From Candidatus Omnitrophota bacterium (GTDB taxonomy: Bacteria; Omnitrophota; Gorgyraeia; Zapsychrales; Zapsychraceae), in NCBI GenBank assembly GCA_028280285.1, contig JANQMA010000017.1, positions 64,993 through 128,992 of the forward strand: a DNA stretch of 64,000 nucleotides. The letters run 5' to 3'. Below are positions 1-64,000 of this stretch, piece after piece. The position numbers and the translations under genes were made by a program. The notes beneath the pieces are model-generated. The model was not told the origin of the DNA. It made no database searches and was given only the letters and a program-made list of their open reading frames with translations. Positions within the stretch are counted from its first letter, which is position 1; each line of letters opens with the position of its first letter.

Positions 1-378
1 ACGGTTGATGCATTGTGTTTAAAGCAGAATATTGATTGTATCTTTTCGGTTGGTCCCATTGCCACATTGCATGCTCTTCAAAAAGTAATAGCTAATCACA
101 GGATCAAGCATTTCATTCATTTGGCGGCTATTCTTGACTTTGGACTTAAGCATGACTATGAAAGCACGATCCGTCTAAATGGGCAAAGGACCTATTTAGG
201 ATTTAGTCCGTTGATTTACAGTTCAAAGGATATTGACTTGGGGGATATTCTCATGCAAATACAAACATTAAAGGAGTATGATAATTGTCAGCAATTGATA
301 ACCGAGGAGTCTCGTCAGAAAGGCCTGTCGGGGGCTTTGCCGAGGCTGTTGGCGGGCTTAATAAAAGAAAAGCACTAG
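1..378 (+). CDS. 3' end of an upstream gene running off the window edge (unknown product)
   Basis: Frame open from position 1 to TAG 376-378 (ORF track 13..378); no recognisable motif; would overlap next ORF by 94 nt if that starts at 285. Confidence 0.3.
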   Translation, partial: TVDALCLKQNIDCIFSVGPIATLHALQKVIANHRIKHFIHLAAILDFGLKHDYESTIRLNGQRTYLGFSPLIYSSKDIDLGDILMQIQTLKEYDNCQQLITEESRQKGLSGALPRLLAGLIKEKH

Positions 379-1643
379 AGCATGCCGCTATTATGCTTGC
401 AACCAAAGGGCTTCCGGATCACAGAGATGCGCTTCTTAATATTTCTTTGTATGATTTTCTAAGCAATCTTGCAAACGGTGATATTGCATCGGCGCTTAAG
501 ATCATTAAACAGGAAAATTTCCTGCCGACGGTAACCGGACGTTTTTGCAAAGATCCATTTGAAGAGTTCTGTTTGACCGATAAGGACGGCGAGCGTGTAT
601 CCTTTAGAGCTTTAGAGCAATTTGTCGGTGATTATGGTCCTGACAGGCTGCGGGATGTTAAGATAAATACAACGGGTAAAAGCGTCGCAGTGATTGGATC
701 AGGGGTCTCAGGATTAAGTGCGGCCGGTGGGCTGGCGCAACTAGGCCACAGTGTGACGGTTTTTGAAAAAGATGTTCATTGTGGCGGGGTGCTTCATTGG
801 GGTATTCCGTCCTTTCGCTATCCGCGTAAGATATTTGAAAAGGAAATCAAATACCTTAAAAATCTGAGTGTATTGTTTAGGTGTAATTGTTTGATTGGAC
901 AGACAATTGCCTTTGAAGACATAGTTAATGATTTTGATGCCGTGTATGTGAGCACCGGTGCGGGATTATCTAAAACACTTGATGTCGATGGGGAAGATGC
1001 CCCCGGTGTGTACTACGCCGATGATTTTTTAAGGCGGTTTAATCACTGGCAGTCTTTTCCTCAAAGAAAAGATGAATTTGTCTATCCTTTGGGTGAACGT
1101 ATCGCTATTATTGGCAGCGGTAATACGGCTTGTGATTGTGCGCGGGTCTGCCTGCGTTTAGGACGACGTGTAACGATGATTGTTCGGAAAACAGAACAGG
1201 AAATGGGCGTCAGGCGTCAGGTGTTAAAACTCTTAAAAGAAGAAGGCGTTAAGATAGAGAGTCTTGCGAACGTTATTGAAATATTACGCAATGGTAGTTT
1301 TGGCGCATGCGGAGTTAAGGTACGACGTTTTGATTATGCGGAACCCGAGGGAGAGGATGCCTGGATCCTCAAAGAAGTGGCCGGATCGGAGTTCACCGTT
1401 GAAGCGGATAATGTGATTATTGCTATCGGACATACGGCCGATGCCGCTTTAACAAGCACGGTGCACGATTTACAATTAAATAGCGATGGGACGATTTGGA
1501 CGGAGGGTGATTCTACGCAAACGTCGCTTGAGAAGGTTTTTGCCGGGGGTAATGTCGCTGACGGGCCGGGGCCAATCCTTGCGACGATTCTCTCGGCGAA
1601 ACGCGCGGTTTGTGATATTGATGACTGGTTAAACGATAAATAA
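285..1643 (+). CDS. FAD/NAD(P)-binding oxidoreductase of the glutamate synthase small subunit (GltD/NfnB/SudA-like) family; alternative start ATG 393
   Basis: Two dinucleotide-binding motifs in GltD order: VAVIGSGVSGLSAAGGLAQLGHSVTVFE..GGVLHWGIPSFRYP and IAIIGSGNTACDCA; C-terminal AGGNVADGP; ~450 aa. Confidence 0.6.
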   Translation: MSAIDNRGVSSERPVGGFAEAVGGLNKRKALEHAAIMLATKGLPDHRDALLNISLYDFLSNLANGDIASALKIIKQENFLPTVTGRFCKDPFEEFCLTDKDGERVSFRALEQFVGDYGPDRLRDVKINTTGKSVAVIGSGVSGLSAAGGLAQLGHSVTVFEKDVHCGGVLHWGIPSFRYPRKIFEKEIKYLKNLSVLFRCNCLIGQTIAFEDIVNDFDAVYVSTGAGLSKTLDVDGEDAPGVYYADDFLRRFNHWQSFPQRKDEFVYPLGERIAIIGSGNTACDCARVCLRLGRRVTMIVRKTEQEMGVRRQVLKLLKEEGVKIESLANVIEILRNGSFGACGVKVRRFDYAEPEGEDAWILKEVAGSEFTVEADNVIIAIGHTADAALTSTVHDLQLNSDGTIWTEGDSTQTSLEKVFAGGNVADGPGPILATILSAKRAVCDIDDWLNDK

Positions 1644-1654
1644 ACAAGTATCTT

Positions 1655-1716
1655 GTGTAAAGTGTAATGTGTTATGTGTAATTTAAATTACACTTTACAC
1701 GTTACACATGACACAT
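1655..1716. repeat. Intergenic imperfect dyad repeat (GTGTAAAGTGTAATGTG ... CACATTACACTTTACAC)
   Basis: Arms are reverse complements (GTGTAAAGTGTAAT / ATTACACTTTACAC) around TTTAAA centre; between gltD-like stop and panB. Confidence 0.6.
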
Positions 1717-1724
1717 TTTTAAAA

Positions 1725-2597
1725 ATGACCATCGATCAAATAAAGAATAAAAAAGGTAAAGAAAAGATCACGATGCTGACGGCGTATGATTATCCGACCG
1801 GGGTGTGGTTGGATAAAGCTGGGGTGGATATTGTGCTTGTTGGGGACTCGGTGGCCAACGTTGTGCTGGGGTTAGATTCGACGACGGATATGACAATGGA
1901 TCAAATGATCTATCATGCGCAGGCTGTCCGTCGGGGCGTTGCAAACGCGCTGCTCATTGGAGATATGCCGTATGAGTCGTATCAGGTCGATCGCAATGCC
2001 GCCGTTGATAACGCTAAGCGGTTCATTGATGAAGCCGGGTGCGACGGAGTTAAACTGGAATGGTTTGATTCTCCTTCGCTCAGTCAAGAAACGAGCAGTG
2101 GAGCTTCGGAGGGCTTGCGTGATTGTGTTGAAGTCGCTTCGGCGATTGTTCAGGCTGGCATCCCGGTTATGGGGCATGTTGGCCTTACACCACAGACGGC
2201 TGAACAACTCGGCGGGATGAAGGTGCAGGGGAAAGACGCGGATTCTGCTAAGGCAATACTTAAACATGCTCAAGCATTAGAAAGCACGGGGTGCTTTAGT
2301 TTAGTGATTGAGTGTGTGCCAAGTCAATTGGCCAAACTCATTACAGATTCCGTTAATATTCCGACGATCGGCATCGGTGCGGGCGCTGACTGTGACGGGC
2401 AAGTCTTGGTGACGCATGATATGCTGGGGTTGTTTGACCGCTACCGCCCGAAGTTTGTGAAAAATTATGTTAACTTATCGGAAGCGATTGTGGATGGTGT
2501 GAAGCAGTATTGTAATGAAGTTAAAGGAGGAAAGTTTCCGGCAGGGGAGCATGAGTTTAATATGAATGAGGAAGATCTAAAAAAATTGAAAGAATGA
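1725..2597 (+). CDS. panB: 3-methyl-2-oxobutanoate hydroxymethyltransferase (ketopantoate hydroxymethyltransferase)
   Basis: ITMLTAYDYPTG, DIVLVGDSVANVVLG, IGDMPYESY motifs typical of PanB; ORF-track start 1674 lies inside the upstream dyad repeat so ATG 1725 (MTIDQIK) preferred. Confidence 0.8.
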   Translation: MTIDQIKNKKGKEKITMLTAYDYPTGVWLDKAGVDIVLVGDSVANVVLGLDSTTDMTMDQMIYHAQAVRRGVANALLIGDMPYESYQVDRNAAVDNAKRFIDEAGCDGVKLEWFDSPSLSQETSSGASEGLRDCVEVASAIVQAGIPVMGHVGLTPQTAEQLGGMKVQGKDADSAKAILKHAQALESTGCFSLVIECVPSQLAKLITDSVNIPTIGIGAGADCDGQVLVTHDMLGLFDRYRPKFVKNYVNLSEAIVDGVKQYCNEVKGGKFPAGEHEFNMNEEDLKKLKE

Positions 2598-2602
2598 AAA
2601 GG

Positions 2603-2657
2603 GTGATCTGTAGTCTGTGATCAGTGTTCTGACCACGGACCACAGACCACGGAGCAC
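2603..2657. repeat. Intergenic imperfect dyad repeat (GTGATCTGTAGTCTGTGATCAGTG / CACGGACCACAGACCACGGAGCAC)
   Basis: Tandem GTGATC/GTGGTC-type words on left arm, their complements CCAC(G/A)GACCAC on the right. Confidence 0.55.
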
Positions 2658-2661
2658 TTAA

Positions 2662-3564
2662 ATGAGTACACAATTCAAACACCTCCAACGCGCTTTTGCG
2701 CGCAATATTTTTTATTGTGCCCGTACGGTTATTAAACACATACCTTATCCCGTCTACCGCGTTATTTCTATTTTCTTTCTGTGGCTTGGATATTTAATCA
2801 TGTACAAACGCCGCACAATTATGAAACATAATCTTGATCTGGCGTATGGTGATTCGATTACCTCCGAGGAAAAAAGAGATATTCTCAATCAATGTTACAA
2901 AAATGTCGGCCAGGGCATGATCGATTTGATTTATTTTATCGATCGGCCTGAAGAGGTGAAAAAACGTGTTAGATTTGAAGGCTGGGAAAATTTAGAAAAG
3001 GCGCTTGAGGGCGGTAAGGGGGTTATTTTTTTAAGTGGGCATTTTGGGATTTTTATTCTGCTTTACATCCGTATGGCACTTGCCGGGCATGAAGCGAATG
3101 TGATCATGCGCCCGGTCCGCGATGATGACCTGGAAGAATACATTACCAAATTCCGTAAGGAAAACGGTATTAATACTATCTACGCCTTACCGCCGATGCG
3201 TTGCGTAACCCAGTGCCTTAAAGCGCTGCGTAAAAACGGTGTGCTTTTTATTTTGCTTGATCAGCATTATGGTTCCGAGGGCGGGGTTAAGGTTGATTTT
3301 TTCGGGCAACCGGCGGCTACCGCCACCGGGCCGGTTGTTTTTAATAGCCGCACGGGCTCGCCTGTCCTGCCGATTTTCATTGTCCGTGAAGGCGAGGGCA
3401 ATTATCACAAAATCGTGATTGAGCCTCCGGTTGATATTCAGGAGCATGATGATCCTCAAGAAAAAATCCGCATTAATATCCAAAACATGTCGGACATTAT
3501 CGAAAAGTATGTCCGTGCCTACCCCCACGAGTGGAGCGGCTGGCTGCATAAACGTTGGAAATAA
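2662..3564 (+). CDS. Lipid A biosynthesis acyltransferase family protein (LpxL/HtrB-like lysophospholipid acyltransferase)
   Basis: N-terminal membrane anchor, FLSGHFG motif region and overall ~300 aa architecture of the lipid A lauroyl/myristoyl acyltransferase family. Confidence 0.5.
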   Translation: MSTQFKHLQRAFARNIFYCARTVIKHIPYPVYRVISIFFLWLGYLIMYKRRTIMKHNLDLAYGDSITSEEKRDILNQCYKNVGQGMIDLIYFIDRPEEVKKRVRFEGWENLEKALEGGKGVIFLSGHFGIFILLYIRMALAGHEANVIMRPVRDDDLEEYITKFRKENGINTIYALPPMRCVTQCLKALRKNGVLFILLDQHYGSEGGVKVDFFGQPAATATGPVVFNSRTGSPVLPIFIVREGEGNYHKIVIEPPVDIQEHDDPQEKIRINIQNMSDIIEKYVRAYPHEWSGWLHKRWK

Positions 3565-3689
3565 CCGTAACCGGCACCGGGTGCGGGCACACCGGTTAGC
3601 TAAAGGTAACTAGGTGGGAAATAATCTATTTCCTACTTGTTATTTATCCCACTATATTGTATACTTACTTAGTGAGACAGGAGGGCATT

Positions 3690-3992
3690 ATGATAAAAAA
3701 AAGTGTTATTAAAGATTCCCATTTTCGGGAGGTTACCGAAGTAAAGACGGATGCCAAAAACCGGATTACTTTAGGAAAAAATCTCAAATGGCCTAAAGTG
3801 ACAAGTTATGTTGTCTACACCAATGATCTTGGACAAATTGTCCTTGATCCGCAGGTGTCTATTCCTGCGTACGAGCAATGGTTGTTCAAAAATAAGAAAG
3901 CCGCCAAAATGGTGTTTGATGGGCTAGAAGATGCAAAGAAAGGAAACTTCGTCGACGCTCCCGAAGATTTTTCCAAGTATTTAGATGATTAA
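3690..3992 (+). CDS. Small protein, putative antitoxin partner of the downstream RelE/ParE-like gene
   Basis: 100 aa ORF; SD AGGAGGG 4 nt before ATG 3690; stop 4 nt before next ORF start (operon arrangement antitoxin-toxin); no family recognised. Confidence 0.3.
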   Translation: MIKKSVIKDSHFREVTEVKTDAKNRITLGKNLKWPKVTSYVVYTNDLGQIVLDPQVSIPAYEQWLFKNKKAAKMVFDGLEDAKKGNFVDAPEDFSKYLDD

Positions 3993-3995
3993 TTT

Positions 3996-4295
3996 ATGTT
4001 CGAGTTAATATTTACTAAAGCGGCCAAAAGGCACTTAAAAGAAATTGAAAAAGATAGTTCAAAAGCAGGATTGTGTCGGCAGGTCAAAAAATCACTCGGA
4101 TATCTTCAGACAAATCCCAGACACCCTTCTTTAAATACTCATCCGTATGAGGCAATCGACAATCCTATTAATCTTCGCGAAAAGGCCTTTGAGGCTTATG
4201 CGCAAAATAACACACCGTCGGCGTATCGTATTTTTTTCTGTTATGGGCCTGATAAAAAGCAGATTACAATCATTGCCATAACCCCGCATCCATAA
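3996..4295 (+). CDS. Putative type II toxin, RelE/ParE superfamily
   Basis: 99 aa, basic; C-terminal pattern YRIFFCYGPDKKQITIIAITPH resembles the YRIIY..d...v.Il.I.hR signature of RelE/ParE toxins. Confidence 0.45.
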   Translation: MFELIFTKAAKRHLKEIEKDSSKAGLCRQVKKSLGYLQTNPRHPSLNTHPYEAIDNPINLREKAFEAYAQNNTPSAYRIFFCYGPDKKQITIIAITPHP

Positions 4296-4361
4296 AAATT
4301 TGCATTTTCCCACCTATATGGCATACTTGCTAGATAATTCCTATTAATATTAGTAAATTTT

Positions 4362-7300
4362 ATGATTATTAAAAGCAGATTAAAAGTTATTATTAATAAA
4401 GTGCTTGTGTCTGTGGTGTTGACGGCTTTTATTATGACAAGCATTGTGCCGGTCAATTTTGCCCAGGCGCAGGTGACACCACCCATGGCCTTGCCGGCGG
4501 TAGGCACACTGGTGCCGTTATCAAGCGCGCACACCCCTGTTCATTTACTTGGCCTTACCGTGAGTCCCGATAATCCGCTTGCCTTTGATTTTTTGATCCA
4601 CTCGGGCGACAATCCGCCGGCCGAACAAACCCTCAAACAAGAAGCCGATACCCTGATCCGTTATTTTTTGGCCTCTTTAACAATCCCTGAAAAAGACATG
4701 TGGGTCAACTTATCCCCGTATGAAGAGGACCGGATCATCGAGGATAATTTTGCCCGGACTGCGATGGGCCGCGATCTGTTGGCAGAGGATTACATGTTAA
4801 AGCAGTTGACGGCATCGCTGCTTTATCCTGACGGCGATATCGGCAAAGTCTTCTGGCGGCGTGTCAGGCAAAAGGCCGAGGCGCTGGGCCTTAAAGATAT
4901 CCCAACCGAAACCTTTCATAAGATTTGGATTACGCCGGAGTCGGCGACTGTTTTTGAAGATGGACAGACGGCGTATGTGGTGGAGTCGAAGCTTAAGGTC
5001 TTGCTGGAAGAGGATTACTTAGCGTACAGCGAACAGCGGATAGCGAATAGTAGTGCTCAGCAATCAGTTGATAACTCTCTAAACGCTAAACGCCATACGC
5101 TAAACGCTGATTTAATGCGCGAGGTCATCATTCCCGAAATTACGCACGAAGTGAACTATGGCGCACACTTCGCCCGCCTGCGTCAAATCTATGGCGCGAT
5201 GGTGCTTGCCACCTGGTTTAAACAAAATTTAAAACAAACGCTGCTCGGGCAAATCTACGCCGATCAAAGCAAAGTCAAAGGCATTGATACAGTTAAAGAG
5301 GACGCCCACAAGCGTATTTACGCCCAGTACATCGATTCAATTAAAAAAGGCGCCTACAACCTGATTAAAGAAGACTATGATCCGGTGGCCCAACGGATCG
5401 TTGCCCGCAAACACTTCTCCGGCGGTTTCGCACCTGATGCCGCGGCCATTACAACCGTTAAGACGGAAAGCCTGAATGCTGCCGATGTAACCACGCAAAA
5501 ACAAATCAACGACTTTGCCTTTAATTTTGATGCGGCTGTTGCGCAAAAGGAAGTTTTTAACGTACAGACATCATTAGCCGAATCTAAAGAAGACCCCGCG
5601 GCGATGAAGGGAGTTATTGATTCAGCAGTAATGAATGTTCAGCAACAAGATGGTGACTACATCACCCAGCTAGATAAGACGGCCGATGCAGCGGGTTTGA
5701 GCCGGAAAATTCAGGATCTACGCACAATGCCGACGGCCACATTGCAGGCCTATTTTAGTATTCTTAAGTCTGACTTTATGACGGGGCGGACAAAATACAC
5801 GTATCGTCAGCATTCGAGTATCCTTAGCGAATACTGGTCCAAACTGTCTGAACATGAAAGTGAGCTGAGTAACGAAAAGTTTTATTTACAAGATCGTGTA
5901 GGCAGATTTCTTGATGTGACTAAATATCTCGAGGATCTGGATCAAAGAGGTATAAAAAAGATTAAATTAAACGGGGTTGATATTTTTCATCATCTATCCA
6001 ATCTAAGCGAGCCTGGATTGAATCAGGAGAAAATGCTCGAGGATATTTTACAAAGCTTTGCCGAACTTAAAATGATTCGTCCCCGCACTGATCCTGATCA
6101 AAATAAGATATCCAACAGCATTGAATTTAAAGAACGTGAAATTAAACACATTTTCCTCGCCAGTCCTGATGTCAACCAATTTGCTCCTCAGGAGCCGCTT
6201 GTGTTGAGTGTCTTGCTCCATCAGGATGGGGATTTTGAGATTGTTGAGGGTTTTGATATTACAAATGAGGATAGCCTGCGTATTGTTCTTGAAAAAGGAC
6301 AGAGGCCGTCTTTTCATTACCCATTGCCGTCAAGGTTAGGGGATTCTATCCGGATCAGCTTAGACCCGAATGATGAAAACAGTTTGGTCTTTGATAGGCT
6401 TGAGGCCCCAACCGAGCTTGTCCATTTTGCCTTAACGGCCGATGCAGCGAGTTTGCATCATTCCGCGCGCGGGAGAATGCGGTTGTCTCTCGATGACTTT
6501 AGTCTATATACCAGCCTATTAAACGAGAATCTGCAAAGCAAATATTTGTGGCATATTATTATTCAATTGGCTCGTCATGATCTACTAACTAAAGGGTTTT
6601 GGAGTAATGTGCTTGATTTTTCTGAGTCTTTTATTGCATATGACGGCCAGGAGTTATTTAATATGTTGAAAGAATCTTTTACCAAGAAGGGTCATCTGTA
6701 TCCTCAAGAATACCTTGCCCACGCGATCAACTCTTTAGCGACCATCAAGCGCCTTGCGCATAATCACTCTAATACATTTGAATTTAAACCGGGCGAGACA
6801 CAAAACATTGTTATGAAGGTCATCGGTAATGATAAAGTTGAGCCCTTTGTCCTGACAGCCCGGTATGACCGACAAAGGCAACAGTTTGCTTTTAAACGCC
6901 CGTCTTCTAATACAGAAGAGGTTGTGTCAATGAATCGCAAACAAATCTTTGAGATTCTGGATTTTTATAGGATTGAGTTGCGTCCTAGGTTGTCAGAGGA
7001 TGGCTGGACAGCAATGCTTGAGATGACTAATGCACACACTTATAGAGAGTTGTTTACCTATGCATTTACGCCACAGTATCCTCTTGTGTCGGTTCCATCT
7101 GGATTACTTTGGGATTATCTGACCTATCTCGGCCAAAACAAACGTAAACTTTATAAAACATTAGGGATTTTCTCTGTCAATGTTTTACTGCCGGTTGTCT
7201 TTGAGGGCCAGAAGTTAAAGGATATTAATTTTGATGGAAAAAATTTACTCTCCTTTGATGTTCGATGGCCGCAATATCAGTTTAGGCCGTTAATGGACAC

Positions 7301-10300
7301 GCTGAAAGAAAAACAACTACATGATCTCAAAAGGAATAGCAATTCAGCTGTTGATACCTACGTGTTTTCTAAAGAAGTTTTTAATAAGTTGGGAATAGTA
7401 AACAGGAGCGATGATTTTCATGCTATTTTTGACACATTGAATAGTCTGCGTTTTGTCAATCACCACCAAAGCAGTAAACAGCATGCACTTATTCCTGTTT
7501 CAGACAAACCAAAGAATGTGCATATTATCCTGAGAGAAAATGAGAACACTCAAAAAGAATTAATGGATGCCACCGTGAGTAAGCTGGCCGATGATTTGCT
7601 TAGCCTAAGTTTTAACGATAAATCTGTAACGGATCTTGTGATTATTCAGGATCAACAAATACGTTTGACAATAGATAACGAAATTACGCTTATTTTACGG
7701 CAGATTAAGGGGAACCTTCAGATTACATACATAACCAATGATCAAAGCATGCGCGATATCTTTCGCTTCACAGTTGGCTTTGATTCGGCGAGTTTGGGCA
7801 AGGAGAAGGATCTTGTTGGTGTGAAAGGGGTTGATGAAGATGCAGAAAATATTACCATCAGTCAATTTTTAGAGAATGCACCAAATACCATGGTGGCGGC
7901 CTTTAAAAACGGGTTTAAAAATAGAACTGATCATTTTGGACTTTTGAAACGTTTAAATAATAATGAAATGACAGCCAAATGGATACTTATGGCCGACAAA
8001 GTTCTGAGAGAGACTGCAGGGGCAGAAATCACCTACAGAGATTTTTCCTTAATAGACTTCTTGAAACAAAAAGGTTTTTCAAAATTGAGGCGTAATACGA
8101 TGTTTAGCCCCGATTTATTTATAACAATGGATGGAAAAAAGTATATTGGTGTATACGTCGGATCAAAAGGACTAAAAAGCACATTGGGTCAATTTTCTTT
8201 GTCTTCGGTTAAACGAAAGTGGTATAAGAAAATTTTACAAATGGATGGCAGCGGATTGGAAGGTATTATTTTATTAATGGATACTGATACGCCTGAATAT
8301 CCTGTACGTGAATTAACACCTATTAATGAGATGAAGGGTTTTTATGCCTTTCCATTATTTGAGAAGGCATTAATAGAAGCTCATCATAGGAAAGATGATT
8401 TAATAGGGTTTCCAAGCCTTTTATATGCTCATAATTTCAATTATGCTGAATCTTATCTTAATGATCTTATTTCGGATGTGCACAATTCTATTGCATTAAT
8501 TTCACGGATTAATTATTTCAGTCCACAGGAGCTGGCAGATTTCAAAAAGGATGTTGCCTATTACGAAGCTCGTGCACAGCAGTATTTAAATTATGCCAAA
8601 GAGGGTTTTAAAGAGCATCGAAAAGTTTTTGATAAATATATTAAAGAGTATAAACAAAGAAAAATTCCGGGTATTTATAAATTAGAAGAAATGATATTTA
8701 CGCGCAATATAGATATAGGTAATGTCCTTGTTACAAGTTTATTTGTATTGCAGACAGCTAAAACTTTAGAGCAGCTGGGATTTGATATTATTGAGTTTGA
8801 AACTAATTTAAATAGATCCACTAAACCGGACATTATCGTGGCAAAAAATGGCAGTAAATATATTGTAGAAGCTCATTGGCGTGAAGTGAGCCAATCTAAG
8901 TTTTTCGAAAGAAATAGTAGGGGATTTAAAAAGCCTTCTCAAAAGAGACGTTATAGACAGTATGTAGATGCGCATTCTGATTTTAAGGGCGTTATTCTGT
9001 CTTCATCATATCGATTTCAAACTCAAAAATCTAATGTAATCTTTAAGCATAAAAACGATGACAAAAGGACAAAAAGAATATTTATAGATATAAGTGATGA
9101 TCAGGATTTAATCGCTAGGAATATTGAACAAAGTTTTGATGAAGAAAGTTTAGGGTATGTAGACCATCAGCTGCTTTCTGATCAGAAGAAAGACGGGTTT
9201 TCTGATTATGCATCCATGTCTGTGATAAACGAAAACTTCTTAAAAGCAAATTTGAAGCCAGGTAAAAGATTAGAAAGTTTTAAGGATAGATTAGCTGATT
9301 ATTTAAATGAACAAATCCTCTTTGTTCAATCAGCAAAATCACGTGAAAAAATTTATGATCAAGTTGATCTGTTTTTAAGTGGTATTGATAGTTTGATTGA
9401 GGAGTATTTTTTAGACTCAATTGATGTGGATGAAATGTTAAGCGAATATGGGAAGGAATTAATGGCAGATCTGATGGCAGCAGGTGGAGTGAAAAGTGTT
9501 CAAGAGGCTGCAGTGCTCTTACAACGTCTTTTGGTTGTTGCTTTTGAGATGAATCATCGTTTTCTTGAGTTTAAAAATAATAATATTAAAGACGCTGATA
9601 CGGCGAAAAGGTATATTGATCAGTTTCTTAATCCAGGTATTTTAGAGCTCGCACGTAGGGCAGAACAGATGTATAAAAAATTAAAAGTGGCTTATGACAA
9701 TTTTTCCGTTATGGAGGAGTCTTATGTTCAAAGGAGAGGCTCAAATGAATCATTTGAACTGATGATAAAACGCTTTAAAGATGCGTTTTTTTCTGAATAT
9801 GGTTCGGAAACAATGCAGAAGGCTAAGGCAAGTTTTTCTAAAGGCGGCGTACTGCAAAAGCTTAGGGATTTTAAGTTTTCAAATGACAAACTTACTCAAG
9901 AGCAATTAGATGTACTTATAGAGTATGAGACAGTAGTGGATGAGATTGATCAAACGTTGCGTCCAATTTCTAAATATTGGGAGATTTTAATCACATTTTA
10001 TAATGACTTTGCTAACGATGTGGGAGCACAAGTAATACCGCTTAATGAAGGCCCATCCGTTTCCGTAAATTTCAACTTTCATAATCAATTTTCAGGTTTA
10101 AGTGGGGAAAGAACTAGTCTTAACGACGCGGCGGGGTTAAGTAAACAGGCGCAAGCTATGACGAAACTATCTCTTGGCCCATTGGAAAGACATTTAGAAG
10201 TTCTTGAAGCCTTTGAAGAGAAAGGTGTTTTAACATACTCTCTGGAAAATTACATGGAAGTTATCACAATGGGGGTAAACCCCAATAAAATAGGGGATTT

Positions 10301-13300
10301 GCTGGCAGCACCATTTTATCAACAAACTGATCATTATTGGGTACGAAACTTTACTCAATTTATTTATGAAAGTGTGGGATTAGAAGAACGTCAATCTGAT
10401 ATTCGATTTAATGCAAAGGAAATTTTTGAAAGGGTGAAATCAGATAGGCTTCTTGATAAAAATATGATAAGTGCTATTTTGAACGATTTGGCTGAGTTTA
10501 AATATATTAAAAATCCCAACTACGCTGATTCTAAAAAGACATTTGCTGATATTGAGTTTAATCCGGGAGAATCAAGACAAATTTTCCTTGTTAACCCGTA
10601 TTCGCTTAATATTTATGAAACTATCACTATTTCACATGATAAGAACTCAGGTAGTTTTGCAATTGCTCCACACGCTAATTATTTTTCTGATGCGGAAAAT
10701 GGGCAAGATGTCGAAAGGGCTATTCTTAAAAAACGGGGTAAAATATCTCATGAATATCGTTTATTGAGATCCCAAGAATTGGGTTATTCAATCCGTATTA
10801 GTTTAAATAAAAAAAATGACAACGCGTTGACGTTTGGAGGTGTCCACCCTAAAAATGGATTATTGATTTTTTCATCTGTGTTTGATGAAGCAAGTTTGGG
10901 GCAGGAGGATGAACCTGCCGACCCGGCGGTCTTGAAACAAAAAGATATTATGCAATTAGCGCATTTCGATCCTGATTTAGTTGCAAGGATTAAAACCAAT
11001 CTTTTTCAGGTATCAGAGGTGCCGGTGATTCGTGATAATCCCGCATTTTCCGTTCCTTTTTCTAAGGAGGATGGGTTTTTTGAGGGGATTAATGATTTAA
11101 AGGCATTGATGTACGCTGTCCAGAAGATGAAGGATTCTCTTGAGAACATAAGCCCGAAGTTAAATGCCGAAGGTGTGGGGCAATTATCCCCAACGATAGC
11201 ATCCATACAAAACGATTTCGATTTTCTTGTTGATGTGCAAAACAGATTGCGCTTGCATGAAGGGGTTACAGATACCATGTTTGTTTATAAAGAAGGGTTG
11301 CAACGGTTAATGGAGATTGTGAAATTTGACAATAGAGGCGATTTGTACGTTGTATACGCGGGTTTAGTCATGACGTATTTGCAGTATAAATATTCTAATA
11401 AAATAATTTACAATGATTTCGATCCAACAGATTCGTTCAAACTTAAAAGATTTTTTGATGTATATTCTATGGCTGACCGGTTTGATTTTCCTGCAACAGT
11501 GGTGCAAACCATTAACGGTATCGGCTCCATTGCAGATAAAATAAAAGTGGTACGCGCACTCAACGCGTGGGCCACCATGCGAACCCTGGCAAAAGGCGAA
11601 CAGACGCCGGTGTATTTTGAAACAGAAACCGGTGAACAAATTAAAACCGTTTATCTCAAACCGATTTCTTTTGATGCTTCAGAGCGCGACAAGCTTTTAA
11701 TGATGGAAGTTAAACGTGATCAATCGAACGTTTATTCTGTTCGCCAAAAGGGAAAAGAAAACTGGCAAGTCATCGAGCAGGATGCCCCGCGGACGTTTGG
11801 CTTAATGGGCGTGCATGTGACTTTTATGATTCAAAAGAAAGTGCTGCATATCGAAAATAATAGCCGGCATATTTTTATAGCTAGTATTTCAGAATCTATT
11901 AATGGAAAGACCTATGATGATGCGATGTTGTCTGAATATGCGGCACGAAAAATAATTTTTAGTGCAAAAGATTTTCTTATTATGAATGAGATTCTTAACC
12001 AGGATTATCCTGATTTGGCCAAACGTCACCGGTCTATGCTGTTTGCGCTTGTGCACGGCACGCCGTTAACTGATATTTGGCTATCTCGTCCGAAAAGATT
12101 TGTTGAACCTAACGCTAATTTCATTGTCGAAGAAGCAAGAGTGCGTGCTGCAGAAAACAGACCGTTTAATATTAGTCCTATAGGCGCAAAAATATATCTT
12201 GGTGTTGATGATAATGAGAAGAAAAAGATCAATCGCAGTTTGGTAGCGGATGTTTTAAATACGTGGGGAACGCTTATTCGCATTCATACTCAAGCAGCGT
12301 ACAGCATTCCTGTGTTTATGGAAGAAGGCGAAACACGCCAACTGTATGTTGTTAACAACGAGACCAAAGAATTTATTAAATTACAGATCAATCAGATGCC
12401 TGGTTATTTTGAAGTTATAGATATAAGCAATGGTAAAGAAGGATATGGTTATTGGGTGTTTCCTGATCATGATACCGAGAACGGAGACAATAAGATTTAT
12501 TTTGCCAATGGAAAAGACTATATCATATTGGATGAGGATCAATTTGATCAGTTATCGGTGATTAATGAAACCAATGCTGATTTGACAGCCTTTGCGGTCG
12601 ATCAAGCAAGTTTGGGCAAGGTAGTTAGAGCTGAAGAGGGTCGTTATGTGATTCAGAAAAATGGGGTTAATGTTTATTCAGATGTTACTGAAAGAGACAT
12701 GATTGACGTTTTTTTTAACAATACACCCGATTTGGAGCGACCAGTAGCTGAGGTGGCATTATATCGAAATAGTCGGGAGGATTATTATATTTCTTGGTGG
12801 GGCGGTTGGGCTATTAATGAAACATCTGTGAATGATCAGTCACAATGGTTTGATTGGAATACAGATAAATCACTTGCTGTTCGAAAAAATAAAATTTTAT
12901 ACAAATATGAATTGGAATCTAAAATAAATAAACTTATTGAACAGCGTTCAGATAGCCGAGAACCTCTCTATATTTTAGATTGGGGGTTTGGGGATGGAAC
13001 TGCTATTGATGAATTAGCACAAAAATTTGAACATATCGAAAACTTGTATTTTATTGGCTATGGAATGACACATGATAGTAAATGGAGTACTTTTGGAGAA
13101 ACTTTTAAACGTAAAAATATAATTATTTTTGATCATATTTGGAAATTAGAAAAACATTTAAAGAAAATTTTGAAAGGTAATAAGCTGGCTCTTGTTTATA
13201 GTCATTTTGGTTTAGCTCACTTATTAAGGGATTATCCAGATGATGCCAGGGAACAAATAAAAACTTTAATGAAGTATATGAAAAATGGAGCATCGCTTAT

Positions 13301-16300
13301 AACCAATTACTATTGGAATGATAGCCTTCCTAGTAAATTTGCAAAAGGATTTAGAAAGAAAACTATTAGCCCAAATACATTCAGTGCGTGGGCGATTGTG
13401 GAGATATTTAATGAAGACGCAGCAAGTTTAGGGCAGGAGGATGAATCTACCGACGCGGCGGGATTAGATATGCTGGCTTATATTATGTCACGGCGTGTGT
13501 TTGATCCGGATATTGCTAAAGAACTTGAAATATTGCATGCCCAATGGGCTAATATCGTTGATCAATTTATAAATACAAGTAAATATAATAAAAAATCTCA
13601 AAGACTGGTAGGGCCGACTGGTTGGACAATGTTCAAACGTTATGGTTTTAATAAAAATAAGGAACTGTATTTGGAATATTTTCAACGTCTGGGGGATGAG
13701 GGAGTCATTGATAGTTTTTCAATAAAGGTTACTGATGGGAGGTTAAAATACTTTGCTCCTGGATTGCATCACCATTCAGCTAGTTTTTTTGGTCAAGAAT
13801 ATGCAACAGATAGTGCGCCTCCGCGTTCTGGAAGTTTTGTTGTGCGCGTTTATGAACCTTTTTCGAAGGAACTAGAGGAAGAGATTAGAAAAATTTTTGG
13901 TGAATTTTTGGCGCAATATGGCAGGACTACTGGATTTGAAAATTTTGTTAAAGATTTTGATGAAGGGGTGATGCCAACAGTTGGTTCACAAATCAAGAAA
14001 AATCCCGGTGAGGCAGAAAATATTAAAAAGGCCTACAATGATGTACGAGATATACTTGTTCGAAAAAACAAAGACTACTGGCAAAAACTTCCGCGTCTTA
14101 TGGCAAGATTACAGCAAATACTTATAAGCGGTATTTATGTAAAAGAAGTAATTCATAAAGATGAAAAAAGGTTTAAGGATGCCCCGCCCGCCCGGATTTA
14201 TGCGTATGGAGATATGGGGTTTGAAGATCCGGTTGCATTTATTCAACATTTAAATAAAACAACACCACTGGTAGCGAAACTACTCTTAGGGGAAACATAT
14301 CTTGATCCAACATCGGGTATTGATATTAATGATCCTAGGATAGCAGAGGTTGTTGAAGAGCAGCCGTACTCTGAACAAGGCAAGCCTATCGATGAGGCGA
14401 ATTTGGGCAAGACGGGCGAATCTACCGATGCAGAACCAGAAAGCTTTGATGAAGAGATAAAGGAAGATAAAGATCAGGCGGCGATAACGGCAGTGGATGT
14501 TCATGGGACGCGTGTGCCAGGCGGTGGTATTATTTGGACAAGGATGCCGGCTCAATATTTTAAAGTTCTTCGGTTGCGTAGAGGAGGGAAAGCATACCTG
14601 CGCGAGTCTTCTATTAAGGGTTTAGTTTTGGAGAACGCTTTAGAACGTTATCGGCACAGTGATACTCCCTTACAAAAGGTTAATAATCATTTAGGAATAG
14701 ATTTGGTTGATGAAATTGTGCAATTAGATCAGTTACGTCAACGTGAGAATGAGCCAAACCGTGTGATTACTGTTTTAGATTGGGGTGGCGGCAGTATGCA
14801 GGCCATTAAAGATATTTTAAACGAATTAAAGGCTCAAAATATTAAAAATGTTCGCTTGATTGGTTCTGGGCATAGTACGTACCTGGAGTGGAAGGATATT
14901 CCGGAGGGGATTGAGGTTATTTGGGATGTGGCACAGAAGCTTCATTTATATATTGCTGAGGGCAGTATTGATATTATTTACAGTCATTATGGGATGTATC
15001 ATTTAGATGAACAATTACCGCAGTATTTGATGTATTTAGAGAAACTTCTTAGTCCTCGAGCAAAAATTTTGATATATCCTTTGGATGGAGATTTATCTGA
15101 GCAGTTACCAGGGTGGAAGTTAGAGATAAAAAGAAAGCATAAGAATATTTCTCGGTTGGATGTTAAGACACATAAGAAAAAATTTTGGTCTGGATTGATT
15201 TCTCGTATGATTTGGCCTGCTTCACAAAGAGTATCAGTCCGTAATTTCGCACCATTTAATTATAGTTATGAATTTACTCCGCCTTCTCGAATATCAATTA
15301 AATCGAAAGGCTCTGATCCGCTTGAGGGCCTTATGATTTCATCTTGGAGTGATACCCCAAAGGAGCGCATCATTTTGCCTAAAAGAAGTATGTCAAGTTT
15401 GCGAAGACGGGTGGGTGGACGTGATTTTGCGAGCCTGGAGCGGAAGGATGAGGCTCAAATCGACGCGGCGGGGTTGGATTTTAATGGAAAATTCTCGATG
15501 GCCAGTTATGGAAATAATGAAACTGATGTGATGAGATTAAATAGAATTACGAAAGGTAAAAGGTTGATTGAGAGAGTGCAACCGCAGCACTTTCGTTTGA
15601 ATAGTGCCGGTGTTAATATTTATTCGAGTTTACAAGATGAGGAAATAATAGACATCCTTTCGATATTAGATAGTGAAAAGATTGCTCGGATAAGACTTAA
15701 TAATCGAAATACTACGACAGACTACCACATTAGCTGGGAAAAACCATGGCGTATGAATCGTACACCACTTGATGCGGTTGATATGTTTGCGGGTCTTAAA
15801 TTTTATGAATTGGAGTCGAGAGTAGAAACTATTATTAATAATCGCCAGGATGACGCTGAACCGATTTATATTTTTGACTGGGGTTTTGGAGCAGGGACCG
15901 CGTTAAAAGAGTTGTCTGAGAAATTTGATAATATTCCTAACATATTTTTTATCGGATTTGGTGACGCTTATTATGAAGATTGGCATACACTGCCGAGTAA
16001 TGTCATTATTATTTACGATCAGGCTTGGAGGCTAGAGGAGCATTTATCAAAAATTCTTAAGGGGCATAAAATTGATCTGGCTTTTAGTCATTGGGCGTTA
16101 TCTTCACACTTTTTAGGTGATTATTTTGGCCCAAAAAGAGTATATTTTTTAAGACTTATGGATTTTCTAAAACCTGGTGCTTCCTTTGTTATTGATGCTC
16201 TGAATGATTCCGGTGCAGAGTTGGGCATTAGACGGGATTTTAATGTTCAAAAAATACCAGTGAGCAACTATTATTTCGGCGATATATTTGAAGTAAAAAA

Positions 16301-19300
16301 TGAAGATTCTAGGAGTTTGGGTAAGGAGGTTGCGGATCAAACCGATGCGGCGGGATTGGGTGAAAGTGTTCAGAATTCAGTGTTCGGTGGTCAGCCGGAA
16401 GAAACTGATGCGGCGAATTTCAATGAGTATTTATTTTTATCACCTGAATTAACGTTGGACTATTTTGTTGCCTTACTATCAAACCTTGGAGATAAGACTG
16501 TTTTATCACTTACAGTATATCTTTTAGCTCCGTATATTGGTGCAGCACAATTGACAGATGAGTTTAAGTTAACAAATCCCTTAGCTAATACTTTATACGA
16601 CGTTGTAGTAGCTCAATTAAAAGAAATGTTCGGTAAGGACGAATTATACCCTATGGATATGAGAGGCTATTTGGATCAATTGCCATTGTTAAGCAACGAT
16701 ATTGGCAAGCATGTTTTGGAATCTCTAGGTAGTGTTAGAGCGATGGTCCATGAGTCTGAGCTTAAACATCAACCACCAATATCAATCGGTGTTGGCCAGA
16801 GCAAAAAGCTTATTTTGGCGGAGCGTTATTATACTGATCAGACTGATATGACGACTATGCATTTGTTGGATGTAACACGACTTTCCTCGAATCAATTTAA
16901 ATTGAAGGCAGAGGGGATAGATAGGCAAATTGATTTGAAGCAAGAGAGTTTAATGGGTTTAGAAATGAATTATTTGGATGAGCAAGGGCAGCCTTTTACA
17001 ATGTCAGTTAAGATGCTGTTTTCGAATAATGGTTTTCAAATTTATTATACCAATGATAACTTGGATTTTAATACTATGATCTTTGCGCTTGATTATGAAT
17101 TGATTAATTTTGTTAATGAAGTTGGTGAGCCAAAGCCTTTTCAAGATAATGCGAGTTTGGATAAGGAGAATGAGTTCCAAACCGACGCGGCGGGGTTGGG
17201 GTCTAGTGATCAGTGGTCCCGCGGTCAGTCGGAGAAATTTGATGCAGCGCGTTTAGATAAACAGCAGCTTAAAAAAATATCAAATAAAGCTCTTGGGAAT
17301 ATGTTTTGGAATGATTTTTATCGGGCATTGCTACTTTTGTTTGATAAATCGATAACATTTTATTCGCAGACAGATAAAGGGATTAAACCTTATGTATGGC
17401 ATAAACTAGTTGAACATGATCCAAGTGTTAATTTATCACTATTTGCCAAGATAGCAGTTCCAGGTTTGGATAACGTACGAGTTATAGACTCGAAATATGA
17501 TTATGTTATGAGTATATTAGACAGTTTTAATCCTTCTGCTGAATCTTTTACAAAATCAATGGAGAGCATCAAAGAGATGCTAGAAGATGATAATCAGCAG
17601 TTGGGGCTGGCTGAAAGTAAGCCGATTGCGCATAGGCATTTAATTCGTAGAGCGCTTTATTATTTTACACGTGAACATGATGAAGCCCGAGAGAATGAAA
17701 AGAAGTTGGTAGAGGTATTTGATTATGGAGCCAAAATTATCAATGAAATCAAACGGCGTAATAATATTGCCCAAAAAACATTAAAATCTCATGGAGTAAT
17801 TGTTGATGCCTCTGGTGCGGCAAAGCTGAATAATGGTGATCGATGGGCAGCCCGCCCTGCTGCTTTGCAGAAAAAACCGGAAACTCGCGTGGTCAGTGAT
17901 CAAAAGAAAGGCGGTGACGCGCTGGATTTGAGTAGAGAGAAATCTTTACAAATGTATCCACGAAAAACCTTATCCAATTTTGATTCGATTATTCATGTGT
18001 TATTTGAAGGATACACCCAAAAATTTCAATCTGGGCAAAATCCAATATTATGGAAAACACATGCAAGAAATTTATTGGAAAACGTAAGTTATTATGTGAA
18101 TGAGCATTTTATTTATCCTGAAGTCGCGATGGATACGTTTGTTAATAAAAATAAAGAATTTATCGAAAAGCTAATTGATGAAGGGAATGAACGCTATCTA
18201 TATTCTGCATTTTTAATTTATAAAGGTTTAGCCACAATGGCGGCTAAAGATTTACGTAACATTGCAGATAGTGATAGGTTGTTTGCTCAGCCACGAAAGA
18301 ATCAGCCGGTTCGAAGCTTTAGAAATCAAGCGCATAAGTTGGCTCCTTTGCGCAGGGAATTAGAGCGATTACAAGGAAGATATGTGGAGTTGCGAGAATG
18401 GGCTGAGTTCAATTTATTTTTCAATGATAAATTTCAGAAAGAATCTCAAATTGTTTATGCTTTTGAACATCATACGCAGAATTTAATTAATGTCGTTGGT
18501 GAGGTTGGTTATGATGGAGCGCTGACCTATGGAGAGGTTGATCAGTATGCTATTCAATTGCAAGGCGATGCTTATATTTTAGAAGGTGTTGTGCGTGTAT
18601 TACATGATATTAAGCTTAAGGTAGAAAGAGACTCTGCGAGTTTGGGTGAGGAGGTTGAGTTCCAAGCCGACGCGGCGGGGCTGGATTTAAAAAATTTAGA
18701 AGAAATTTCTGTTGATGAGATGAAAAAACTATTTAACGCTCTATTTTCAGAAGTTTTTTATGCTTTGTTTGAGGGTACTCTCTGGTCTCATGAATACGAA
18801 AATTATAATGAGATTGTTGAGTATGATTGGGAGAGACACAATGATTTGCATAATGTAAAGAATATTAAAGTTAATATCAATAGTGCTATGACTCTATTTG
18901 CTTTGAGGCCCAACTCGAATAAAGAAATAGACATGGCTCTCAGATCAATTGATAGATTTAAAAATGAACTACGTTTGATTGATTACACGAACCGAGAAAG
19001 TGAGTTAGATAGTTTGTTGGATCAAATGGAGGGATACAAAGATTTTGGTTTAAGTGAAGATGAACCAATTGAGTATGCATTGCTTAAACCACGATTTTTT
19101 TATCAAGCATTGCGTGCAGATCCTAATGCAGATGAGAATAGAATTAAAATGTTTACCAAAGTGAACAATTTAAAGTCTGTTATTAATGAATTTAAACGTA
19201 GACTAGAAATTGAAAAGAAAAATTTAGTTGTTACAGGGTCTGAATCTACCGATGCAGCGGGGTTGAAAAGTATTGATAAGCAAGAGTTGCGTAATATGAC

Positions 19301-20180
19301 CGATGGAGGTGTTGGTAAAACATTACGCGATCATTTTAATGAGTTTTCAAATTTGTTTGAAGCGCAAGTGTGGTCGCCTGGTTTGTATACATTGGCTGTT
19401 AGAGATTTTTCATGGACAGAAATAGTAGAGCATCATAGAGCAGATATGCTGAAAAGTATAGATGGTATTATGAATGGATCACTTAAAAATTTTGAAAATA
19501 TGTCGCAGTTAAAGAATTTTTTATGGTTGGTTTATAATTTTATGACGCAGATCAATATTTATCGCAATTTAGCTTCTTTCGATGAACTATTTGAAGAATT
19601 TTTAGAAAAGATGAAGCAATATAGCGACCGGGGAAAAGAATTTGAGAATCCTACAACATATGACCTTCGAGAAGTTAGATTGATTTATTATGTTTTAAAA
19701 GAAGATGTTAATGCAGAAGAAAACAGAAAAAAATTATCTGATACTTTAGAAAATATTAAAATAATTGTTGAAGAGATTGAACATAGAATTGAGCTTAAAT
19801 ATGAATCATTGAAAAAAAATGGTATGGAAGCTGATAAAGAACTAGATAAAATTTTTGAATCTGTAGAAGATGATTTGGGAGCTTTGACGAATATTAAGAG
19901 CTTCGAGCTTCGAGCTCCGAGCTCCGAAGTAGGTGGTATCGACCTTGACTCCAAACACCTTGACCTTCAAATCAAACGTGATGGGCGTGGTGTGGCGCTG
20001 CCGGTTCACATGCAAGATATTCCGAATATTCAGATCGATGGGCTTTATCCGGTGATTATCAATATCACGCCGGTGACCACCGTGCCGCTTATTTTCAGCC
20101 AAATCCTTGGGGAGCAAGGGGATACAGATCACGCCTCAGTAACAGATTATCCGCAGTTGTCGTATGCCATTAAAGAGTAG
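4362..20180 (+). CDS. Giant secreted/surface protein (5272 aa), modular, with repeated ASLG...DAAGL linker motif and three SAM-methyltransferase-like Rossmann modules
   Basis: Single uninterrupted ORF 15.8 kb; N-terminal signal peptide (hydrophobic core + AQAQV); 12 in-frame linker repeats; repeated modules with (I/V)LDWG(F/G)G(D/A)GT motif I-like sequence. Confidence 0.85.
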   Translation: MIIKSRLKVIINKVLVSVVLTAFIMTSIVPVNFAQAQVTPPMALPAVGTLVPLSSAHTPVHLLGLTVSPDNPLAFDFLIHSGDNPPAEQTLKQEADTLIRYFLASLTIPEKDMWVNLSPYEEDRIIEDNFARTAMGRDLLAEDYMLKQLTASLLYPDGDIGKVFWRRVRQKAEALGLKDIPTETFHKIWITPESATVFEDGQTAYVVESKLKVLLEEDYLAYSEQRIANSSAQQSVDNSLNAKRHTLNADLMREVIIPEITHEVNYGAHFARLRQIYGAMVLATWFKQNLKQTLLGQIYADQSKVKGIDTVKEDAHKRIYAQYIDSIKKGAYNLIKEDYDPVAQRIVARKHFSGGFAPDAAAITTVKTESLNAADVTTQKQINDFAFNFDAAVAQKEVFNVQTSLAESKEDPAAMKGVIDSAVMNVQQQDGDYITQLDKTADAAGLSRKIQDLRTMPTATLQAYFSILKSDFMTGRTKYTYRQHSSILSEYWSKLSEHESELSNEKFYLQDRVGRFLDVTKYLEDLDQRGIKKIKLNGVDIFHHLSNLSEPGLNQEKMLEDILQSFAELKMIRPRTDPDQNKISNSIEFKEREIKHIFLASPDVNQFAPQEPLVLSVLLHQDGDFEIVEGFDITNEDSLRIVLEKGQRPSFHYPLPSRLGDSIRISLDPNDENSLVFDRLEAPTELVHFALTADAASLHHSARGRMRLSLDDFSLYTSLLNENLQSKYLWHIIIQLARHDLLTKGFWSNVLDFSESFIAYDGQELFNMLKESFTKKGHLYPQEYLAHAINSLATIKRLAHNHSNTFEFKPGETQNIVMKVIGNDKVEPFVLTARYDRQRQQFAFKRPSSNTEEVVSMNRKQIFEILDFYRIELRPRLSEDGWTAMLEMTNAHTYRELFTYAFTPQYPLVSVPSGLLWDYLTYLGQNKRKLYKTLGIFSVNVLLPVVFEGQKLKDINFDGKNLLSFDVRWPQYQFRPLMDTLKEKQLHDLKRNSNSAVDTYVFSKEVFNKLGIVNRSDDFHAIFDTLNSLRFVNHHQSSKQHALIPVSDKPKNVHIILRENENTQKELMDATVSKLADDLLSLSFNDKSVTDLVIIQDQQIRLTIDNEITLILRQIKGNLQITYITNDQSMRDIFRFTVGFDSASLGKEKDLVGVKGVDEDAENITISQFLENAPNTMVAAFKNGFKNRTDHFGLLKRLNNNEMTAKWILMADKVLRETAGAEITYRDFSLIDFLKQKGFSKLRRNTMFSPDLFITMDGKKYIGVYVGSKGLKSTLGQFSLSSVKRKWYKKILQMDGSGLEGIILLMDTDTPEYPVRELTPINEMKGFYAFPLFEKALIEAHHRKDDLIGFPSLLYAHNFNYAESYLNDLISDVHNSIALISRINYFSPQELADFKKDVAYYEARAQQYLNYAKEGFKEHRKVFDKYIKEYKQRKIPGIYKLEEMIFTRNIDIGNVLVTSLFVLQTAKTLEQLGFDIIEFETNLNRSTKPDIIVAKNGSKYIVEAHWREVSQSKFFERNSRGFKKPSQKRRYRQYVDAHSDFKGVILSSSYRFQTQKSNVIFKHKNDDKRTKRIFIDISDDQDLIARNIEQSFDEESLGYVDHQLLSDQKKDGFSDYASMSVINENFLKANLKPGKRLESFKDRLADYLNEQILFVQSAKSREKIYDQVDLFLSGIDSLIEEYFLDSIDVDEMLSEYGKELMADLMAAGGVKSVQEAAVLLQRLLVVAFEMNHRFLEFKNNNIKDADTAKRYIDQFLNPGILELARRAEQMYKKLKVAYDNFSVMEESYVQRRGSNESFELMIKRFKDAFFSEYGSETMQKAKASFSKGGVLQKLRDFKFSNDKLTQEQLDVLIEYETVVDEIDQTLRPISKYWEILITFYNDFANDVGAQVIPLNEGPSVSVNFNFHNQFSGLSGERTSLNDAAGLSKQAQAMTKLSLGPLERHLEVLEAFEEKGVLTYSLENYMEVITMGVNPNKIGDLLAAPFYQQTDHYWVRNFTQFIYESVGLEERQSDIRFNAKEIFERVKSDRLLDKNMISAILNDLAEFKYIKNPNYADSKKTFADIEFNPGESRQIFLVNPYSLNIYETITISHDKNSGSFAIAPHANYFSDAENGQDVERAILKKRGKISHEYRLLRSQELGYSIRISLNKKNDNALTFGGVHPKNGLLIFSSVFDEASLGQEDEPADPAVLKQKDIMQLAHFDPDLVARIKTNLFQVSEVPVIRDNPAFSVPFSKEDGFFEGINDLKALMYAVQKMKDSLENISPKLNAEGVGQLSPTIASIQNDFDFLVDVQNRLRLHEGVTDTMFVYKEGLQRLMEIVKFDNRGDLYVVYAGLVMTYLQYKYSNKIIYNDFDPTDSFKLKRFFDVYSMADRFDFPATVVQTINGIGSIADKIKVVRALNAWATMRTLAKGEQTPVYFETETGEQIKTVYLKPISFDASERDKLLMMEVKRDQSNVYSVRQKGKENWQVIEQDAPRTFGLMGVHVTFMIQKKVLHIENNSRHIFIASISESINGKTYDDAMLSEYAARKIIFSAKDFLIMNEILNQDYPDLAKRHRSMLFALVHGTPLTDIWLSRPKRFVEPNANFIVEEARVRAAENRPFNISPIGAKIYLGVDDNEKKKINRSLVADVLNTWGTLIRIHTQAAYSIPVFMEEGETRQLYVVNNETKEFIKLQINQMPGYFEVIDISNGKEGYGYWVFPDHDTENGDNKIYFANGKDYIILDEDQFDQLSVINETNADLTAFAVDQASLGKVVRAEEGRYVIQKNGVNVYSDVTERDMIDVFFNNTPDLERPVAEVALYRNSREDYYISWWGGWAINETSVNDQSQWFDWNTDKSLAVRKNKILYKYELESKINKLIEQRSDSREPLYILDWGFGDGTAIDELAQKFEHIENLYFIGYGMTHDSKWSTFGETFKRKNIIIFDHIWKLEKHLKKILKGNKLALVYSHFGLAHLLRDYPDDAREQIKTLMKYMKNGASLITNYYWNDSLPSKFAKGFRKKTISPNTFSAWAIVEIFNEDAASLGQEDESTDAAGLDMLAYIMSRRVFDPDIAKELEILHAQWANIVDQFINTSKYNKKSQRLVGPTGWTMFKRYGFNKNKELYLEYFQRLGDEGVIDSFSIKVTDGRLKYFAPGLHHHSASFFGQEYATDSAPPRSGSFVVRVYEPFSKELEEEIRKIFGEFLAQYGRTTGFENFVKDFDEGVMPTVGSQIKKNPGEAENIKKAYNDVRDILVRKNKDYWQKLPRLMARLQQILISGIYVKEVIHKDEKRFKDAPPARIYAYGDMGFEDPVAFIQHLNKTTPLVAKLLLGETYLDPTSGIDINDPRIAEVVEEQPYSEQGKPIDEANLGKTGESTDAEPESFDEEIKEDKDQAAITAVDVHGTRVPGGGIIWTRMPAQYFKVLRLRRGGKAYLRESSIKGLVLENALERYRHSDTPLQKVNNHLGIDLVDEIVQLDQLRQRENEPNRVITVLDWGGGSMQAIKDILNELKAQNIKNVRLIGSGHSTYLEWKDIPEGIEVIWDVAQKLHLYIAEGSIDIIYSHYGMYHLDEQLPQYLMYLEKLLSPRAKILIYPLDGDLSEQLPGWKLEIKRKHKNISRLDVKTHKKKFWSGLISRMIWPASQRVSVRNFAPFNYSYEFTPPSRISIKSKGSDPLEGLMISSWSDTPKERIILPKRSMSSLRRRVGGRDFASLERKDEAQIDAAGLDFNGKFSMASYGNNETDVMRLNRITKGKRLIERVQPQHFRLNSAGVNIYSSLQDEEIIDILSILDSEKIARIRLNNRNTTTDYHISWEKPWRMNRTPLDAVDMFAGLKFYELESRVETIINNRQDDAEPIYIFDWGFGAGTALKELSEKFDNIPNIFFIGFGDAYYEDWHTLPSNVIIIYDQAWRLEEHLSKILKGHKIDLAFSHWALSSHFLGDYFGPKRVYFLRLMDFLKPGASFVIDALNDSGAELGIRRDFNVQKIPVSNYYFGDIFEVKNEDSRSLGKEVADQTDAAGLGESVQNSVFGGQPEETDAANFNEYLFLSPELTLDYFVALLSNLGDKTVLSLTVYLLAPYIGAAQLTDEFKLTNPLANTLYDVVVAQLKEMFGKDELYPMDMRGYLDQLPLLSNDIGKHVLESLGSVRAMVHESELKHQPPISIGVGQSKKLILAERYYTDQTDMTTMHLLDVTRLSSNQFKLKAEGIDRQIDLKQESLMGLEMNYLDEQGQPFTMSVKMLFSNNGFQIYYTNDNLDFNTMIFALDYELINFVNEVGEPKPFQDNASLDKENEFQTDAAGLGSSDQWSRGQSEKFDAARLDKQQLKKISNKALGNMFWNDFYRALLLLFDKSITFYSQTDKGIKPYVWHKLVEHDPSVNLSLFAKIAVPGLDNVRVIDSKYDYVMSILDSFNPSAESFTKSMESIKEMLEDDNQQLGLAESKPIAHRHLIRRALYYFTREHDEARENEKKLVEVFDYGAKIINEIKRRNNIAQKTLKSHGVIVDASGAAKLNNGDRWAARPAALQKKPETRVVSDQKKGGDALDLSREKSLQMYPRKTLSNFDSIIHVLFEGYTQKFQSGQNPILWKTHARNLLENVSYYVNEHFIYPEVAMDTFVNKNKEFIEKLIDEGNERYLYSAFLIYKGLATMAAKDLRNIADSDRLFAQPRKNQPVRSFRNQAHKLAPLRRELERLQGRYVELREWAEFNLFFNDKFQKESQIVYAFEHHTQNLINVVGEVGYDGALTYGEVDQYAIQLQGDAYILEGVVRVLHDIKLKVERDSASLGEEVEFQADAAGLDLKNLEEISVDEMKKLFNALFSEVFYALFEGTLWSHEYENYNEIVEYDWERHNDLHNVKNIKVNINSAMTLFALRPNSNKEIDMALRSIDRFKNELRLIDYTNRESELDSLLDQMEGYKDFGLSEDEPIEYALLKPRFFYQALRADPNADENRIKMFTKVNNLKSVINEFKRRLEIEKKNLVVTGSESTDAAGLKSIDKQELRNMTDGGVGKTLRDHFNEFSNLFEAQVWSPGLYTLAVRDFSWTEIVEHHRADMLKSIDGIMNGSLKNFENMSQLKNFLWLVYNFMTQINIYRNLASFDELFEEFLEKMKQYSDRGKEFENPTTYDLREVRLIYYVLKEDVNAEENRKKLSDTLENIKIIVEEIEHRIELKYESLKKNGMEADKELDKIFESVEDDLGALTNIKSFELRAPSSEVGGIDLDSKHLDLQIKRDGRGVALPVHMQDIPNIQIDGLYPVIINITPVTTVPLIFSQILGEQGDTDHASVTDYPQLSYAIKE

Positions 20181-20330
20181 CGGCGAAGCAGTGCCTCTGC
20201 CCTAAATAGTACCAAGTTTTGGGTCGACACATTGGTCGGCTTGTACCTATCGGTGTTGTGAAAAATACTTGCCAAATTTTACACTACATTATATTATTAT
20301 ATAAGATATGTAGTGTAAGGAGTGTGGACT

Positions 20331-20636
20331 ATGATTATTTTACAAGAGATTTTAGCTGATAGCAAAAAGCATTATCAAGAAGTCCGAAAGAAAATTCTCA
20401 AAAATCTTTCTTCGCTTCCCCAGGGGAGTGTCAAAAAACGTAAGATTTCTAAGCGTATCTATTATTATCTCCAACAGAGGGTCGGTTCTAAAATTATTCA
20501 TAAATATTTAGGTAAAGAAGAGCCGGAGGAGTTAATTAAAGAGTTAAAATTACGTAAGTCTTTGAAAGCTGAGCTTAAAAAAGTCGATGAGGCTTTAAAG
20601 GTTATACAAAAAGTCCAAGGCAAAAAGTATGGATAA
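20331..20636 (+). CDS. Small basic protein (cassette 1 gene A), possible antitoxin/regulator partner
   Basis: SD AAGGAG 9 nt upstream of ATG 20331 (ORF-track GTG 20322 less likely); 8-nt overlap with the following gene; lysine-rich C-terminus. Confidence 0.4.
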   Translation: MIILQEILADSKKHYQEVRKKILKNLSSLPQGSVKKRKISKRIYYYLQQRVGSKIIHKYLGKEEPEELIKELKLRKSLKAELKKVDEALKVIQKVQGKKYG

Positions 20637-21309
20637 TGTGATTGCCAAAATTCTGAAAGTTTTTGAAAATAATAATCTATTTGAAGAAGGCGTAGAGCTG
20701 ATTGGAAGCTGGTGTTTTTACTTGTATCAAAAACATTTAAAGGCTCCGAGTTTTCCGCTGCGAACACAGGACATTGATTTTCTAATTCCCAATCCATTTA
20801 AGGGCAAAGAGCATAAAGAGTTTATTCAGCAGTTGGAGGACTTGGGTTTTCAGAGTGAATTTAATCGGAGTGGATCGCTTTACCTTTGGAATGTGGATTT
20901 AAAAATAGAATTTATCACGCCGGCAAAAGGCAGAGGCACGGCCGATGCGGTAAAATTTAAAAAGCTGGGACTAGCGGCCGTACCTTTGAGATTTGTTAAT
21001 CTGTTGCTCAATGATCCTATTTATGTTACGGAGAAGGGAGTAAAAACAGCTCTTCCAAATCCTGCTAATTATTGCCTTCATAAGTTGGTGATTGCTAGCC
21101 GTAGAAAGACGAAGGACAAGCAAATGAAAGATTTACAGCAAGCCATATCTACCTACAGTATTGCTGATAAGAGGTATTTAAAAAAACAATTTAACAACTT
21201 TCCCGAAAAATGGAAAGCTACCGCTGTCAGTATGCTTAAAAAGAATCGAGATCAGCTGCCTCTTTTTGATGCGGAGATAGAGCAAATTTTAATTACACTA
21301 CAAAATTAA
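20629..21309 (+). CDS. Putative minimal-nucleotidyltransferase-fold protein (AbiEii/GSU2403-like) (cassette 1 gene B)
   Basis: GSWCFYLYQ...RTQDIDFLI matches the G[SG]x9-13 DhD nucleotidyltransferase signature; translationally coupled to upstream small gene. Confidence 0.35.
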   Translation: MDNVIAKILKVFENNNLFEEGVELIGSWCFYLYQKHLKAPSFPLRTQDIDFLIPNPFKGKEHKEFIQQLEDLGFQSEFNRSGSLYLWNVDLKIEFITPAKGRGTADAVKFKKLGLAAVPLRFVNLLLNDPIYVTEKGVKTALPNPANYCLHKLVIASRRKTKDKQMKDLQQAISTYSIADKRYLKKQFNNFPEKWKATAVSMLKKNRDQLPLFDAEIEQILITLQN

Positions 21310-21358
21310 TAATTTTATATAATGTAGTGTAAAATTTTTTTATAAGTTTGTTGACAGC

Positions 21359-21472
21359 GCGCCGGTGACCACCGTCCCGCTTATTTTTAGCCAAATTCTT
21401 GAAGATCAACAGGATACAGATCACGCCTCGGTGACGGATTATCCGCAGTTGTCGTATGCGATTAAAGAGTGA
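21359..21472 (+). pseudogene. Displaced duplicate of the 3' end of the giant gene (last ~37 codons, no start codon)
   Basis: ~90% nt identity to 20068..20180; encodes APVTTVPLIFSQILEDQQDTDHASVTDYPQLSYAIKE* versus native PVTTVPLIFSQILGEQGDTDHASVTDYPQLSYAIKE*; 8 synonymous vs 3 nonsynonymous differences. Confidence 0.7.
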
Positions 21473-21579
21473 TTGGTGATTTAGAAAGTATATGATATTA
21501 TAAAATTCTAGTGGCTATTCCTCCCCAAAGTATGCTGTAACTTCAAACTATTCGATTTCCCTTACAATATTAATTTTTG

Positions 21580-21608
21580 ACAAGTATACGTCAATGGCGT
21601 ATACTTAC
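21580..21608 (+). promoter_or_regulatory. Sigma-70-type promoter for the HigBA-like pair with overlapping GTATAC palindromes
   Basis: TTGACA - 17 nt - TATACT; spacer contains GTATACGTCAATGGCGTATAC; followed by ACTTACTAAGTAAG palindrome. Confidence 0.4.
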
Positions 21609-21619
21609 TAAGTAAGGGG

Positions 21620-21943
21620 TTGTGCATGGAGATCATTGAAACGCCAATCTTTACAAAAATGATTGGGGATGTTCTTTCAGATGAAGAATATAGAGAATTA
21701 CAATGGGCATTGTTGCTTAATCCGAAGGTAGGTGTTGTTATCCCTGGAGGTGCGGGATTAAGAAAACTACGTTGGCATTTTTCTGGAAGTGGAAAAAGAG
21801 GGGGATTGCGTGTTATTTATTATTTCTATTCAGAAGACGAAGCAATTTATTTGTTGTTTTCGTATAAAAAATCACAACAAAATGCTTTAACGCGGGCACA
21901 AATAAAAATTCTAAGAGAGTATGTTAAGGGAGGTGTGCTGTGA
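21620..21943 (+). CDS. HigB-like toxin (RelE/ParE superfamily, phage-related COG4679-type)
   Basis: WHFSGSGKRGGLRVIYYFYSEDEAIYLLFSYKKSQQ matches the GxxGGxRVIYY..IYLL..Y.K signature; 4-nt ATGA overlap with downstream HTH gene. Confidence 0.6.
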   Translation: MCMEIIETPIFTKMIGDVLSDEEYRELQWALLLNPKVGVVIPGGAGLRKLRWHFSGSGKRGGLRVIYYFYSEDEAIYLLFSYKKSQQNALTRAQIKILREYVKGGVL

Positions 21944-22230
21944 AAGACAAAGATTTTAACAATTTGTTGACGAGTATTGACCAGGCACGAAAGATACATA
22001 AGGGAAAATTAAAACCAAGCCGTGTTTTCATATTTGATCCAGTGATGGTTAAAAACATAAGGAAAAAATTCAAAGTATCTCAATCTGAATTTGCTTATAT
22101 GATTGGTGTGAGTGTGGCGACTTTGCAAAACTGGGAGCAGGGCCGCCGAAAACCTGATGGGCCGGCATTGGCATTGTTGAAGGTTGCAGAAATGAATCCT
22201 GAAATTGTGATGAAAGCTTTGTATGCGTAA
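21940..22230 (+). CDS. HigA-like antitoxin, XRE-family helix-turn-helix protein
   Basis: SQSEFAYMIGVSVATLQNWEQGRRKP is a canonical XRE HTH; toxin-first gene order typical of HigBA. Confidence 0.65.
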   Translation: MKDKDFNNLLTSIDQARKIHKGKLKPSRVFIFDPVMVKNIRKKFKVSQSEFAYMIGVSVATLQNWEQGRRKPDGPALALLKVAEMNPEIVMKALYA

Positions 22231-22270
22231 GGGGATTGAGGGGCTCAATCCTTGAGGAGAAAAAGGAGGT

Positions 22271-22327
22271 ATGAAAAAAGCGGGTTTGCCTGAATACCCC
22301 CAATTATCATACGCAGTAAAAGATTAG
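22271..22327 (+). other. 18-codon mini-ORF (MKKAGLPEYPQLSYAVKD) = third, more decayed copy of the giant gene's C-terminal tail, preceded by a strong SD
   Basis: AAAAGGAGGT 1 nt upstream of ATG; last 11 residues EYPQLSYAVKD vs native DYPQLSYAIKE. Confidence 0.4.
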
Positions 22328-22395
22328 CCGCACCTCTTGTTGAATACAAAAGAATATGTTATACTCTATTAGAACATAAAAGAGGAGATAATATT

Positions 22396-22638
22396 ATGGC
22401 TAAAACTGTGACCTTAAGGCTTTCGGATGAGGAGTACCAAGCGATCCTTGCCTCCGCTCAAACAGAGCACCGGCCTATTTCTAACTTTATTACACATGCT
22501 GTGTTGGCCAAAATTAATGAATCCTTATTTGTGGATCCTGTTGAGATGAATGAAATTAAGTCTGATAAAGAGTTAATGAAGCGGCTTAAAAGTGGATCTA
22601 GTCAGGCCAAAAAGATGAAGGGAAAGTTTGTTGAGTAA
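22396..22638 (+). CDS. Ribbon-helix-helix (CopG/ParD-like) antitoxin
   Basis: MAKTVTLRLSDEEYQAILASA N-terminal beta-strand/helix pattern of RHH antitoxins; overlaps toxin gene by 11 nt. Confidence 0.5.
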   Translation: MAKTVTLRLSDEEYQAILASAQTEHRPISNFITHAVLAKINESLFVDPVEMNEIKSDKELMKRLKSGSSQAKKMKGKFVE

Positions 22639-22909
22639 TTTTCGCATATTTGAGACAGATCAATTTGCAGAAGATTTAGAACAAGATTTTTCCGGACAGC
22701 GTGAACGCATCAAAAAGAAGCTCCAAAGTTTTGTCTATCCACAGCTTCGTGATCAGCCTTATTTCGGTAAAAACATTAAAAAGTTACGTAATTTCTCTCT
22801 GGAAACCTGGCGATATCGCATAGGCGGGTTTCGGTTTTTTTATGAAATTGATGAGGAGCAAAAAATTGTTGTTATGATTGCGGCGAGCAATCGGGAAGGT
22901 GCATATTAA
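22628..22909 (+). CDS. RelE/ParE family toxin
   Basis: WRYRIGGFRFFYEIDEEQKIVVMIAASNR matches RelE/ParE C-terminal signature; TTG start overlapping antitoxin. Confidence 0.6.
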   Translation: MLSNFRIFETDQFAEDLEQDFSGQRERIKKKLQSFVYPQLRDQPYFGKNIKKLRNFSLETWRYRIGGFRFFYEIDEEQKIVVMIAASNREGAY

Positions 22910-22941
22910 AAATAGAAATATATTTATCGAGGTATGTTTAA

Positions 22942-23106
22942 ATGGAAATTGATAGATCAGATCAAGGACGTATTGCGGAAAAGGTCATGAAAGAGGCTGT
23001 CAAAGAAGCGATTGAAGAGCAGCTCAAAAGAGGGGTTCCTGCCGTATTTATGCGTGATGGTAAAATCTGCTACCAAATGCCGGATGGGCGCATTGTCGAG
23101 GCCTAG
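22942..23106 (+). CDS. Small ORF (54 aa, MEIDRSDQGRIAEKVMKEAVKEAIEEQLKRGVPAVFMRDGKICYQMPDGRIVEA), unknown
   Basis: Not in ORF track (below length cut-off); GAGGT 7 nt upstream of ATG; antisense 63-aa ORF 22957..23148 is the alternative. Confidence 0.25.
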   Translation: MEIDRSDQGRIAEKVMKEAVKEAIEEQLKRGVPAVFMRDGKICYQMPDGRIVEA

Positions 23107-23192
23107 CCGATTCTTCCCTATTATTATATCTCCACCCATACCACACAATATTTGCTTGCATTCCAGGGGACTTTTGTTAGAATATCCGTCTC

Positions 23193-24503
23193 ATGGCCAG
23201 CACTGATTTAATGGACAAAATCGTATCTCTCTGTAAACGCCGCGGATTTATCTTCCAATCTTCCGAAATATACGGTGGGCTCGCAAACTCCTGGGACTAC
23301 GGACCTTTGGGCGTTGAGCTGAAAAATAATGTCAAGCAAGCCTGGTGGAAACGCAATGTCCATGGCCGCGATGATATGGTCGGTTTAGACGCCGCGATCT
23401 TTATGCATCCTAATACATGGAAGGCCTCAGGTCATCTCGATACATTCAACGATATGATGGTTGATTGTAAGGATTGTAATAAACGTCTGCGTGAAGATCA
23501 TATTGAAGATAATACATGCCCGGATTGTGGAAGTAGTAACTTTACCGAAGCGCGTCCGTTTAATCTGATGCTTGATTCTTATCTCGGCCCTGTGCGTGAT
23601 GAGTCAGGTAGAACATACCTCAGACCGGAAACCGCTCAGGGTATTTTTGTGAATTTTAAAAATATATTGGATTCGACCTCGCGTAAGCTGCCATTCGGTG
23701 TGGCGCAGATCGGAAAATCATTCCGTAATGAAGTTACCGCCGGTAATTTTACCTTTCGCCAGCGTGAGTTTGAACAGATGGAGATTGAATATTTTTGCCA
23801 TCCGGATCAAGCCGATAAATTTTTTGAAGAGTGGATTGAAAATAGATTTCAGTGGTACAAAGATTTAGGTATTCGTACGGAAAATTTGCAGTTACGCAAA
23901 CATGAAGATGACGAGCTTGCCCATTATGCCAAAGGCTGCACGGATGTTGAATACAAATTTCCATTTGGTTGGTCGGAGCTTGAAGGGATCGCGCATCGCA
24001 GTGACTTTGATTTAAAGCAGCACTCACAACATTCCGGTAAAGAATTAATTTACCGTGATCCGTTCACCAATGAAGTATTTACGCCGTATGTGATCGAGCC
24101 GTCCGGCGGGGTTGATCGCGGGATGCTCGCGTTTTTGGTTGATGCTTATCATGAAGAAGAGGTCGATGGTAAGCCGCGTACGGTGTTAAAACTGCACAAG
24201 GATTTGGTGCCAACGAAAGTGGCGGTGCTGCCGCTGCTTAAGAAAAACACAGAAGTGGTTGAGTTGTGTCAAAAGATCAAGAATGATCTGATAAAAGATA
24301 TGACATGCACCTACAATGATACCGCGGCTATCGGCAAGCTTTATCGTCGTCAGGATGAGGTAGGGACATTTTATTGTGTGACGGTGGATGTCGACTCGCT
24401 TGAAGATAATCAAGTGACCGTGCGCGATAGGGACAGCATGGCGCAAGAGCGCGTTGCGCTGGATCAGTTGAAGCAGTACCTGCGTAATAAGTTTGAGGAC
24501 TAG
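23193..24503 (+). CDS. glyQS: Glycine--tRNA ligase (alpha2 dimeric class II type)
   Basis: Class II motifs and zinc-ribbon insertion (CKDCNKRLRE..CPDCG); FRNE, GIAHRSDFDL, ERVALDQ regions characteristic of GlyQS. Confidence 0.85.
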   Translation: MASTDLMDKIVSLCKRRGFIFQSSEIYGGLANSWDYGPLGVELKNNVKQAWWKRNVHGRDDMVGLDAAIFMHPNTWKASGHLDTFNDMMVDCKDCNKRLREDHIEDNTCPDCGSSNFTEARPFNLMLDSYLGPVRDESGRTYLRPETAQGIFVNFKNILDSTSRKLPFGVAQIGKSFRNEVTAGNFTFRQREFEQMEIEYFCHPDQADKFFEEWIENRFQWYKDLGIRTENLQLRKHEDDELAHYAKGCTDVEYKFPFGWSELEGIAHRSDFDLKQHSQHSGKELIYRDPFTNEVFTPYVIEPSGGVDRGMLAFLVDAYHEEEVDGKPRTVLKLHKDLVPTKVAVLPLLKKNTEVVELCQKIKNDLIKDMTCTYNDTAAIGKLYRRQDEVGTFYCVTVDVDSLEDNQVTVRDRDSMAQERVALDQLKQYLRNKFED

Positions 24504-24530
24504 TGATCGGTGATCAGTGGTCAGTGATCG
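24501..24530. repeat. GTGATC-word repeat arm (left) flanking the four-helix-bundle gene
   Basis: TAGTGATCGGTGATCAGTGGTCAGTGATCG; reverse-complementary to the arm at 24956..25005. Confidence 0.55.
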
Positions 24531-24580
24531 TAAACCAGGTAAAGTAATAATCTATCCCCCAAAAAGAAAGAGGGGGATAA

Positions 24581-24958
24581 ATGCAAATACGTAATTTTCA
24601 AGATTTAGCTATTTGGCAACGGAGTCATCAATTGACTCTAAAAGTTTACAAACTTACCAAGCATCTTCCTGAAGATGAGCGGTATGGAATTACAAATCAG
24701 GTGAGAAGATCATCTGTATCAATCTGTGCGAATATATCTGAAGGTTGCAGCAAGGGAACAAAAGAATTTATCAGATATTTAAATATAGCACGGGGCTCTT
24801 TAGAAGAAACAAAACATTATTTCATATTAATGAAAGATCTTGGTTATTGTTCTGTCGAGCAGTATCAGGTTTTGTTTAGTGAATTAGACCAAATTGGAAA
24901 AATGATTTACGGTCTTAAAATGCGTTTGGTGGAAAAATCCAAAACACTTAAATACTGA
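24581..24958 (+). CDS. Four-helix-bundle protein (TIGR02436 / 23S rRNA intervening-sequence protein family)
   Basis: AIWQRSHQLTLKVYKLTKHLPEDERYGITNQVRRSSVSICANISEG..ARGSLEETKHY matches the family signature; RBS enclosed in ATCCCCC..GGGGGAT hairpin 24553-24577. Confidence 0.7.
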   Translation: MQIRNFQDLAIWQRSHQLTLKVYKLTKHLPEDERYGITNQVRRSSVSICANISEGCSKGTKEFIRYLNIARGSLEETKHYFILMKDLGYCSVEQYQVLFSELDQIGKMIYGLKMRLVEKSKTLKY

Positions 24959-25005
24959 TTCACTGATCACTTTCTGATCACTGATTACTGATCACTGACC
25001 ACTAT
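24956..25005. repeat. GTGATC-word repeat arm (right), inverted relative to 24501..24530
   Basis: TGATTCACTGATCACTTTCTGATCACTGATTACTGATCACTGACCAC. Confidence 0.55.
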
Positions 25006-25029
25006 TTAACAAAACGACAGGAGACCAAT

Positions 25030-27789
25030 ATGGCAAAGAAGTTAGTTTATTCATTCGGCGGTGGTAAAGCTGAAGGCAACGCAACGATGCGTAATCTCTT
25101 AGGAGGCAAGGGCGCTAATCTCGCCGAGATGGCAGGACATAAGAATCTTAAGTTACCGGTACCTCCGGGTTTTACTATTACAACGGATGTTTGTACGCTG
25201 TACTACGCAAACAAGAAAAAATATCCGAAAGAGCTTAAAGCGCAGGTGGAAGCGGCGGTTAAAAAAGCGGAAAAGCTGACCGGCAAAAAATTCGGCGATG
25301 TGAATAATCCACTTCTCGTGTCTATCCGCTCAGGCGCGCGTGCATCTATGCCGGGGATGATGGAAACAATTTTGAATGTCGGTCTAACGGAAAAGACACT
25401 CAAAGGTTTGGCCGCCAAAACAGGCAGCGAGCGTTTTGCGTATGATGCGTATCGACGACTCATTACGATGTATGCCGATGTTGTTATGGAAAAGTCTGCC
25501 GGGATCGAACCGGAAGAAGGTCAAGGCATCCGTAAGCAATTAGACGAAATCCTCGAGGAGACTAAACAGGTTAAAGGGGTCGAAGATGATTCAGACCTTG
25601 ATGTTGAGACGCTTAAAGATTTAATCGCGATCTACAAAGCGAAAATCAAAGATGTGTTAGGTAAACCTTTTCCGGATGATGCCGAAAAGCAGCTGTGGGG
25701 AGGCATTACAGCCGTATTTAATTCATGGAATGGGAAGCGCGCGATTGCTTATCGCGCAATCGAAGGCATTCCGGGTGAATGGGGCACAGCGGTTAATGTT
25801 CAGGTTATGGCCTTTGGTAATTTAGGCGATACATCCTCAACCGGTGTTGCGTTTACACGTAATCCCGGTAATGGCGAAAATAAATTCTACGGCGAGTATT
25901 TGGTTAACGCGCAAGGGGAAGACGTTGTGGCCGGTATTCGTACACCCGCACCGATTAATAAGTATTCCCAATCGGATAATAACAAGCATTTGCTTACTTT
26001 GGAGAAAGAAAATCCAAAAGTGTACAAAGAGCTTGTCGCGATCCAAAAGCGTTTGGAAAAACATTACAAAGATATGCAGGATATCGAGTTTACTGTCGAG
26101 GACGGTACGCTTTATATGCTTCAGTGCCGCAACGGTAAACGTAACGGTCCGGCGGCGGTGCGTATGGCGGTTGATATGGTCCGTGAGAAATTAATCACTA
26201 AAGAAGAAGCGGTTAACCGCGTTACTCCTTCTCAATTAGATGAACTACTTCATCCGATCATCGATCCAAAGCAAGAGGCTGCAGCCTATACATTGGCTAA
26301 AGGTTTGCCGGCAGGTCCAGGTGGAGCTTGCGGTAAGATTGTTTTTACCTCTGATGATGCGGTAGCCTGGCATAAAAAAGGTGAAAAAGTAATCCTTGTG
26401 CGTGAAGAGACTAACCCCGAAGATGTTGAAGGGATGCGCGCCGCTGAAGCGATCTTAACCGCGCGTGGCGGTATGACATCGCACGCAGCGCTTGTTGCCC
26501 GCGGATGGGGTAAATGTTGCATCGTCGGTTGTTCCGACATCGATGTTGATGTGGACGGTAAGAAAATGAAAGTCGGTGGATCGACGTATAAAGAAGGCGA
26601 CACGATCACACTAAATGGGACTAAAGGAACATTTTACGAAGGCGCGCTTGATATGATCGACGGCTCTTCGGAGAATAAGTACTTTAACGAGTTTCTTAAA
26701 ATGTGTGACTCTATACGCACGCTTAAAATCCGCACCAACGGCGAGACACCGGAAGACGCGCAAAAAGCACGTCAATTTGGGGCCGAAGGTATCGGGCTTT
26801 TCCGTACAGAGCATATGTTCTACGGTAAAAACTCCGAAGAGCCGCTTTTTAAAATGCGTAAGATGATTATGTCGAAAGACGAATCAGAAAGGCGCGCAGC
26901 GCTTGATGAGCTTTATCCACATGTGAAGTCGGATATTAAGGCAACGTTAGATGCCATGGCGGGGTTTCCGGTAACGATTCGTCTTTTGGATCCGCCTTTG
27001 CATGAGTTTGTTCCAACGAAAAAAGATGCCATTGATTCGTTGGCTAACAGCTTGGGTATTGATATTCCGGCACTTGAAAAACGCATGGCAGGCCTCCACG
27101 AGGTCAACCCAATGATGGGGCATCGCGGTGTGCGCTTGGGAATCACCTTTCCGGAGGTCACCGAGACCCAAGTCCGTGCGATTTTCGAGGCCACGGTTGA
27201 ATTGATCCAAGCGGGTAAGAAAATTAATCCAGAGATCATGGTGCCGGTTGTCGGGGCGGTGAAAGAGCTTGAGGAAACCAAGAAAATAGTAAATCGGGTT
27301 TACGATGAAGTTAAAAAGAAGTATAATGTGAAAAAAATTCCTTATATGTTTGGGACGATGATCGAAATTCCGCGCGCGGCGCTGACAGCCGATCAATTGG
27401 CCGAATCGGCGGAATTCTTTTCGTTTGGTACAAATGATTTAACACAAATGAGTTTTGGTTTTTCAAGGGATGATATCGGTGGCTTTCTGCCGGAATACCT
27501 TGAAAGTGACATATTGTCAGACGATCCATTCCAAAGCATCGATCAAACCGGTGTTGGGGAATTGATCGACATTGGCGTTACGCGCGGCCGTAAGACGCGC
27601 CAAAAGCTTAAAGTCGGTATTTGCGGTGAGCATGGAGGGGATCCGGCATCGATTGAATTCTGCCAAAAAGTTGGCATGGATTATGTGAGTTGCTCGCCAT
27701 TCCGTGTTCCGATTGCAAGGCTTGCGGCAGCCCAGTCGGCTGTAAGGGCCAAGGCGCAGGCGAAACCGCGTAGAAAAGCGAAGAAGTAG
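25030..27789 (+). CDS. ppdK: Pyruvate, phosphate dikinase
   Basis: Full-length 919 aa; N-terminal ATP-grasp region (GGKGANLAEM), phospho-His domain (GGMTSHAALVARGWGKCCIVG), C-terminal PEP-utilizing domain (CGE..GDP). Confidence 0.9.
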   Translation: MAKKLVYSFGGGKAEGNATMRNLLGGKGANLAEMAGHKNLKLPVPPGFTITTDVCTLYYANKKKYPKELKAQVEAAVKKAEKLTGKKFGDVNNPLLVSIRSGARASMPGMMETILNVGLTEKTLKGLAAKTGSERFAYDAYRRLITMYADVVMEKSAGIEPEEGQGIRKQLDEILEETKQVKGVEDDSDLDVETLKDLIAIYKAKIKDVLGKPFPDDAEKQLWGGITAVFNSWNGKRAIAYRAIEGIPGEWGTAVNVQVMAFGNLGDTSSTGVAFTRNPGNGENKFYGEYLVNAQGEDVVAGIRTPAPINKYSQSDNNKHLLTLEKENPKVYKELVAIQKRLEKHYKDMQDIEFTVEDGTLYMLQCRNGKRNGPAAVRMAVDMVREKLITKEEAVNRVTPSQLDELLHPIIDPKQEAAAYTLAKGLPAGPGGACGKIVFTSDDAVAWHKKGEKVILVREETNPEDVEGMRAAEAILTARGGMTSHAALVARGWGKCCIVGCSDIDVDVDGKKMKVGGSTYKEGDTITLNGTKGTFYEGALDMIDGSSENKYFNEFLKMCDSIRTLKIRTNGETPEDAQKARQFGAEGIGLFRTEHMFYGKNSEEPLFKMRKMIMSKDESERRAALDELYPHVKSDIKATLDAMAGFPVTIRLLDPPLHEFVPTKKDAIDSLANSLGIDIPALEKRMAGLHEVNPMMGHRGVRLGITFPEVTETQVRAIFEATVELIQAGKKINPEIMVPVVGAVKELEETKKIVNRVYDEVKKKYNVKKIPYMFGTMIEIPRAALTADQLAESAEFFSFGTNDLTQMSFGFSRDDIGGFLPEYLESDILSDDPFQSIDQTGVGELIDIGVTRGRKTRQKLKVGICGEHGGDPASIEFCQKVGMDYVSCSPFRVPIARLAAAQSAVRAKAQAKPRRKAKK

Positions 27790-27810
27790 GAGTAATAGAA
27801 AATTGATAAT

Positions 27811-27867
27811 GGTGGTCAGAGTTCAGTGATCGTAGCCCATGATTTCTGACCACTGATCACTGATCAC
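27811..27867. repeat. Self-complementary GTGATC/GTGGTC-word hairpin repeat
   Basis: GGTGGTCAGAGTTCAGTGATCG ... CTGACCACTGATCACTGATCAC. Confidence 0.6.
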
Positions 27868-27874
27868 TAAATAT

Positions 27875-28708
27875 ATGACCGATCCCATCAAGGCCTACCT
27901 CAAAGACGTTCGCCCGATTCCGCTTTTAACGGCGGAGGAAGAAATCGAGCTTGCCAAGCGTATTAAAAAGGGCGACAAAAAAGCGCGCGATAAAATGATC
28001 CGTGCTAACTTGCGTCTTGTTATCAGCATTGCCAAACGCTACACCAATCTAGGTGTTCCTCTGGCGGATTTGATCGAAGAGGGCAATATCGGCCTTATGA
28101 AAAGTGTCGAGAAATTTGATCCGGATAAAGGATTTCGTTTCTCAACCTACGGCGCTTGGTGGATTAAGCAGGGTATATCACGCGCTATCATTGATCAGGG
28201 TAAAATGATCCGTGTGCCCGTTTATATGAATGAGGAAATCTCCAAATATAAAAAGGCCATGGAGCAGTTAACGCACAAATTAAACCGCAAGCCGCGTTTA
28301 GCCGAGATTGCCAAAAAGCTTAAAATCACAATCGAACGGGTACGCGAGCTTGAAGGCGCGATTACAAAAATGTCAAGTCTTGATGCGCCGATTGGGGATG
28401 GCGGCGACGGGCAGGTTATGGATATTATTCAAGATGAAAACGCCACATCACCGGATGAAGAGCTGGAACTCGATTTTAATAAAGAACGTGCCACTGGATT
28501 TCTTGACTTATTAAGCGAACGCGAACAAAAGATTTTAGAGATGAGGTATGGCTTGAAAGATGGAGAAACACGCACATTGGCTGACATTGCCAAAGAGCTT
28601 GGTGTTTCCCGTGAGCGTGTACGCCAGATTGAGGCGGCGACGATCAAAAAGATTCGACAGATCATTGAGCAGCAAGATCAGGAAAAAGAGCAAGAGCAAG
28701 ATAAATAG
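27875..28708 (+). CDS. RNA polymerase sigma factor, sigma-70 family (compact RpoD/SigA-like, no region 1.1)
   Basis: Regions 2 ([35 protein letters not shown]), 3 and 4 ([21 protein letters not shown]) present. Confidence 0.8.
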
Positions 28709-28715
28709 ATATTAA

Positions 28716-28770
28716 GTGGTCTGTGCTCTGTGGTCTGTGATCAGACCACGGACCACGGGCCACGGACCAC
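28716..28770. repeat. Dyad repeat of GTGGTCTGTG / CACGGACCAC words
   Basis: GTGGTCTGTGCTCTGTGGTCTGTGATCAGACCACGGACCACGGGCCACGGACCAC. Confidence 0.6.
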
Positions 28771-28776
28771 ACTAAA

Positions 28777-29631
28777 ATGCCCCGCAAAAGAAAACCAACA
28801 TTTGTCCTCGTTATTCCCCGTTTTGAAGATATTTTTCATTCTTATTATGCCACGGAAGTTATACGGGGGGTCAGTTTAACGGCAAGCCGGATTAATGCCG
28901 ACTTTTTGATTCATATTGTCGACCGCACAACGCACCGTGGATGGCTTGATTCAACACTGCTCGATAAAAACTATATTGACGGGATTTTGTTTGCTGATAT
29001 TGATAATGATTTGAAGGTTGTGAAGCGTGCTATCCGTGTCGGTGTGCCGTGTATGGTGCTTAACAATATCATTGATGAGCCGATTAATTATATTGCGGTA
29101 GATAATAAAAAAGCTGCGTTTAAATCGGTTGAGCATTTGATTACTCAGGGCCACACGCGTATTGCAACCGTTGCTGGGGACGTTTCAACACAGGCTGGGC
29201 TTATGCGTCTGGAAGGCTATCGCGAAGCATTGGAGGGCCATGATATCGCTGCGCCGCGTAACTATGTTAGTTTTGGTGATTTTTTAAGAACGCCGGCGCG
29301 CTCGGCGGCTAAAAAGCTTTTGCGTTTGCGCAATCGTCCAACGGCTATTTTTGCCGCATCTGATGTGATGGCCCTTGAGGTGATGGATGTTGCACGGGAG
29401 TTAATGATTAAGGTTCCGCAAGAACTCTCTATTGTCGGGTTTGACGATAATCCCATGACGCATGGCGCCAGTGTTGAACTAACAACCGTATCGCAGCCGA
29501 TTGCAGAGATGGGCCGCTTAGGCGCTGAGAAGATATTTCAAATAAGCCGCGGCAAAGAGGCGCTTCCAGTTAAAATGACATTGCCTACTAAGTTGATTAA
29601 ACGACAGTCTGTTGGAAAGGCGAAGAAATAA
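28777..29631 (+). CDS. LacI-type periplasmic-binding-fold ligand-binding domain protein lacking the N-terminal HTH
   Basis: IAAPRNYVSFGDF, AIFAASDVMALEVM, LSIVGFDDNPMT match the LacI/GalR sugar-binding core; no DNA-binding helix-turn-helix at N-terminus. Confidence 0.55.
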   Translation: MPRKRKPTFVLVIPRFEDIFHSYYATEVIRGVSLTASRINADFLIHIVDRTTHRGWLDSTLLDKNYIDGILFADIDNDLKVVKRAIRVGVPCMVLNNIIDEPINYIAVDNKKAAFKSVEHLITQGHTRIATVAGDVSTQAGLMRLEGYREALEGHDIAAPRNYVSFGDFLRTPARSAAKKLLRLRNRPTAIFAASDVMALEVMDVARELMIKVPQELSIVGFDDNPMTHGASVELTTVSQPIAEMGRLGAEKIFQISRGKEALPVKMTLPTKLIKRQSVGKAKK

Positions 29632-29632
29632 C

Positions 29633-29791
29633 AGAGTGATAGAGTGATAGTAGTGATAAAGTGGTAGTAATGATAGTTAGAGTTAAGTATAAGATTCAAG
29701 TTGTTTAAGCATTTTTTGTTTGTTTTATTTTTTCTTTAAAATATCACTTTACCACTCTATCACTAACGATCGCTTTACTTATCATTACCAC
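29633..29791. repeat. Long (~160 nt) imperfect hairpin repeat built of GAGTGATAG / CTATCACTC words with AT-rich loop
   Basis: Left arm GAGTGATAGAGTGATAGTAGTGATAAAGTGGTAGTAATGATAG; right arm ATCACTTTACCACTCTATCACT..CTTATCATTACCAC. Confidence 0.6.
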
Positions 29792-29808
29792 TTTTATAGG
29801 AGTTTATC

Positions 29809-30342
29809 ATGAATACAACAATCACTCCAGATTCACTCAAACAGTACATAAGAGATATTCCTGATTTTCCTAAAGAGGGCATTATTTTTAAAGATATTAC
29901 GACATTGCTTGGCAATGGCGAGGCCTTTAAGATATCTATTGATGCGCTGACAGAACAGTATAAAGATCAAAGCATTGATTATGTTGTTGGTGTCGAGGCA
30001 CGCGGCTTTTTGTTTGGGGCGGTCATCGCTTATCAATTAGGTGTTGGTTTTGTGCCGGTGCGCAAGAAGGGAAAACTTCCTTACAAGACACAAAGTGTAA
30101 CCTATGATCTTGAGTATGGGACAGATACAGTAGAAGTCCATGAAGATGGGGTGGAAGCCGGTTCGCGTGTGCTGATCGTTGATGACTTGCTTGCTACAGG
30201 CGGCACTATCAAAGCGGTGGCCGATTTGGTTAGCAAACAAAAGGCCGAGATTGTCAGTCTCGCTTTTCTTGTCGAGCTTACCTTTTTGAACGGTAGAGAT
30301 AAACTTGAGGGTTACGATGTTTATTCGGTTATTCAGTATTAA
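29809..30342 (+). CDS. apt: Adenine phosphoribosyltransferase
   Basis: PRPP-binding motif VLIVDDLLATGGT and APRT N-terminal region (DFPKEGIIFKDIT). Confidence 0.85.
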   Translation: MNTTITPDSLKQYIRDIPDFPKEGIIFKDITTLLGNGEAFKISIDALTEQYKDQSIDYVVGVEARGFLFGAVIAYQLGVGFVPVRKKGKLPYKTQSVTYDLEYGTDTVEVHEDGVEAGSRVLIVDDLLATGGTIKAVADLVSKQKAEIVSLAFLVELTFLNGRDKLEGYDVYSVIQY

Positions 30343-30364
30343 TTATTTTAGGCGTTAATAAATA

Positions 30365-30415
30365 GACGGACTCTGTTTTATGCAACAGTTCATAAAATGG
30401 AGTCCGTTTTTATTT
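30365..30415 (+). terminator. Putative intrinsic terminator after apt
   Basis: Stem ACGGACTC/GAGTCCGT followed by TTTTTATTT; long (26 nt) loop lowers confidence. Confidence 0.45.
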
Positions 30416-30417
30416 CA

Positions 30418-32874
30418 ATGAACAAATTCTTCTACTCCCCAACCAAAAAACAGTCGCTTCTATGTATCGGCATTGTTTTAACAGCTGTTTTTATTTCTTT
30501 TTCCCCGGTATTAAAAGCCGATTTTCTACACTTTAACGATTACACGAATGTTGTTACCAACAATCAAATCCGTTCACTCAGTCTGCAAAACATCAAATCG
30601 ATTTTCCAATCAAAGATCGAAGATATTTATGTGCCGCTGACGGTGCTAACCTGGGCTGTTGAGTACCGGTTTTTTAAACTCAATCCTTTTGTATATCATT
30701 TAAATAATCTGCTTTTGCATTTGGGTGTTGTGGTGCTCATTTATTTGATGGCGCGCAAGTTTGGCCTGTCGATTATTGCGGCGAGTGTCGCCGGGCTTTT
30801 GTTCGGTATTCACCCGGCCCATGTCGAATCGGTGGCCTGGGTCACCGAGCGCAAAGATGTGCTTTATGCGTTTCTCTATGTTGGGGCGCTGTATGCCTAC
30901 ATGTTTTACGTTCAACAGTGTTTGCCCGGTGTCAAACGTCCGGTTAAATCTTATCGGTATTTGATTATTACCACAGTCTTAGGGGCATTAAGCATTTTGG
31001 CTAAACCGATGGCGCTTAGTTTGCCGGTTATTTTGCTTTTGTTTGATTGGTTTAAGGGAAGGCAGCTTTCTTGGGCAGCGATCTTTGAAAAGTTTCCGCT
31101 GATGCTGATTATGGGGGCGGTTACTTGGCTTTCCGATGTGCCCTTTATGCTTAACCGCTGGCGTGGTATGGAAAGTCTTTTGGTTGGGGCATGGTCGGGC
31201 ATTTTTTATATTAAACAATTTATTATGCCGCTTGTTTTGATGCCGATTTACCGTGTGCCGCAACCGGTTGATTTGACTAATACGGAGTATGTGTTTTCGT
31301 GTGTTGTGTTTGTGGTGTTGATCGGGGCATTTATTTATTTCCGTCGGTATAAGTGGTTTGTCTTTGCCATTCTTTATTATCTGTTTTCTATTTTCTTTTT
31401 GCTGCGTGTTAGTGCAGATACTCAAATTAATCTGGTGGCTGACCGATTTATGTATTTGCCGAGTCTCGGTATTTGTCTTCTTTTAAGTTATGCGTTTGAC
31501 CGGCTGATCAACCGTGGGCGGGCATCAACTAATCAATTTGTGCAATTACTTCCGGTTATCTGTATTGCTGTTTTATTTATGCTTCTTGGCATTAAAACGT
31601 TTAAGCAGGCATCTGTCTGGCAGAATGATCAAACGCTGTGGACACATCAGCTTAAAAATAATCCGCAAGAGTACGTTGCCCTGACGCATTTGGCGACATC
31701 CTTGATTGATGATAAAGAATATAGAGAGGCGATTAAACGGCATCGTGAGATCAGGGCGCTTAAACTTTCTTCCGAACAGATAGGAGAGCTTGAAGGTGTG
31801 CATGATATGTTTAAGAAGGTCGACTATATTGAAAGCCTTTTTAAGCGCTCCATTAAAATTAATCCCGAGCAGCCGGAGAGCCATTACAATTTAGGATACT
31901 TTTATGAACTTTTAGGGGTTGTGGATAAAGCGCTTCTTCACTATTCATTGGCGGCAACGCTTAATCCACAGTATTCCGATCTTTATTTGCGTATTGGTGT
32001 TGCCCATATGCTTCTTAATCAGCCTGAAAAGGCTGTGGCGTCTTTTGAAAAACTATTGTCGCAAAATACCGACGATGCTTTTTATATTAAAGTTATTTTG
32101 GCCTATAAAGGTGCAGTTGAGACGGGAAGCAAAGAAAGTATTGCCGTGTATATTCCGGCTCTAAAATCGACGTTGAACCGTTATGTTGCCCTTGTTAACA
32201 GCGGGGGTAAAATCAATGAACAAAGATATTATAATTTAGGTTCTATTTATGGGGTGTTGAGTAACTTTGAGGAGGCCCTCAGGGCTTACAGTATGGTCTT
32301 GGAAGCCAACCCGCAAAATATTGAGGCCTATTTTCATTCCGGTATTTCCTTGCGTCATTTAGGAAGATTTAATGAGGCAATAGAAATGTATGATCAAGCG
32401 CTTAAGATTGATTACCGGCGGGTTGATATTTTGCTCGAAAAAGCGCTACTTCTTTCGAAAATGAAAAGAAGAGAAGAGGCCATTGCCGTCTATGAGGATT
32501 TAATTAAAATTGATTCTGATCAGGCAACGGCGCTGTTTAATCTCGGGTTTTTGTATGAACAAATGGAAGAAATTGTCAAGGCGAAGGGTTTGTATGAAAA
32601 GGCGGTTAAACTGGATTCGTCTAATGCAGATCTTCATTATAATTTAGGTAATATTTATGCGCAAATCGGGAATATTGACAAAGCAAAGGTGCAATATTTA
32701 AAGGCGACGGCAATCAACCCCGGTTATGAAAATGCCTGGGTCAACTTAACGGTGTTGACGTTTCAAGAAGGTAATGTTGAAAAGGCGTATGAGTATTATA
32801 AGCAAGCGCAGGTGTTTGGGTATCTTGCACCGGAAGCGATGCGTGGGGTGTTTGAAAATTTTAAGAATAAATAA
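30418..32874 (+). CDS. Polytopic membrane protein with C-terminal tetratricopeptide repeats (TMTC/PMT-like glycosyltransferase family 39-like architecture)
   Basis: ~11 predicted TM helices in first 400 aa then >=8 TPR units (e.g. YNLGYFYELLG, YNLGNIYAQIG); ORF-track start 30397 lies in the terminator so ATG 30418 preferred. Confidence 0.65.
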   Translation: MNKFFYSPTKKQSLLCIGIVLTAVFISFSPVLKADFLHFNDYTNVVTNNQIRSLSLQNIKSIFQSKIEDIYVPLTVLTWAVEYRFFKLNPFVYHLNNLLLHLGVVVLIYLMARKFGLSIIAASVAGLLFGIHPAHVESVAWVTERKDVLYAFLYVGALYAYMFYVQQCLPGVKRPVKSYRYLIITTVLGALSILAKPMALSLPVILLLFDWFKGRQLSWAAIFEKFPLMLIMGAVTWLSDVPFMLNRWRGMESLLVGAWSGIFYIKQFIMPLVLMPIYRVPQPVDLTNTEYVFSCVVFVVLIGAFIYFRRYKWFVFAILYYLFSIFFLLRVSADTQINLVADRFMYLPSLGICLLLSYAFDRLINRGRASTNQFVQLLPVICIAVLFMLLGIKTFKQASVWQNDQTLWTHQLKNNPQEYVALTHLATSLIDDKEYREAIKRHREIRALKLSSEQIGELEGVHDMFKKVDYIESLFKRSIKINPEQPESHYNLGYFYELLGVVDKALLHYSLAATLNPQYSDLYLRIGVAHMLLNQPEKAVASFEKLLSQNTDDAFYIKVILAYKGAVETGSKESIAVYIPALKSTLNRYVALVNSGGKINEQRYYNLGSIYGVLSNFEEALRAYSMVLEANPQNIEAYFHSGISLRHLGRFNEAIEMYDQALKIDYRRVDILLEKALLLSKMKRREEAIAVYEDLIKIDSDQATALFNLGFLYEQMEEIVKAKGLYEKAVKLDSSNADLHYNLGNIYAQIGNIDKAKVQYLKATAINPGYENAWVNLTVLTFQEGNVEKAYEYYKQAQVFGYLAPEAMRGVFENFKNK

Positions 32875-33018
32875 ATGTCCTGCTTCGTTCAATACTGCGT
32901 TCGTCAAAATTTAAATGTTTACACGTTTAAATTTTGTCGTACTCGTGTTGAACTCCGCAGGTAAATTCGCTCTAACAGCTTACGTTGCTGTCGCTTCCGT
33001 AAGTTGTAGGCTCATTTA

Positions 33019-33092
33019 GTCCCTGTAGCTCAGATGGATAGAGCGCGGCCCTCCTAAGGCCGGCGTCGCCCGTTCGACTCGGGCCAGGGACA
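33019..33092 (+). tRNA. tRNA-Arg (anticodon CCT)
   Basis: Acceptor GTCCCTG/CAGGGAC, D-arm GCTCAGATGGATAGAGC, anticodon stem-loop CGGCC-CTCCTAA-GGCCG, T-arm GCCCGTTCGACTCGGGC, discriminator A; CCA not encoded. Confidence 0.85.
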
Positions 33093-33099
33093 TTATTTT

Positions 33100-33182
33100 G
33101 GTGTTCGGTGTTCAGAGTTCGGTGTTCTGTCAGAACACTGAACACAATTAATTACTTTACTCATCTAGAACACAGAACACTC
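33100..33182. repeat. Dyad repeat of GGTGTTCGGTG / GAACACAGAACAC words immediately 3' of the tRNA
   Basis: GGTGTTCGGTGTTCAGAGTTCGGTGTTCTGTCAGAACACTGAACAC ... GAACACAGAACACTC. Confidence 0.6.
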
Positions 33183-33200
33183 AATAATCATGGAGCATGG

Positions 33201-33980
33201 ATGATACACAAGACTGTCTTAATAACAGGCGCATCAAGCGGTATCGGCGAAGCGTTAGCATGGAAATATGCCGAAGAAGGCTATCGGCTTATTCTTATCG
33301 CCCGGCGAGAGGAGAGGCTTGTGATCTTAAAGCAGGATATTGAAAAAAAATATGGAGGCCATGTTTTCAATATTTCTTGTGATTTAAGTCTGCCGGATAG
33401 CGTGCATAATATTTACAATATTGTTAAGAAAGAAAATATAGCCGTCGATGTGCTTATTAATAATGCCGGTTTTGGCCACTATGGTGCTTTTTGTGAATCT
33501 TCTGTTGAAACAATGACGAAAATGATACAAGTTAATACAATGGCCCTTATGCAGTTAACGCATTATTTTGCGGCCGATATGGTCAAACGGCAAAGCGGGC
33601 ATATTATCAATGTCGGCTCAATTGTCGGTTTTGTGCCGGGGCCGTTTATGGCCATGTATTATGCGACTAAGGCATTTGTCTTGTCATTCTCAGAAGCCTT
33701 AAGTCAGGAACTTGCTTCTAAAAATGTGTGTGTGACTGTCTTTTGTCCGGGGCCTGTCGCATCGGAGTTTAAACAAGTGGCTTACGGGGTTGATCAAAAA
33801 CACGCGATGCATAACACTATACCGTCAAGCGCTAAAGCTGCTGATACGATATTTTATGCCATGCAGAAAAAACAGGTTATTAATCTGTTTACTTTTTCGA
33901 ATCATATTATTTTATTGGTGTTACGCTTTTTACCCCGTGCGGTTATCCGTCGTTTATGGCGGATAGCGCGCAAAAAATAG
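33201..33980 (+). CDS. Short-chain dehydrogenase/reductase (SDR) family oxidoreductase
   Basis: TGASSGIG cofactor motif, NNAG, catalytic YxxxK (YYATKAF); ORF-track start 33108 overlaps tRNA and repeat so ATG 33201 (MIHKTVLITGASSGIG) used. Confidence 0.8.
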   Translation: MIHKTVLITGASSGIGEALAWKYAEEGYRLILIARREERLVILKQDIEKKYGGHVFNISCDLSLPDSVHNIYNIVKKENIAVDVLINNAGFGHYGAFCESSVETMTKMIQVNTMALMQLTHYFAADMVKRQSGHIINVGSIVGFVPGPFMAMYYATKAFVLSFSEALSQELASKNVCVTVFCPGPVASEFKQVAYGVDQKHAMHNTIPSSAKAADTIFYAMQKKQVINLFTFSNHIILLVLRFLPRAVIRRLWRIARKK

Positions 33981-33995
33981 TGATTGGTGACATGA

Positions 33996-34129
33996 GATAA
34001 ATGGTGTCGGATAAATGGTGTCAGATCTCACTAAAGCATTGTCTACCAAATGTTTATGGATAAATGGTTCGGTTCATCTAAATGTAATGTAACTTGTTGG
34101 AGTAAGGTTGCTTGTGAGATCTGACATCA
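33996..34129. repeat. Upstream region of the radical SAM gene with GATAAATGGTGTC direct repeats and a 12-bp inverted repeat (GTCAGATCTCAC / GTGAGATCTGAC)
   Basis: GATAAATGG occurs at ~33997, 34010, 34059; inverted 12-mers at 34020-34031 and 34115-34126. Confidence 0.4.
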
Positions 34130-35496
34130 ATTTTTCCACATCTATTAAATGCTTATCGGTTGCGCTTGTCAATGTGGCTAATCACCATAAAGAATACGGA
34201 GTGCATAAAGATTTAAACGGTGGGTTTGGCACCGCTGATGATTTTGATGGATTTCTGGGTAGCTCCTTTATTAGGTTTTTTAAAAAGCATACTGTTTCGC
34301 TGCCAATTATTAGTTTCGCGCATTTGCAGAGCATCTTTAAACAAAAAGATATGCGAGTTAGTTATATTGAAGAAAATTATTGTGATGAAAATAATTTTGA
34401 TATTGTGCTTATTTATGGCAGCATGGTTGATCACCGTCATGAAAATCAAGTGTGCCGCCTATGGAAGAAAAAAATGCCGCAAGCGCGTGTCGGTATTTTT
34501 GGAAACTTTGCGAAAGTGTGTCCTGAATTTTTCGATGCAGCCGATTTTATCATTAGTGGTGAAGCTGAACATTTTTTCGATCAGGAGTTTAAGAGCCTTG
34601 ATCAGCTTAAAGGCTATGTGCAGGTTCGCGGCATAACCAATTATGATTCTTTACCGGTACCGGATTTAAGCGGATTTCCCATTGATAGTTATCAATATTC
34701 GGTTTCACGCACCTCCAAACGTTTTATTCCTTACCAGAGCAGTAAAGGCTGCCCTTACAGCTGCAGTTATTATTGTACGTATGGAAAATTTCAGGGCCCC
34801 AAAATACGCCAGCGCTCGGCGAAGAATGTGGTTAGGGATCTCATTGAACTTAAAGAAAAATATAATATCGAACGCGTACAGTTTCGTGATCCTGTCTTTG
34901 GCCTTCAAAAAGGTTTTATTGAAGATCTTTGTGAAACGGTCAAAGAAAACAACCTTGATATTATTTGGGGGATGGAGACACGCGCGGACTTGTTAAACGA
35001 AGAAAATTTACGTCTTATGCGTGCGGCTGGCTTAAGACGTGTTAACATTGGCATTGAAACGACGAATGCTAATATTGCCAAAACCAATAAAAGGCCTTTG
35101 ATTAAAGAAACTCATCAAGAAAATGTTGTTCGGTGGTGCAAAGAGTTGGGTATTACTGTTGCGGCATTTTATGTGTTTGGTTTGGATGGTGATACACCAG
35201 AGTCGATTGAACAAACAGTTGATTACGCGATTAAGCTTAATACGCCGATTGCGCGGTTTGCCGTGGCGACACCTTATCCGGGAACCGATTTTTATAAGAA
35301 ATTAAAACAGGAAGATCGTCTTCTCATCGATGATTTAGAAAAATACACGCAGTTTAATCTTGTCTTTAAACATACCCACTTATCACCGCAAGATATTAAG
35401 AAGTTTCTAGGCAAGGCTTATCGTCGCTATTATTTGCGGATCAATTATTGGATTATGATGTTGCGCGGTTATGTGCGGCGACTACTTTTTAAATAA
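34108..35496 (+). CDS. B12-binding-domain radical SAM protein (start uncertain)
   Basis: CX3CX2C radical SAM motif (GCPYSCSYYC) preceded by a Rossmann-like B12-binding-type region (DIVLIYGSMVD...VGIFGNFA); ORF-track TTG start lies in an inverted repeat. Confidence 0.6.
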   Translation: MLVRSDINFSTSIKCLSVALVNVANHHKEYGVHKDLNGGFGTADDFDGFLGSSFIRFFKKHTVSLPIISFAHLQSIFKQKDMRVSYIEENYCDENNFDIVLIYGSMVDHRHENQVCRLWKKKMPQARVGIFGNFAKVCPEFFDAADFIISGEAEHFFDQEFKSLDQLKGYVQVRGITNYDSLPVPDLSGFPIDSYQYSVSRTSKRFIPYQSSKGCPYSCSYYCTYGKFQGPKIRQRSAKNVVRDLIELKEKYNIERVQFRDPVFGLQKGFIEDLCETVKENNLDIIWGMETRADLLNEENLRLMRAAGLRRVNIGIETTNANIAKTNKRPLIKETHQENVVRWCKELGITVAAFYVFGLDGDTPESIEQTVDYAIKLNTPIARFAVATPYPGTDFYKKLKQEDRLLIDDLEKYTQFNLVFKHTHLSPQDIKKFLGKAYRRYYLRINYWIMMLRGYVRRLLFK

Positions 35497-37224
35497 CCCT
35501 ACGTGGATGCCTAATCCTGAGTCCTCATCATCAAAAGGCTCCATTTTAAATCCATAACGTAAATCATTTTCTTTTCTTAAAGCTATGGCCGGATGAGGGT
35601 GCGGTGTACATGGCAACAGCCCGTCCCAACATTGTTCGGAATTAATAGGGACGTAGAGAAGCGTGCCGTCATTGGTTTTAAATTCTCTATATTCGACCGT
35701 TGGTGTAGGATCAAATGTTTGTCTGATTGACCAGTCTTTATTATTTATGACGACATTAAGCATTAAAGCGAACGATACACTTATAAAAATGATCGATTTT
35801 TGTTTGTCATTGAGATGTTTGTTTTCGTCAACGGACAACACAAGTGTTGTTAGCGCCAGGATCCAAAAGAGTGCGCCGGCGTAGCGCGGTTCGGGGATAG
35901 TGACAAGCCAAAGGACAAGCGTGATCAGTGCAATGATGATGATAAGCCAAACCTTGCGTTTGGTAAAATCATAGGCGCGTCCAAAGAAATGGCAGCAAGC
36001 GAAGATAAACGCGGAAACGCAAAAAATAAATAGCGGCATTTGAAAATAAAAAGGATACATCGACAAATTGCGTTTAAGCCAACCGCCGACCCAGTCCCAC
36101 TTGCCTAGCACCTCTTGCCACGGCACATTAGGCATTAATATCCAGCTTTCAAGCCAGTTATTAAGGTTCATTGCACTGGCGGCGGGCACGCGCCAGTCGA
36201 CGTCAAATCCGAACCATGGTTTCGGAAAAAACGGATAGCCTGAAAGAATAATGTTGCGGATCATCCACGGCACGGCACTTAAGATGAATAAAATAATCAT
36301 ATAACGGTATATGTTTTTGTTTCTTTTGATCAAAAGAACAACACCGAGCGACACAAAACCAAAAAGCATAAAGCCTGACTTAACCAGGCATCCGATCATG
36401 ATAAGAAATATAATGGTATAGATTTGTGTGTTATCGGCGGTGTTGTTTTCCAAAAGCATTAACAGCTTCAATGTGATTAAAATGCCGATAAGAAAAACGG
36501 CAAAATCCGGTGTCGGATTAGAAATCGGAATGTTGGCATTTAAAAACAAATAAAAGACAACAGGAATAAAAAGCAAGGCGACACGGTGATGAATGTAATA
36601 AGGTTTATTTTTGTTTGTAAAAAAGTGATTTATCAGTTGGGCTAAGGTGATGAAGATAAAAAGCCCGTTAATGATATGATGTGATTTATTAAGCAGTGGT
36701 CCGAACTCAAGCATGGCCGGATAAAGAAAAAAAGTTCCGGCATTAAAGGCGAGCCGGCTGTTAATAAGTGCAAGGCCTGGCACAATCGGATATTCGGCGC
36801 TGAAGCGAACGGTATTTAAATGATAAAGCCCGCTGTCATAGGACTCGGGAGGCCCTAATGACCCATTAGCGACCCAAATTCCGGTTAATATAAGAAAAGC
36901 AGATAACACCGGCTGGTTTTGCACAAAGGCCATTAGATTCTTGAACAGTACGGCACGGAATATCAAGATATTGACTATCGCGACCATAGAAAGAACGATC
37001 AAGGGTATACCCGAGGCTTTGAAGAAAAAATGCCAAGTTTGAAGAAAAATAAGGCTCGCCCCAAACCCTATCCAAAAGCAGTCCAAAACCGACTGCCGGG
37101 CAGCCTCATGATTTCCTTGCATGAATAGTGAGCGGACACCAAGCCCCACGCCGACAAAGCATAACCCAAGCCAGATCCAGGCCGCCAGGATAATACCTGT
37201 TGTTTCTATATAGATATTAAGCAT
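35482..37224 (-). CDS. Large polytopic membrane protein (>=12 TM helices), possible glycan polymerase/glycosyltransferase-like, function unknown
   Basis: Hydrophobicity pattern throughout; only - strand gene of the cluster; C-terminal soluble ~100 aa region. Confidence 0.5.
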   Translation of the reverse strand: MLNIYIETTGIILAAWIWLGLCFVGVGLGVRSLFMQGNHEAARQSVLDCFWIGFGASLIFLQTWHFFFKASGIPLIVLSMVAIVNILIFRAVLFKNLMAFVQNQPVLSAFLILTGIWVANGSLGPPESYDSGLYHLNTVRFSAEYPIVPGLALINSRLAFNAGTFFLYPAMLEFGPLLNKSHHIINGLFIFITLAQLINHFFTNKNKPYYIHHRVALLFIPVVFYLFLNANIPISNPTPDFAVFLIGILITLKLLMLLENNTADNTQIYTIIFLIMIGCLVKSGFMLFGFVSLGVVLLIKRNKNIYRYMIILFILSAVPWMIRNIILSGYPFFPKPWFGFDVDWRVPAASAMNLNNWLESWILMPNVPWQEVLGKWDWVGGWLKRNLSMYPFYFQMPLFIFCVSAFIFACCHFFGRAYDFTKRKVWLIIIIALITLVLWLVTIPEPRYAGALFWILALTTLVLSVDENKHLNDKQKSIIFISVSFALMLNVVINNKDWSIRQTFDPTPTVEYREFKTNDGTLLYVPINSEQCWDGLLPCTPHPHPAIALRKENDLRYGFKMEPFDDEDSGLGIHVGLFKK

Positions 37225-37286
37225 GGCTGCATTATAAACGAATAAATAGTGCCAGGCACGAATTAAATAATGTATAATCAGACTCC

Positions 37287-38618
37287 ATGAAACAATTTAC
37301 CCCGTCTAAACTTTTTTTTATTCTTACAAGTAGCATCTTAATTCTCGGGACAGCTTTCGGTTATGGGCTTTACCATGCGCATAAGGACACGCGGGTGTTT
37401 AGAGGTATTAGATATGTGATGAAGTCAGTGAAAGGTGTCTTTGCCGAAGCGCCTACGTTAACGGGGGGCCGTCCGCACCATTTTCTTCAGCCTTCACGTC
37501 ACGCGGGAAGTAATGTCACGATTAATAAAGAAGAAGCCGAAAAGACAGATCAAATACTGCTCGCGGGATTTTTTGACAATTCTAATGAAATACGCCTCAT
37601 TAAACGCGACGGCACTGTTGTTAACCGTTGGCCGGTTACTTTTTCCCGAATTTTTCCAGATACTCGTCATATGGGTCTCAAAGCGCCACAAACGGATTGG
37701 AATATTGATATTCATGGTGTCTACGCCTTACGTGACGGATCAGTGGTGTTTAACTTTGAATACGGCGGACTTGTTAAACTTGATCGCTGCAACAATGTTG
37801 TCTGGGCCTTACCTGTGCTGTCGCATCATTCTGTCGAGCCGAGTCAAGACGGGGGATTATGGGTGCCGGGGCAAAGACGCTACACAGGAGATGAACAATC
37901 TATGTTTCCGCCGTTTACAACACCACTCAGTGAAGATACGATTATGAAAATTGCCGCAAATGGGGCAATAAAAAAAGAAATTTCTGTTCCGGAACTATTC
38001 TATAAAAATAACCTGGTATATCTACTTACGTCGACGGGAGAAAGTTTTTACAATAATCTGCAATGGGATGAAGAAATTGTGCATCTCAATAAAATAGAAG
38101 AATTGCCGCGCAACCTGGCGCAGGATTTTTCTTTATTTGATTCCGGAGATCTGCTTTTGTCCCTGCGCAATTACAACATGCTGTTGGTGGTTGACCCGGA
38201 AACGGAAACAATAAAATGGTGGACAGTCGGGCCTTGGGTCCGTCAGCATGATCCTTCCTTTAAAGCCGGAGGGACTATTGTCGTTTTTAATAATAATATT
38301 TACAGAGAAGAAACAACGACGAATTTAGTCAGTAACATTATAGAAATCGATCCCCGGACGAATGATTATAAAGTTATTTACGGCGGTAAAAAGGGCCAAG
38401 AGATGTTGACACGGCTCAGAGGAAAACAAGAGGTAACAATAAAAGGAGGTTTGCTCATCACGGAGTTTGAGGCCGGCCGTGCCTTTGAAACAAATGCCCG
38501 AGGCGATGTTATTTGGGAATTTATTAATCGTTATGATAAAAACAACATTGCAGAAATCACCGAAGCACGCATATATGCTGAAAATTATTTTAACGTCGAG
38601 GACTGGTCATGTATGTAA
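37287..38618 (+). CDS. Membrane-anchored beta-propeller protein, arylsulfotransferase (ASST)-like
   Basis: N-terminal TM helix then repeated beta-strand blades; weak resemblance to the ASST family; low-confidence call. Confidence 0.35.
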   Translation: MKQFTPSKLFFILTSSILILGTAFGYGLYHAHKDTRVFRGIRYVMKSVKGVFAEAPTLTGGRPHHFLQPSRHAGSNVTINKEEAEKTDQILLAGFFDNSNEIRLIKRDGTVVNRWPVTFSRIFPDTRHMGLKAPQTDWNIDIHGVYALRDGSVVFNFEYGGLVKLDRCNNVVWALPVLSHHSVEPSQDGGLWVPGQRRYTGDEQSMFPPFTTPLSEDTIMKIAANGAIKKEISVPELFYKNNLVYLLTSTGESFYNNLQWDEEIVHLNKIEELPRNLAQDFSLFDSGDLLLSLRNYNMLLVVDPETETIKWWTVGPWVRQHDPSFKAGGTIVVFNNNIYREETTTNLVSNIIEIDPRTNDYKVIYGGKKGQEMLTRLRGKQEVTIKGGLLITEFEAGRAFETNARGDVIWEFINRYDKNNIAEITEARIYAENYFNVEDWSCM

Positions 38619-38836
38619 ATATATTATCACTTTCATTTTTTTTAACGTTTATAGTAACAAGTAATGCCTGGGCCTATATTGGGCCGGGAGTTGGATTAAG
38701 TGCGATCGGTGTTGTGATTGCTTTATTAGCAGCGGGTATTCTTTTTATTCTTGGCTTTGTGTGGTATCCGGTTAAACGATTGCTGCTTAAAATGAAAAAA
38801 AATAATGCAAAGAATAAAAAAGACAATGAACTATGA
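38609..38836 (+). CDS. Small membrane protein (75 aa)
   Basis: Signal/TM segments; overlaps neighbours by 10 and 4 nt (translational coupling). Confidence 0.4.
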   Translation: MYVNILSLSFFLTFIVTSNAWAYIGPGVGLSAIGVVIALLAAGILFILGFVWYPVKRLLLKMKKNNAKNKKDNEL

Positions 38837-40284
38837 TAATAATCACTGCTCTTTTCAGTATCTTCGTTTTTCTTTTTTCATGTCATGTCCTTAGAATCCT
38901 ACCGGTAGGAAACAGTGTTTTCAATGTTATAAATGCTTCTTTAGAAGTAGTGTTTGATAAAAATATAGACGATGATGTCAAAGAAAAAGAATTACAGAAA
39001 CAGTCCCTTAGATTATTCGGTATTTTTGGTTCACTTGTTGTGCGTATCGGGCTTGCATTATTATTTTCTTTTGCGCCTGTTTGGGGTATGAGCCAGTTAG
39101 GGTATGTTGTTATTGATGATGTTGTTTCGTTTTTGTTTCGTTGGGATGTGATTGTTACCGGGTCTGTTATTGTAATAGCCGGACTTTATCTTTTAAGAAA
39201 ATCATACACGTCTGTAAACTCAGCGCAGATTAATTATTCTCCTGTAGACCGCATGCTTCATTGCATTGCCTTTTCGGACGCGAAGTTACAATTAACGGCC
39301 GTTGATATCGAGCATAAATTGTTTAGAAAGTATTATCAAAATATAAGTTTAAATCCACCTATTTTTATCACATCTTTGCCGCGTGCCGGCACAACCCTTA
39401 TGCTTGAGATGCTGCATTGTTTTGAGGGTTTAGCGACGAATACTTATCGTGACATGCCGTTTTTACTGTCGCCTGTTTTATGGGACCGTTTGAGCGGCCC
39501 TTTTAGAATAAGTACGGCTCAGGCTGAGCGTGCGCATGGTGATGGCATGCGTATTGGACATGATAGTCCCGAGGCTTTTGACGAGGTTATTTGGCGTAAA
39601 TTTTGGTCCGAGAAATACGGCGAAAGAAATATTGGATTGTGGAGTCCGCAAGACACAAAAAAAGATGCTGTTAGTTTTTTTAATGATTATATGAAAAAAA
39701 TCAGTTTTTTGCGTCGGCCAGGGGGCGTTTCAGGTGTTAGATATATTTCCAAAAATAATGCAAACATAGCAAGAATTGACTTGATTAAAGACATGTTTCC
39801 GGAATCAGAAATATTGGTTATGATCCGCAATCCCTTTGAGCAGGCGCGCTCTTTATTGAGGCAGCACAAAAATTTTACCAAAATTCATGCGGAAGAGCCC
39901 TTTGTTTGCCGCTATATGGCGCATATCGGCCATTATGAGTTTGGACAATTACACCGGCCGATCGCCTTTCCGGGAATCGAAAAGCTGCTTGGCGGCCGGG
40001 ATCGAGAATCGCTTGATTACTGGCTGGCTTATTGGATTGCTGCTTTTGCCTATGTTTTGGAAAGAAAAGACAAGGTTCGCTTAGTGGATTATGAAGCCAT
40101 GTGTTTGGATGGCACGGGGGTACTAACAGACCTTTGTTCCCGGTTGGCTATTTTTGATAAGCAGGCTATCAGTCAAGCGGCAGGTATGATTAAGGTGTCT
40201 TCACCGATTAAGGCCGATGAATCGGGCTTTTGCCCTGATTTGTCTGCCCGCGCCAAAGAAATCCATGCGTCTTTAATGGGGTAG
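38833..40284 (+). CDS. Membrane-anchored sulfotransferase family protein
   Basis: FITSLPRAGTTLMLEML resembles the 5'-PSB P-loop (PKxGTT) of sulfotransferases; N-terminal TM helices. Confidence 0.55.
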   Translation: MIIITALFSIFVFLFSCHVLRILPVGNSVFNVINASLEVVFDKNIDDDVKEKELQKQSLRLFGIFGSLVVRIGLALLFSFAPVWGMSQLGYVVIDDVVSFLFRWDVIVTGSVIVIAGLYLLRKSYTSVNSAQINYSPVDRMLHCIAFSDAKLQLTAVDIEHKLFRKYYQNISLNPPIFITSLPRAGTTLMLEMLHCFEGLATNTYRDMPFLLSPVLWDRLSGPFRISTAQAERAHGDGMRIGHDSPEAFDEVIWRKFWSEKYGERNIGLWSPQDTKKDAVSFFNDYMKKISFLRRPGGVSGVRYISKNNANIARIDLIKDMFPESEILVMIRNPFEQARSLLRQHKNFTKIHAEEPFVCRYMAHIGHYEFGQLHRPIAFPGIEKLLGGRDRESLDYWLAYWIAAFAYVLERKDKVRLVDYEAMCLDGTGVLTDLCSRLAIFDKQAISQAAGMIKVSSPIKADESGFCPDLSARAKEIHASLMG

Positions 40285-40785
40285 TATTTAATTTAAAAAA
40301 TGTTCAATTATTAAAAAAATATTAATATAAATATTAAAAACATTTATTTTTTCTAAAACAACCATGGATCGGTAAAACCGGCACTATGTTGGCAAAAATA
40401 GTTTAATCTAAGCATTTATTAATCCTCGTCGATATAATTAAAAAATACTCAAATTTTACTCAAGTTGTGTTGAGTGAGGGCTGACTGGAAAGCGTTATTT
40501 TGATTATTTTTGTCATTAATTACTAAAATTTGACTAAGTGGCCTTAATTTTTGCTGTTTTTCCGGTTTGGTCAAAATTCTTATAATACACTATGTTGGAG
40601 TAATTTAGAGGGAATTAAGCAATTTTAGAAAAATATAAATTTTTTATAAACCATTGAAAATAAATGCTTTTAGCGCTTAATGAAATAAAAATCAGCATTT
40701 GTCGACGAGAAAGGGGTATTTTAGAAATGCTTTAAAACGGCCTAAATTATGTGACTTTCAGGTAAAAAAAATTTTTACAAAAATG

Positions 40786-40814
40786 TTGACAGGGGTAACC
40801 CTCTGTGTGAGAAT
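40786..40814 (+). promoter_or_regulatory. Sigma-70-type promoter of the outer-membrane protein gene (long ~250 nt leader)
   Basis: TTGACA - 17 nt - GAGAAT. Confidence 0.45.
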
Positions 40815-41065
40815 ACACCACAATCAAGGGGAAACCCTATTTTAACCCGGTGATGATTTTAATAGGACACTGAAAGGAGGTGAACTAACTTTATAGGTCA
40901 GAGATCATCGATAATCCGGATCCCTTATAGTTGAAACCATCTGACGGTGTGAAGAAGCGCCGGGCAGTTACAGTAATATAAAAGTAGCACATAAATTCAA
41001 TTAGAAATTCCTTAAATCTGCGGTGCAAATGTTGTAAAAGCAGATTTAATTGGGAGGAGATAAAA

Positions 41066-42424
41066 ATGAGAAAATTATTTTTCGCGGCTTTAGCAGTAGT
41101 GTTTATGGCAGGTACTGCATCAGCAGCCGTTCAAAACGTTAAGGTAAGCGGGTCGGTTGATTCGACTTATGTTAACAGAAAAAACTTTGATTTAGGTGAG
41201 GATGGTGGTTCTGATCACCGTAAACAAAGTTCTTTTATTACGCAAACGTCATTGAGAGTTGATGCAGATCTAACAGACAATGTGTCTGCAACAATTGCTC
41301 TTTTAAATGAAAGAGCTTGGGAATCATCTCCAGGTTCTACAGCAACAGACATTGAGCTTCAATTGGCTTTTGCTGTATTGCGTGAATTCCTTTATTCACC
41401 ATTAACATTGACAGTGGGTCGTCAGGAATTCATTTTTGGTAATGGATTCATTATGGACTCAGCTGCTGGTAGTGGTGATTCAGCGATTTCTAGTGTTGCT
41501 AGTGACCTTTCTAAGAGATTTGCTCTTGATGCGGTTCGTGCAACATTAGATTACAACCCACTAACACTTGATCTTGTATACTTCCGTGATACAGACGGTG
41601 CTAGTGCTGGTTTCTTTACCGGTAGTTCAACAAGCATCGATGTCTATGGTATTAATGCCAACTATGCGTTGGGTGATACTATGAACTCAATCATCGAAGC
41701 ATACTACTGGAAAAAATGGGACAGAACTGACTCAAACAGCGCGACTGACCAAGAAGATAAGCTTCATGTATATGGTCTTCGCGGAAGCACTAACCCGATT
41801 GAAGGGTTAAGCGTTTCAGCTGAGTGGGCCCATCAAAGTGGTGAATCAGATGATGGTTCTGACCAAGCAAACAAAAATGCTAACGCAGTACAGTTAATTG
41901 CAAACTATCAAGTACCTGTGTTAACTGAATACAATCCTGTGCTTACGTATAGCTTCACTAAGTACTCAGGTGATGTAACAACAGCATCTGATGACCACAG
42001 AGATTCCGGTTGGGATTCATTCTACAATGACCAACTAGAAGGTATTGTGTATACATTATTCTCTAAAACAAACCTACTTGTTCATGATGTTTATCTTGAA
42101 ACAACGCCAATGGAAGATGTAACAGCTGGTTTTAGATGGCAAGGTTTGTGGCTAGATAAGTCATGGGAAGATGGCTCATCAGCGTCTTTTACAATCGGAT
42201 CTAACCATGGTGCTGGTACAGATACATTCACATCAGCTGCTGGTGAAATCGATGAAAAAGAAAGTTACTTAGGTAGTGAGTTTGATTTCGATCTAACGTA
42301 TGACTATACGGAAGACGTTCAAATCGGAACTACTTTAGGTTACTTCTTCCCGGGTGATTTCTTTACAGAAGGAAATGACCTAACAGCAAAACAATGGTTG
42401 GTTAACTTAAACGTTGCATTCTAA
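41066..42424 (+). CDS. Outer-membrane beta-barrel protein (porin-like)
   Basis: Signal peptide ending ASAAVQ, alternating amphipathic beta-strands, aromatic C-terminal residue (..LNVAF). Confidence 0.6.
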   Translation: MRKLFFAALAVVFMAGTASAAVQNVKVSGSVDSTYVNRKNFDLGEDGGSDHRKQSSFITQTSLRVDADLTDNVSATIALLNERAWESSPGSTATDIELQLAFAVLREFLYSPLTLTVGRQEFIFGNGFIMDSAAGSGDSAISSVASDLSKRFALDAVRATLDYNPLTLDLVYFRDTDGASAGFFTGSSTSIDVYGINANYALGDTMNSIIEAYYWKKWDRTDSNSATDQEDKLHVYGLRGSTNPIEGLSVSAEWAHQSGESDDGSDQANKNANAVQLIANYQVPVLTEYNPVLTYSFTKYSGDVTTASDDHRDSGWDSFYNDQLEGIVYTLFSKTNLLVHDVYLETTPMEDVTAGFRWQGLWLDKSWEDGSSASFTIGSNHGAGTDTFTSAAGEIDEKESYLGSEFDFDLTYDYTEDVQIGTTLGYFFPGDFFTEGNDLTAKQWLVNLNVAF

Positions 42425-42446
42425 TTAGTTAATTAACTTAATATAT

Positions 42447-42489
42447 GCCGCCCTCGTCGAAGGAAACTTCAACGAGGGCGGTTTTTTTT
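42447..42489 (+). terminator. Rho-independent terminator
   Basis: Stem CCGCCCTCG/CGAGGGCGG followed by TTTTTTTT. Confidence 0.8.
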
Positions 42490-42498
42490 AATAAGTTA

Positions 42499-42618
42499 GG
42501 GTGTAGGGAATAGGGCATAGGGGTCAGTGAGGGAGTAGGGTTTAGAAAGCCTTAACTGATGCCTAATCCCTAAGCTCTATTCCCTACTAATGCCTATGCC
42601 CTACACCCTATTCCCTAT
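42499..42618. repeat. Dyad repeat of GGGTAGGG/GGGAATAGGG words and complements (CCCTA..)
   Basis: GGTGTAGGGAATAGGGCATAGGGG..GGGAGTAGGG ... CCCTAAGCTCTATTCCCTACTAATGCCTATGCCCTACACCCTATTCCCTAT. Confidence 0.6.
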
Positions 42619-42834
42619 ATTTCTACTTTTGTTTTAATTAGGGGAATCTACATAACTTACAAACCACTTTTCCACGTTGTCGACGAGAAAATTTTAAATT
42701 TTGCTTAAAAATATTTTAAATATTTATTTGCATTAATATTTTATTTGTTATTATTAATATTATCTTCCAAGACCTTCTAACCCGTTGGTTTAGCAGAAGT
42801 TATATAAGTAATACATAAGCAGAAGTGAAGTACG

Positions 42835-43413
42835 ATGACCAGAGATGAAATTTATGACCATCTTGCGCAAGTGTATTTAGGTAAACGCAAGAAAGGTGAA
42901 GATAAAAAGACAGAAAACAGATTTAACGCATGGCTTTTGATTAATATATTAATCACTGTCATCATTTTCGCCAGTGCATTTTATGGATTAACGGCGTTTT
43001 TTACGCATAATAATTCGCTCTTAAAAGATAATGTGATTTATTCGCTTCACCGGGGTGTGGTAACCATGGATTACCGGTTTGACGAAGGATATCCACCGGT
43101 TAAGTCATTTGCGCTGTCGATCCCCGGGATTGATACCTCCAGTTACAGTAATCTGGAGTTTTCGATTCGGGCTCGGGAAGAAGGAACGCCAGGTATTGTT
43201 AAGGTTGTGATCAAGAACATCCGCAACGAAGAATCGGCCTTTTATGTGCAGGGAGTGGATTACAAATGGCAAGAAATTGTGATTCCATTTACCGAATTTC
43301 AGAAAATCACCGATTGGTCACAAGTAACAGATGTGTCTTTTGTCCTTGAAGCATGGAATGTCGATAAACGCAAAGGACTTATATTAATCGACAATATTGG
43401 GTTTTCAAGCTGA
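42835..43413 (+). CDS. Membrane-anchored protein with C-terminal beta-sandwich (carbohydrate-binding-module-like) domain, unknown function
   Basis: Single TM helix after basic N-terminus, then beta-rich region; no specific family recognised. Confidence 0.35.
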   Translation: MTRDEIYDHLAQVYLGKRKKGEDKKTENRFNAWLLINILITVIIFASAFYGLTAFFTHNNSLLKDNVIYSLHRGVVTMDYRFDEGYPPVKSFALSIPGIDTSSYSNLEFSIRAREEGTPGIVKVVIKNIRNEESAFYVQGVDYKWQEIVIPFTEFQKITDWSQVTDVSFVLEAWNVDKRKGLILIDNIGFSS

Positions 43414-43488
43414 GCAGACTGTACTCAGAAGGGCTTGGAGAGGTTTTAACATTTTTAAAATTTTATTTGTCATAAATAAGGAGAGAAA

Positions 43489-44775
43489 ATGAGAATTATA
43501 TCGATAGCCAATCAAAAAGGCGGTTGTGGTAAAACGACCACGGCTATTAATCTTGCTTCTGCTTTGGGGCAGAACGGCAAGAGGGTTTTATTAATCGACC
43601 TTGATCCTCAGGCACATGCATCACTCGGATTGGACATCGAAAGTCAAGATAGTATTTATAATGTCATTTCGAATTTAACACCGCGTAAATTAAAGCTCGA
43701 AAATATCATCCGTCGGGTGGAAGACACGTTTGACATTGTTCCGTCCAATATCCTCGTCGGTACACTTGAGCAGGAGCTAGCCGATGAAATTGGACGTGAA
43801 CTCAAACTTAAGGAAGTCATCGAGCCGGTTTGCGAGCGTTATGATTATGTTTTGATCGATTGCGCGCCAAGTCTTGGTATTTTAACGGTGAATGCGTTAC
43901 GTTTAAGTGATGAATTGATTGTTCCGGTTGAAACATCACGTTTTTCGATGCAAGGGGTTGTTCATTTAACCGATATCGTGAATTTGGTTAAGGAACGTCT
44001 AGGCCACGAACTGAGAACACGCATTTTGGTTACGATGTTTGACTCGCGCCTGCGTCATTCTTTTACGATGCTTGATACCTTTAAAGACGCATTTGGGGAA
44101 AAAATTTATGACACGATTGTCCATGTCAATGTTAAGCTCAAAGAAGCAGCCGTTAATGGGAAATCTGTTTCATCATTCGATAAATATTGCCGGGGCTCTA
44201 AAGATTATTATAGCCTTGCCAAAGAGATTATTTCTCTTGAAGCGAAAAAACAAGATGCGGCGCTTGATCAACTCTCTGCTCAAGAAGTAGAAAAAGTCTT
44301 TCGTTCACCAACGTTTGCTTCAACCTCTCGTGATACAAAAGTAGAGTCAGTCTCTGTTAGAGAAGAAAAGGCGCCTGAGGAAAAAGAAACCTCGACGGTC
44401 AATCCTATCGAAAAAGAAGAAGAGACGATTGAGGCAGAAGAAATTTCTCTTGCCCCTGTCTCTGATAAACTGCAAGAAGTTGTTAGCCGGGAAGTCAAAG
44501 ATTTATTTTCTGTTTCTTTTGCCATTAATGCCCCCGGAGCCAAATCAGTTTATGTGACGGGCAGTTTTAATGACTGGTCGTTGGATGATTCTTGCCGCCT
44601 CAAAGATCGTGATGGGGAAGGCAATTGGGAAACAAAGATTGATCTTCGCCCGGGCACGTATAAATATCAATTCATTATCGACGGTGTATGGCAGGAAGAT
44701 CCTAATAATGCGCAAAAAGAACGCAATTCTTTTGGCGATATTAACTCATTGATTGAAGTCGGAGCTTCTTCTTAA
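43489..44775 (+). CDS. ParA/MinD-family ATPase fused to a C-terminal AMPK-beta/CBM48-like glycogen-binding domain
   Basis: Deviant Walker A KGGCGKTT, ParA core (LLIDLDPQA); acidic/Ser-rich linker; C-terminal FSVSFAINAPGAKSVYVTGSFNDWS..GEGNWETKIDLRPGTYKYQFIIDGVW matches CBM48/AMPK1_CBM fold signature. Confidence 0.7.
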   Translation: MRIISIANQKGGCGKTTTAINLASALGQNGKRVLLIDLDPQAHASLGLDIESQDSIYNVISNLTPRKLKLENIIRRVEDTFDIVPSNILVGTLEQELADEIGRELKLKEVIEPVCERYDYVLIDCAPSLGILTVNALRLSDELIVPVETSRFSMQGVVHLTDIVNLVKERLGHELRTRILVTMFDSRLRHSFTMLDTFKDAFGEKIYDTIVHVNVKLKEAAVNGKSVSSFDKYCRGSKDYYSLAKEIISLEAKKQDAALDQLSAQEVEKVFRSPTFASTSRDTKVESVSVREEKAPEEKETSTVNPIEKEEETIEAEEISLAPVSDKLQEVVSREVKDLFSVSFAINAPGAKSVYVTGSFNDWSLDDSCRLKDRDGEGNWETKIDLRPGTYKYQFIIDGVWQEDPNNAQKERNSFGDINSLIEVGASS

Positions 44776-44799
44776 AGTAAGCTCTCGGAGTGCTCTTTT

Positions 44800-45126
44800 A
44801 TGGTAACTAAAAAAAGTAAAAGCAGTACTCCTGATCCGCAAAGTAAAATCTTCGCACTCATCGGTTACCTTTCGATTTTATGCATTATTCCCCTTGTGAC
44901 TAAACATGATGATGAGTTTGTCCTCTATCATAGCAAGCAAGGACTTGTTTTGTTCTTACTGCAAGTAGCTGCGTTTGTGCTGCATATTATGGTTGGCTAT
45001 TGGCTTTTAAGACTGGTCTTGTTTGTCTCGGGTGTGAGCGCCTTTATTGGAATGATTTTTGTCTTGAAAGGTGAGAGGGTCACTATACCGCTTATCTCCC
45101 GGTTGGCCCAAAAATTGGAAATATAG
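44800..45126 (+). CDS. Small membrane protein (3 TM)
   Basis: Hydrophobic segments; 2 nt from next gene. Confidence 0.4.
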   Translation: MVTKKSKSSTPDPQSKIFALIGYLSILCIIPLVTKHDDEFVLYHSKQGLVLFLLQVAAFVLHIMVGYWLLRLVLFVSGVSAFIGMIFVLKGERVTIPLISRLAQKLEI

Positions 45127-45128
45127 CC

Positions 45129-45608
45129 ATGCCTATCGTTGATGTCCTCCTGGATTCACTCATCAAAAGCCTTCAGAAAATAAAAAAGTCTCATCAACAA
45201 AACAGAAAAAAAAGACAACAAGCTAAAGCCAAGGCGGCAAAAAAGAAGACCGCTCGGAAAAAAACGGCAAAAAAGAAGGCTGCCAAAAAGGTAACTAAAA
45301 AGACAGCGAAAAAGGTAGTTAAAAAATCAAAGCCAAAAGTAAAACCGAAAAAGACGAATGAAAAGCTAATTGGCGAAATTACCCATTATTTTTCCAAAAT
45401 CAAGGTAATTGTCATAAAGATAAGTGCTGCAACACTTAAGGTAGGGGATAAAATCCATATCAAAGGGGCAACGAGCGATTTTACGCAAACTATCAAATCA
45501 ATGCAGATTGAAAGTAAGGATGTCAAAAGCGCGCGTAAGGGGCAGGTTATCGGCCTCAAGGTCACTAAGCAGGCACGGGTGGGAGATAACGTTTTCCTAA
45601 AAAACTAG
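45129..45608 (+). CDS. Lysine/alanine-rich (histone H1-like) protein with C-terminal small beta-barrel domain
   Basis: AKAKAAKKKTARKKTAKKKAAKK repeats; C-terminal VGDKIHIKG..GQVIGLKV..GDNVFL resembles EF-Tu domain-2-like barrels. Confidence 0.4.
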   Translation: MPIVDVLLDSLIKSLQKIKKSHQQNRKKRQQAKAKAAKKKTARKKTAKKKAAKKVTKKTAKKVVKKSKPKVKPKKTNEKLIGEITHYFSKIKVIVIKISAATLKVGDKIHIKGATSDFTQTIKSMQIESKDVKSARKGQVIGLKVTKQARVGDNVFLKN

Positions 45609-45692
45609 TTCTTTTTTAGTCCTTGCATTGGCACAACCGCTACTATATGTTATATTTATCATATAACTTCTATTTCTACTAATAGGCCCGAT

Positions 45693-48600
45693 ATGTCACT
45701 CAAAACTCTCCAAAATCTTATTTTTCAGCAGTTAAGTGATGCCTCTAGGAAGCTTTCCAATAAATCAGGCCAGAATATTGTCGAATATGTTTTGATTCTC
45801 GCAACCGTAGTAACAACGGCTGTTGTGACGTTGGGGCCGGAAGGTATTGTGACTAAAGAAGTTGAGCGGGTTCCAGGCCTAACGATTGACAAGGCCCAGT
45901 GTGTGGCGCGTCAAACATGTTTTAGAGAGGATAACTGTGTCCTGGAGGCTGTCTGCGGCAACAGATGTTGTGAACCTAGTGAAAGTAAGACCAGCTGCCC
46001 TGAAGATTGTGAGGTAGAGAATGAAGAAAGTCATTACTGCGGCGATGGTATTAAGGATCCTGGAGAGACGTGCGGTAATTGCCCGCAAGATATTCCCGAG
46101 TGTTCTTGCGGAGATAATCAATGTGATAAGAATCTTGGAGAAGAGGAAACATGTCCACAGGATTGTACAGTCCCTGAATCATGCGGCGATAATATTTGTG
46201 ATGAAGGGGAGGATTGCAATAATTGTGAGGGAGATTGCGGTTCGTGTGCGTTCTCATGTGATATTGGTTCGCGTTTTTGTAACGGCGGTTGTATTGTGGA
46301 TGGTTCAGCCGGTGAAGGGGAAGAATGTTGCGAATCCGGTAATTGCGCGTCGGGGATTTGTGTAGATAACGTATGCCAAGAAATCTTCAGCTGTACCGGG
46401 GATATTCCGGGCAATACTACCCTATGCCCAGGTGCCGGCAACCCAACAGAAGATACTGCGATTACAATGGTTGAGAGCTGTGGATTGGCCCAGTGTGAGT
46501 ATAGATGTAATCCTGGTGATAGTGATATCTGTTCAGTGTCGGGCATTCCAGAATGCATTGCTGATGGTTCGGTGCCGGATACCGAAGAGTGTTGTGAGTC
46601 ACGTAACTGTTCAGCTGCCTCCGCCTGTGTTGAAGGGCTTTGCCAACCACTACCCGGAGAATGTGTAGGGACACCTTTGGATGGGTGGGATTTATGCTCA
46701 GGGGACGATAGTCCAGAGACTGTGACTTCTATTACTTTGGTGGCTGCCTGCGGTACGCCTGATTGTGAATATACTTGTGATACCGAAAGCTATAGATTTT
46801 GTGATGCAGAGTGTGTGCCTAATCGGTCGCTGCCGCAAGATGCGGTTTGTTGTGAAAATATTAATTGTGTGTCAAATAGTTGTATAGACGGAATCTGTCA
46901 GCCTCTAGCGGGTTCTTGTGGTAATGGCATTATTGAAGAAGGTGAGGTTTGCGACGGAATAGAGGGACTGGAGACTCCTGGCGTTTCTTATTTTGATGGA
47001 GGTAATTGGTATGTTGAAGTATTAGGAGATTGCCAAAATTCTTGTACACAAAGATTTAGATCTACAACGTGTACCGGTGCACCGGATAACGCATTGTGGT
47101 GGGATAATTCAGCTTTCCTTGAGTTTTGTGATAATGGAGTAGGGTCTGGATGTAACAATTGGACAGTGACGGAAAATTCTGCCGGAGAACCTTTGATTAA
47201 CGAAAGTACGCCGGTTTTTTCTGAAACAGATATTGGGAATCGTACATGTGATTATTTTTGTGCGGATGGCACACATTATTGTTTGAATGGATGTATTCCC
47301 AAGAACGATTTAGGAGATGGTTCTGCGTGTTGTGATGATATTAATTGTCAATCGGGTAATTGTCAAAAACAAGAAGGTGAAGATGCAGGGGTTTGTGCAG
47401 TGTCGCTTCCGGCCTGTACCGGTGCTGAGCCGGACAATGCAGAGATTTGTGCAGGCGACGACAGCCCTGCCGTAGATACACTCATTAGTTTAGTTGAGTC
47501 TTGTGGAGTTGATGACTGTGAATATATATGTAATGATGAGTCTGATTTTTGTTCGGGAGAATGTGTTGTCAAAGGTTCACGGTTAGAAAACGCACAGTGC
47601 TGTTCCGACGAGAATTGTGCATCCAATGATTGTGATATTGCAAGCGGCACTTGCCGCCCTGATACACGCTGTACAATTTGTGGGACTGTTTATAATCAAG
47701 GTGAAGAGATTTATAAAATAGAAACATGTATAGCCGGGCCTCCGGATTCTCCGGTTGAGTTGACCTTTTCTTGTGGAGATCCAATACCTGATATTGCCGG
47801 ACTCGGCGCATCACGCAGTGAACTTTGTGCGGGCATAACACCCGCAAGTCCTGAACCGGATACGATTAATTATCTTTGGGAAGGCAATGTTATTACCACG
47901 ACTCCTAGTACAGATATTAACAGTGTGTGTCCTAATGAAATTGCGACTTGTGGCAATGACACTTTGGACTCGGGTGAGGAGTGCGATGATGGTAATACGC
48001 GCGGAGGTGATGGGTGCAGTACAAGTTGCTCGTGGGAGACGAAAAATTTTATATGTTTGCCAACCCCGGAAGGAAACCAATATGTTTTTAATCAAGCCGA
48101 AAGTTATACGCAAACATGTGTTGCATCTAATGGGAATGACTGTACCCAGTGGGATTATCCGGGCGATGTGGTAACGGAGTATAATCCTGTCCCTTCAGTA
48201 ACAGCTTGCCGTTTCACTTGTACAGAAGGACTTGTTTGGACAGGAAACGGCTGTGGGGAACAATGCGAAGATATTAGTGATGGAGCAGCTTGCGGATCTG
48301 CACCACATTGCAGTTGGGATGCCGGTGCCGGAATATGTGTTGATGCGGGGTTACCGATTTGCGCGAACGGAGTAGTTGAAACAGGAGAGGAATGTGATGA
48401 TGGGAATAAGGACAACAAAGATGGATGTAGTAAAAATTGTGATTGGGAAACAAAGAATTTTGCATGCAGCGCGAAGCCTGGTGGTAATGAAACACAAATG
48501 AATACGGTTTTTGCCTATATGCAGACATGTGTTGCTTCTAATGGAGTCACATGTACTGACTGGATTCCGCCGGATGACCCGACGACCGAATATGATGAGA

Positions 48601-49970
48601 CACCATCTTCTACTTCATGTCAGTTTAATTGTAGTGCATCGTATGTCTGGGATAGTACGGCATGTGTCTTAGGCGAAGTTTTATGCGGGAATGGTAGTGT
48701 TGACAGTGGGGAAGAGTGCGATGACGGCAATACACAAGATGGAGATGGTTGTAGTAAAACGTGCGGATGGGAGACGCGGATACATATATGCCCTGATGCT
48801 TTAGCTGATGAAACGACTATGGTTTTTAATACGGTTCTGGCCTATGTACAGACATGTACTGCATCCAATGGAGTCGCGTGCACAAGCTGGAATCCACCGG
48901 ATGACCCGACGACCGAATATAACACTACGCCGGCGACAGATTCCTGCCGTTTCCGCTGTGCCGATAACTACATATGGAATAACGCGGATTGTATTCCTGA
49001 GGCAGTTTGTGGGGACAATCTCATCGAAGGTGCTGAAGAGTGTGATGACGGTAATCAAAATAGTGGAGATGGGTGTTCGGTGAATTGTAATTGGGAGACA
49101 AAAAACTTCCTCTGTAATCCAGCGCCGGATGAGGCAGGTACGCAGGCTAATACGGTGTATGCGTATAACCAAATTTGTATGGCATCCGACGGGACGGCAT
49201 GTACCAGCTGGAATCCACCGGATGATCCGACAACCGAATACAATGAAACGCCTTCAACGACATCGTGTCAATATATATGCGCAGATGGTTACAATCGGGA
49301 AGGTTCACAGTGTGTTCCGGTCGATTGCGGTAATGGACGAATAGATCCTGCTGGGTGTACGGATTCGTGTTTATTTAGATCGGGGCATGATTCAAATTGT
49401 AATGCTATCAGGGATGAGGCGGTATGTAACGGAGCGGCCAACTGTCAATGGAACGCGATTGATGTTAATGCGGGGAGTTATTGTGCAGGATTTAGCAATC
49501 CTCTTGACTGTTTAAATGAGCCGTATGAAAAATGTACATGGTCTTTGCTTTTGGAGGCTTCAGAATGTATCCCGCGCGTCGAAGCCCAAGAAACATTTGA
49601 TGCAAGTAGTTGTGGTTACCAGGTGCAATGTGACCGGCTGCAAGGAGAAGTGAGTTGTTCTTTGGCCAGTGCGCATTGTATTTGGGATGATTGTATCGAA
49701 GAGTGTGATGGAGGCGTTAATTGTACCAGTTGCAAGTGTAATGCGGGGACATATCCAACTTCTCCACCGTCGAGCTCATGCGCCAATTCCTGTTTGACAG
49801 TGCGCAATGAATTTGGAGATTGTTGTCCTTCCGGACGGCCGCTTGTGACAGATTGTTCAGGACACAGTGTATGCATACCATGTGTCCAGCCGGGTGAAAC
49901 ATGGACTGGGAATTGCAGTAATCATGGGCCTTTAAGCGGCATTGAAGGCTGTGAAGTGAAACTTAATTAA
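45693..49970 (+). CDS. 1425-aa cysteine-rich surface protein with Flp/Tad-type prepilin-like N-terminus and tandem Myxococcus-type cysteine-rich repeats (TIGR02232/DUF4215-like)
   Basis: N-terminus ...NKSG/QNIVEYVLILATVVTTAVVTL fits G/xxxxEY class III signal; four tandem units CGNGxxExGEECDDGNxxxGDGCSxxCxWETKNFxC; Cys content ~12%. Confidence 0.75.
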   Translation: MSLKTLQNLIFQQLSDASRKLSNKSGQNIVEYVLILATVVTTAVVTLGPEGIVTKEVERVPGLTIDKAQCVARQTCFREDNCVLEAVCGNRCCEPSESKTSCPEDCEVENEESHYCGDGIKDPGETCGNCPQDIPECSCGDNQCDKNLGEEETCPQDCTVPESCGDNICDEGEDCNNCEGDCGSCAFSCDIGSRFCNGGCIVDGSAGEGEECCESGNCASGICVDNVCQEIFSCTGDIPGNTTLCPGAGNPTEDTAITMVESCGLAQCEYRCNPGDSDICSVSGIPECIADGSVPDTEECCESRNCSAASACVEGLCQPLPGECVGTPLDGWDLCSGDDSPETVTSITLVAACGTPDCEYTCDTESYRFCDAECVPNRSLPQDAVCCENINCVSNSCIDGICQPLAGSCGNGIIEEGEVCDGIEGLETPGVSYFDGGNWYVEVLGDCQNSCTQRFRSTTCTGAPDNALWWDNSAFLEFCDNGVGSGCNNWTVTENSAGEPLINESTPVFSETDIGNRTCDYFCADGTHYCLNGCIPKNDLGDGSACCDDINCQSGNCQKQEGEDAGVCAVSLPACTGAEPDNAEICAGDDSPAVDTLISLVESCGVDDCEYICNDESDFCSGECVVKGSRLENAQCCSDENCASNDCDIASGTCRPDTRCTICGTVYNQGEEIYKIETCIAGPPDSPVELTFSCGDPIPDIAGLGASRSELCAGITPASPEPDTINYLWEGNVITTTPSTDINSVCPNEIATCGNDTLDSGEECDDGNTRGGDGCSTSCSWETKNFICLPTPEGNQYVFNQAESYTQTCVASNGNDCTQWDYPGDVVTEYNPVPSVTACRFTCTEGLVWTGNGCGEQCEDISDGAACGSAPHCSWDAGAGICVDAGLPICANGVVETGEECDDGNKDNKDGCSKNCDWETKNFACSAKPGGNETQMNTVFAYMQTCVASNGVTCTDWIPPDDPTTEYDETPSSTSCQFNCSASYVWDSTACVLGEVLCGNGSVDSGEECDDGNTQDGDGCSKTCGWETRIHICPDALADETTMVFNTVLAYVQTCTASNGVACTSWNPPDDPTTEYNTTPATDSCRFRCADNYIWNNADCIPEAVCGDNLIEGAEECDDGNQNSGDGCSVNCNWETKNFLCNPAPDEAGTQANTVYAYNQICMASDGTACTSWNPPDDPTTEYNETPSTTSCQYICADGYNREGSQCVPVDCGNGRIDPAGCTDSCLFRSGHDSNCNAIRDEAVCNGAANCQWNAIDVNAGSYCAGFSNPLDCLNEPYEKCTWSLLLEASECIPRVEAQETFDASSCGYQVQCDRLQGEVSCSLASAHCIWDDCIEECDGGVNCTSCKCNAGTYPTSPPSSSCANSCLTVRNEFGDCCPSGRPLVTDCSGHSVCIPCVQPGETWTGNCSNHGPLSGIEGCEVKLN

Positions 49971-49979
49971 ATACATATT

Positions 49980-50405
49980 ATGCCTAAACGCAGCGAAAAT
50001 GACTGTCATCTTATCCGCCGTTATCTTATCTGGTGTTATAAAACCACAAAAGAAGATCTTGACCGCATTGATCGATATTATACGCAACTCGATGTGGATG
50101 CATTTTTGCTGAAAACTCTTCGTCGAGGCAAAGATTATAAACGCAAAAAAGATGAGTATTACAGAGGGTTGGTTGATGATTTCGAAAAATACATGCAGAA
50201 GAAAAAAGATAATGTTGATCAGAAAAAGTTTAAAGATGAAAAGTGTAAAGAGTTATCATCTGAGTATTTATATGTGAAAAACAGATTTGATGCGATTGAG
50301 CGAGCTATTGTTGATTTTCTCGGGGAGGAAGAGCTTGATCATATTTGCACACTTTATGAAGAAGAAATGACTTCCCGCATCCTTGCCGCGCGTGAACATT
50401 CTTAA
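49980..50405 (+). CDS. Hypothetical protein (141 aa, charged)
   Basis: ORF only. Confidence 0.35.
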   Translation: MPKRSENDCHLIRRYLIWCYKTTKEDLDRIDRYYTQLDVDAFLLKTLRRGKDYKRKKDEYYRGLVDDFEKYMQKKKDNVDQKKFKDEKCKELSSEYLYVKNRFDAIERAIVDFLGEEELDHICTLYEEEMTSRILAAREHS

Positions 50406-50429
50406 AAAGAGAGTCATTAGTCATTGGTC

Positions 50430-50702
50430 TCATCTTTGTTGCATATCTCTAATTTTTTGCCGCGTATCACGCATCATCTGTTCCTGCTTTCTGCGCTGAT
50501 CGCGTAAAAGGGCGTCTTGATCACGTTTTAATTGGCGGGCTTTTTGAGATTGCATGTCCATCTCTATGCGTGAATTGGGAGTTTCAATCTCACTACTTTG
50601 GGCGACTGATTTTTTAAAGAGGGTGATGGCGCCAGCATATAATACTAGACCAAAAATCCCGGCGATAAGAAAAAGAATTAGAACATCCCACGTATCATCC
50701 AT
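50430..50702 (-). CDS. Small membrane protein with basic coiled-coil C-terminus
   Basis: N-terminal TM helix, RDQRRKQEQMMRDTRQKIRDMQQR tail. Confidence 0.4.
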   Translation of the reverse strand: MDDTWDVLILFLIAGIFGLVLYAGAITLFKKSVAQSSEIETPNSRIEMDMQSQKARQLKRDQDALLRDQRRKQEQMMRDTRQKIRDMQQR

Positions 50703-50712
50703 GAGTCAATTA

Positions 50713-50773
50713 TAGGGACGGACCCTATTTAATTCAACAGTTTACATGATAAATTAAATAGGGTCCGTCCCTA
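50713..50773. repeat. Perfect 22-bp inverted repeat with 17-nt loop
   Basis: TAGGGACGGACCCTATTTAATT ... AATTAAATAGGGTCCGTCCCTA. Confidence 0.8.
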
Positions 50774-50830
50774 GTTTAAATAATGATTCTCGGTGTTGAG
50801 TTTCTTCTTGGGAATTGGTAGAATAATAAA

Positions 50831-50918
50831 AAGGGTTTAGGGGTAAGGGGTTAAAGGGTAAAAAATAATAAGCTCTAAATAAATTTAACCCTATAACCCT
50901 CTAGCCCTTTATCCCTAC
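50831..50918. repeat. Dyad repeat of GGGTTTAGGGG/GGGTAAAGGG words and complements
   Basis: AAGGGTTTAGGGGTAAGGGGTTAAAGGGTA ... AACCCTATAACCCTCTAGCCCTTTATCCCTAC. Confidence 0.6.
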
Positions 50919-50946
50919 TGTATTCTTATTAAATCAGGAGTATAAA

Positions 50947-51297
50947 ATGTCCGCACAATTTGATTACAAAAAAGAGTGGGAAAAGACAAAAAAGCAATTA
51001 ATTAAATTCGGTCAAGAAGCCACTGTTTTGGCCAAAAAGGGCGAGGAAGAGCTGGTTAAGTTTTCTCAAAAAAGTAAACTGCAGGTCGATGTTACGGCAA
51101 CTCATTTAAAGATAGAGAAGTTATACTATTTAATTGGAAAAGAGTATGTCAAAACAAAAGGAAAGGCGCAGTCGGCTGCGTTAACAAAACATTTAAATGA
51201 GTTGGAAAAACTCCTTAAAGAGGAAACTTCTCTTAAGTCGAAATTAAAAGTAAAATCTAAGGCGAAGAAGAAAAGTGCTAAAAAGAAATCTGCTTAA
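50947..51297 (+). CDS. Hypothetical lysine-rich protein
   Basis: ORF; KLKVKSKAKKKSAKKKSA tail. Confidence 0.35.
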   Translation: MSAQFDYKKEWEKTKKQLIKFGQEATVLAKKGEEELVKFSQKSKLQVDVTATHLKIEKLYYLIGKEYVKTKGKAQSAALTKHLNELEKLLKEETSLKSKLKVKSKAKKKSAKKKSA

Positions 51298-51763
51298 ATT
51301 ATCTATATCCGTCGGTATTGCTCTTTTATTTGCAACATTGGCCCAGGCCGCTCAAAATGCAGGGGTTGCATCCAAATCGTTGCAAATATTTGCCAATGGC
51401 AAGTCTTATGGCTCATTTGCCCAGTACCGCTCCGACCGTTTTAAGCGTCAAATGATTGCCGCTATGCCGGAGGCTGAAAGAGTTGCTTTTGACAAATTTT
51501 TGGTGGCCAATAAGGGCTTTAGCTCGATCGATGCCCATGAGGCCGTGGATTATGATCGTTTTGTGGGGTTTTATGATGAGTTTCGCCTCTGGCGTGCCAA
51601 GCCGGCCTCCCAACCTCAGGAACTAACAAAGTCCTACGATCCACTTGCAGAGATGAAGATAATGCTCGATGATCTACAGGCTCAAAATAGGGAAGCTGAG
51701 TCTATCACGCTTGATCCGGATAGGATGAAAACAGTCATTTTAAATAAACCCCAGCAAAAATAG
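51275..51763 (+). CDS. Secreted hypothetical protein
   Basis: Signal peptide ...ATLAQAAQ. Confidence 0.4.
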   Translation: MLKRNLLKLSISVGIALLFATLAQAAQNAGVASKSLQIFANGKSYGSFAQYRSDRFKRQMIAAMPEAERVAFDKFLVANKGFSSIDAHEAVDYDRFVGFYDEFRLWRAKPASQPQELTKSYDPLAEMKIMLDDLQAQNREAESITLDPDRMKTVILNKPQQK

Positions 51764-51839
51764 ACTGCGCAATTGCTCCGTAATGTTGTAAATTATTTAT
51801 TTACAATAACTTATATTTATCCAACCTGATTCTTATCGC

Positions 51840-51868
51840 TTGACTTCAAATATCCCCCCATGTATAAT
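51840..51868 (+). promoter_or_regulatory. Consensus sigma-70 promoter of rpsO
   Basis: TTGACT - 17 nt - TATAAT. Confidence 0.6.
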
Positions 51869-52060
51869 AGCTCCCAAAATATCCCGACACTCGCATTGTT
51901 TGCTCGGTCGGGATTCCGACCTCCAGTAGGAGTGTCGGAACAGGAAAGACAATTACAGGAAATATCCGTCCTACACGCGTGGGGACTGGCCTTAGCTTTT
52001 ATATAGCAAGGCTGGTTAGAATATTTCATGACACATGCATTAGACTAGGAGGATGAAACA
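51869..52060 (+). promoter_or_regulatory. Structured ~190-nt rpsO leader, probable S15 autoregulatory element
   Basis: Hairpins CCCGACACTC..GAGTGTCGG and GTCGGGATTCCGAC; rpsO leaders are S15-binding autoregulatory RNAs in several phyla. Confidence 0.4.
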
Positions 52061-52330
52061 ATGACTATGTTAAAGTCAAGAAAGACCGAAGTAATCGAAG
52101 ACTTCAAAACGCACAGCAATGATACAGGTTCGCCTGTTGTCCAGGTTGCGTTACTGACGGAAAAAATTAATTATCTTACCGAACATTTTAAAGTTCATAA
52201 GAAAGATTTTCATTCACGTCGCGGTTTACTTAAGATGATTGGTAAAAGACGTCGTCTTTTAGCTTACCTTAAGAGCCATAATCCTGAAAAATATCAGGAA
52301 ACGATTCAAAAGTTAAACTTGCGTAAGTAA
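52061..52330 (+). CDS. rpsO: 30S ribosomal protein S15
   Basis: 89 aa; [49 protein letters not shown] diagnostic. Confidence 0.9.
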
Positions 52331-52415
52331 TTATGCACTTCGTGTGCGTTTAAGTGGCAATGTATGTCAGAGCGTGCCCGTCGTAAATTATAGAGTGTAA
52401 AAAGTGAGGTATTAA

Positions 52416-54536
52416 ATGAGTAGTAAAATCGAAATCCCGTTTGGGACGGAAAATTTAATTTTGGAAACTGGTACGTTGGCGAAACAAGCAAATGCGAGCG
52501 TGTTGGCGACAGTAGGCGGGACATCAGTATTAGTTGCGGTGGCGATGTCACCTAAAGCGAGAGAAGGTATTGATTTCTTTCCATTAATGGTTGAGTATCA
52601 AGAAAAAGCTTATGCGGCAGGTAAAATTCCTGGTGGATTTTTCAAGCGTGAAGGGCGTCCAACGGAGAAAGAAACATTAACGGCGCGCATCATTGATAGA
52701 CCAATTAGACCACTCTTCCCGGATGGGTTTTACAATGAAGTGGTTGTGACGTGCAACGTTATCAGTAGTGATGGGGAAAATGACCCTGACATTATTGCGA
52801 CCGTTGCGGCATCAGCAGCCTTGCATATCTCTGATATTCCTTTTGATGGGCCAATTGGTTCAGCCAGAGTAATCAAAAAAGAGGGTGAGGTTATCGTTAA
52901 TCCAACATACGCACAAAGAGAAGAGGCTGATCTTGAAATCTTTGTTGTCAGTGTTAAAGACGGTATTGTTATGATCGAGGGTGAAGGGCGTGAAGTTCCT
53001 GAGGCTGAGGTTGTGGAAGCGCTTGAAAATTGTCATGAAAAGATTCAACCACAAATTGAAGCACAAAATAAATGGCAAAAGGAAGTGGGTAAAGAGAAGC
53101 AAGATGTCGCGCTTTTTAATCCGCATCCTGATCTAAAAGATAAAGTTCGCGCCGCTGCCGGTGACAAACTTAAAGAAATCTATACTACAATTGAAGAAAA
53201 GGGCGCCCGTCAAGAAGCTCTTTCCGCGTTGTGGGATGGTTTAATTGAAGATAAATCACAATTTAATGATTGTTTACGTGAAGGCGAGGAGGAAGTTCCG
53301 ACAGCACATATCTTCACGATTTATGATCATATCGAATACGAAGTTGTACGTGATTTGATTTTTACAAAAAATCAACGTGCCGATGGCCGTAAAACAGATG
53401 AATTGCGTGATCTTGATTCAAAAATCGGTGTTCTTCCACGCACACATGGTTCAGCTGTTTTTACACGCGGTCAAACGCAATCATTGGCGACAACAACATT
53501 GGGAACTAAACGTGATGAGCAAATGATTGAAGGATTAACGGGGCTTAATTACCGTAACTTCATGCTTCATTACAACTTCCCGGCATTTAGTGTGGGGGAA
53601 GCGCGTGGTTCGCGTGGACCTGGTCGTCGTGAAATTGGTCATGGAGCGCTAGCGGCTAAAGCAATCCGTGGCGTTCTTCCTTCTAAAGAAGATTTTCCTT
53701 ATACAATTCGTATTGTATCTGAAATCCTTGAATCAAATGGTTCATCGAGTATGGCGAGCGTTTGTGCCGGCTGTTTGAGTTTGATGGATGCAGGTGTACC
53801 GATTACAAATCCGGTTGCCGGTATTTCGATCGGTTTGGTTCTCGGTGAGGGTGATCAATATGCTCTTTTAACCGATATTATGGGTCTAGAGGATCATCAT
53901 GGTGACATGGATTATAAAATTGCCGGTTCCACTAAAGGGATTACGGCCATTCAGCTTGACTTGAAAGTCAAAGGTCTTCCGATTAAGATTTTGACGGAAG
54001 GGATTGATCAAGCAAAGGTCGCACGCACAAAGATCCTTGAGTGTATGACGGCAACAATTGACAAACCAAAAGATGAATTATCTCAATATGCTCCACGCTT
54101 GGTAATGACGCAAGTTCCAGTTGATAAAATTGGTGAAGTTATCGGCCCGGGTGGTAAAATGATTAAAAGAATTATCGAAGAAACCGGTTGTGAAACAATT
54201 GATATTAACGATGAAGGCCAAGTAACAATCGCATCAATGGATGGTGAATCAGCTGATAAGGCTGTTGCCTTTGTTGATGGTTTAGTGGCTAAGCCTGAAG
54301 TCGGTAAAATATATGATGCTAAAGTAGCCAAGGTTGCTAACTTTGGTGTGTTTGTTGAGTTTATGCCGGGCAAGCAAGGTCTTGTTCATGTCTCGGAGAT
54401 GTCAGAAGAGTATGTCAAAGACGTCAGCACTATTGTCAAAGTTGGCGATGAGTTTAAAGTCAAATTGTTTGAAATTGACAGGCAAGGGCGCGTGAATTTA
54501 AGCAAGAAACGTGCTGAGCAGGAACTTGCTGCTTAA
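52416..54536 (+). CDS. pnp: Polyribonucleotide nucleotidyltransferase (PNPase)
   Basis: Two RNase PH domains, KH (VIGPGGKMIKRI) and S1 (GKIYDAKVAKVANFGVFVEF) domains; rpsO-pnp synteny. Confidence 0.9.
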   Translation: MSSKIEIPFGTENLILETGTLAKQANASVLATVGGTSVLVAVAMSPKAREGIDFFPLMVEYQEKAYAAGKIPGGFFKREGRPTEKETLTARIIDRPIRPLFPDGFYNEVVVTCNVISSDGENDPDIIATVAASAALHISDIPFDGPIGSARVIKKEGEVIVNPTYAQREEADLEIFVVSVKDGIVMIEGEGREVPEAEVVEALENCHEKIQPQIEAQNKWQKEVGKEKQDVALFNPHPDLKDKVRAAAGDKLKEIYTTIEEKGARQEALSALWDGLIEDKSQFNDCLREGEEEVPTAHIFTIYDHIEYEVVRDLIFTKNQRADGRKTDELRDLDSKIGVLPRTHGSAVFTRGQTQSLATTTLGTKRDEQMIEGLTGLNYRNFMLHYNFPAFSVGEARGSRGPGRREIGHGALAAKAIRGVLPSKEDFPYTIRIVSEILESNGSSSMASVCAGCLSLMDAGVPITNPVAGISIGLVLGEGDQYALLTDIMGLEDHHGDMDYKIAGSTKGITAIQLDLKVKGLPIKILTEGIDQAKVARTKILECMTATIDKPKDELSQYAPRLVMTQVPVDKIGEVIGPGGKMIKRIIEETGCETIDINDEGQVTIASMDGESADKAVAFVDGLVAKPEVGKIYDAKVAKVANFGVFVEFMPGKQGLVHVSEMSEEYVKDVSTIVKVGDEFKVKLFEIDRQGRVNLSKKRAEQELAA

Positions 54537-54540
54537 ATAC

Positions 54541-54589
54541 AGTTGCTAGTTGCTAGTTGCCAGCGACAAGCAACTAGTGACTAGCAACT
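54541..54589. repeat. Dyad repeat of AGTTGCT words (terminator-like hairpin after pnp)
   Basis: AGTTGCTAGTTGCTAGTTGCCAGCGACAAGCAACTAGTGACTAGCAACT. Confidence 0.65.
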
Positions 54590-54629
54590 ATATAGCTATC
54601 AAAGCGTTCTATTTTTCATTTCATCCTAT

Positions 54630-56945
54630 ATGAAACCAGAACACATCAGTGAAATTAAAGCTATTATAATACTTGCCGTTGGTATGATTATATTAGCGAG
54701 TTTGATTTCATTTGTCCCGGAAGACCTTCCCTGGTATACCTCCAATCCTAATGTTCCCGCGCAGAATTTAATCCGCATAACAGGCGCTTATTTAGCTGGT
54801 TCGCTTCTGTTTGTGTTTGGCTACAGTGCCTATTTTCTCGTTGTCTTTTTATTTTTTTGGGCCTGGAACAAATTTGCGCTGCGTGAACTTGAATTTACCT
54901 TTGCTAAATTCATCAGTTTTCTTGTGCTTTTTTGTGTTGTCAGTTCTTTATTCAGCATGACAGGTGGGCAGGAATCTATTTACCGGTTTGAACGGGCAGG
55001 TATTGTCGGGATGATTATTTCTGATTTTCTGATTAAGTACCTGGGTGGTGTGGGATCTTATATTGTTCTTCTTATGCTCGGTATTATGGCGCTCATTCTG
55101 ACCGGTGAATTTCTTATCACACCAGTTATTGTTGCTATGATTGAAAAAATTCAAGCGTGGTATGAAGAACAACAAACAGGCAAGAAAGCAGAACCAAAAT
55201 CTAAAGATAAGAAAACAAGTTGGTTAAAACCGAATATCAATATTAATTACGGCAAGAAGGCCGCCCAAGCCAAGGCAGAGGAGGAAGAAGAATACGAAGA
55301 CGATGAGGAATATGAGGATGAGGAAGAGTATGAGGACGACGAAGAATACGAGGATGACGAAGAATATGAAGAGGATGAAGAGTATGATGAAGATGATGAA
55401 GAGTACGAGGATGACGAGGAATACGAGGATAATGAAGAGTATGAAGATGAGGAGGAAGGTGAGCCGAATATTAAGATTCTTAAAGGATCAAAGCGCAAGG
55501 CTGTTAAAGAAAAGAAACCGGTGGGTGAATATAAAATTCCAAGCCTGGATCTTCTGGCGGATCCTCCGGAGATTCCAACCGACAGGATTCAAAGTGATTT
55601 AATCAGTGGCGCCAAATTACTTGAGTCGACCTTGGCCCAGTTCGGTGTGGCAGCCCGTGTGGCCGATATTGAGCGCGGTCCGGCGATCACACGCTATGAG
55701 CTTGAGCCGGGACCGGGGGTCAAGGTACAGAAGTTTACAACCCTTTCTGACGACATTGCGCTTGCCATGAAGGCGCCGGCCGTGCGCATCGTGGCACCAA
55801 TTCCAGGCAAGAACCGTGTTGGGATCGAAGTGCCGAACGGCTCGGCGGCCGCGGTCTTCCTTAAAGATGTCCTTTCCAGTGATGAGTTTCAAAAATCAAA
55901 ATCTAAATTAACCATTTCTTTAGGGAAAGATATTTCCGGTAAGGCGATGGTGGCTGACCTTGCCAGCATGCCGCATTTGCTGATTGCCGGGACCACCGGT
56001 GCCGGAAAGACTGTATGTGTGAACGGAATCATCATGTCGATTCTTCTTAATGCCGCGCCGGATGAGGTTAAGTTTATTATGGTTGATCCGAAGATGGTTG
56101 AGATGGCGCAGTATCAAGACATTCCGCACCTGCTGGCACCGCCTGTGACTGATTCGAAAAAGGCAGCGGCTGTGCTTAATTGGGTCGTTGGCGAGATGGA
56201 AACACGCTATAAACAACTATCGAAAGTAAAGGTGCGTAATATTCAAGGCTATAACGAAAAAAGTAGACAAGAAAAGATGCCGTATATTGTTGTTATTGTC
56301 GATGAGTTAGCGGACTTGATGCAGGTGTCAGCCAAAACAGTGGAAGGCTCTATTGCTCGTTTGGCGCAGCTGTCGCGTGCGGTGGGTATTCATCTTATTC
56401 TTGCCACGCAGCGTCCATCGGTTAATGTTATTACCGGGGTTATTAAAGCGAATTTACCGGCACGTATTTCTTTTAAGGTTGCCTCCAAGGTTGATTCGCG
56501 CACGGTCCTCGATATGAATGGCGCGGAAAGCTTGCTTGGTAAAGGAGACCTTCTTTTTATTCAGCCTGGGGATGCCAAACCAACGCGTGGGCAAGGTAAT
56601 TTTGTCAGTGATGATGAAATTAACAGCGTGATTGATTTCATTAAAGAGCAACGCGAACCTGTTTATGATGATAGTATATTGCAACAGCAAAAGGCAGGTG
56701 CGGCCGGCGGCACGGGGGAAAAAGATGAACTGTATGATGAAGCGGTGCAACTTGTTGTGGAAACGAATCAAGCATCTGTATCTATTCTGCAGCGTCGGAT
56801 GAGATTGGGTTATACACGTGCCGCGCGTCTTATTGACATGATGGAGCAAAATGGTATAGTAGGACCATATTGCGGTAGTAAAGCCCGCGATATCCTTGTT
56901 GATCGTGAACAGTGGATGGTTGAAAACATGGACAAGGACGAATAA
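54630..56945 (+). CDS. ftsK: DNA translocase FtsK/SpoIIIE with acidic EEYEDD-repeat linker
   Basis: N-terminal 4-5 TM helices, Walker A GTTGAGKT, Walker B IVVIVDELADLM, gamma-domain wHTH at C-terminus. Confidence 0.85.
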   Translation: MKPEHISEIKAIIILAVGMIILASLISFVPEDLPWYTSNPNVPAQNLIRITGAYLAGSLLFVFGYSAYFLVVFLFFWAWNKFALRELEFTFAKFISFLVLFCVVSSLFSMTGGQESIYRFERAGIVGMIISDFLIKYLGGVGSYIVLLMLGIMALILTGEFLITPVIVAMIEKIQAWYEEQQTGKKAEPKSKDKKTSWLKPNININYGKKAAQAKAEEEEEYEDDEEYEDEEEYEDDEEYEDDEEYEEDEEYDEDDEEYEDDEEYEDNEEYEDEEEGEPNIKILKGSKRKAVKEKKPVGEYKIPSLDLLADPPEIPTDRIQSDLISGAKLLESTLAQFGVAARVADIERGPAITRYELEPGPGVKVQKFTTLSDDIALAMKAPAVRIVAPIPGKNRVGIEVPNGSAAAVFLKDVLSSDEFQKSKSKLTISLGKDISGKAMVADLASMPHLLIAGTTGAGKTVCVNGIIMSILLNAAPDEVKFIMVDPKMVEMAQYQDIPHLLAPPVTDSKKAAAVLNWVVGEMETRYKQLSKVKVRNIQGYNEKSRQEKMPYIVVIVDELADLMQVSAKTVEGSIARLAQLSRAVGIHLILATQRPSVNVITGVIKANLPARISFKVASKVDSRTVLDMNGAESLLGKGDLLFIQPGDAKPTRGQGNFVSDDEINSVIDFIKEQREPVYDDSILQQQKAGAAGGTGEKDELYDEAVQLVVETNQASVSILQRRMRLGYTRAARLIDMMEQNGIVGPYCGSKARDILVDREQWMVENMDKDE

Positions 56946-57904
56946 TGAGCAAAAAGAAAGATCAAGAAGTGGATGTCGTTGAAGAAAAGTTAACCGGTGG
57001 GGCGCTCCTTAAGTCTGTACGTACGGAAAAAGGTATTTCGCTTGAGACCGTGCATGATGCAACGAAAATTCCCATGGATGCCCTGCGCGCGATTGAAGAG
57101 GGCTATACCGTTCGCACACTGACGCCCTTTTATATGAAGGGTTTCCTTAAAATTTATGCGCAGTACTTGGATGTCGAGGTATCTGAAGTTGTCGAGGATT
57201 ACAGGTCTGAAAAATTACCACCTTATATTAAAAAAGATGTGCATGAGTTTGATATTGTCGAAATAGTTAATAAGAAAATCGATAAAACAACAAAACAGAA
57301 GATCTTTATTGTCTGTGCGTATATTTTATGTTTCTTTTTGATCTTTAAAGTTATTACATTTTTTACCCATGGTAAAGAAAAAGAGCCGCAAGAACCTACG
57401 GCTGTTCAAACGCAGAGTGCTGATTTGATCGCCAAAGAAGAAAAGCTTAAGAAAGAAAAAGCGGCCCAAGAAAAGCAACAGAGGCGTGTAGACGGGCAGA
57501 AAAAGCTCGAAGCAAAACGGAAAAAAGAAGAGCAAGAGCGCAAAAAGGCGGCTGAAGAAAGGCGTAAACAAGCCGCGGCCGTACCTGCCGTTAAACCAAA
57601 GCAGCCGGAGACAGTGACGAGGATTCCTGTTGAGAATGCTATGGATAATGTGACCCTTACGGTGCGGGCTAAGAAAAACAGTTGGCTGCGTGTTTCGGCT
57701 GATGGTAATATTGTTTTTCAATCGACACTGCGTTTAGGATCGGTTGAAACATGGATGGCTGAGGAAAAAATTGAAATTTCAGGAAAAAATATTAATTCGC
57801 TTGAGTTTGAATTAAACGGCAAAATGATCGGCACGCTTGGTCGTGAAGACCGTAAGGCGAAGAAGTTAGTTGTAACTAAGGATGGATTGACGGTTACACA
57901 ATAG
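56945..57904 (+). CDS. rodZ: RodZ-like cytoskeleton protein (XRE HTH - TM - DUF4115)
   Basis: N-terminal HTH (LLKSVRTEKGISLETVHDATKIPMDALRAIEEG), single TM, Lys/Glu-rich linker, C-terminal NSWLRVSADGNIVFQSTLRLGS..EFELNGKMIG; ATGA overlap with ftsK stop. Confidence 0.55.
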   Translation: MSKKKDQEVDVVEEKLTGGALLKSVRTEKGISLETVHDATKIPMDALRAIEEGYTVRTLTPFYMKGFLKIYAQYLDVEVSEVVEDYRSEKLPPYIKKDVHEFDIVEIVNKKIDKTTKQKIFIVCAYILCFFLIFKVITFFTHGKEKEPQEPTAVQTQSADLIAKEEKLKKEKAAQEKQQRRVDGQKKLEAKRKKEEQERKKAAEERRKQAAAVPAVKPKQPETVTRIPVENAMDNVTLTVRAKKNSWLRVSADGNIVFQSTLRLGSVETWMAEEKIEISGKNINSLEFELNGKMIGTLGREDRKAKKLVVTKDGLTVTQ

Positions 57905-57915
57905 AGCAAGAAACA

Positions 57916-58011
57916 GTATTAGTGGTACGTTATCAGTGATACGTGATACGACGCAAACCGTAAACCGAATATCGGATAACGTCGTAGCACATACCACGGA
58001 TCGCGTATCAC
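57916..58011. repeat. Dyad repeat of GTGATACGT / ACGTATCAC-type words
   Basis: GTATTAGTGGTACGTTATCAGTGATACGTGATACGACG ... CGTCGTAGCACATACCACGGATCGCGTATCAC. Confidence 0.6.
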
Positions 58012-58020
58012 TTTTTTATT

Positions 58021-59319
58021 ATGAAAACCACTAAAGACTATATCAATGAGCGCAAGAACGAAGGCCGTAATGTCGGGGTGATTAACCTGGGCTGTGCGCG
58101 TAACCTGGTTGATTCGCAAACGATTATGACTAATCTCAAACGTAACGGTCATAAAATTACAAGCCTGGATCAATCAGATATTGCGATTGTCAATACATGT
58201 TCTTTTATTGATGATGCTAAACAAGAGTCGATTGATACCATTGTGGAGCTCCTTGATAAAAAGAAAAAGGGTGAGCTTAAAAAGGTTATTGTTGCAGGCT
58301 GTTTGGCGCAGCGTTATCATAAAGAATTAGCCGCAGAGTTTAAAGACATCGATGCCATTGTCGGGGCGCAGAAATTAGATTCTCATGCTATTCCATCGCA
58401 GGTGTCGATGACCCCTAAACATTTTGCCTACGTTAAGATTTCCGAGAGCTGTTACAATCATTGCAGTTTTTGCATTATTCCTAAACTTAAGGGTAAGTTT
58501 GTCTCCCGTACAATCGAATCGGTTGTCCAGGAGGTTAAGCAATTAGATGAAAAGGGAGTCAGTGAAATTAATTTGATTGGCCAGGATATAACAGCTTACG
58601 GAATGGATTTGTATAAGGAACTTAAACTCGCAGACTTACTTAAAGAAGTGGTCAAGGTTTGCCACAATATCCAATGGGTGCGTCTGCTTTATGCCTTTCC
58701 GGCGCATGTGACCGATGATCTTATCGATGTGATCGCACGGGAAGAGAAAATTTGTAATTATATTGATATTCCTTTGCAGCACATCAGCGATCATATTTTG
58801 GAAAGTATGAACCGTAATATTACGACGCAAGGCACATATGATTTGATGAATAAGTTTCGCGCTAAGATTCCTCAAGGGAGCCTGCGCACGGCTTTTATCC
58901 TCGGGCTTCCTGGAGAGACGGAGAAAGATTTCGAGGAGCTTATTGATTTTGTCAACGAAGTGAAGTTCGAAAAAGCCGGCGCCTTTGTTTATTCTCATGA
59001 GGAGGGGACGGAGGCTTTCGCTATGGCCGGGCAAGTGTCCGATGAAGTTAAGCGTGAACGGATGAATGAACTGATGCGCGTTCAGCAGCAGGTTTCAAAG
59101 GAAAAACAAGAAAGTATGATCGGCCGCACGCTGCGTGTGATGATTGATGAAATGCAAAAGGGTGAAGAAAACACATATATTGGTCGTAGTGAGTTTGATG
59201 CGCCGGATGTCGACGGAGTTGTGTATGTGCACTCCCGCGATCCGCTTGCGGCGGGGAATTTTGTGGATGTGAAAATTGTCGATGCGTATGAATACGATTT
59301 AGTAGGAGAGGTAATGTGA
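58021..59319 (+). CDS. rimO: Methylthiotransferase of the MiaB/RimO family, RimO-like (ribosomal protein S12 methylthiotransferase)
   Basis: MTTase N-domain cysteines (GCARN..NTCSF..AGC), radical SAM CYNHCSFC, C-terminal TRAM domain; RLLYAFP motif favours RimO over MiaB. Confidence 0.6.
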   Translation: MKTTKDYINERKNEGRNVGVINLGCARNLVDSQTIMTNLKRNGHKITSLDQSDIAIVNTCSFIDDAKQESIDTIVELLDKKKKGELKKVIVAGCLAQRYHKELAAEFKDIDAIVGAQKLDSHAIPSQVSMTPKHFAYVKISESCYNHCSFCIIPKLKGKFVSRTIESVVQEVKQLDEKGVSEINLIGQDITAYGMDLYKELKLADLLKEVVKVCHNIQWVRLLYAFPAHVTDDLIDVIAREEKICNYIDIPLQHISDHILESMNRNITTQGTYDLMNKFRAKIPQGSLRTAFILGLPGETEKDFEELIDFVNEVKFEKAGAFVYSHEEGTEAFAMAGQVSDEVKRERMNELMRVQQQVSKEKQESMIGRTLRVMIDEMQKGEENTYIGRSEFDAPDVDGVVYVHSRDPLAAGNFVDVKIVDAYEYDLVGEVM

Positions 59320-59906
59320 AGTGTGTTCCTAATATCTTGACGACAGCGCGTATTATTCTGACCTTTGTGTTTCTTTATTTGATTCACTTGGAAGGGTTGC
59401 AGGCAAAGGTGTTGGCGGCGAGTGTGTTTTTTGTGGCCGGATGGACGGACTTTTTTGACGGCTATTTCGCGCGTAAATACAATATTGTCTCTGACTTCGG
59501 CAAAATTATGGATCCGATTGCCGATAAGTTTTTTGTTTTGGCCGGTTTTTTTACATTTGTTCAGCTGGACTATATTCCTGTGTGGATGTTTGCCGTGATC
59601 GCGGTCCGTGAAATTTATTTAACGTATCTTCGACTGGTGGCGACACAAAAAGGTCTTGTGTTAGCCGCTGAGGGTGCCGGTAAATATAAAACAGCTTTTC
59701 AGATGCTTACCATCGGGTTTATTTTGTGGGTGATTCTAGCGGAGGAAAAGTTGGGGGGAATTATTACTGCTGCTGATGGTAATCAACATCCTTTTTGGTA
59801 TAATGGGATCGATGTTTTGATGTGGCTCGTTGTGATTCTTACAGTTTACTCAGGGTTGCAGTTTTTGTGGAATAATAAGGATAAACTATATACAAAGAGT
59901 GAGTAG
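59316..59906 (+). CDS. pgsA: CDP-diacylglycerol--glycerol-3-phosphate 3-phosphatidyltransferase
   Basis: CDP-alcohol phosphatidyltransferase motif DGYFARK..G..DPIADK; ~6 TM. Confidence 0.8.
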   Translation: MKCVPNILTTARIILTFVFLYLIHLEGLQAKVLAASVFFVAGWTDFFDGYFARKYNIVSDFGKIMDPIADKFFVLAGFFTFVQLDYIPVWMFAVIAVREIYLTYLRLVATQKGLVLAAEGAGKYKTAFQMLTIGFILWVILAEEKLGGIITAADGNQHPFWYNGIDVLMWLVVILTVYSGLQFLWNNKDKLYTKSE

Positions 59907-60003
59907 GGAATAGTGATTAGGCAGTAGTAGTTGAGTAGGGGGTAGGTTGCCTAATCCCTACGCACTATTGCCTACTAATGCCTGATGCCTACTCACTAAT
60001 CCC
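59901..60003. repeat. Dyad repeat of GAGTAGGG/GTAGG words and CCTA complements
   Basis: GAGTAGGGAATAGTGATTAGGCAGTAGTAGTTGAGTAGGGGGTAGG ... CCTAATCCCTACGCACTATTGCCTACTAATGCCTGATGCCTACTCACTAATCCC. Confidence 0.6.
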
Positions 60004-60030
60004 TTTTAAGTGTTTTACTTGGAGCAAGGT

Positions 60031-60486
60031 ATGTCGGATAAAATGATCAAAATGTTAGCGACCTGGTTTTACGTCGGTAATGCGCCGTTTGCGCCGGGGA
60101 GTATGGCGAGCATTGTCGGGGCGGCCATGGCGGTATTCCTTGCGAATAATCTGTTTTTTTTCTTTGTTGTTTTAATAGCTGTGTGTGTTTTAGGGTTTAT
60201 GGTCTCCGGCCGTATGGAGGAGATATTAAATAAAAAGGATCCGGGTTGTGTTGTCATCGATGAAGTGGCCGGGGTTATGATTGCTTTTTTTATGTTACCT
60301 GCCCAGTGGAATATTATTATTGTTGCGTACTTTTTATTTCGCGCATTTGATATGTTTAAGATTTATCCGGTTAATAAATTTGAAGAACTTGGCGGCGGAA
60401 CTGGTATAATGATGGACGATATTGTAGCAGGGATTTATACGAATGTGGTGATGCACCTGGCGATCAGGTGGGCGAATATAATTTAG
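60031..60486 (+). CDS. pgpA: Phosphatidylglycerophosphatase A
   Basis: PgpA pattern WFYVGNAPFAPGSMASIVG...DEVAG; SD GGAGCAAGG before ATG 60031; ORF-track start 60010 overlaps repeat. Confidence 0.7.
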   Translation: MSDKMIKMLATWFYVGNAPFAPGSMASIVGAAMAVFLANNLFFFFVVLIAVCVLGFMVSGRMEEILNKKDPGCVVIDEVAGVMIAFFMLPAQWNIIIVAYFLFRAFDMFKIYPVNKFEELGGGTGIMMDDIVAGIYTNVVMHLAIRWANII

Positions 60487-60757
60487 AAATTAAAAAGAAA
60501 AAGTAAAAAAGAAAATTAAGAATTAATAAATGTATTTGGTAATTGGTATTTAGTAATTGGAGGTTAATAATTTATCAATCAAATTTGTAATAAAAGTATA
60601 GTTTGAAAAAATCACGTTTTTATTAGATTTTTTTATAAACCAATTACAAATTACTAATTATCAAATACGATTTTTATTTTTTTAATTTCTTTAAATTCTC
60701 ATTTTTCTTTTTAAATTTTTATTTCTCAATTTTTAATTATCAAGCAAGGAGGAAGCA
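60487..60757. repeat. ~270-nt AT-only imperfect inverted repeat filling the intergenic spacer
   Basis: AAATTAAAAAGAAAAAGTAAAAAAGAAAATTAAGAATT vs AAATTCTCATTTTTCTTTTTAAATTTTTATTTCTCAATTTTTAATT; GGTAATTGGTATTTAGTAATTGG vs CCAATTACAAATTACTAATTATC. Confidence 0.55.
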
Positions 60758-60759
60758 AA

Positions 60760-61539
60760 ATGATGCGTTCAGGAAATCCAGCCTTAAGTGATAAGGCTTT
60801 TATGCAGCAAGGAATGTATGATTCAACCAATACCATGACATTGCAAGGAACGGTGAATAAAACGTTTGTTTTGCTCGGTCTTCTTGTATTGTCTGCGGCC
60901 TGGGTTTGGGGCAAGGTTGTCCAGCCGGCAGACGCCTTGGGTTATGAAATGGCAGCTCAATCGACGAGCACAGCGGTTATGCCGCTTATGATGGGAGGCG
61001 CCATCGGTGGTTTTATCTTGGCGATGGTGACCATTTTTAAAAAAGAATGGGCTGGGGTGACCGCGCCGTTATATGCCTTGTGTGAAGGTTTATTTGTCGG
61101 TGGTATCTCCGGAATCTTTGAAATGCAGTTTCCCGGCATTGTGATGCAAGCGGTGGGGCTTACCTTTGGGACGTTGTTTTGTTTGCTTGGGGCGTATAAA
61201 TCCGGTTTGATTAAGGCCACAGAGAATTTCAAACTGGGTGTGGTCGCGGCAACCGGAGGGATATTTGTTATCTATCTAATAAGTTTTATTATGAGTTTCT
61301 TTGGTGCGTCGATTCCACTCATCCATTCGAGCGGTCCGTTTGGCATTGCCTTTAGCCTTTTTGTGGTTGTTGTCGCGGCCCTTAATTTGGTCATGGATTT
61401 TGATTTTATTGAACGCGCGTCGGAAAGCAATGTTCCTAAATATATGGAATGGTATGGCGCTTTTGGGTTAATGGTCACCTTAATCTGGCTTTATATTGAA
61501 ATCCTTCGCTTACTTGCGAAATTACAGAGCCGTAGGTAA
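60760..61539 (+). CDS. Bax inhibitor-1/YccA family membrane protein
   Basis: 7 TM helices, N-terminal MMRSGNPALSDKAF.. and overall BI-1 family layout. Confidence 0.65.
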   Translation: MMRSGNPALSDKAFMQQGMYDSTNTMTLQGTVNKTFVLLGLLVLSAAWVWGKVVQPADALGYEMAAQSTSTAVMPLMMGGAIGGFILAMVTIFKKEWAGVTAPLYALCEGLFVGGISGIFEMQFPGIVMQAVGLTFGTLFCLLGAYKSGLIKATENFKLGVVAATGGIFVIYLISFIMSFFGASIPLIHSSGPFGIAFSLFVVVVAALNLVMDFDFIERASESNVPKYMEWYGAFGLMVTLIWLYIEILRLLAKLQSRR

Positions 61540-61542
61540 GAC

Positions 61543-61580
61543 AAAAAGCCTATTCAACTGACGCAGTTGAATAGGCTTTT
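61543..61580. terminator. Bidirectional rho-independent terminator between convergent genes
   Basis: AAAAAGCCTATTCAACTG-ACG-CAGTTGAATAGGCTTTT. Confidence 0.75.
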
Positions 61581-62046
61581 ATTCTATAAACTCCAATAAC
61601 AATTTCAATGCCTGGGTCGATGCTTTACGTTTGATAGCACTGCGGGTGCCGTCAAATACGCATTTGACGCATAAGGCTTCACTATTGGTGGCGACTGCAA
61701 TGTAGACAAGGCCAACCGGTTTGGTCTTAGTGCCGCCATCAGGACCGGCAATCCCGGTGATCCCAATTCCATAATGAGTTTTAAAGAGCCGGCGGACATT
61801 TTTGGCCATAAGAAGGGCTACTTCTTCATCAACAGCCCCTTTTTTCTTAAGGAGTGTTTTGGGGATATTAAGGACGCGCACCTTAGCTTCATTGCTATAA
61901 GTGGTGATTCCTGCCTGAAAGAAGGCGGAGCTGCCCGGCACATCTGTGAGCCGGCTAGCTAAAAGGCCGCCTGTACAGGATTCAGCTGTGGCCAGGGTTA
62001 GGCGGTCATTTATGAGTAATTGAGCGACTTTTTCTTCTGTTTTCAT
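61579..62046 (-). CDS. CinA C-terminal domain protein / nicotinamide-nucleotide amidohydrolase PncC-like
   Basis: TLATAESCTGGLLASRLTDVPGSS..ITGIAGP signature; start placed at MKTEEK (62046) rather than ORF-track 62157 because upstream region holds hairpin and promoter. Confidence 0.6.
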   Translation of the reverse strand: MKTEEKVAQLLINDRLTLATAESCTGGLLASRLTDVPGSSAFFQAGITTYSNEAKVRVLNIPKTLLKKKGAVDEEVALLMAKNVRRLFKTHYGIGITGIAGPDGGTKTKPVGLVYIAVATNSEALCVKCVFDGTRSAIKRKASTQALKLLLEFIE

Positions 62047-62095
62047 AGCGAAATACCACCACACGAACCTCGTAGGTTCGTGTGGCTTAAATGCC

Positions 62096-62124
62096 TTGAC
62101 AAGAGCGTGGCTTTCCCGTATATT
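62096..62124 (+). promoter_or_regulatory. Sigma-70-type promoter of ribBA-ribH
   Basis: TTGACA - 17 nt - TATATT; leader contains perfect 9-bp inverted repeat AAACTATTT-N6-AAATAGTTT (62175-62198). Confidence 0.45.
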
Positions 62125-62236
62125 TAGAGCTCCAATCTTATTAGTAATAATATACATTATTATATTAGAGCGGTAAACTATTTTATTGCAAATAGTTTTG
62201 TAAATTTCCCATTTAACTCATAAGCGAGGATTAATT

Positions 62237-63385
62237 ATGTTCCATTCTATTGAAGAGGTTTTAGAAGATTTAAGACAGGGTAAGGTTATTATTGTTATGG
62301 ATGATGAAGGGCGAGAGAATGAAGGGGATTTGCTTTGCGCGGCTGAAAAAATCACACCAGATACGATTAATTTTATGGCCCGTCACGCGCGCGGCCTTAT
62401 TTGTGTACCCATGGAATCTGAGCGCTTGGATGCACTGGATCTCCATCCAATGCGCGTTGAGATGGGGCATAAGCATTTGAAGGATGATACGGCCTGGACC
62501 ATTTCAGTTGATGCATCTAAAGGTGTTACGACCGGTATTTCAGCGGCTGACCGGGCACAAACGGTTAAAACACTCATTGATTCTGAATCCACCCCAAAGG
62601 ATTTTATTACCCCTGGTCATCTTTTTCCACTCCGTGCCAAAAAAGGTGGTGTTTTAGTGCGTGCCGGGCACACAGAGGCCTCGGTTGATCTCACACGTTT
62701 GGCGGGTCTCTATCCCGCTGGTGTTATCTGTGAGATTATGAATGAAGATGGGACCATGGCACGTAATCCGGATCTTAAAAAATTCTCACAAGAACACGAC
62801 ATTAAGATTTGCACCATTGATTCATTGATTGAGTACAGACGGCAATCGGAAAAGTTAGTTAAAAAAATCGAAGAGTCAGAAATTACAACAGAGTTTGGGC
62901 CATTTAAACTGAATGTGTATAAATCTCAAGTGGATAATTCAGAGCACATCGCTTTGGTTAAAGGCGATATTAACAGTGATGAATCGACGCTTGTCCGTGT
63001 ACATGCGCAAAATGCGATTGGCGATACATTCCGTGCAACAAATGGTGGTTCGGGACGCTTACCGGCAGCGCTTAAAGCGATTCAAGAAAATGGGTCGGGA
63101 GTGCTTATCTATATGATGCAGGATAGAGAGGGCGTATCCTTATCTGATCAGGTTGCTGCGCTTAATGCCAAAAAAGAAGCGATCAAGGATGATGGCGTTG
63201 AGATGAATATTGCTTTTTCCTCAGAGCTTCGTCATTATGGGGTAGGCGCACAAATTTTGGTTGATCTAGGGGTCACGCAATTGCGCCTTTTAACCAATAA
63301 TCCACGCAAGATTGTCGGGCTGGATGGTTATGGACTGTCGATATCAGAGCGTGTTGCTCTTGAAGGAGAAAAGGTATCCGCGTAA
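62237..63385 (+). CDS. ribBA: 3,4-dihydroxy-2-butanone-4-phosphate synthase with C-terminal GTP cyclohydrolase II-like domain lacking the zinc-binding cysteines
   Basis: RibB N-half (DDEGRENEGDL.., RAGHTEASVDL); C-half aligns with GCH II but RVHAQNAIGDTFRATNGGSGRL replaces RVHSECLTGD..CDCG. Confidence 0.7.
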   Translation: MFHSIEEVLEDLRQGKVIIVMDDEGRENEGDLLCAAEKITPDTINFMARHARGLICVPMESERLDALDLHPMRVEMGHKHLKDDTAWTISVDASKGVTTGISAADRAQTVKTLIDSESTPKDFITPGHLFPLRAKKGGVLVRAGHTEASVDLTRLAGLYPAGVICEIMNEDGTMARNPDLKKFSQEHDIKICTIDSLIEYRRQSEKLVKKIEESEITTEFGPFKLNVYKSQVDNSEHIALVKGDINSDESTLVRVHAQNAIGDTFRATNGGSGRLPAALKAIQENGSGVLIYMMQDREGVSLSDQVAALNAKKEAIKDDGVEMNIAFSSELRHYGVGAQILVDLGVTQLRLLTNNPRKIVGLDGYGLSISERVALEGEKVSA

Positions 63386-63399
63386 TGTTTAGGTGATCT

Positions 63400-63873
63400 A
63401 TGAAAATTATAGAAGGCCAATTAAAAGCCAAGAACAAGAAGATAGCCATTGTTGTTGCGCGGTTTAATGAGTTTATTACCAAGCGTTTATTAGATGGGTG
63501 CTTGGATGAATTGAAGAAACTTGGTGTGGCCGATAAAAATATAACGATTGTGTGGGTGCCGGGGGCTTTTGAAATTCCTGTGACGGCGGCAAAAATTGCG
63601 GCTAAACCGTATCATGCGGTTATTTGTTTAGGGTGTATTTTAAAAGGTGAAACCGATCATTATGATCTGGTTGCACAAGGGGCAACGCAAGGTATTGCAG
63701 AGGTATCGCTCAAAGCCGGTAAACCGGTTATTTTTGAAGTGCTTGCCTGTGAAACGGTTGAGCTCGCCGATAAGCGTTCTAAACCTAAGGGTAATAACAA
63801 AGGACGCGACGCAGCCCAAGTAGCATTAGAAATGATTGATACTCTTTCTCAGATCAATAAGGATGGGAAATAG
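63400..63873 (+). CDS. ribH: 6,7-dimethyl-8-ribityllumazine synthase
   Basis: IAIVVARFNEFIT..VPGAFEIP..GETDHYDLV..G lumazine synthase signature. Confidence 0.85.
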   Translation: MKIIEGQLKAKNKKIAIVVARFNEFITKRLLDGCLDELKKLGVADKNITIVWVPGAFEIPVTAAKIAAKPYHAVICLGCILKGETDHYDLVAQGATQGIAEVSLKAGKPVIFEVLACETVELADKRSKPKGNNKGRDAAQVALEMIDTLSQINKDGK

Positions 63874-63879
63874 CTAATG

Positions 63880-63949
63880 CCGTACTTCGGACATCGTACT
63901 TAGTACATCGTAGATTCACGACGTACGACGTACGAAAAACGAAGTACGC
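63880..63949. repeat. Dyad repeat of CGTACTT / AAGTACG and GTACGTCG words
   Basis: CCGTACTTCGGACATCGTACTTAGTACATCGTAG ... CGACGTACGACGTACGAAAAACGAAGTACG. Confidence 0.6.
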
Positions 63950-64000
63950 TTTAGAACTTTACTTATAAAATTATGCGCAAAAGGACATTAGCCAGAGAAT

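Follow-up and report, generated by a model that had tools for sequence, protein, structure and literature searches.

ParA/MinD ATPases are spatial organisers of chromosomes, plasmids, carboxysomes, chemoreceptor arrays, flagella and the divisome. To our knowledge, cargo specificity comes from a separate adaptor protein in every described case, and a polysaccharide storage granule is not among the known cargos. What might such an ATPase do with a glycogen-binding domain of its own? The question is raised by a gene at 43489..44775 (+ strand) in a stretch of 64,000 nucleotides from a Candidatus Omnitrophota bacterium (the window), which an earlier note, made from the sequence alone, had read as a ParA-type ATPase joined by an acidic linker to a CBM48/AMPK-beta-like module.

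Architecture and spread of the fusion

The gene is an ATG-to-stop open reading frame of 428 amino acid residues plus stop, with Pfam matches to AAA_31, CbiA, AMPK1_CBM and CBM_48. Its product is 100% identical to a database protein (P0001), and database searches returned full-length homologs with 60-78% identity. Pfam, the homolog alignment and PDB sequence matches confirm the proposed order of ATPase, linker and CBM. Recurrence in related genomes, which the earlier note had left to a survey, proved extensive: at least 220 species genomes carry the fusion, and these are Omnitrophota with essentially no exceptions. A gene-calling or assembly artefact is ruled out by a single uninterrupted open reading frame in 79 of the 80 genome loci and 49 of the 50 metagenome loci, all independent; the exceptions lie at a contig end (L011) or have a frameshift within the ATPase (L125). 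With each half above curated thresholds and the architecture repeated in hundreds of independent sequences, the fusion is far beyond chance and is a phylum-wide fixed family in Omnitrophota, not an isolated case. Outside this family we found no ParA-CBM fusion among the best 150 CBM relatives in 1.84 billion representatives; three of the 150 contained ParA sequence and all three are fragments of the family itself. Relatives are named “chromosome partitioning protein” or “AAA family ATPase” in JGI and NCBI. Literature searches on ParA with CBM48 and on ParA-like ATPases with glycogen found no description of a ParA-CBM48 protein, those on Omnitrophota ParB and on V. archaeovorus glycogen or partitioning gave no account of one, and the two phylum-scale Omnitrophota papers mention neither glycogen nor ParB. 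As far as these searches show, this conserved Omnitrophota gene is previously undescribed.

Residues 1-250 (43489..44238, + strand) form the ParA/Soj-type ATPase domain, as the earlier note had proposed, on the evidence of Pfam, PDB sequence matches and invariant residues. AAA_31 matches residues 1-175 with an E-value of 1.3e-54 (185 bits, cut-off 27) and CbiA matches residues 4-227. The deviant Walker A motif KGGCGKT (residues 10-16, nt 43516-43536, + strand) lies within NQKGGCGKTT (residues 8-17). In an alignment of 120 homologs, which underlies all conservation figures given here for the ATPase, linker and CBM, its K10, K15 and T16 are invariant in 119 sequences, and D37 and D39 of Walker A' (DLDPQ) and D124 of Walker B (LIDCAP) are found in all 120; the same residues align in Soj. 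The catalytic residues of the predicted ATPase are intact. The best PDB sequence matches are a ParA family protein (8ray, E 3.5e-49) and T. thermophilus Soj (1wcv, E 8e-40), with H. pylori Soj at E 3e-35, and identity to B. subtilis Soj is ~39.5%. The domain shares its fold, its size and ~40% identity with chromosomal ParA/Soj proteins (1wcv, 6iub/8jmj, B. subtilis Soj and the type Ib small ParA proteins), together with the deviant Walker A and its signature lysine, Walker A' and Walker B.

Equivalents of two DNA-binding residues, B. subtilis Soj R189 and H. pylori Soj K230, are also common to both. The basic residues of the ATPase domain are R187, R189, K216, K218, K232 and R235. R187 corresponds to B. 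subtilis Soj R189, presumably required for non-specific DNA binding, and K216 to H. pylori Soj K230, which with K199, K227 and K247 we take to serve the same function in that protein; R187 and K216 are invariant in the homologs. The positions of H. pylori K199, K227 and K247 are occupied by F, V and Y in the fusion, with invariant R189, H190, K218, K232 and R235 adjacent. A MinD assignment is not supported (TIGR01968, 49 bits against a cut-off of 212.9), and a MinD-type membrane-targeting helix is absent from the 120 homologs, where residue 250 is followed only by unconserved linker and then the CBM.

The fusion nevertheless differs from chromosomal ParA/Soj. It falls below the cut-off of the NCBIfam ParA_partition equivalog (NF041546, 109.8 bits against 180), and in alignments segments that are near-invariant in canonical Soj have diverged (for example PQAHAS for PQGNAT and ETSRFSMQG for QCEYYALEG), which suggests a different partner. 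We know of no described Soj with a C-terminal linker plus CBM48.

Mean identity across the homologs is 79% in the ATPase, 74% in the CBM and 22% in the linker between them (residues 251-322, 44239..44454, + strand). The linker is real and mostly acidic, as had been claimed, with ~22% Asp/Glu against 15% Lys/Arg; it is probably disordered and varies in length from 30 to 138 residues (median 71). It ends at a conserved 13-residue pre-CBM motif (residues 323-335, 44455..44493, + strand), which reads PVSDKLQEVVSRE in the window copy. Alignment column counts give the pattern P-[FML]-S-x-[KR]-M-[QKR]-E-[ILV]-[VI]-x-x-E, with S325 in 114 of 120 homologs, M328 in 114 (Leu in the other 6) and E335 in 112. 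Even the most divergent member (L159) retains it, as KTKMQEMIKEH.

The CBM48/AMPK-beta-type module occupies residues 341-426 (44509..44766, + strand), as delimited by Pfam, an alignment to 1z0m/1z0n, an AF2 model and Foldseek. The match proposed for the last ~90 residues holds in both Pfam families, each above its cut-off: AMPK1_CBM (PF16561) at residues 350-426 with an E-value of 2.2e-15 (57.1 bits, gathering cut-off 26.8) and CBM_48 (PF02922) with 25.6 bits (cut-off 22.4). The C-terminal 109 residues match the AMPK beta1/beta2 glycogen-binding domains among PDB sequences (E 2e-9), and those of AMPK beta and SNF1 Sip2 (1z0m, 2f15, 2qlv) are the best matches in both sequence and structure, with the shared pattern “GSFN(N/D)W ... 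Y(K/Q)F.(V/I)DG.W ... (L/F)G..N”. A structure model of the C-terminus, which the earlier note had suggested building, has a pLDDT of 81 and the beta-sandwich of solved CBM48 modules; a fold search with it returned exclusively alpha-glucan-binding CBM48 modules, the top Foldseek matches in the PDB being Sip2/AMPK-beta glycogen-binding domains, SEX4, GH13 enzymes and branching enzymes, with moderate TM-scores (0.5-0.62).

The putative sugar site, located by the 1z0m/1z0n alignment, consists of W363, Q394, W401, F415 and N419, each at least 98% invariant in the 120 homologs. We take the corresponding residues of AMPK beta1 (W100, K126, W133, L146 and N150) to be its sugar contacts, from the 1Z0M work. 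W363, W401 and N419 are identical to W100, W133 and N150 in all 120 homologs, while K126 is replaced by Q394 (119/120) and L146 by F415 (118/120). Three of the five positions of the putative site are identical to AMPK beta1, and the other two changes are conservative and fixed. The domain is not the generic Ig-like fold that the earlier note had named as a refuting outcome: its sugar-stacking Trp pair and Asn are invariant, and its fold matches are CBM48 modules. An ERNSFGDxNS loop is frozen throughout the homologs; in the divergent L159 the W, W and F are unchanged and the two polar sugar-site positions carry R and D. Apart from those two replacements, the module differs from AMPK beta in being carried on a P-loop ATPase, not a kinase scaffold, in a bacterial host. 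Its closest relatives outside the ParA-CBM48 family are multi-CBM48 proteins, some with GH13 alpha-amylase or GH57 domains. The fusion has neither a signal peptide nor a transmembrane segment, which places the CBM in the cytoplasm. Bacterial CBM48 modules such as those of GlgB and GlgX encounter glycogen in that compartment.

A conserved operon

The fusion gene lies in a tight operon, conserved in Omnitrophota, whose four genes include three without an assigned function. The upstream partner, TM192 (42835..43413, + strand), is found on the same strand in 73 of 80 loci; a median of 22 nt separates it from the fusion gene. Its product has a cytoplasmic N-terminal peptide (MTRDEIYDHLAQVYLGK) followed by a Lys-rich stretch, one transmembrane helix and a periplasmic CBM11/CBM4-like beta-jelly-roll (AF2 pLDDT 81; top Foldseek match the C. 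thermocellum CBM11 6r31_A, E 8.7e-8). The peptide is invariant and is the most conserved part of the protein. The TM192 family has 584 members, annotated as hypothetical, which come from Omnitrophota wherever an organism is named, except for one labelled Lysobacterales. With TM192 as an independent bait, the fusion gene was found downstream in 43 of 43 loci.

The earlier note had placed a small membrane protein and a Lys-rich protein next to the fusion gene, and both were found. The first, M108 (44800..45126, + strand), is a small polytopic membrane protein with weak DUF4870/MamF_MmsF similarity (E 0.012). It is present in 72 of 80 genome loci and 33 of 37 metagenome loci, at a median distance of -8 nt from the fusion gene (stop and start overlap), and is missing from the divergent L159. 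The second, Krich159 (45129..45608, + strand), follows M108 at a median of 14 nt, is present in 71 of 80 loci and is kept in L159, where it stands immediately after the fusion gene. It combines a disordered, Lys-rich, histone-H1-like N-terminal half with a small C-terminal beta-barrel resembling EF-Tu domain 2 (GTP_EFTU_D2, E 2.4e-5, below cut-off). Homologs of the barrel are stand-alone “translation elongation factor-like” proteins and the C-terminal domain of peptidase U32.

Further upstream, an Alginate_exp-type outer-membrane beta-barrel (41066..42424, + strand; PF13372, E 2.3e-11) occurs in 63 of 80 genome loci and 31 of 34 metagenome loci. It is separated from TM192 by a median of 290 nt, and by more than 100 nt in every case, so this conserved neighbour is probably transcribed on its own. 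A gene for an 825-residue TPR protein also lies just upstream in conserved synteny, and the housekeeping genes rpsO-pnp-ftsK-rodZ are near. The 64-kb window has no Rfam match, and its promoter-like and terminator-like sites occur at chance level.

The fusion is an orphan ParA, because there is no ParB nearby: tblastn with an approximate B. subtilis Spo0J query found no ParB-like open reading frame in the window plus 84 loci (1.33 Mb), and the Pfam tables of the neighbours of the fusion contain none. The corresponding search of the same 1.33 Mb with an approximate B. subtilis Soj query returned the fusion itself and one extra ParA-like gene, in L025. In McdA/McdB, ParC/ParP, PomXYZ, FlhG and MipZ, too, an orphan ATPase is encoded away from parB, and its neighbours probably specify the cargo. 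The cargo of a ParA/MinD-family ATPase is usually set by its gene neighbours and by partners whose N-termini are basic (PMC10241942), a general model of orphan systems that the candidate operon partners, which have basic N-termini, match. McdA itself (6noo) is only a weak match (58 bits, residues 1-172 of the fusion), and there are no carboxysome genes near the fusion gene.

Candidate roles of the fusion

Of the explanations considered, we lean tentatively, at somewhat less than an even chance, towards a fusion that tethers glycogen particles to the nucleoid and distributes them there, with the cargo-binding domain within the ATPase. The ATP-bound N-terminal domain would form a sandwich dimer that binds the nucleoid non-specifically. 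The two CBM48 modules of each dimer would hang on linkers that are flexible, mostly acidic and repelled by DNA, and would grip cytoplasmic alpha-glucan (glycogen) particles multivalently. Glycogen would in this way be tethered to and spread over the nucleoid, and both daughters of ultra-small cells would inherit it. A partner encoded in the operon, its N-terminus basic, would probably stimulate ATP turnover and with it release and redistribution; either the invariant cytoplasmic peptide of TM192 or the Lys-rich tail of Krich159 could act in this way. We infer that the protein binds DNA, that its ligand is glycogen, which partner activates it and what it does for the cell.

Several observations point in this direction. 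The signature Lys and the Walker residues are invariant, as are the equivalents of the Soj DNA-binding Arg and Lys; among solved structures the nearest relatives are chromosomal ParA/Soj proteins that bind the nucleoid, and the membrane-targeting helix is lacking. The fixed state of the fusion, its orphan status, the above-threshold CBM48 with its conserved sugar site and the predicted cytoplasmic location of the module fit as well. Glycogen synthesis genes have been reported in most Omnitrophota MAGs, including Ca. Zapsychrus exili (PMC8542988), which carries the fusion (L054). There are none within the 64-kb window, and the short Logan fragments retrieved past its ends hold nothing relevant. 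Some Omnitrophota giant proteins have been reported to contain a glycogen-synthase-like GT5 domain; a 5,272-residue open reading frame considered as a carrier of such a domain has no Pfam match whatsoever.

Other observations weigh against the nucleoid tether. A few Omnitrophota MAGs have been reported with trehalose synthesis only and without glycogen synthesis (PMC8542988). Two of the five AMPK sugar-contact residues are altered (K to Q, L to F), and the Foldseek TM-scores and the pLDDT of the CBM model give moderate structural agreement. In the ParA systems known so far, movement needs a cargo-bound activator of the ATPase, and a cis-fused cargo domain by itself would accordingly give only a static tether. 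The tether also leaves unexplained the obligate membrane-protein partners, one of them with a periplasmic CBM-like domain, and these partners keep envelope-linked alternatives alive.

A glycogen-sensing ParA is an unlikely but substantial alternative. By the logic of AMPK beta, the CBM48 would sequester or modulate the ATPase according to glycogen load; the protein would in fact serve to organise the chromosome or nucleoid or to control the cell cycle, a proposal we hold equally unlikely, and the energy reserve would be coupled to segregation or division. It accommodates an ATPase half that is closest to chromosomal ParA/Soj and very strongly conserved, the surroundings of housekeeping genes, and the fact that the closest solved CBM relatives by sequence are regulatory AMPK beta glycogen-binding domains; the searched loci also hold no ParB, and only L025 has a second ParA-like gene. 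Against it, a ParB or parS partner is adjacent in none of the 85 loci, the ParA_partition cut-off is missed, the altered Soj segments suggest a different partner, and the obligate membrane-protein partners are again left unexplained.

Those partners would have a place with an envelope or polysaccharide-machinery ATPase resembling BcsQ or a Wzc-type P-loop scaffold, a reading that we consider rather improbable in each of its parts. The cytoplasmic peptide of TM192 would be a docking site for the ParA-like dimer, which with M108 would organise an envelope complex or fix its location. A cytoplasmic glucan, as substrate or primer, would be bound by the CBM48, and handling of the polymer outside would fall to the CBM11-like domain of TM192 with the AlgE-like porin and the TPR protein. 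The obligate adjacency of TM192 and the fusion, the peak of TM192 conservation in its cytoplasmic peptide, its extracytoplasmic jelly-roll and the syntenic porin and TPR protein all agree with this reading. BcsQ, too, is a ParA/MinD-fold ATPase that works with a polysaccharide system and membrane partners, and the similarity to its models is full-length but below threshold (TIGR03371, E 4e-19; Pfam CBP_BcsQ, E 1e-9). However, the similarity amounts to 69 bits against a cut-off of 157.85, Soj-type matches are much stronger, and BcsQ has no CBM. The conserved block around the fusion contains no glycosyltransferase or synthase, bcsA included, and the porin lies apart from the operon. CBM11 relatives bind beta-glucans, and no single polymer obviously suits both that domain and an alpha-glucan CBM48.

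It is improbable that the CBM48 fold has been repurposed for a non-glucan ligand or for a protein such as an operon partner, serving as an adaptor only. CBM48-like sandwiches do act as adaptors in some non-carbohydrate contexts, changes affect two of the five canonical contact residues, the conservation of the pre-CBM motif hints at a surface for contact with another protein, and in NCBIfam the CBM region resembles a T9SS plug protein, which is not glycogen-binding (E 1.6e-7). Yet there is essentially no variation in the stacking Trp pair, the loop aromatic or the Asn, the ERNSFGDxNS loop is frozen, the nearest relatives occur in GH13/GH57-linked starch-binding proteins, and every top fold match is a glucan binder. 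Least credible of all is an ordinary chromosome-partition Soj with a functionally neutral extra domain: its database names and its best PDB matches, to Soj/ParA, would fit, but an extra domain of that kind would not have stayed 74% identical, with its ligand-site residues invariant, in at least 220 species, no ParB is adjacent and the equivalog threshold is missed.

Storage polysaccharide as a possible ParA cargo

The nucleoid tether has a conceptual precedent. PhaM of Ralstonia and PhaF of Pseudomonas tether PHB/PHA granules to the nucleoid for inheritance by daughter cells and bind DNA through histone-H1-like Lys-rich tails. The ParA-CBM operon shares this concept of linking granule to nucleoid and also encodes an H1-like Lys-rich protein, whereas the sequences are unrelated, PhaM and PhaF are passive proteins without an ATPase, and the granules they tether consist of polyester, not glucan. 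In McdA/McdB and the other orphan systems the link to the cargo is a separate adaptor; in the fusion the cargo module is present in cis. A 2024 review of the ParA/MinD family mentions neither glycogen nor storage granules nor fusions. Possibly, though we would put it well short of probable, the fusion is the first dedicated positioning or partition system for a storage polysaccharide, in which a ParA, a cis CBM48 and the operon partners link glycogen, nucleoid and envelope.

The public annotation “chromosome partitioning protein” can now be corrected, and a conserved four-gene Omnitrophota operon is defined. Omnitrophota are essentially uncultured; the fusion is a small soluble protein with a standard assay for each half, which makes the proposal testable in vitro and in E. 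coli. If it holds, the ParA/MinD family would gain a new cargo class and an adaptor-less architecture, and cargo recognition could be integral to the ATPase. It would also give a testable handle on the inheritance of carbon reserves in ultra-small cells with very few granules: the fusion suggests that the tiny cells of Omnitrophota actively place or inherit their sugar stores.

Architecture and distribution of the fusion

The ORF at 43489..44775 (+ strand) runs from ATG to stop with exactly the bounds given in the earlier note and encodes a 428-aa protein that is a member of both the ParA/MinD superfamily and CBM48. The ParA/Soj-family ATPase that the note had placed at the N-terminus is borne out by Pfam, where AAA_31 (PF13614) spans residues 1-175 (E 1.3e-54) and CbiA residues 4-227, and by PDB sequences matching residues 1-260, namely the ParA family protein 8ray (E 3.5e-49) and the Soj proteins of Thermus (E 8e-40) and Helicobacter (E 3e-35). 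The claimed CBM48/AMPK-beta-like C-terminal domain likewise stands: AMPK1_CBM (PF16561) reaches 57.1 bits over residues 350-426, its curated cut-off being 26.8, and CBM_48 (PF02922) scores 25.6 bits against a cut-off of 22.4. Among PDB sequences, the last 109 residues match AMPK beta1 and beta2 in their glycogen-binding domains (E ~2e-9), with further matches to pullulanase, Sip2, LSF1, alpha-amylases and GlgB.

Across 120 homologs, mean identity to the window protein is 79% for the ATPase, 74% for the CBM and 22% for the linker, which varies from 30 to 138 residues in length and is mostly acidic in composition, as had been claimed. Immediately before the CBM, this otherwise unconserved linker holds a conserved 13-residue motif, P-[FML]-S-x-[KR]-M-[QKR]-E-[ILV]-[VI]-x-x-E (residues 323-335; 44455..44493, + strand), which is present even in the most divergent member and may be an interaction helix. 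In that member (locus L159, 6636..7844) the linker is rich in Pro, Thr, Ala and His rather than acidic, and M108, the small membrane protein encoded downstream in the window, is absent.

Among 5.8 billion proteins searched, full-length homologs are found at 60-78% identity. Both PF13614 and PF16561 are present in all 120 best homologs; members of this set with a source-named organism are all Candidatus Omnitrophota, and public labels read just "AAA family ATPase" or "chromosome partitioning protein". The earlier note had proposed a survey of related genomes, and our scan of one genome per GTDB species with the CBM-specific motifs VTGSFNDW and KYQFI[VI]DG recovered 220 species genomes; the 80 loci kept are essentially all from Omnitrophota MAGs, a few of them placeholder-labelled. 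GTDB R232 holds roughly 700 Omnitrophota species (bioRxiv 10.64898/2026.06.07.730766), against which this number shows the fusion to be widespread within Omnitrophota. ParA and CBM form a single ORF in 79/80 loci, the exception being truncated at a contig end. As an unbiased control, metagenome contigs were baited with the upstream neighbour rather than with the CBM: ParA and CBM adjoin the bait in 43/43 loci with enough downstream sequence, and the fusion ORF is continuous in 49 of 50 loci, the exception carrying a frameshift within the ATPase. The arrangement is kept in a metagenomic member whose upstream neighbour has just 30% identity. When 1.84 billion cluster representatives were searched with the CBM alone, three of the best 150 matches contained ParA sequence, and these three are fragments of the ParA-CBM family itself. 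The fusion has a single origin and is fixed.

Conserved features of the ATPase and the CBM48 module

In the ATPase, the signature Lys K10, Walker A K15 and T16, D37, D39 and Walker B D124 are invariant across the 120 homologs. Alignment to Soj places B. subtilis R189 at R187 in TMFDSRLRH and H. pylori K230 at K216, both invariant; three other Helicobacter DNA-contact lysines are replaced, flanked by invariant basic residues. These residues serve DNA binding in Soj, so that DNA binding by the fusion seems plausible. Segments near-invariant in canonical Soj differ (PQAHAS versus PQGNAT; ETSRFSMQG versus QCEYYALEG) and the protein falls below the NCBIfam ParA_partition equivalog cut-off, which is consistent with a distinct subfamily having its own partner. 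By context the fusion is an orphan ParA, as the 1.33 Mb of Omnitrophota sequence surrounding it holds no ParB-like ORF. As a canonical ParABS Soj it falls short on the missing adjacent ParB and on the equivalog score, and it likewise fails the membership tests for MinD, BcsQ and McdA. At one locus (L025, RIFCSPHIGHO2_02_FULL_50_17) a second, more distant ParA-like gene (11265..11951), with 28% identity to B. subtilis Soj, lies ~1.5 kb downstream of the fusion.

In the CBM, the cyclodextrin contacts W100, K126, W133, L146 and N150 of rat AMPK beta1 (1z0m/1z0n) align with W363, Q394, W401, F415 and N419, conserved in 120, 119, 120, 118 and 120 of the 120 homologs, respectively; the ERNSFGDxNS loop is frozen throughout. 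In the most divergent member three of these positions are still W, W and F, and the two polar ones, equivalent to K126 and N150, are Arg and Asp. With the module modelled by AF2 (pLDDT 81), fold matches in the PDB are confined to alpha-glucan-binding CBM48 modules (TMq 0.5-0.62), namely those of Sip2, AMPK beta1 and beta2, SEX4, Bacteroides GH13 and branching enzymes. The earlier note had named a generic Ig-like fold without binding aromatics as the finding that would count against it; both the invariant W363 and W401 and these fold matches point the other way. Outside the family, the nearest CBM relatives (~40% identity) are for the most part secreted and carry 3-18 CBM48 copies in tandem; some are joined to GH13 alpha-amylase or GH57 catalytic domains.

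Because the fusion protein lacks both a signal peptide and TM segments, its CBM faces the cytoplasm, where glycogen is the sole abundant alpha-glucan known and where CBM48 modules of bacterial GlgB and GlgX already meet it. Glycogen synthesis genes are reported in most, not all, Ace Lake Omnitrophota MAGs, including Ca. Zapsychrus exili (PMC8542988). At the level of the phylum this speaks against the other refuting finding named in the earlier note, a genome devoid of alpha-glucan metabolism. The fusion is carried by Ca. Zapsychrus exili (locus L054). A giant ORF of 5,272 aa in the window (4362..20180, + strand), of a kind typical of Omnitrophota, matches no Pfam family at E <= 1e-3 when either half is searched and so gives no GT5 link to glycogen.

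The operon and its surroundings

Throughout the phylum the fusion sits within a conserved gene order. Upstream lie genes for PPDK, a sigma factor, a periplasmic-binding protein, a phosphoribosyltransferase, an ~820-aa TPR protein, an Alginate_exp-type outer-membrane barrel (porin) and the membrane protein TM192; from the fusion onward the order is ParA-CBM, M108, Krich159, p141, rpsO, pnp, ftsK, rodZ and miaB. Median gaps are 22 nt from TM192 to the fusion, -8 nt from the fusion to M108 and 14 nt from M108 to Krich159, whereas that from the porin to TM192 is 290 nt and never <=100; the core is therefore a four-gene operon.

TM192 (42835..43413, + strand) always adjoins the fusion. Its family comprises 584 uniform ~191-aa membrane proteins, labelled "hypothetical proteins" and assigned to Omnitrophota wherever the source names an organism, with one Lysobacterales label. 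A 3.8-kb contig bearing the fusion and TM192 (L006, JBLINE010000142.1) is binned in a "Lysobacterales" MAG, most likely through contamination of the bin with Omnitrophota sequence and not through horizontal transfer. Conservation in TM192 is highest in its cytoplasmic N-terminal peptide, MTRDEIYDHLAQVYLGK, after which comes a Lys-rich stretch; the invariant N-terminal peptide reads EIYDHLAQVYLGK. An AF2 model (pLDDT 81) has a short N-terminal helix, a single long TM helix and a beta-jelly-roll, to which C. thermocellum CBM11 is the best PDB match (E 8.7e-8), ahead of other modules of CBM4, CBM16 and CBM28 type; the jelly-roll is predicted to be periplasmic and CBM11-like.

Downstream, the two neighbours that the earlier note described are M108, a 108-aa membrane protein (44800..45126, + strand), and the Lys-rich, 159-aa Krich159 (45129..45608, + strand). 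In the latter, an N-terminal half that is Lys-rich and histone-H1-like precedes a small EF-Tu-domain-2-like barrel. This barrel has a relative in the C-terminal domain of peptidase U32 and stands alone as a "translation elongation factor-like protein" in many genomes of CPR bacteria and DPANN archaea. The conserved p141 (49980..50405, + strand; 141 aa), apparently helical and cytoplasmic and with no Pfam match on record, lies downstream of the operon in 42/80 loci. Directly after the operon in the window comes a 1,425-aa Cys-rich protein (45693..49970, + strand) with many "CGNG..E.GEECDDGN...GDGCS..C.WE" repeats and only a weak DUF4215 match; homologs occur in just 13/80 loci. Between the conserved TPR and porin genes lies a ~7-kb island (33108..40284) with genes for adh_short, radical SAM, DUF8201 (- strand), an arylsulfotransferase, a 75-aa product and Sulfotransfer_3. 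None of the 80 syntenic loci has this island, which is therefore a genome-specific sulfation cassette. The window gave no Rfam matches and no informative promoter or terminator signals.

Possible roles of the fusion

In the ParA/MinD family, cargo is usually indicated by gene neighbourhood, and partners touch the ATPase via a positively charged, disordered N-terminus (PMC10241942). Our leading model, a serious though still tentative candidate, is that the fusion tethers glycogen to the nucleoid with a cargo-binding module built into the ATPase. The ATP-bound dimer would occupy the nucleoid and grip glycogen particles with a pair of CBM48 modules, each on a tether that is flexible and acidic; the particles would then be held and spread along the nucleoid so that both daughters inherit them, and a basic N-terminal peptide of TM192 or Krich159 would drive turnover. 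The concept is like that of PhaM and PhaF, tethers of PHB and PHA granules that bind DNA via H1-like Lys-rich tails, but the tether formed by the fusion would be ATP-regulated. Against the model, a cis-fused cargo domain would by itself give tethering and not the activator-driven gradient that moves cargo, and the obligate membrane partners are left unexplained.

A rather unlikely alternative is that the fusion is a glycogen-sensing regulatory ParA following the logic of AMPK beta, which its CBM resembles. Somewhat less probable again is an ATPase of envelope or polysaccharide machinery like BcsQ; this would act with TM192, M108 and the porin. It is doubtful that the CBM fold has been repurposed to bind something else. 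That the fusion is simply a Soj to which a neutral domain was added is very improbable, and the conservation data speak against it.

We found no published ParA-CBM48 protein or ParA-type glycogen system in the literature; a 2024 ParA/MinD review makes no mention of glycogen, storage granules or fusions, and phylum-scale Omnitrophota studies do not mention the ParA-CBM48 protein. Omnitrophota are essentially uncultured. A standard assay exists for each half of the fusion, so the idea is directly testable. In our reading the fusion joins an already known class of motor to a putative cargo specificity that is new and built in, and to partners that are likewise new.

Follow-up and report, generated by a model that had tools for sequence, protein, structure and literature searches.

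Several described systems come close to the gene that we report here. TadE, TadF and TadG pseudopilins are larger proteins that present a prepilin-like hydrophobic N-terminus and are processed by TadV. In archaea, large non-pilin proteins, such as the Sulfolobus bindosome sugar-binding proteins, also carry class III signals. Modular type IV pilins, such as S. sanguinis PilB and PilC or ETEC CofB, consist of a small N-terminal pilin module to which a C-terminal graft is attached, and are expected to sit at the tip of the filament and to serve in adhesion (Raynaud et al. 2021, PMC8179133). The largest of these in the 2021 survey was 860 aa (PMC8179133). Among the Omnitrophota, Tad and T4aP are widespread (PMC10066038), and a preprint describes a conserved T2SS/T4P-like locus in which many small genes encode class III signals (bioRxiv 10.1101/2023.11.21.568195).

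The gene considered here lies in 64 kb of Candidatus Omnitrophota DNA, and "the window" refers to this whole stretch of 64,000 nucleotides. We consider it reasonably probable that the product of the gene is a modular, pilin-like protein of the cell surface, composed of a basic 26-residue leader ending in Gly, an Flp-size module and acidic disulfide-rich repeats that span about 1350 residues. The module, as modelled, would run from Q27 to about aa 75, form a helix-turn-helix and carry Glu +5 and Tyr +6. The features of the gene are as follows:

45628..45656, + strand: promoter-like site (TTGGCA-17-TATATT with TG) 37 nt before the ATG, within the 84 nt that separate the gene from its 5' neighbour
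45693..49970, + strand: whole gene, from the ATG start to the stop codon (included), for the proposed 1425-aa modular pilin-like protein
45693..45770, + strand: leader peptide, aa 1-26, ending in KSG, with predicted cleavage after G26
45771..45833, + strand: hydrophobic alpha1 helix, aa 27-47 (QNIVEYVLILATVVTTAVVTL), with Q+1, E+5 and Y+6 (hydropathy, AF2)
45834..45914, + strand: GPEG turn (aa 48-51) and amphipathic helix 2 (aa 52-74) of the pilin module (family conservation, AF2, family HMM)
45900..46262, + strand: three short CGxxxC..E..C..DC modules, aa 70-190 (sequence comparison)
46236..47675, + strand: Cys-rich stretch, aa 182-661, made up of some five repeats, each some 88 aa long (60-aa fragments compared by BLAST within the protein, lowest E 1e-17)
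47949..49328, + strand: four tandem units, aa 753-1212, the first of 137 aa and the other three of about 108 aa
49329..49967, + strand: C-terminal Cys-rich tail, aa 1213-1425 (Cys positions)

On reading the sequence, the ATG at 45693 is the first ATG, GTG or TTG past the in-frame stop at 45606-45608. The protein is identical to the 1425-aa product (P0001) of an NCBI contig of 129,596 bp and of the Logan assembly of SRR20820735. As the number of TTGGCA-17-TATATT-like sites in the region is not in excess over chance, it is by its position alone that the promoter-like site is suggestive. The residue count gives 160 Cys (11.2%), fewer than the approximately 170 stated in the first-pass annotation. 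In the hydropathy profile, the sole hydrophobic segment near the N-terminus covers aa ~27-47; a further 19-residue window at aa 877 is barely above the hydrophobicity cut-off.

The N-terminal motif G/QNIVEY and the following helix of about 20 hydrophobic residues, from which the first-pass annotation had started, were both confirmed. Residues 22-52 read SNKSG/QNIVEYVLILATVVTTAVVTLGPEG, placing G26 before the predicted cleavage site and Q27, E31 and Y32 at +1, +5 and +6, respectively, and the hydrophobic segment spans aa 27-47. KSG/QNIVEY followed by VLILATVVTTAVVTL thus provides the Gly-ended leader, the G/xxxxEY motif and the approximately 20 hydrophobic residues of Flp/Fap pilins, and equally the Q+1, E+5 and hydrophobic stretch after a G/A/S cleavage residue that define a class III signal. 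The pattern G-x4-E-[YF...] with a hydrophobic run occurs once across all six frames of the window, and the 83 loci examined, about 1.45 Mb in all, contain no other case of G-x4-E-[YF] with such a run. When judged by the specificity of signal peptidase I, an ordinary cleaved Sec signal is unlikely, because the hydrophobic stretch is followed by Pro (LGP) and an AxA site is lacking. AF2 run with the family alignment placed a leader helix at aa 3-20, a loop at the cleavage site (aa 21-26), a helix at aa 27-47 (block pLDDT 94-95), a break at GPEG and a second helix at aa 52-74. A Foldseek search with the N-terminal model returned no structural match, to a pilin or otherwise, which counts against the prepilin reading.

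The curated models, when applied to the target itself, should be considered next to this. PF04964, the Flp_Fap model suggested earlier as a check, gave no match with the whole protein or with the first 80 aa at E<=10, PF04021 gave none with the N-terminus at E<=0.1, and NCBIfam reported nothing relevant there. The best curated N-terminal match was Flp1_like (E 0.11, 12.4 bits), which is under the cut-off. That no curated pilin model reaches its threshold, that AF2 offers helices only, with no pilin match by Foldseek, and that no peptidase gene was found in the window would all suit an ordinary Sec-inserted type II membrane protein, or one with an uncleaved signal anchor, in which G/QxxxEY is a lineage quirk of the transmembrane helix. 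We nonetheless find this explanation improbable. A transmembrane helix with a charged Glu five residues from its start is the hallmark of type IV pilins, and a plain anchor does not need the accompanying residues, which were found to be kept throughout the family described below.

To define this family, a profile of the N-terminus was searched among 1.84 billion proteins, yielding 305 representatives at E<=1e-3, of which the best 150 were inspected. Leader, helix and turn are common to 85 of these best 150 representatives, so that the family comprises at least 85 protein clusters, and all members that could be placed belong to the Omnitrophota. The family is marked by a basic leader and G/A at -1, by Q+1 and E+5 without exception (in all 85, as the selection pattern required), by Y+6, and then by about 21 hydrophobic residues and GPxG. 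Position -1 is occupied by Gly in 67/85, Ala in 17/85 and Ser in 1/85, with mainly K/R at -2 and -3, and Y+6, P+23 and G+25 are found in 82, 64 and 75 of the 85 members, respectively. When only E+5 and the hydrophobic run were fixed and positions -1 to +4 were left free, the scan returned 88 sequences, these being the same 85 and three others (one variant and two unrelated proteins). G/A/S at -1, Q+1 and Y/F/V at +6 were thus also present in 85/88, at 18-39% identity to the target, which argues against a signal anchor. It should be noted that Ala at -1 is cleaved less well than Gly by bacterial prepilin peptidases, and the 17 members with Ala count against the prepilin reading.

Matches to curated models are more frequent among the members than in the target. 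With Pfam at E<=0.1, Class_IIIsignal (PF04021) was recovered in 55/85 members (best 1.5e-7) and Flp_Fap (PF04964) in 26/85 (best 1.3e-5), both of which again speak against the uncleaved anchor; Flp1_like matched seven of the 85, and TadE, weakly, just one. The orthologue at locus L004 matched PF04021 at E 0.0043 (17.4 bits, cut-off 23.7), and a 66-aa member, P0214, bears the NCBI name 'class III signal peptide-containing protein'. The best sequence match of the family profile in the PDB was the Caulobacter Tad pilin 8u1k_A, over the alpha1 stretch (E 0.073). The short members, of 56-80 aa, are Flp-sized and lack Cys. In a search of 20,250 six-frame segments, a family HMM built without the target scored aa 19-82 of the target at 62.9 bits (E 2e-17), the other matches all being orthologues. 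By these profile comparisons, the N-terminal module of the target is homologous to short, class III-signal, Flp-like proteins of the Omnitrophota.

When set against Flp/Fap Tad (type IVc) pilins, e.g. Caulobacter PilA (PDB 8u1k), the target shares the basic Gly-ended leader, Glu +5, Tyr +6, Leu +8, the approximately 20 hydrophobic residues and Gly +25, and its short orthologues, at 57-66 aa, are of Flp size. It differs in its length of 1425 aa with a 1350-aa ectodomain, in having no PF04964 match of its own, in the Gln +1 that is invariant in the Omnitrophota family, and in a gene location outside any tad locus, with the ATPase adjacent to the gene in one relative being of the GspE/PilB type. 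Archaeal class III signal proteins (PF04021; substrates of EppA/PibD-type peptidases) likewise present Q+1 and E+5 after G/A, although the present lineage is bacterial. As in TadE, TadF and TadG, a prepilin-like hydrophobic N-terminus precedes a large protein, whereas the target has no vWA domain, and neither PF07811 nor PF13400 (TadE/TadG) matched it.

The ectodomain consists of several kinds of Cys-rich sequence. The first CGxxxC..E..C..DC module (aa 88-106, CGNRCCEPSESKTSCPEDC) is kept in most of the members whose length exceeds about 90 aa, and this module (profile positions 67-93) is also repeated in many other proteins. The repeats at aa 182-661 and the tail at aa 1213-1425 found no family match in Pfam or NCBIfam. 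Each of the tandem units at aa 753-1212 combines a DUF4215/TIGR02232 acidic Cys repeat with a conserved WETKNF...TEY...C part, and the four share 50-55% identity with one another. Pfam DUF4215 (PF13948) matched the target at E 7.4e-13 over four stretches (49 bits, cut-off 27) and TIGR02232 at E 5.7e-30 over five (102.8 bits, cut-off 20.8). With clean units starting at aa 753, 890, 998 and 1106, and degenerate copies at 164 and 409, the four tandem Myxococcus-type repeats of the first-pass annotation were thus recovered, and both of the models it had named exceeded their curated cut-offs. A structure model of one DUF4215-type unit reached a pLDDT of 40.

These repeats are the sole domains recognised by Pfam and NCBIfam in the 1425-aa protein. 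The same two databases revealed no toxin or enzyme domain, only structural Cys-rich repeats, and the toxin role raised in the first-pass annotation accordingly found no backing. A secreted toxin or enzyme delivered via a pilus-like system would fit the view of Omnitrophota as predatory or parasitic bacteria that bear large surface proteins (PMC10066038; bioRxiv 10.1101/2023.11.21.568195), but given that the homologues, too, are all DUF4215 repeat proteins, we regard it as very improbable. With four to five repeats exceeding the curated thresholds, the target resembles the DUF4215/TIGR02232 'Myxococcus cysteine-rich acidic repeat' proteins. Of the 119 homologues that match the target through these repeats, however, none has a pilin-like N-terminus; on reading, their N-termini proved to be ordinary signal peptides or lipoprotein-like sequences.

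The gene belongs to a conserved block, which is complete in the window. The upstream genes were assigned by Pfam:

41066..45608, + strand: upstream block of five genes
41066-42424, + strand: alginate-export-like outer-membrane barrel (AlgE-like)
42835-43413, + strand: 192-aa membrane protein (TM192)
43489-44775, + strand: ParA/MinD ATPase fused to CBM48
44800-45126, + strand: MamF-like membrane protein
45129-45608, + strand: Lys-rich EF-Tu-domain-2-like protein (EFTuD2-like)
49980..50405, + strand: 141-aa conserved protein (p141), starting 9 nt past the stop of the pilin-like gene

The order is AlgE-like, TM192, ParA-CBM48, MamF-like, EFTuD2-like, family gene and p141. The family gene lies within this block in 13/14 genomic contexts, namely the window and 12 other loci, and in these 12 related loci, all or most of the five upstream orthologues precede it in the same order. 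Family products at the block measure 57, 60, 62, 64, 66, 80, 151, 152, 90+1043, 1158, 1199 and 1425 aa. The target gene is the positional orthologue of the 57-66-aa versions in related genomes, which contain no Cys and have the small size of Flp. The earlier proposal, in which a large Cys-rich ectodomain follows a prepilin-like head, is thus upheld, as the N-terminus is homologous to a short, Flp-sized, Cys-free family at the same locus.

The long forms can be aligned over their N-terminal 60-190 residues only. Beyond this, the ectodomains of different lineages are unrelated, except for one pair from close relatives and a small number of matches that are both short and weak. As far as alignment can tell, different lineages carry unrelated Cys-rich ectodomains on one common module, the shared N-terminal 60-190 aa with essentially unrelated grafts being what is seen in modular pilins. 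At the level of sequence, the architecture holds, with an acidic disulfide-rich ectodomain grafted onto an Flp-size pilin module, and the target is the largest case seen. As the 57-66-aa subunit of relatives has the same head and occupies the same chromosomal spot, a small pilin would appear to have been built up into a huge disulfide-rich protein. The likeness to the modular type IV pilins of the survey, a small N-terminal pilin module with a C-terminal graft, has its limits: the target has 1425 aa, as compared to the survey maximum of 860 aa, and an ectodomain made up entirely of Cys-rich repeats. Moreover, those pilins have a globular alpha-beta fold and an N-methylation motif of the IPR012902 type, G/(F,M)TLxE, whereas the target presents G/QxxxEY and an Flp-like helix-turn-helix. 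A motif of the IPR012902 type is absent, Gln being at +1 in 85/85 members (a residue that selection required), with no N_methyl-type Pfam match.

Consistent with the first-pass annotation, the window contains no tad/cpa genes (tadV/cpaA, tadA/cpaF, tadB/C, rcpA), its annotated ORFs all being housekeeping or without assigned function. Prepilin peptidase, assembly ATPase, platform protein and secretin genes are likewise absent from the 64 kb, none of the neighbours in the conserved block is a known pilus gene, and in 11/12 related loci at the block, no such machinery is found beside the family gene. In the remaining locus, L092, an ATPase of the GspE/PilB type, not TadA/CpaF, lies directly upstream of a 60-aa orthologue, and nothing links the protein to a Tad-like system in particular. 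This lack of linkage to pilus machinery in 12/13 conserved-block loci bears on an explanation in which the class III signal serves only processing and anchoring: the leader is cut by a prepilin peptidase, yet the protein enters no long pilus and is retained, through its N-terminal helix, in the membrane or within a short stalk resembling a pseudopilus, in a manner that may be likened to the archaeal bindosome sugar-binding proteins. The 1378 aa that follow the helix would indeed be hard to place in a filament body, and the family resembles archaeal PF04021 more often than PF04964 (55 vs 26 members). In addition, the long form is the lone family member at the locus in the target genome and in L004, so that no short partner subunit is seen nearby in either. 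On the other hand, the 57-66-aa Cys-free orthologues barely exceed the pilin helix-turn-helix and have no obvious role other than that of a filament subunit, an assembly ATPase does adjoin the gene in L092, and in L085, long and short forms are found in tandem, which is the usual pattern of minor and major pilins. Anchoring alone is, therefore, possible but rather unlikely.

For the modular pilin-like protein that we favor, the leader would be cleaved after G26 by a prepilin peptidase resembling TadV/CpaA or PilD. The hydrophobic helix would at first be embedded in the inner membrane, from which the protein might then be recruited by a type IV filament machine whose genes lie elsewhere in the genome. 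In a filament of short paralogues, the bulk of the ectodomain would confine the protein to the tip or to rare positions, from where it may serve in adhesion to prey, host or surfaces; the giant Cys-rich protein is probably adhesive.

At the 3' side of the gene, p141 found no match in Pfam or NCBIfam. A tblastn screen placed its orthologue directly 3' of the family gene in 8/11 related loci, and in L089, the two genes overlap by 1 nt.

The open reading frame at 45693-49970 (+) is real, and its product, referred to here as the target, is 1425 aa long. The N-terminus reads MSLKTLQNLIFQQLSDASRKLSNKSG/QNIVEYVLILATVVTTAVVTLGPEG, with Gly26 followed by Glu at +5 and Tyr at +6, and the hydrophobic segment at aa 27-47 is the only one near this end of the protein. 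The sequence and its hydropathy thus bear out the first-pass annotation, which had described these three residues followed by a hydrophobic helix. The sole start codon in the open frame ahead of the helix is ATG 45693, and 37 nt upstream of the gene lies a promoter-like site, of a kind that does not occur above chance in the region. One further window of 19 residues, at aa 877, is barely over the hydrophobicity cut-off. An ordinary cleaved Sec signal peptide was rejected as unlikely, as there is no AxA site and as a Pro follows the hydrophobic stretch, and a lipoprotein was rejected for the lack of a lipobox Cys. Internal comparison of the protein yielded the layout below.

Layout of the target protein
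aa 1-26: predicted leader
aa 27-47: hydrophobic helix
aa 70-190: three CGxxxC..E..C..DC modules
aa 182-661: about five repeats of ~88 aa each
aa 753-1212: four units, each with DUF4215 and a conserved WETKNF...TEY part, ~108 aa each (the first is 137 aa)
aa 1213-1425: Cys-rich tail

The target contains 160 cysteines (11.2%), so that its Cys-rich nature stands while the earlier estimate of ~170 was too high. Beyond the helix, 233 acidic residues are found vs 49 basic ones. The curated libraries (Pfam and NCBIfam) recognized nothing in the target except the DUF4215/TIGR02232 repeats. DUF4215 was matched in 4 stretches (49 bits; cut-off 27) and TIGR02232, the 'cysteine-rich acidic repeat', in 5 (102.8 bits; cut-off 20.8), in agreement with the four Myxococcus-type units reported previously. 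The first-pass annotation had also suggested a toxin. As neither library recognized a catalytic domain, we rejected this reading as highly improbable.

Against Pfam, aa 1-80 of the target matched Flp1_like only (E 0.11, 12.4 bits, below the cut-off of 33.5); PF04964 (Flp_Fap), the model named in the first-pass annotation, was not reported for these 80 residues, and NCBIfam gave no relevant match to the N-terminus. A full-length homology search listed 120 matches, namely the target and 119 DUF4215 proteins that cover at most ~30% of it at roughly 25-50% identity. The target is a true member of the DUF4215/TIGR02232 repeat proteins, but the only one with a pilin-like head among the 120 matches listed, as the head is absent from all of the other 119. 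A word-indexed search with the N-terminal 69 aa gave no candidates and missed even the target, which is present in that database, reflecting a limit of the tool. True relatives were recovered only through synteny and an exhaustive profile search.

The PNPase gene found 2.4 kb downstream of the target shares 69% identity with its counterpart in a Candidatus Omnitrophota MAG (locus L004) and 55% with the one in Candidatus Velamenicoccus archaeovorus. The syntenic product in L004 is a protein of 1199 aa with 200 Cys, which aligns with the target only over the first ~100 residues (32% identity, E 9e-12). This protein starts with MKIKSFLNNRA/QQTIEY... and its N-terminus matches the Pfam model Class_IIIsignal (E 0.0043). 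At the corresponding place in a second related locus, L085, two family genes lie in tandem (6842-10273): a long form encoding a 1043-aa Cys-repeat protein with 172 Cys and RAG/QQTIEY (Gly at -1), and a short form of 90 aa with IA/QQTIEF (Ala at -1), consisting of the N-terminal module alone. These long and short paralogues resemble a minor/major pilin pair. On a 1.27-kb metagenome contig (L086, 296-847), a 183-aa protein (P0124) is identical to the L004 orthologue over approximately its first 125 residues, after which it diverges and stops early; either strain variation or a chimeric assembly within the repeats may account for this.

We compared a profile of ~94 N-terminal positions with 1.84 billion representative proteins and obtained 305 matches at E<=1e-3. 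The whole N-terminal module was common to 85 of the best 150 of these matches, while most others among the best 150 contained only the CGNGCCEPGE..C..DC module, often in many copies. This short element (CGNxCCEPxE..C..DC; target aa 88-106, window 45954-46010; profile positions 67-93) matches many unrelated proteins, P0134, P0144, P0147 and P0204 among them, in up to 18 tandem copies, and looks like a widespread Cys module. We then scanned the profile matches by fixing only Glu at +5 and a hydrophobic run after it, which gave 88 sequences. In 85 of these, G/A/S at -1, Gln at +1 and Y/F/V at +6 were also found; the remaining three were one variant (A/YSAVEY) and two unrelated proteins.

Residues around the predicted cleavage site in the 85 family members
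-3 and -2: K/R in most
-1: G 67, A 17, S 1
+1: Q 85 (imposed by the selection pattern)
+5: E 85 (imposed by the selection pattern)
+6: Y 82, F 2, V 1
+8: L 74
+23: P 64
+25: G 75

Family lengths form a continuous range from 56 to 1425 aa, with the target as the longest; 22 members are of 81 aa or less, many without cysteine. When each member was scanned singly against Pfam, Class_IIIsignal was matched by 55 of the 85 (best 1.5e-7), Flp_Fap by 26 (best 1.3e-5) and Flp1_like by seven. One 66-aa member (P0214) is named 'class III signal peptide-containing protein [Candidatus Omnitrophota]' by NCBI. Among PDB sequences, the best match of the family profile is PilA, the Tad pilin of Caulobacter (8u1k_A, E 0.073, over IEY...G25). 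To avoid circularity, the target and the two relatives closest to it were excluded and the profile was rebuilt from the remaining 82 members. The target was still recovered by this profile, with 62.9 bits over aa 19-82 (E 2e-17 among 20,250 six-frame segments), and ~1.5 Mb of loci contained no match outside family genes.

The target is thus a member of this family, with a grafted architecture. We strongly infer that its signal is of class III, because the residues at -1, +1, +5 and +6 recur in 85 of the 88 sequences at low overall identity and because relatives match the Pfam models. Given such recurrence around the predicted cleavage site, the alternative that the hydrophobic segment at aa 27-47 is a plain signal anchor seems quite unlikely. 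Of the earlier claim, a Flp-type head on a Cys-rich ectodomain is thereby supported through the family profile and the relatives, but not through a PF04964 match of the target's own or through tad linkage.

AlphaFold2 modeling of aa 1-120 with 55 family sequences (mean pLDDT 80) gave a leader that is helical at aa 3-20, and a loop at aa 21-26 that holds the predicted cleavage site. Two helices follow, one of very high confidence at aa 27-47 and another at aa 52-74, separated by a break at GPEG and with coil after the second. The modeled helix-turn-helix is the shape expected of a Flp-like pilin. This should be taken as consistency rather than proof, as a Foldseek search of the N-terminal model against the PDB found no significant match. 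The model of one DUF4215 unit (4-sequence alignment) was unusable, with a pLDDT of 40.

The family gene lies within a conserved gene block both in the window and in 12 further loci, which come from separate genomes and metagenomes; the searches behind this set included a metagenome scan with a 6-sequence family alignment. Most of these 13 loci have the entire block, while in a few one or two members are missing or the contig ends; a long member, P0178 (859 aa), sits away from the block. The order of genes in the window, given below, is kept in L004, L085, L089, L091, L092 and L095-L100.

Conserved block in the window
first in the block: TPR protein
41066-45608: alginate-export-like barrel, 192-aa membrane protein, ParA/MinD-CBM48 ATPase, MamF-like protein, EF-Tu-D2-like protein
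45693-49970 (+): family gene (the target)
49980-51297: 141-aa protein, 116-aa protein

The block ATPase is a ParA/MinD protein fused to a CBM48/AMPK glycogen-binding domain, and the EF-Tu-domain-2-like protein is Lys-rich. TadZ/CpaE of Tad systems are likewise ParA/MinD-type ATPases, which bears on the block only as a likeness. In L100 (3080-9687), the MamF-like gene is separated from the 1158-aa family member by four additional ORFs of 84, 402, 986 and 486 aa, none of which matches Pfam or belongs to the family by HMM.

At the block position, the family products are of 57, 60, 62, 64, 66, 80, 151, 152, 90+1043, 1158, 1199 and 1425 aa. Similarity among the long forms is confined to the first 60-190 residues; apart from a few short, weak matches their ectodomains are unrelated between lineages, the exception being L004 vs L085 (54% identical). 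Therefore, a small pilin-like module was extended independently with different Cys-rich repeats. It is conceivable, if unlikely, that the block itself is an unrecognized surface-display or minimal filament system, whose Flp-size subunit gained lineage-specific disulfide-rich ectodomains in repeated, independent events that took it from 57 aa to as much as 1425 aa; if so, it would serve a predatory or parasitic nanobacterial lifestyle as an attachment organelle that evolves rapidly.

As the first-pass annotation had noted for tad/cpa genes, no pilus machinery was found in the window: there is no prepilin peptidase, assembly ATPase, platform protein or secretin, and the genes are housekeeping or of no known function. 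L092 is the only related locus in which a machinery gene adjoins the family gene. There (3920-5439), a truncated 442-aa T2SSE ATPase (399 bits) is inserted directly upstream of the 60-aa orthologue. With 466 bits for TIGR02533, 432 bits for TIGR02538 and 52 bits for the TadA-type model, this ATPase is by sequence far closer to GspE/PilB than to TadA. The lack of linked machinery, together with the lack of a short partner gene at the locus in the source genome, is the main argument for a class III signal that serves processing and anchoring only, as in the archaeal bindosome, a reading that we consider rather unlikely. Omnitrophota widely carry Tad complexes and T4aP genes (PMC10066038), and suitable machines therefore exist in the phylum.

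We consider the target to be probably a modular Flp-like pilin. The leader would be cleaved after G26, and a type IV filament machine would take up the protein, which might occupy the tip or a rare position within a filament of short subunits, with the acidic, disulfide-rich ectodomain in an adhesive role.

Flp/Tad-type pilins are held to be the smallest pilins, scarcely extending beyond a helix; the target is like them at the head but differs in size, in Pfam model match and in tad linkage. To our knowledge, modular pilins have been catalogued solely for the T4a-type N-methylated class. The target fits the concept of modular type IV pilins, but has neither their IPR012902 motif nor their globular pilin fold, and its 1425 aa are far above the 860 aa of the largest modular pilin in the 2021 survey (PMC8179133). 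Our literature search found no account of the conserved locus or of Cys-rich Flp-like fusions, and the small class III-signal genes of Omnitrophota are mentioned only in passing. Within one phylum, the orthologue series runs from a Flp-size module with nothing attached, through one small Cys knot, to more than 1000 residues of unrelated Cys-rich repeats. It is a clear natural example of module grafting onto a pilin and widens the modular-pilin idea to Flp-like pilins and much larger cargo. The target is also a concrete candidate adhesin for predatory or parasitic attachment in Omnitrophota, an uncultured phylum. The striking 57-1425 aa series makes such attachment testable and, with the family and its locus now defined, this can be pursued across complete Omnitrophota genomes.

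Elsewhere in the window, a 5272-aa ORF (4362-20180, +) has a signal-peptide-like N-terminus, zero cysteine and no Pfam match in any part; giant proteins are a known Omnitrophota trait. Between this ORF and glyS (20629-22909 and 24581-24958) are a nucleotidyltransferase (NTP_transf_8), a RelE-like toxin with an HTH/MqsA-like antitoxin, a ParE-like toxin and a 23S rRNA-intervening-sequence/bAvd-like four-helix protein.
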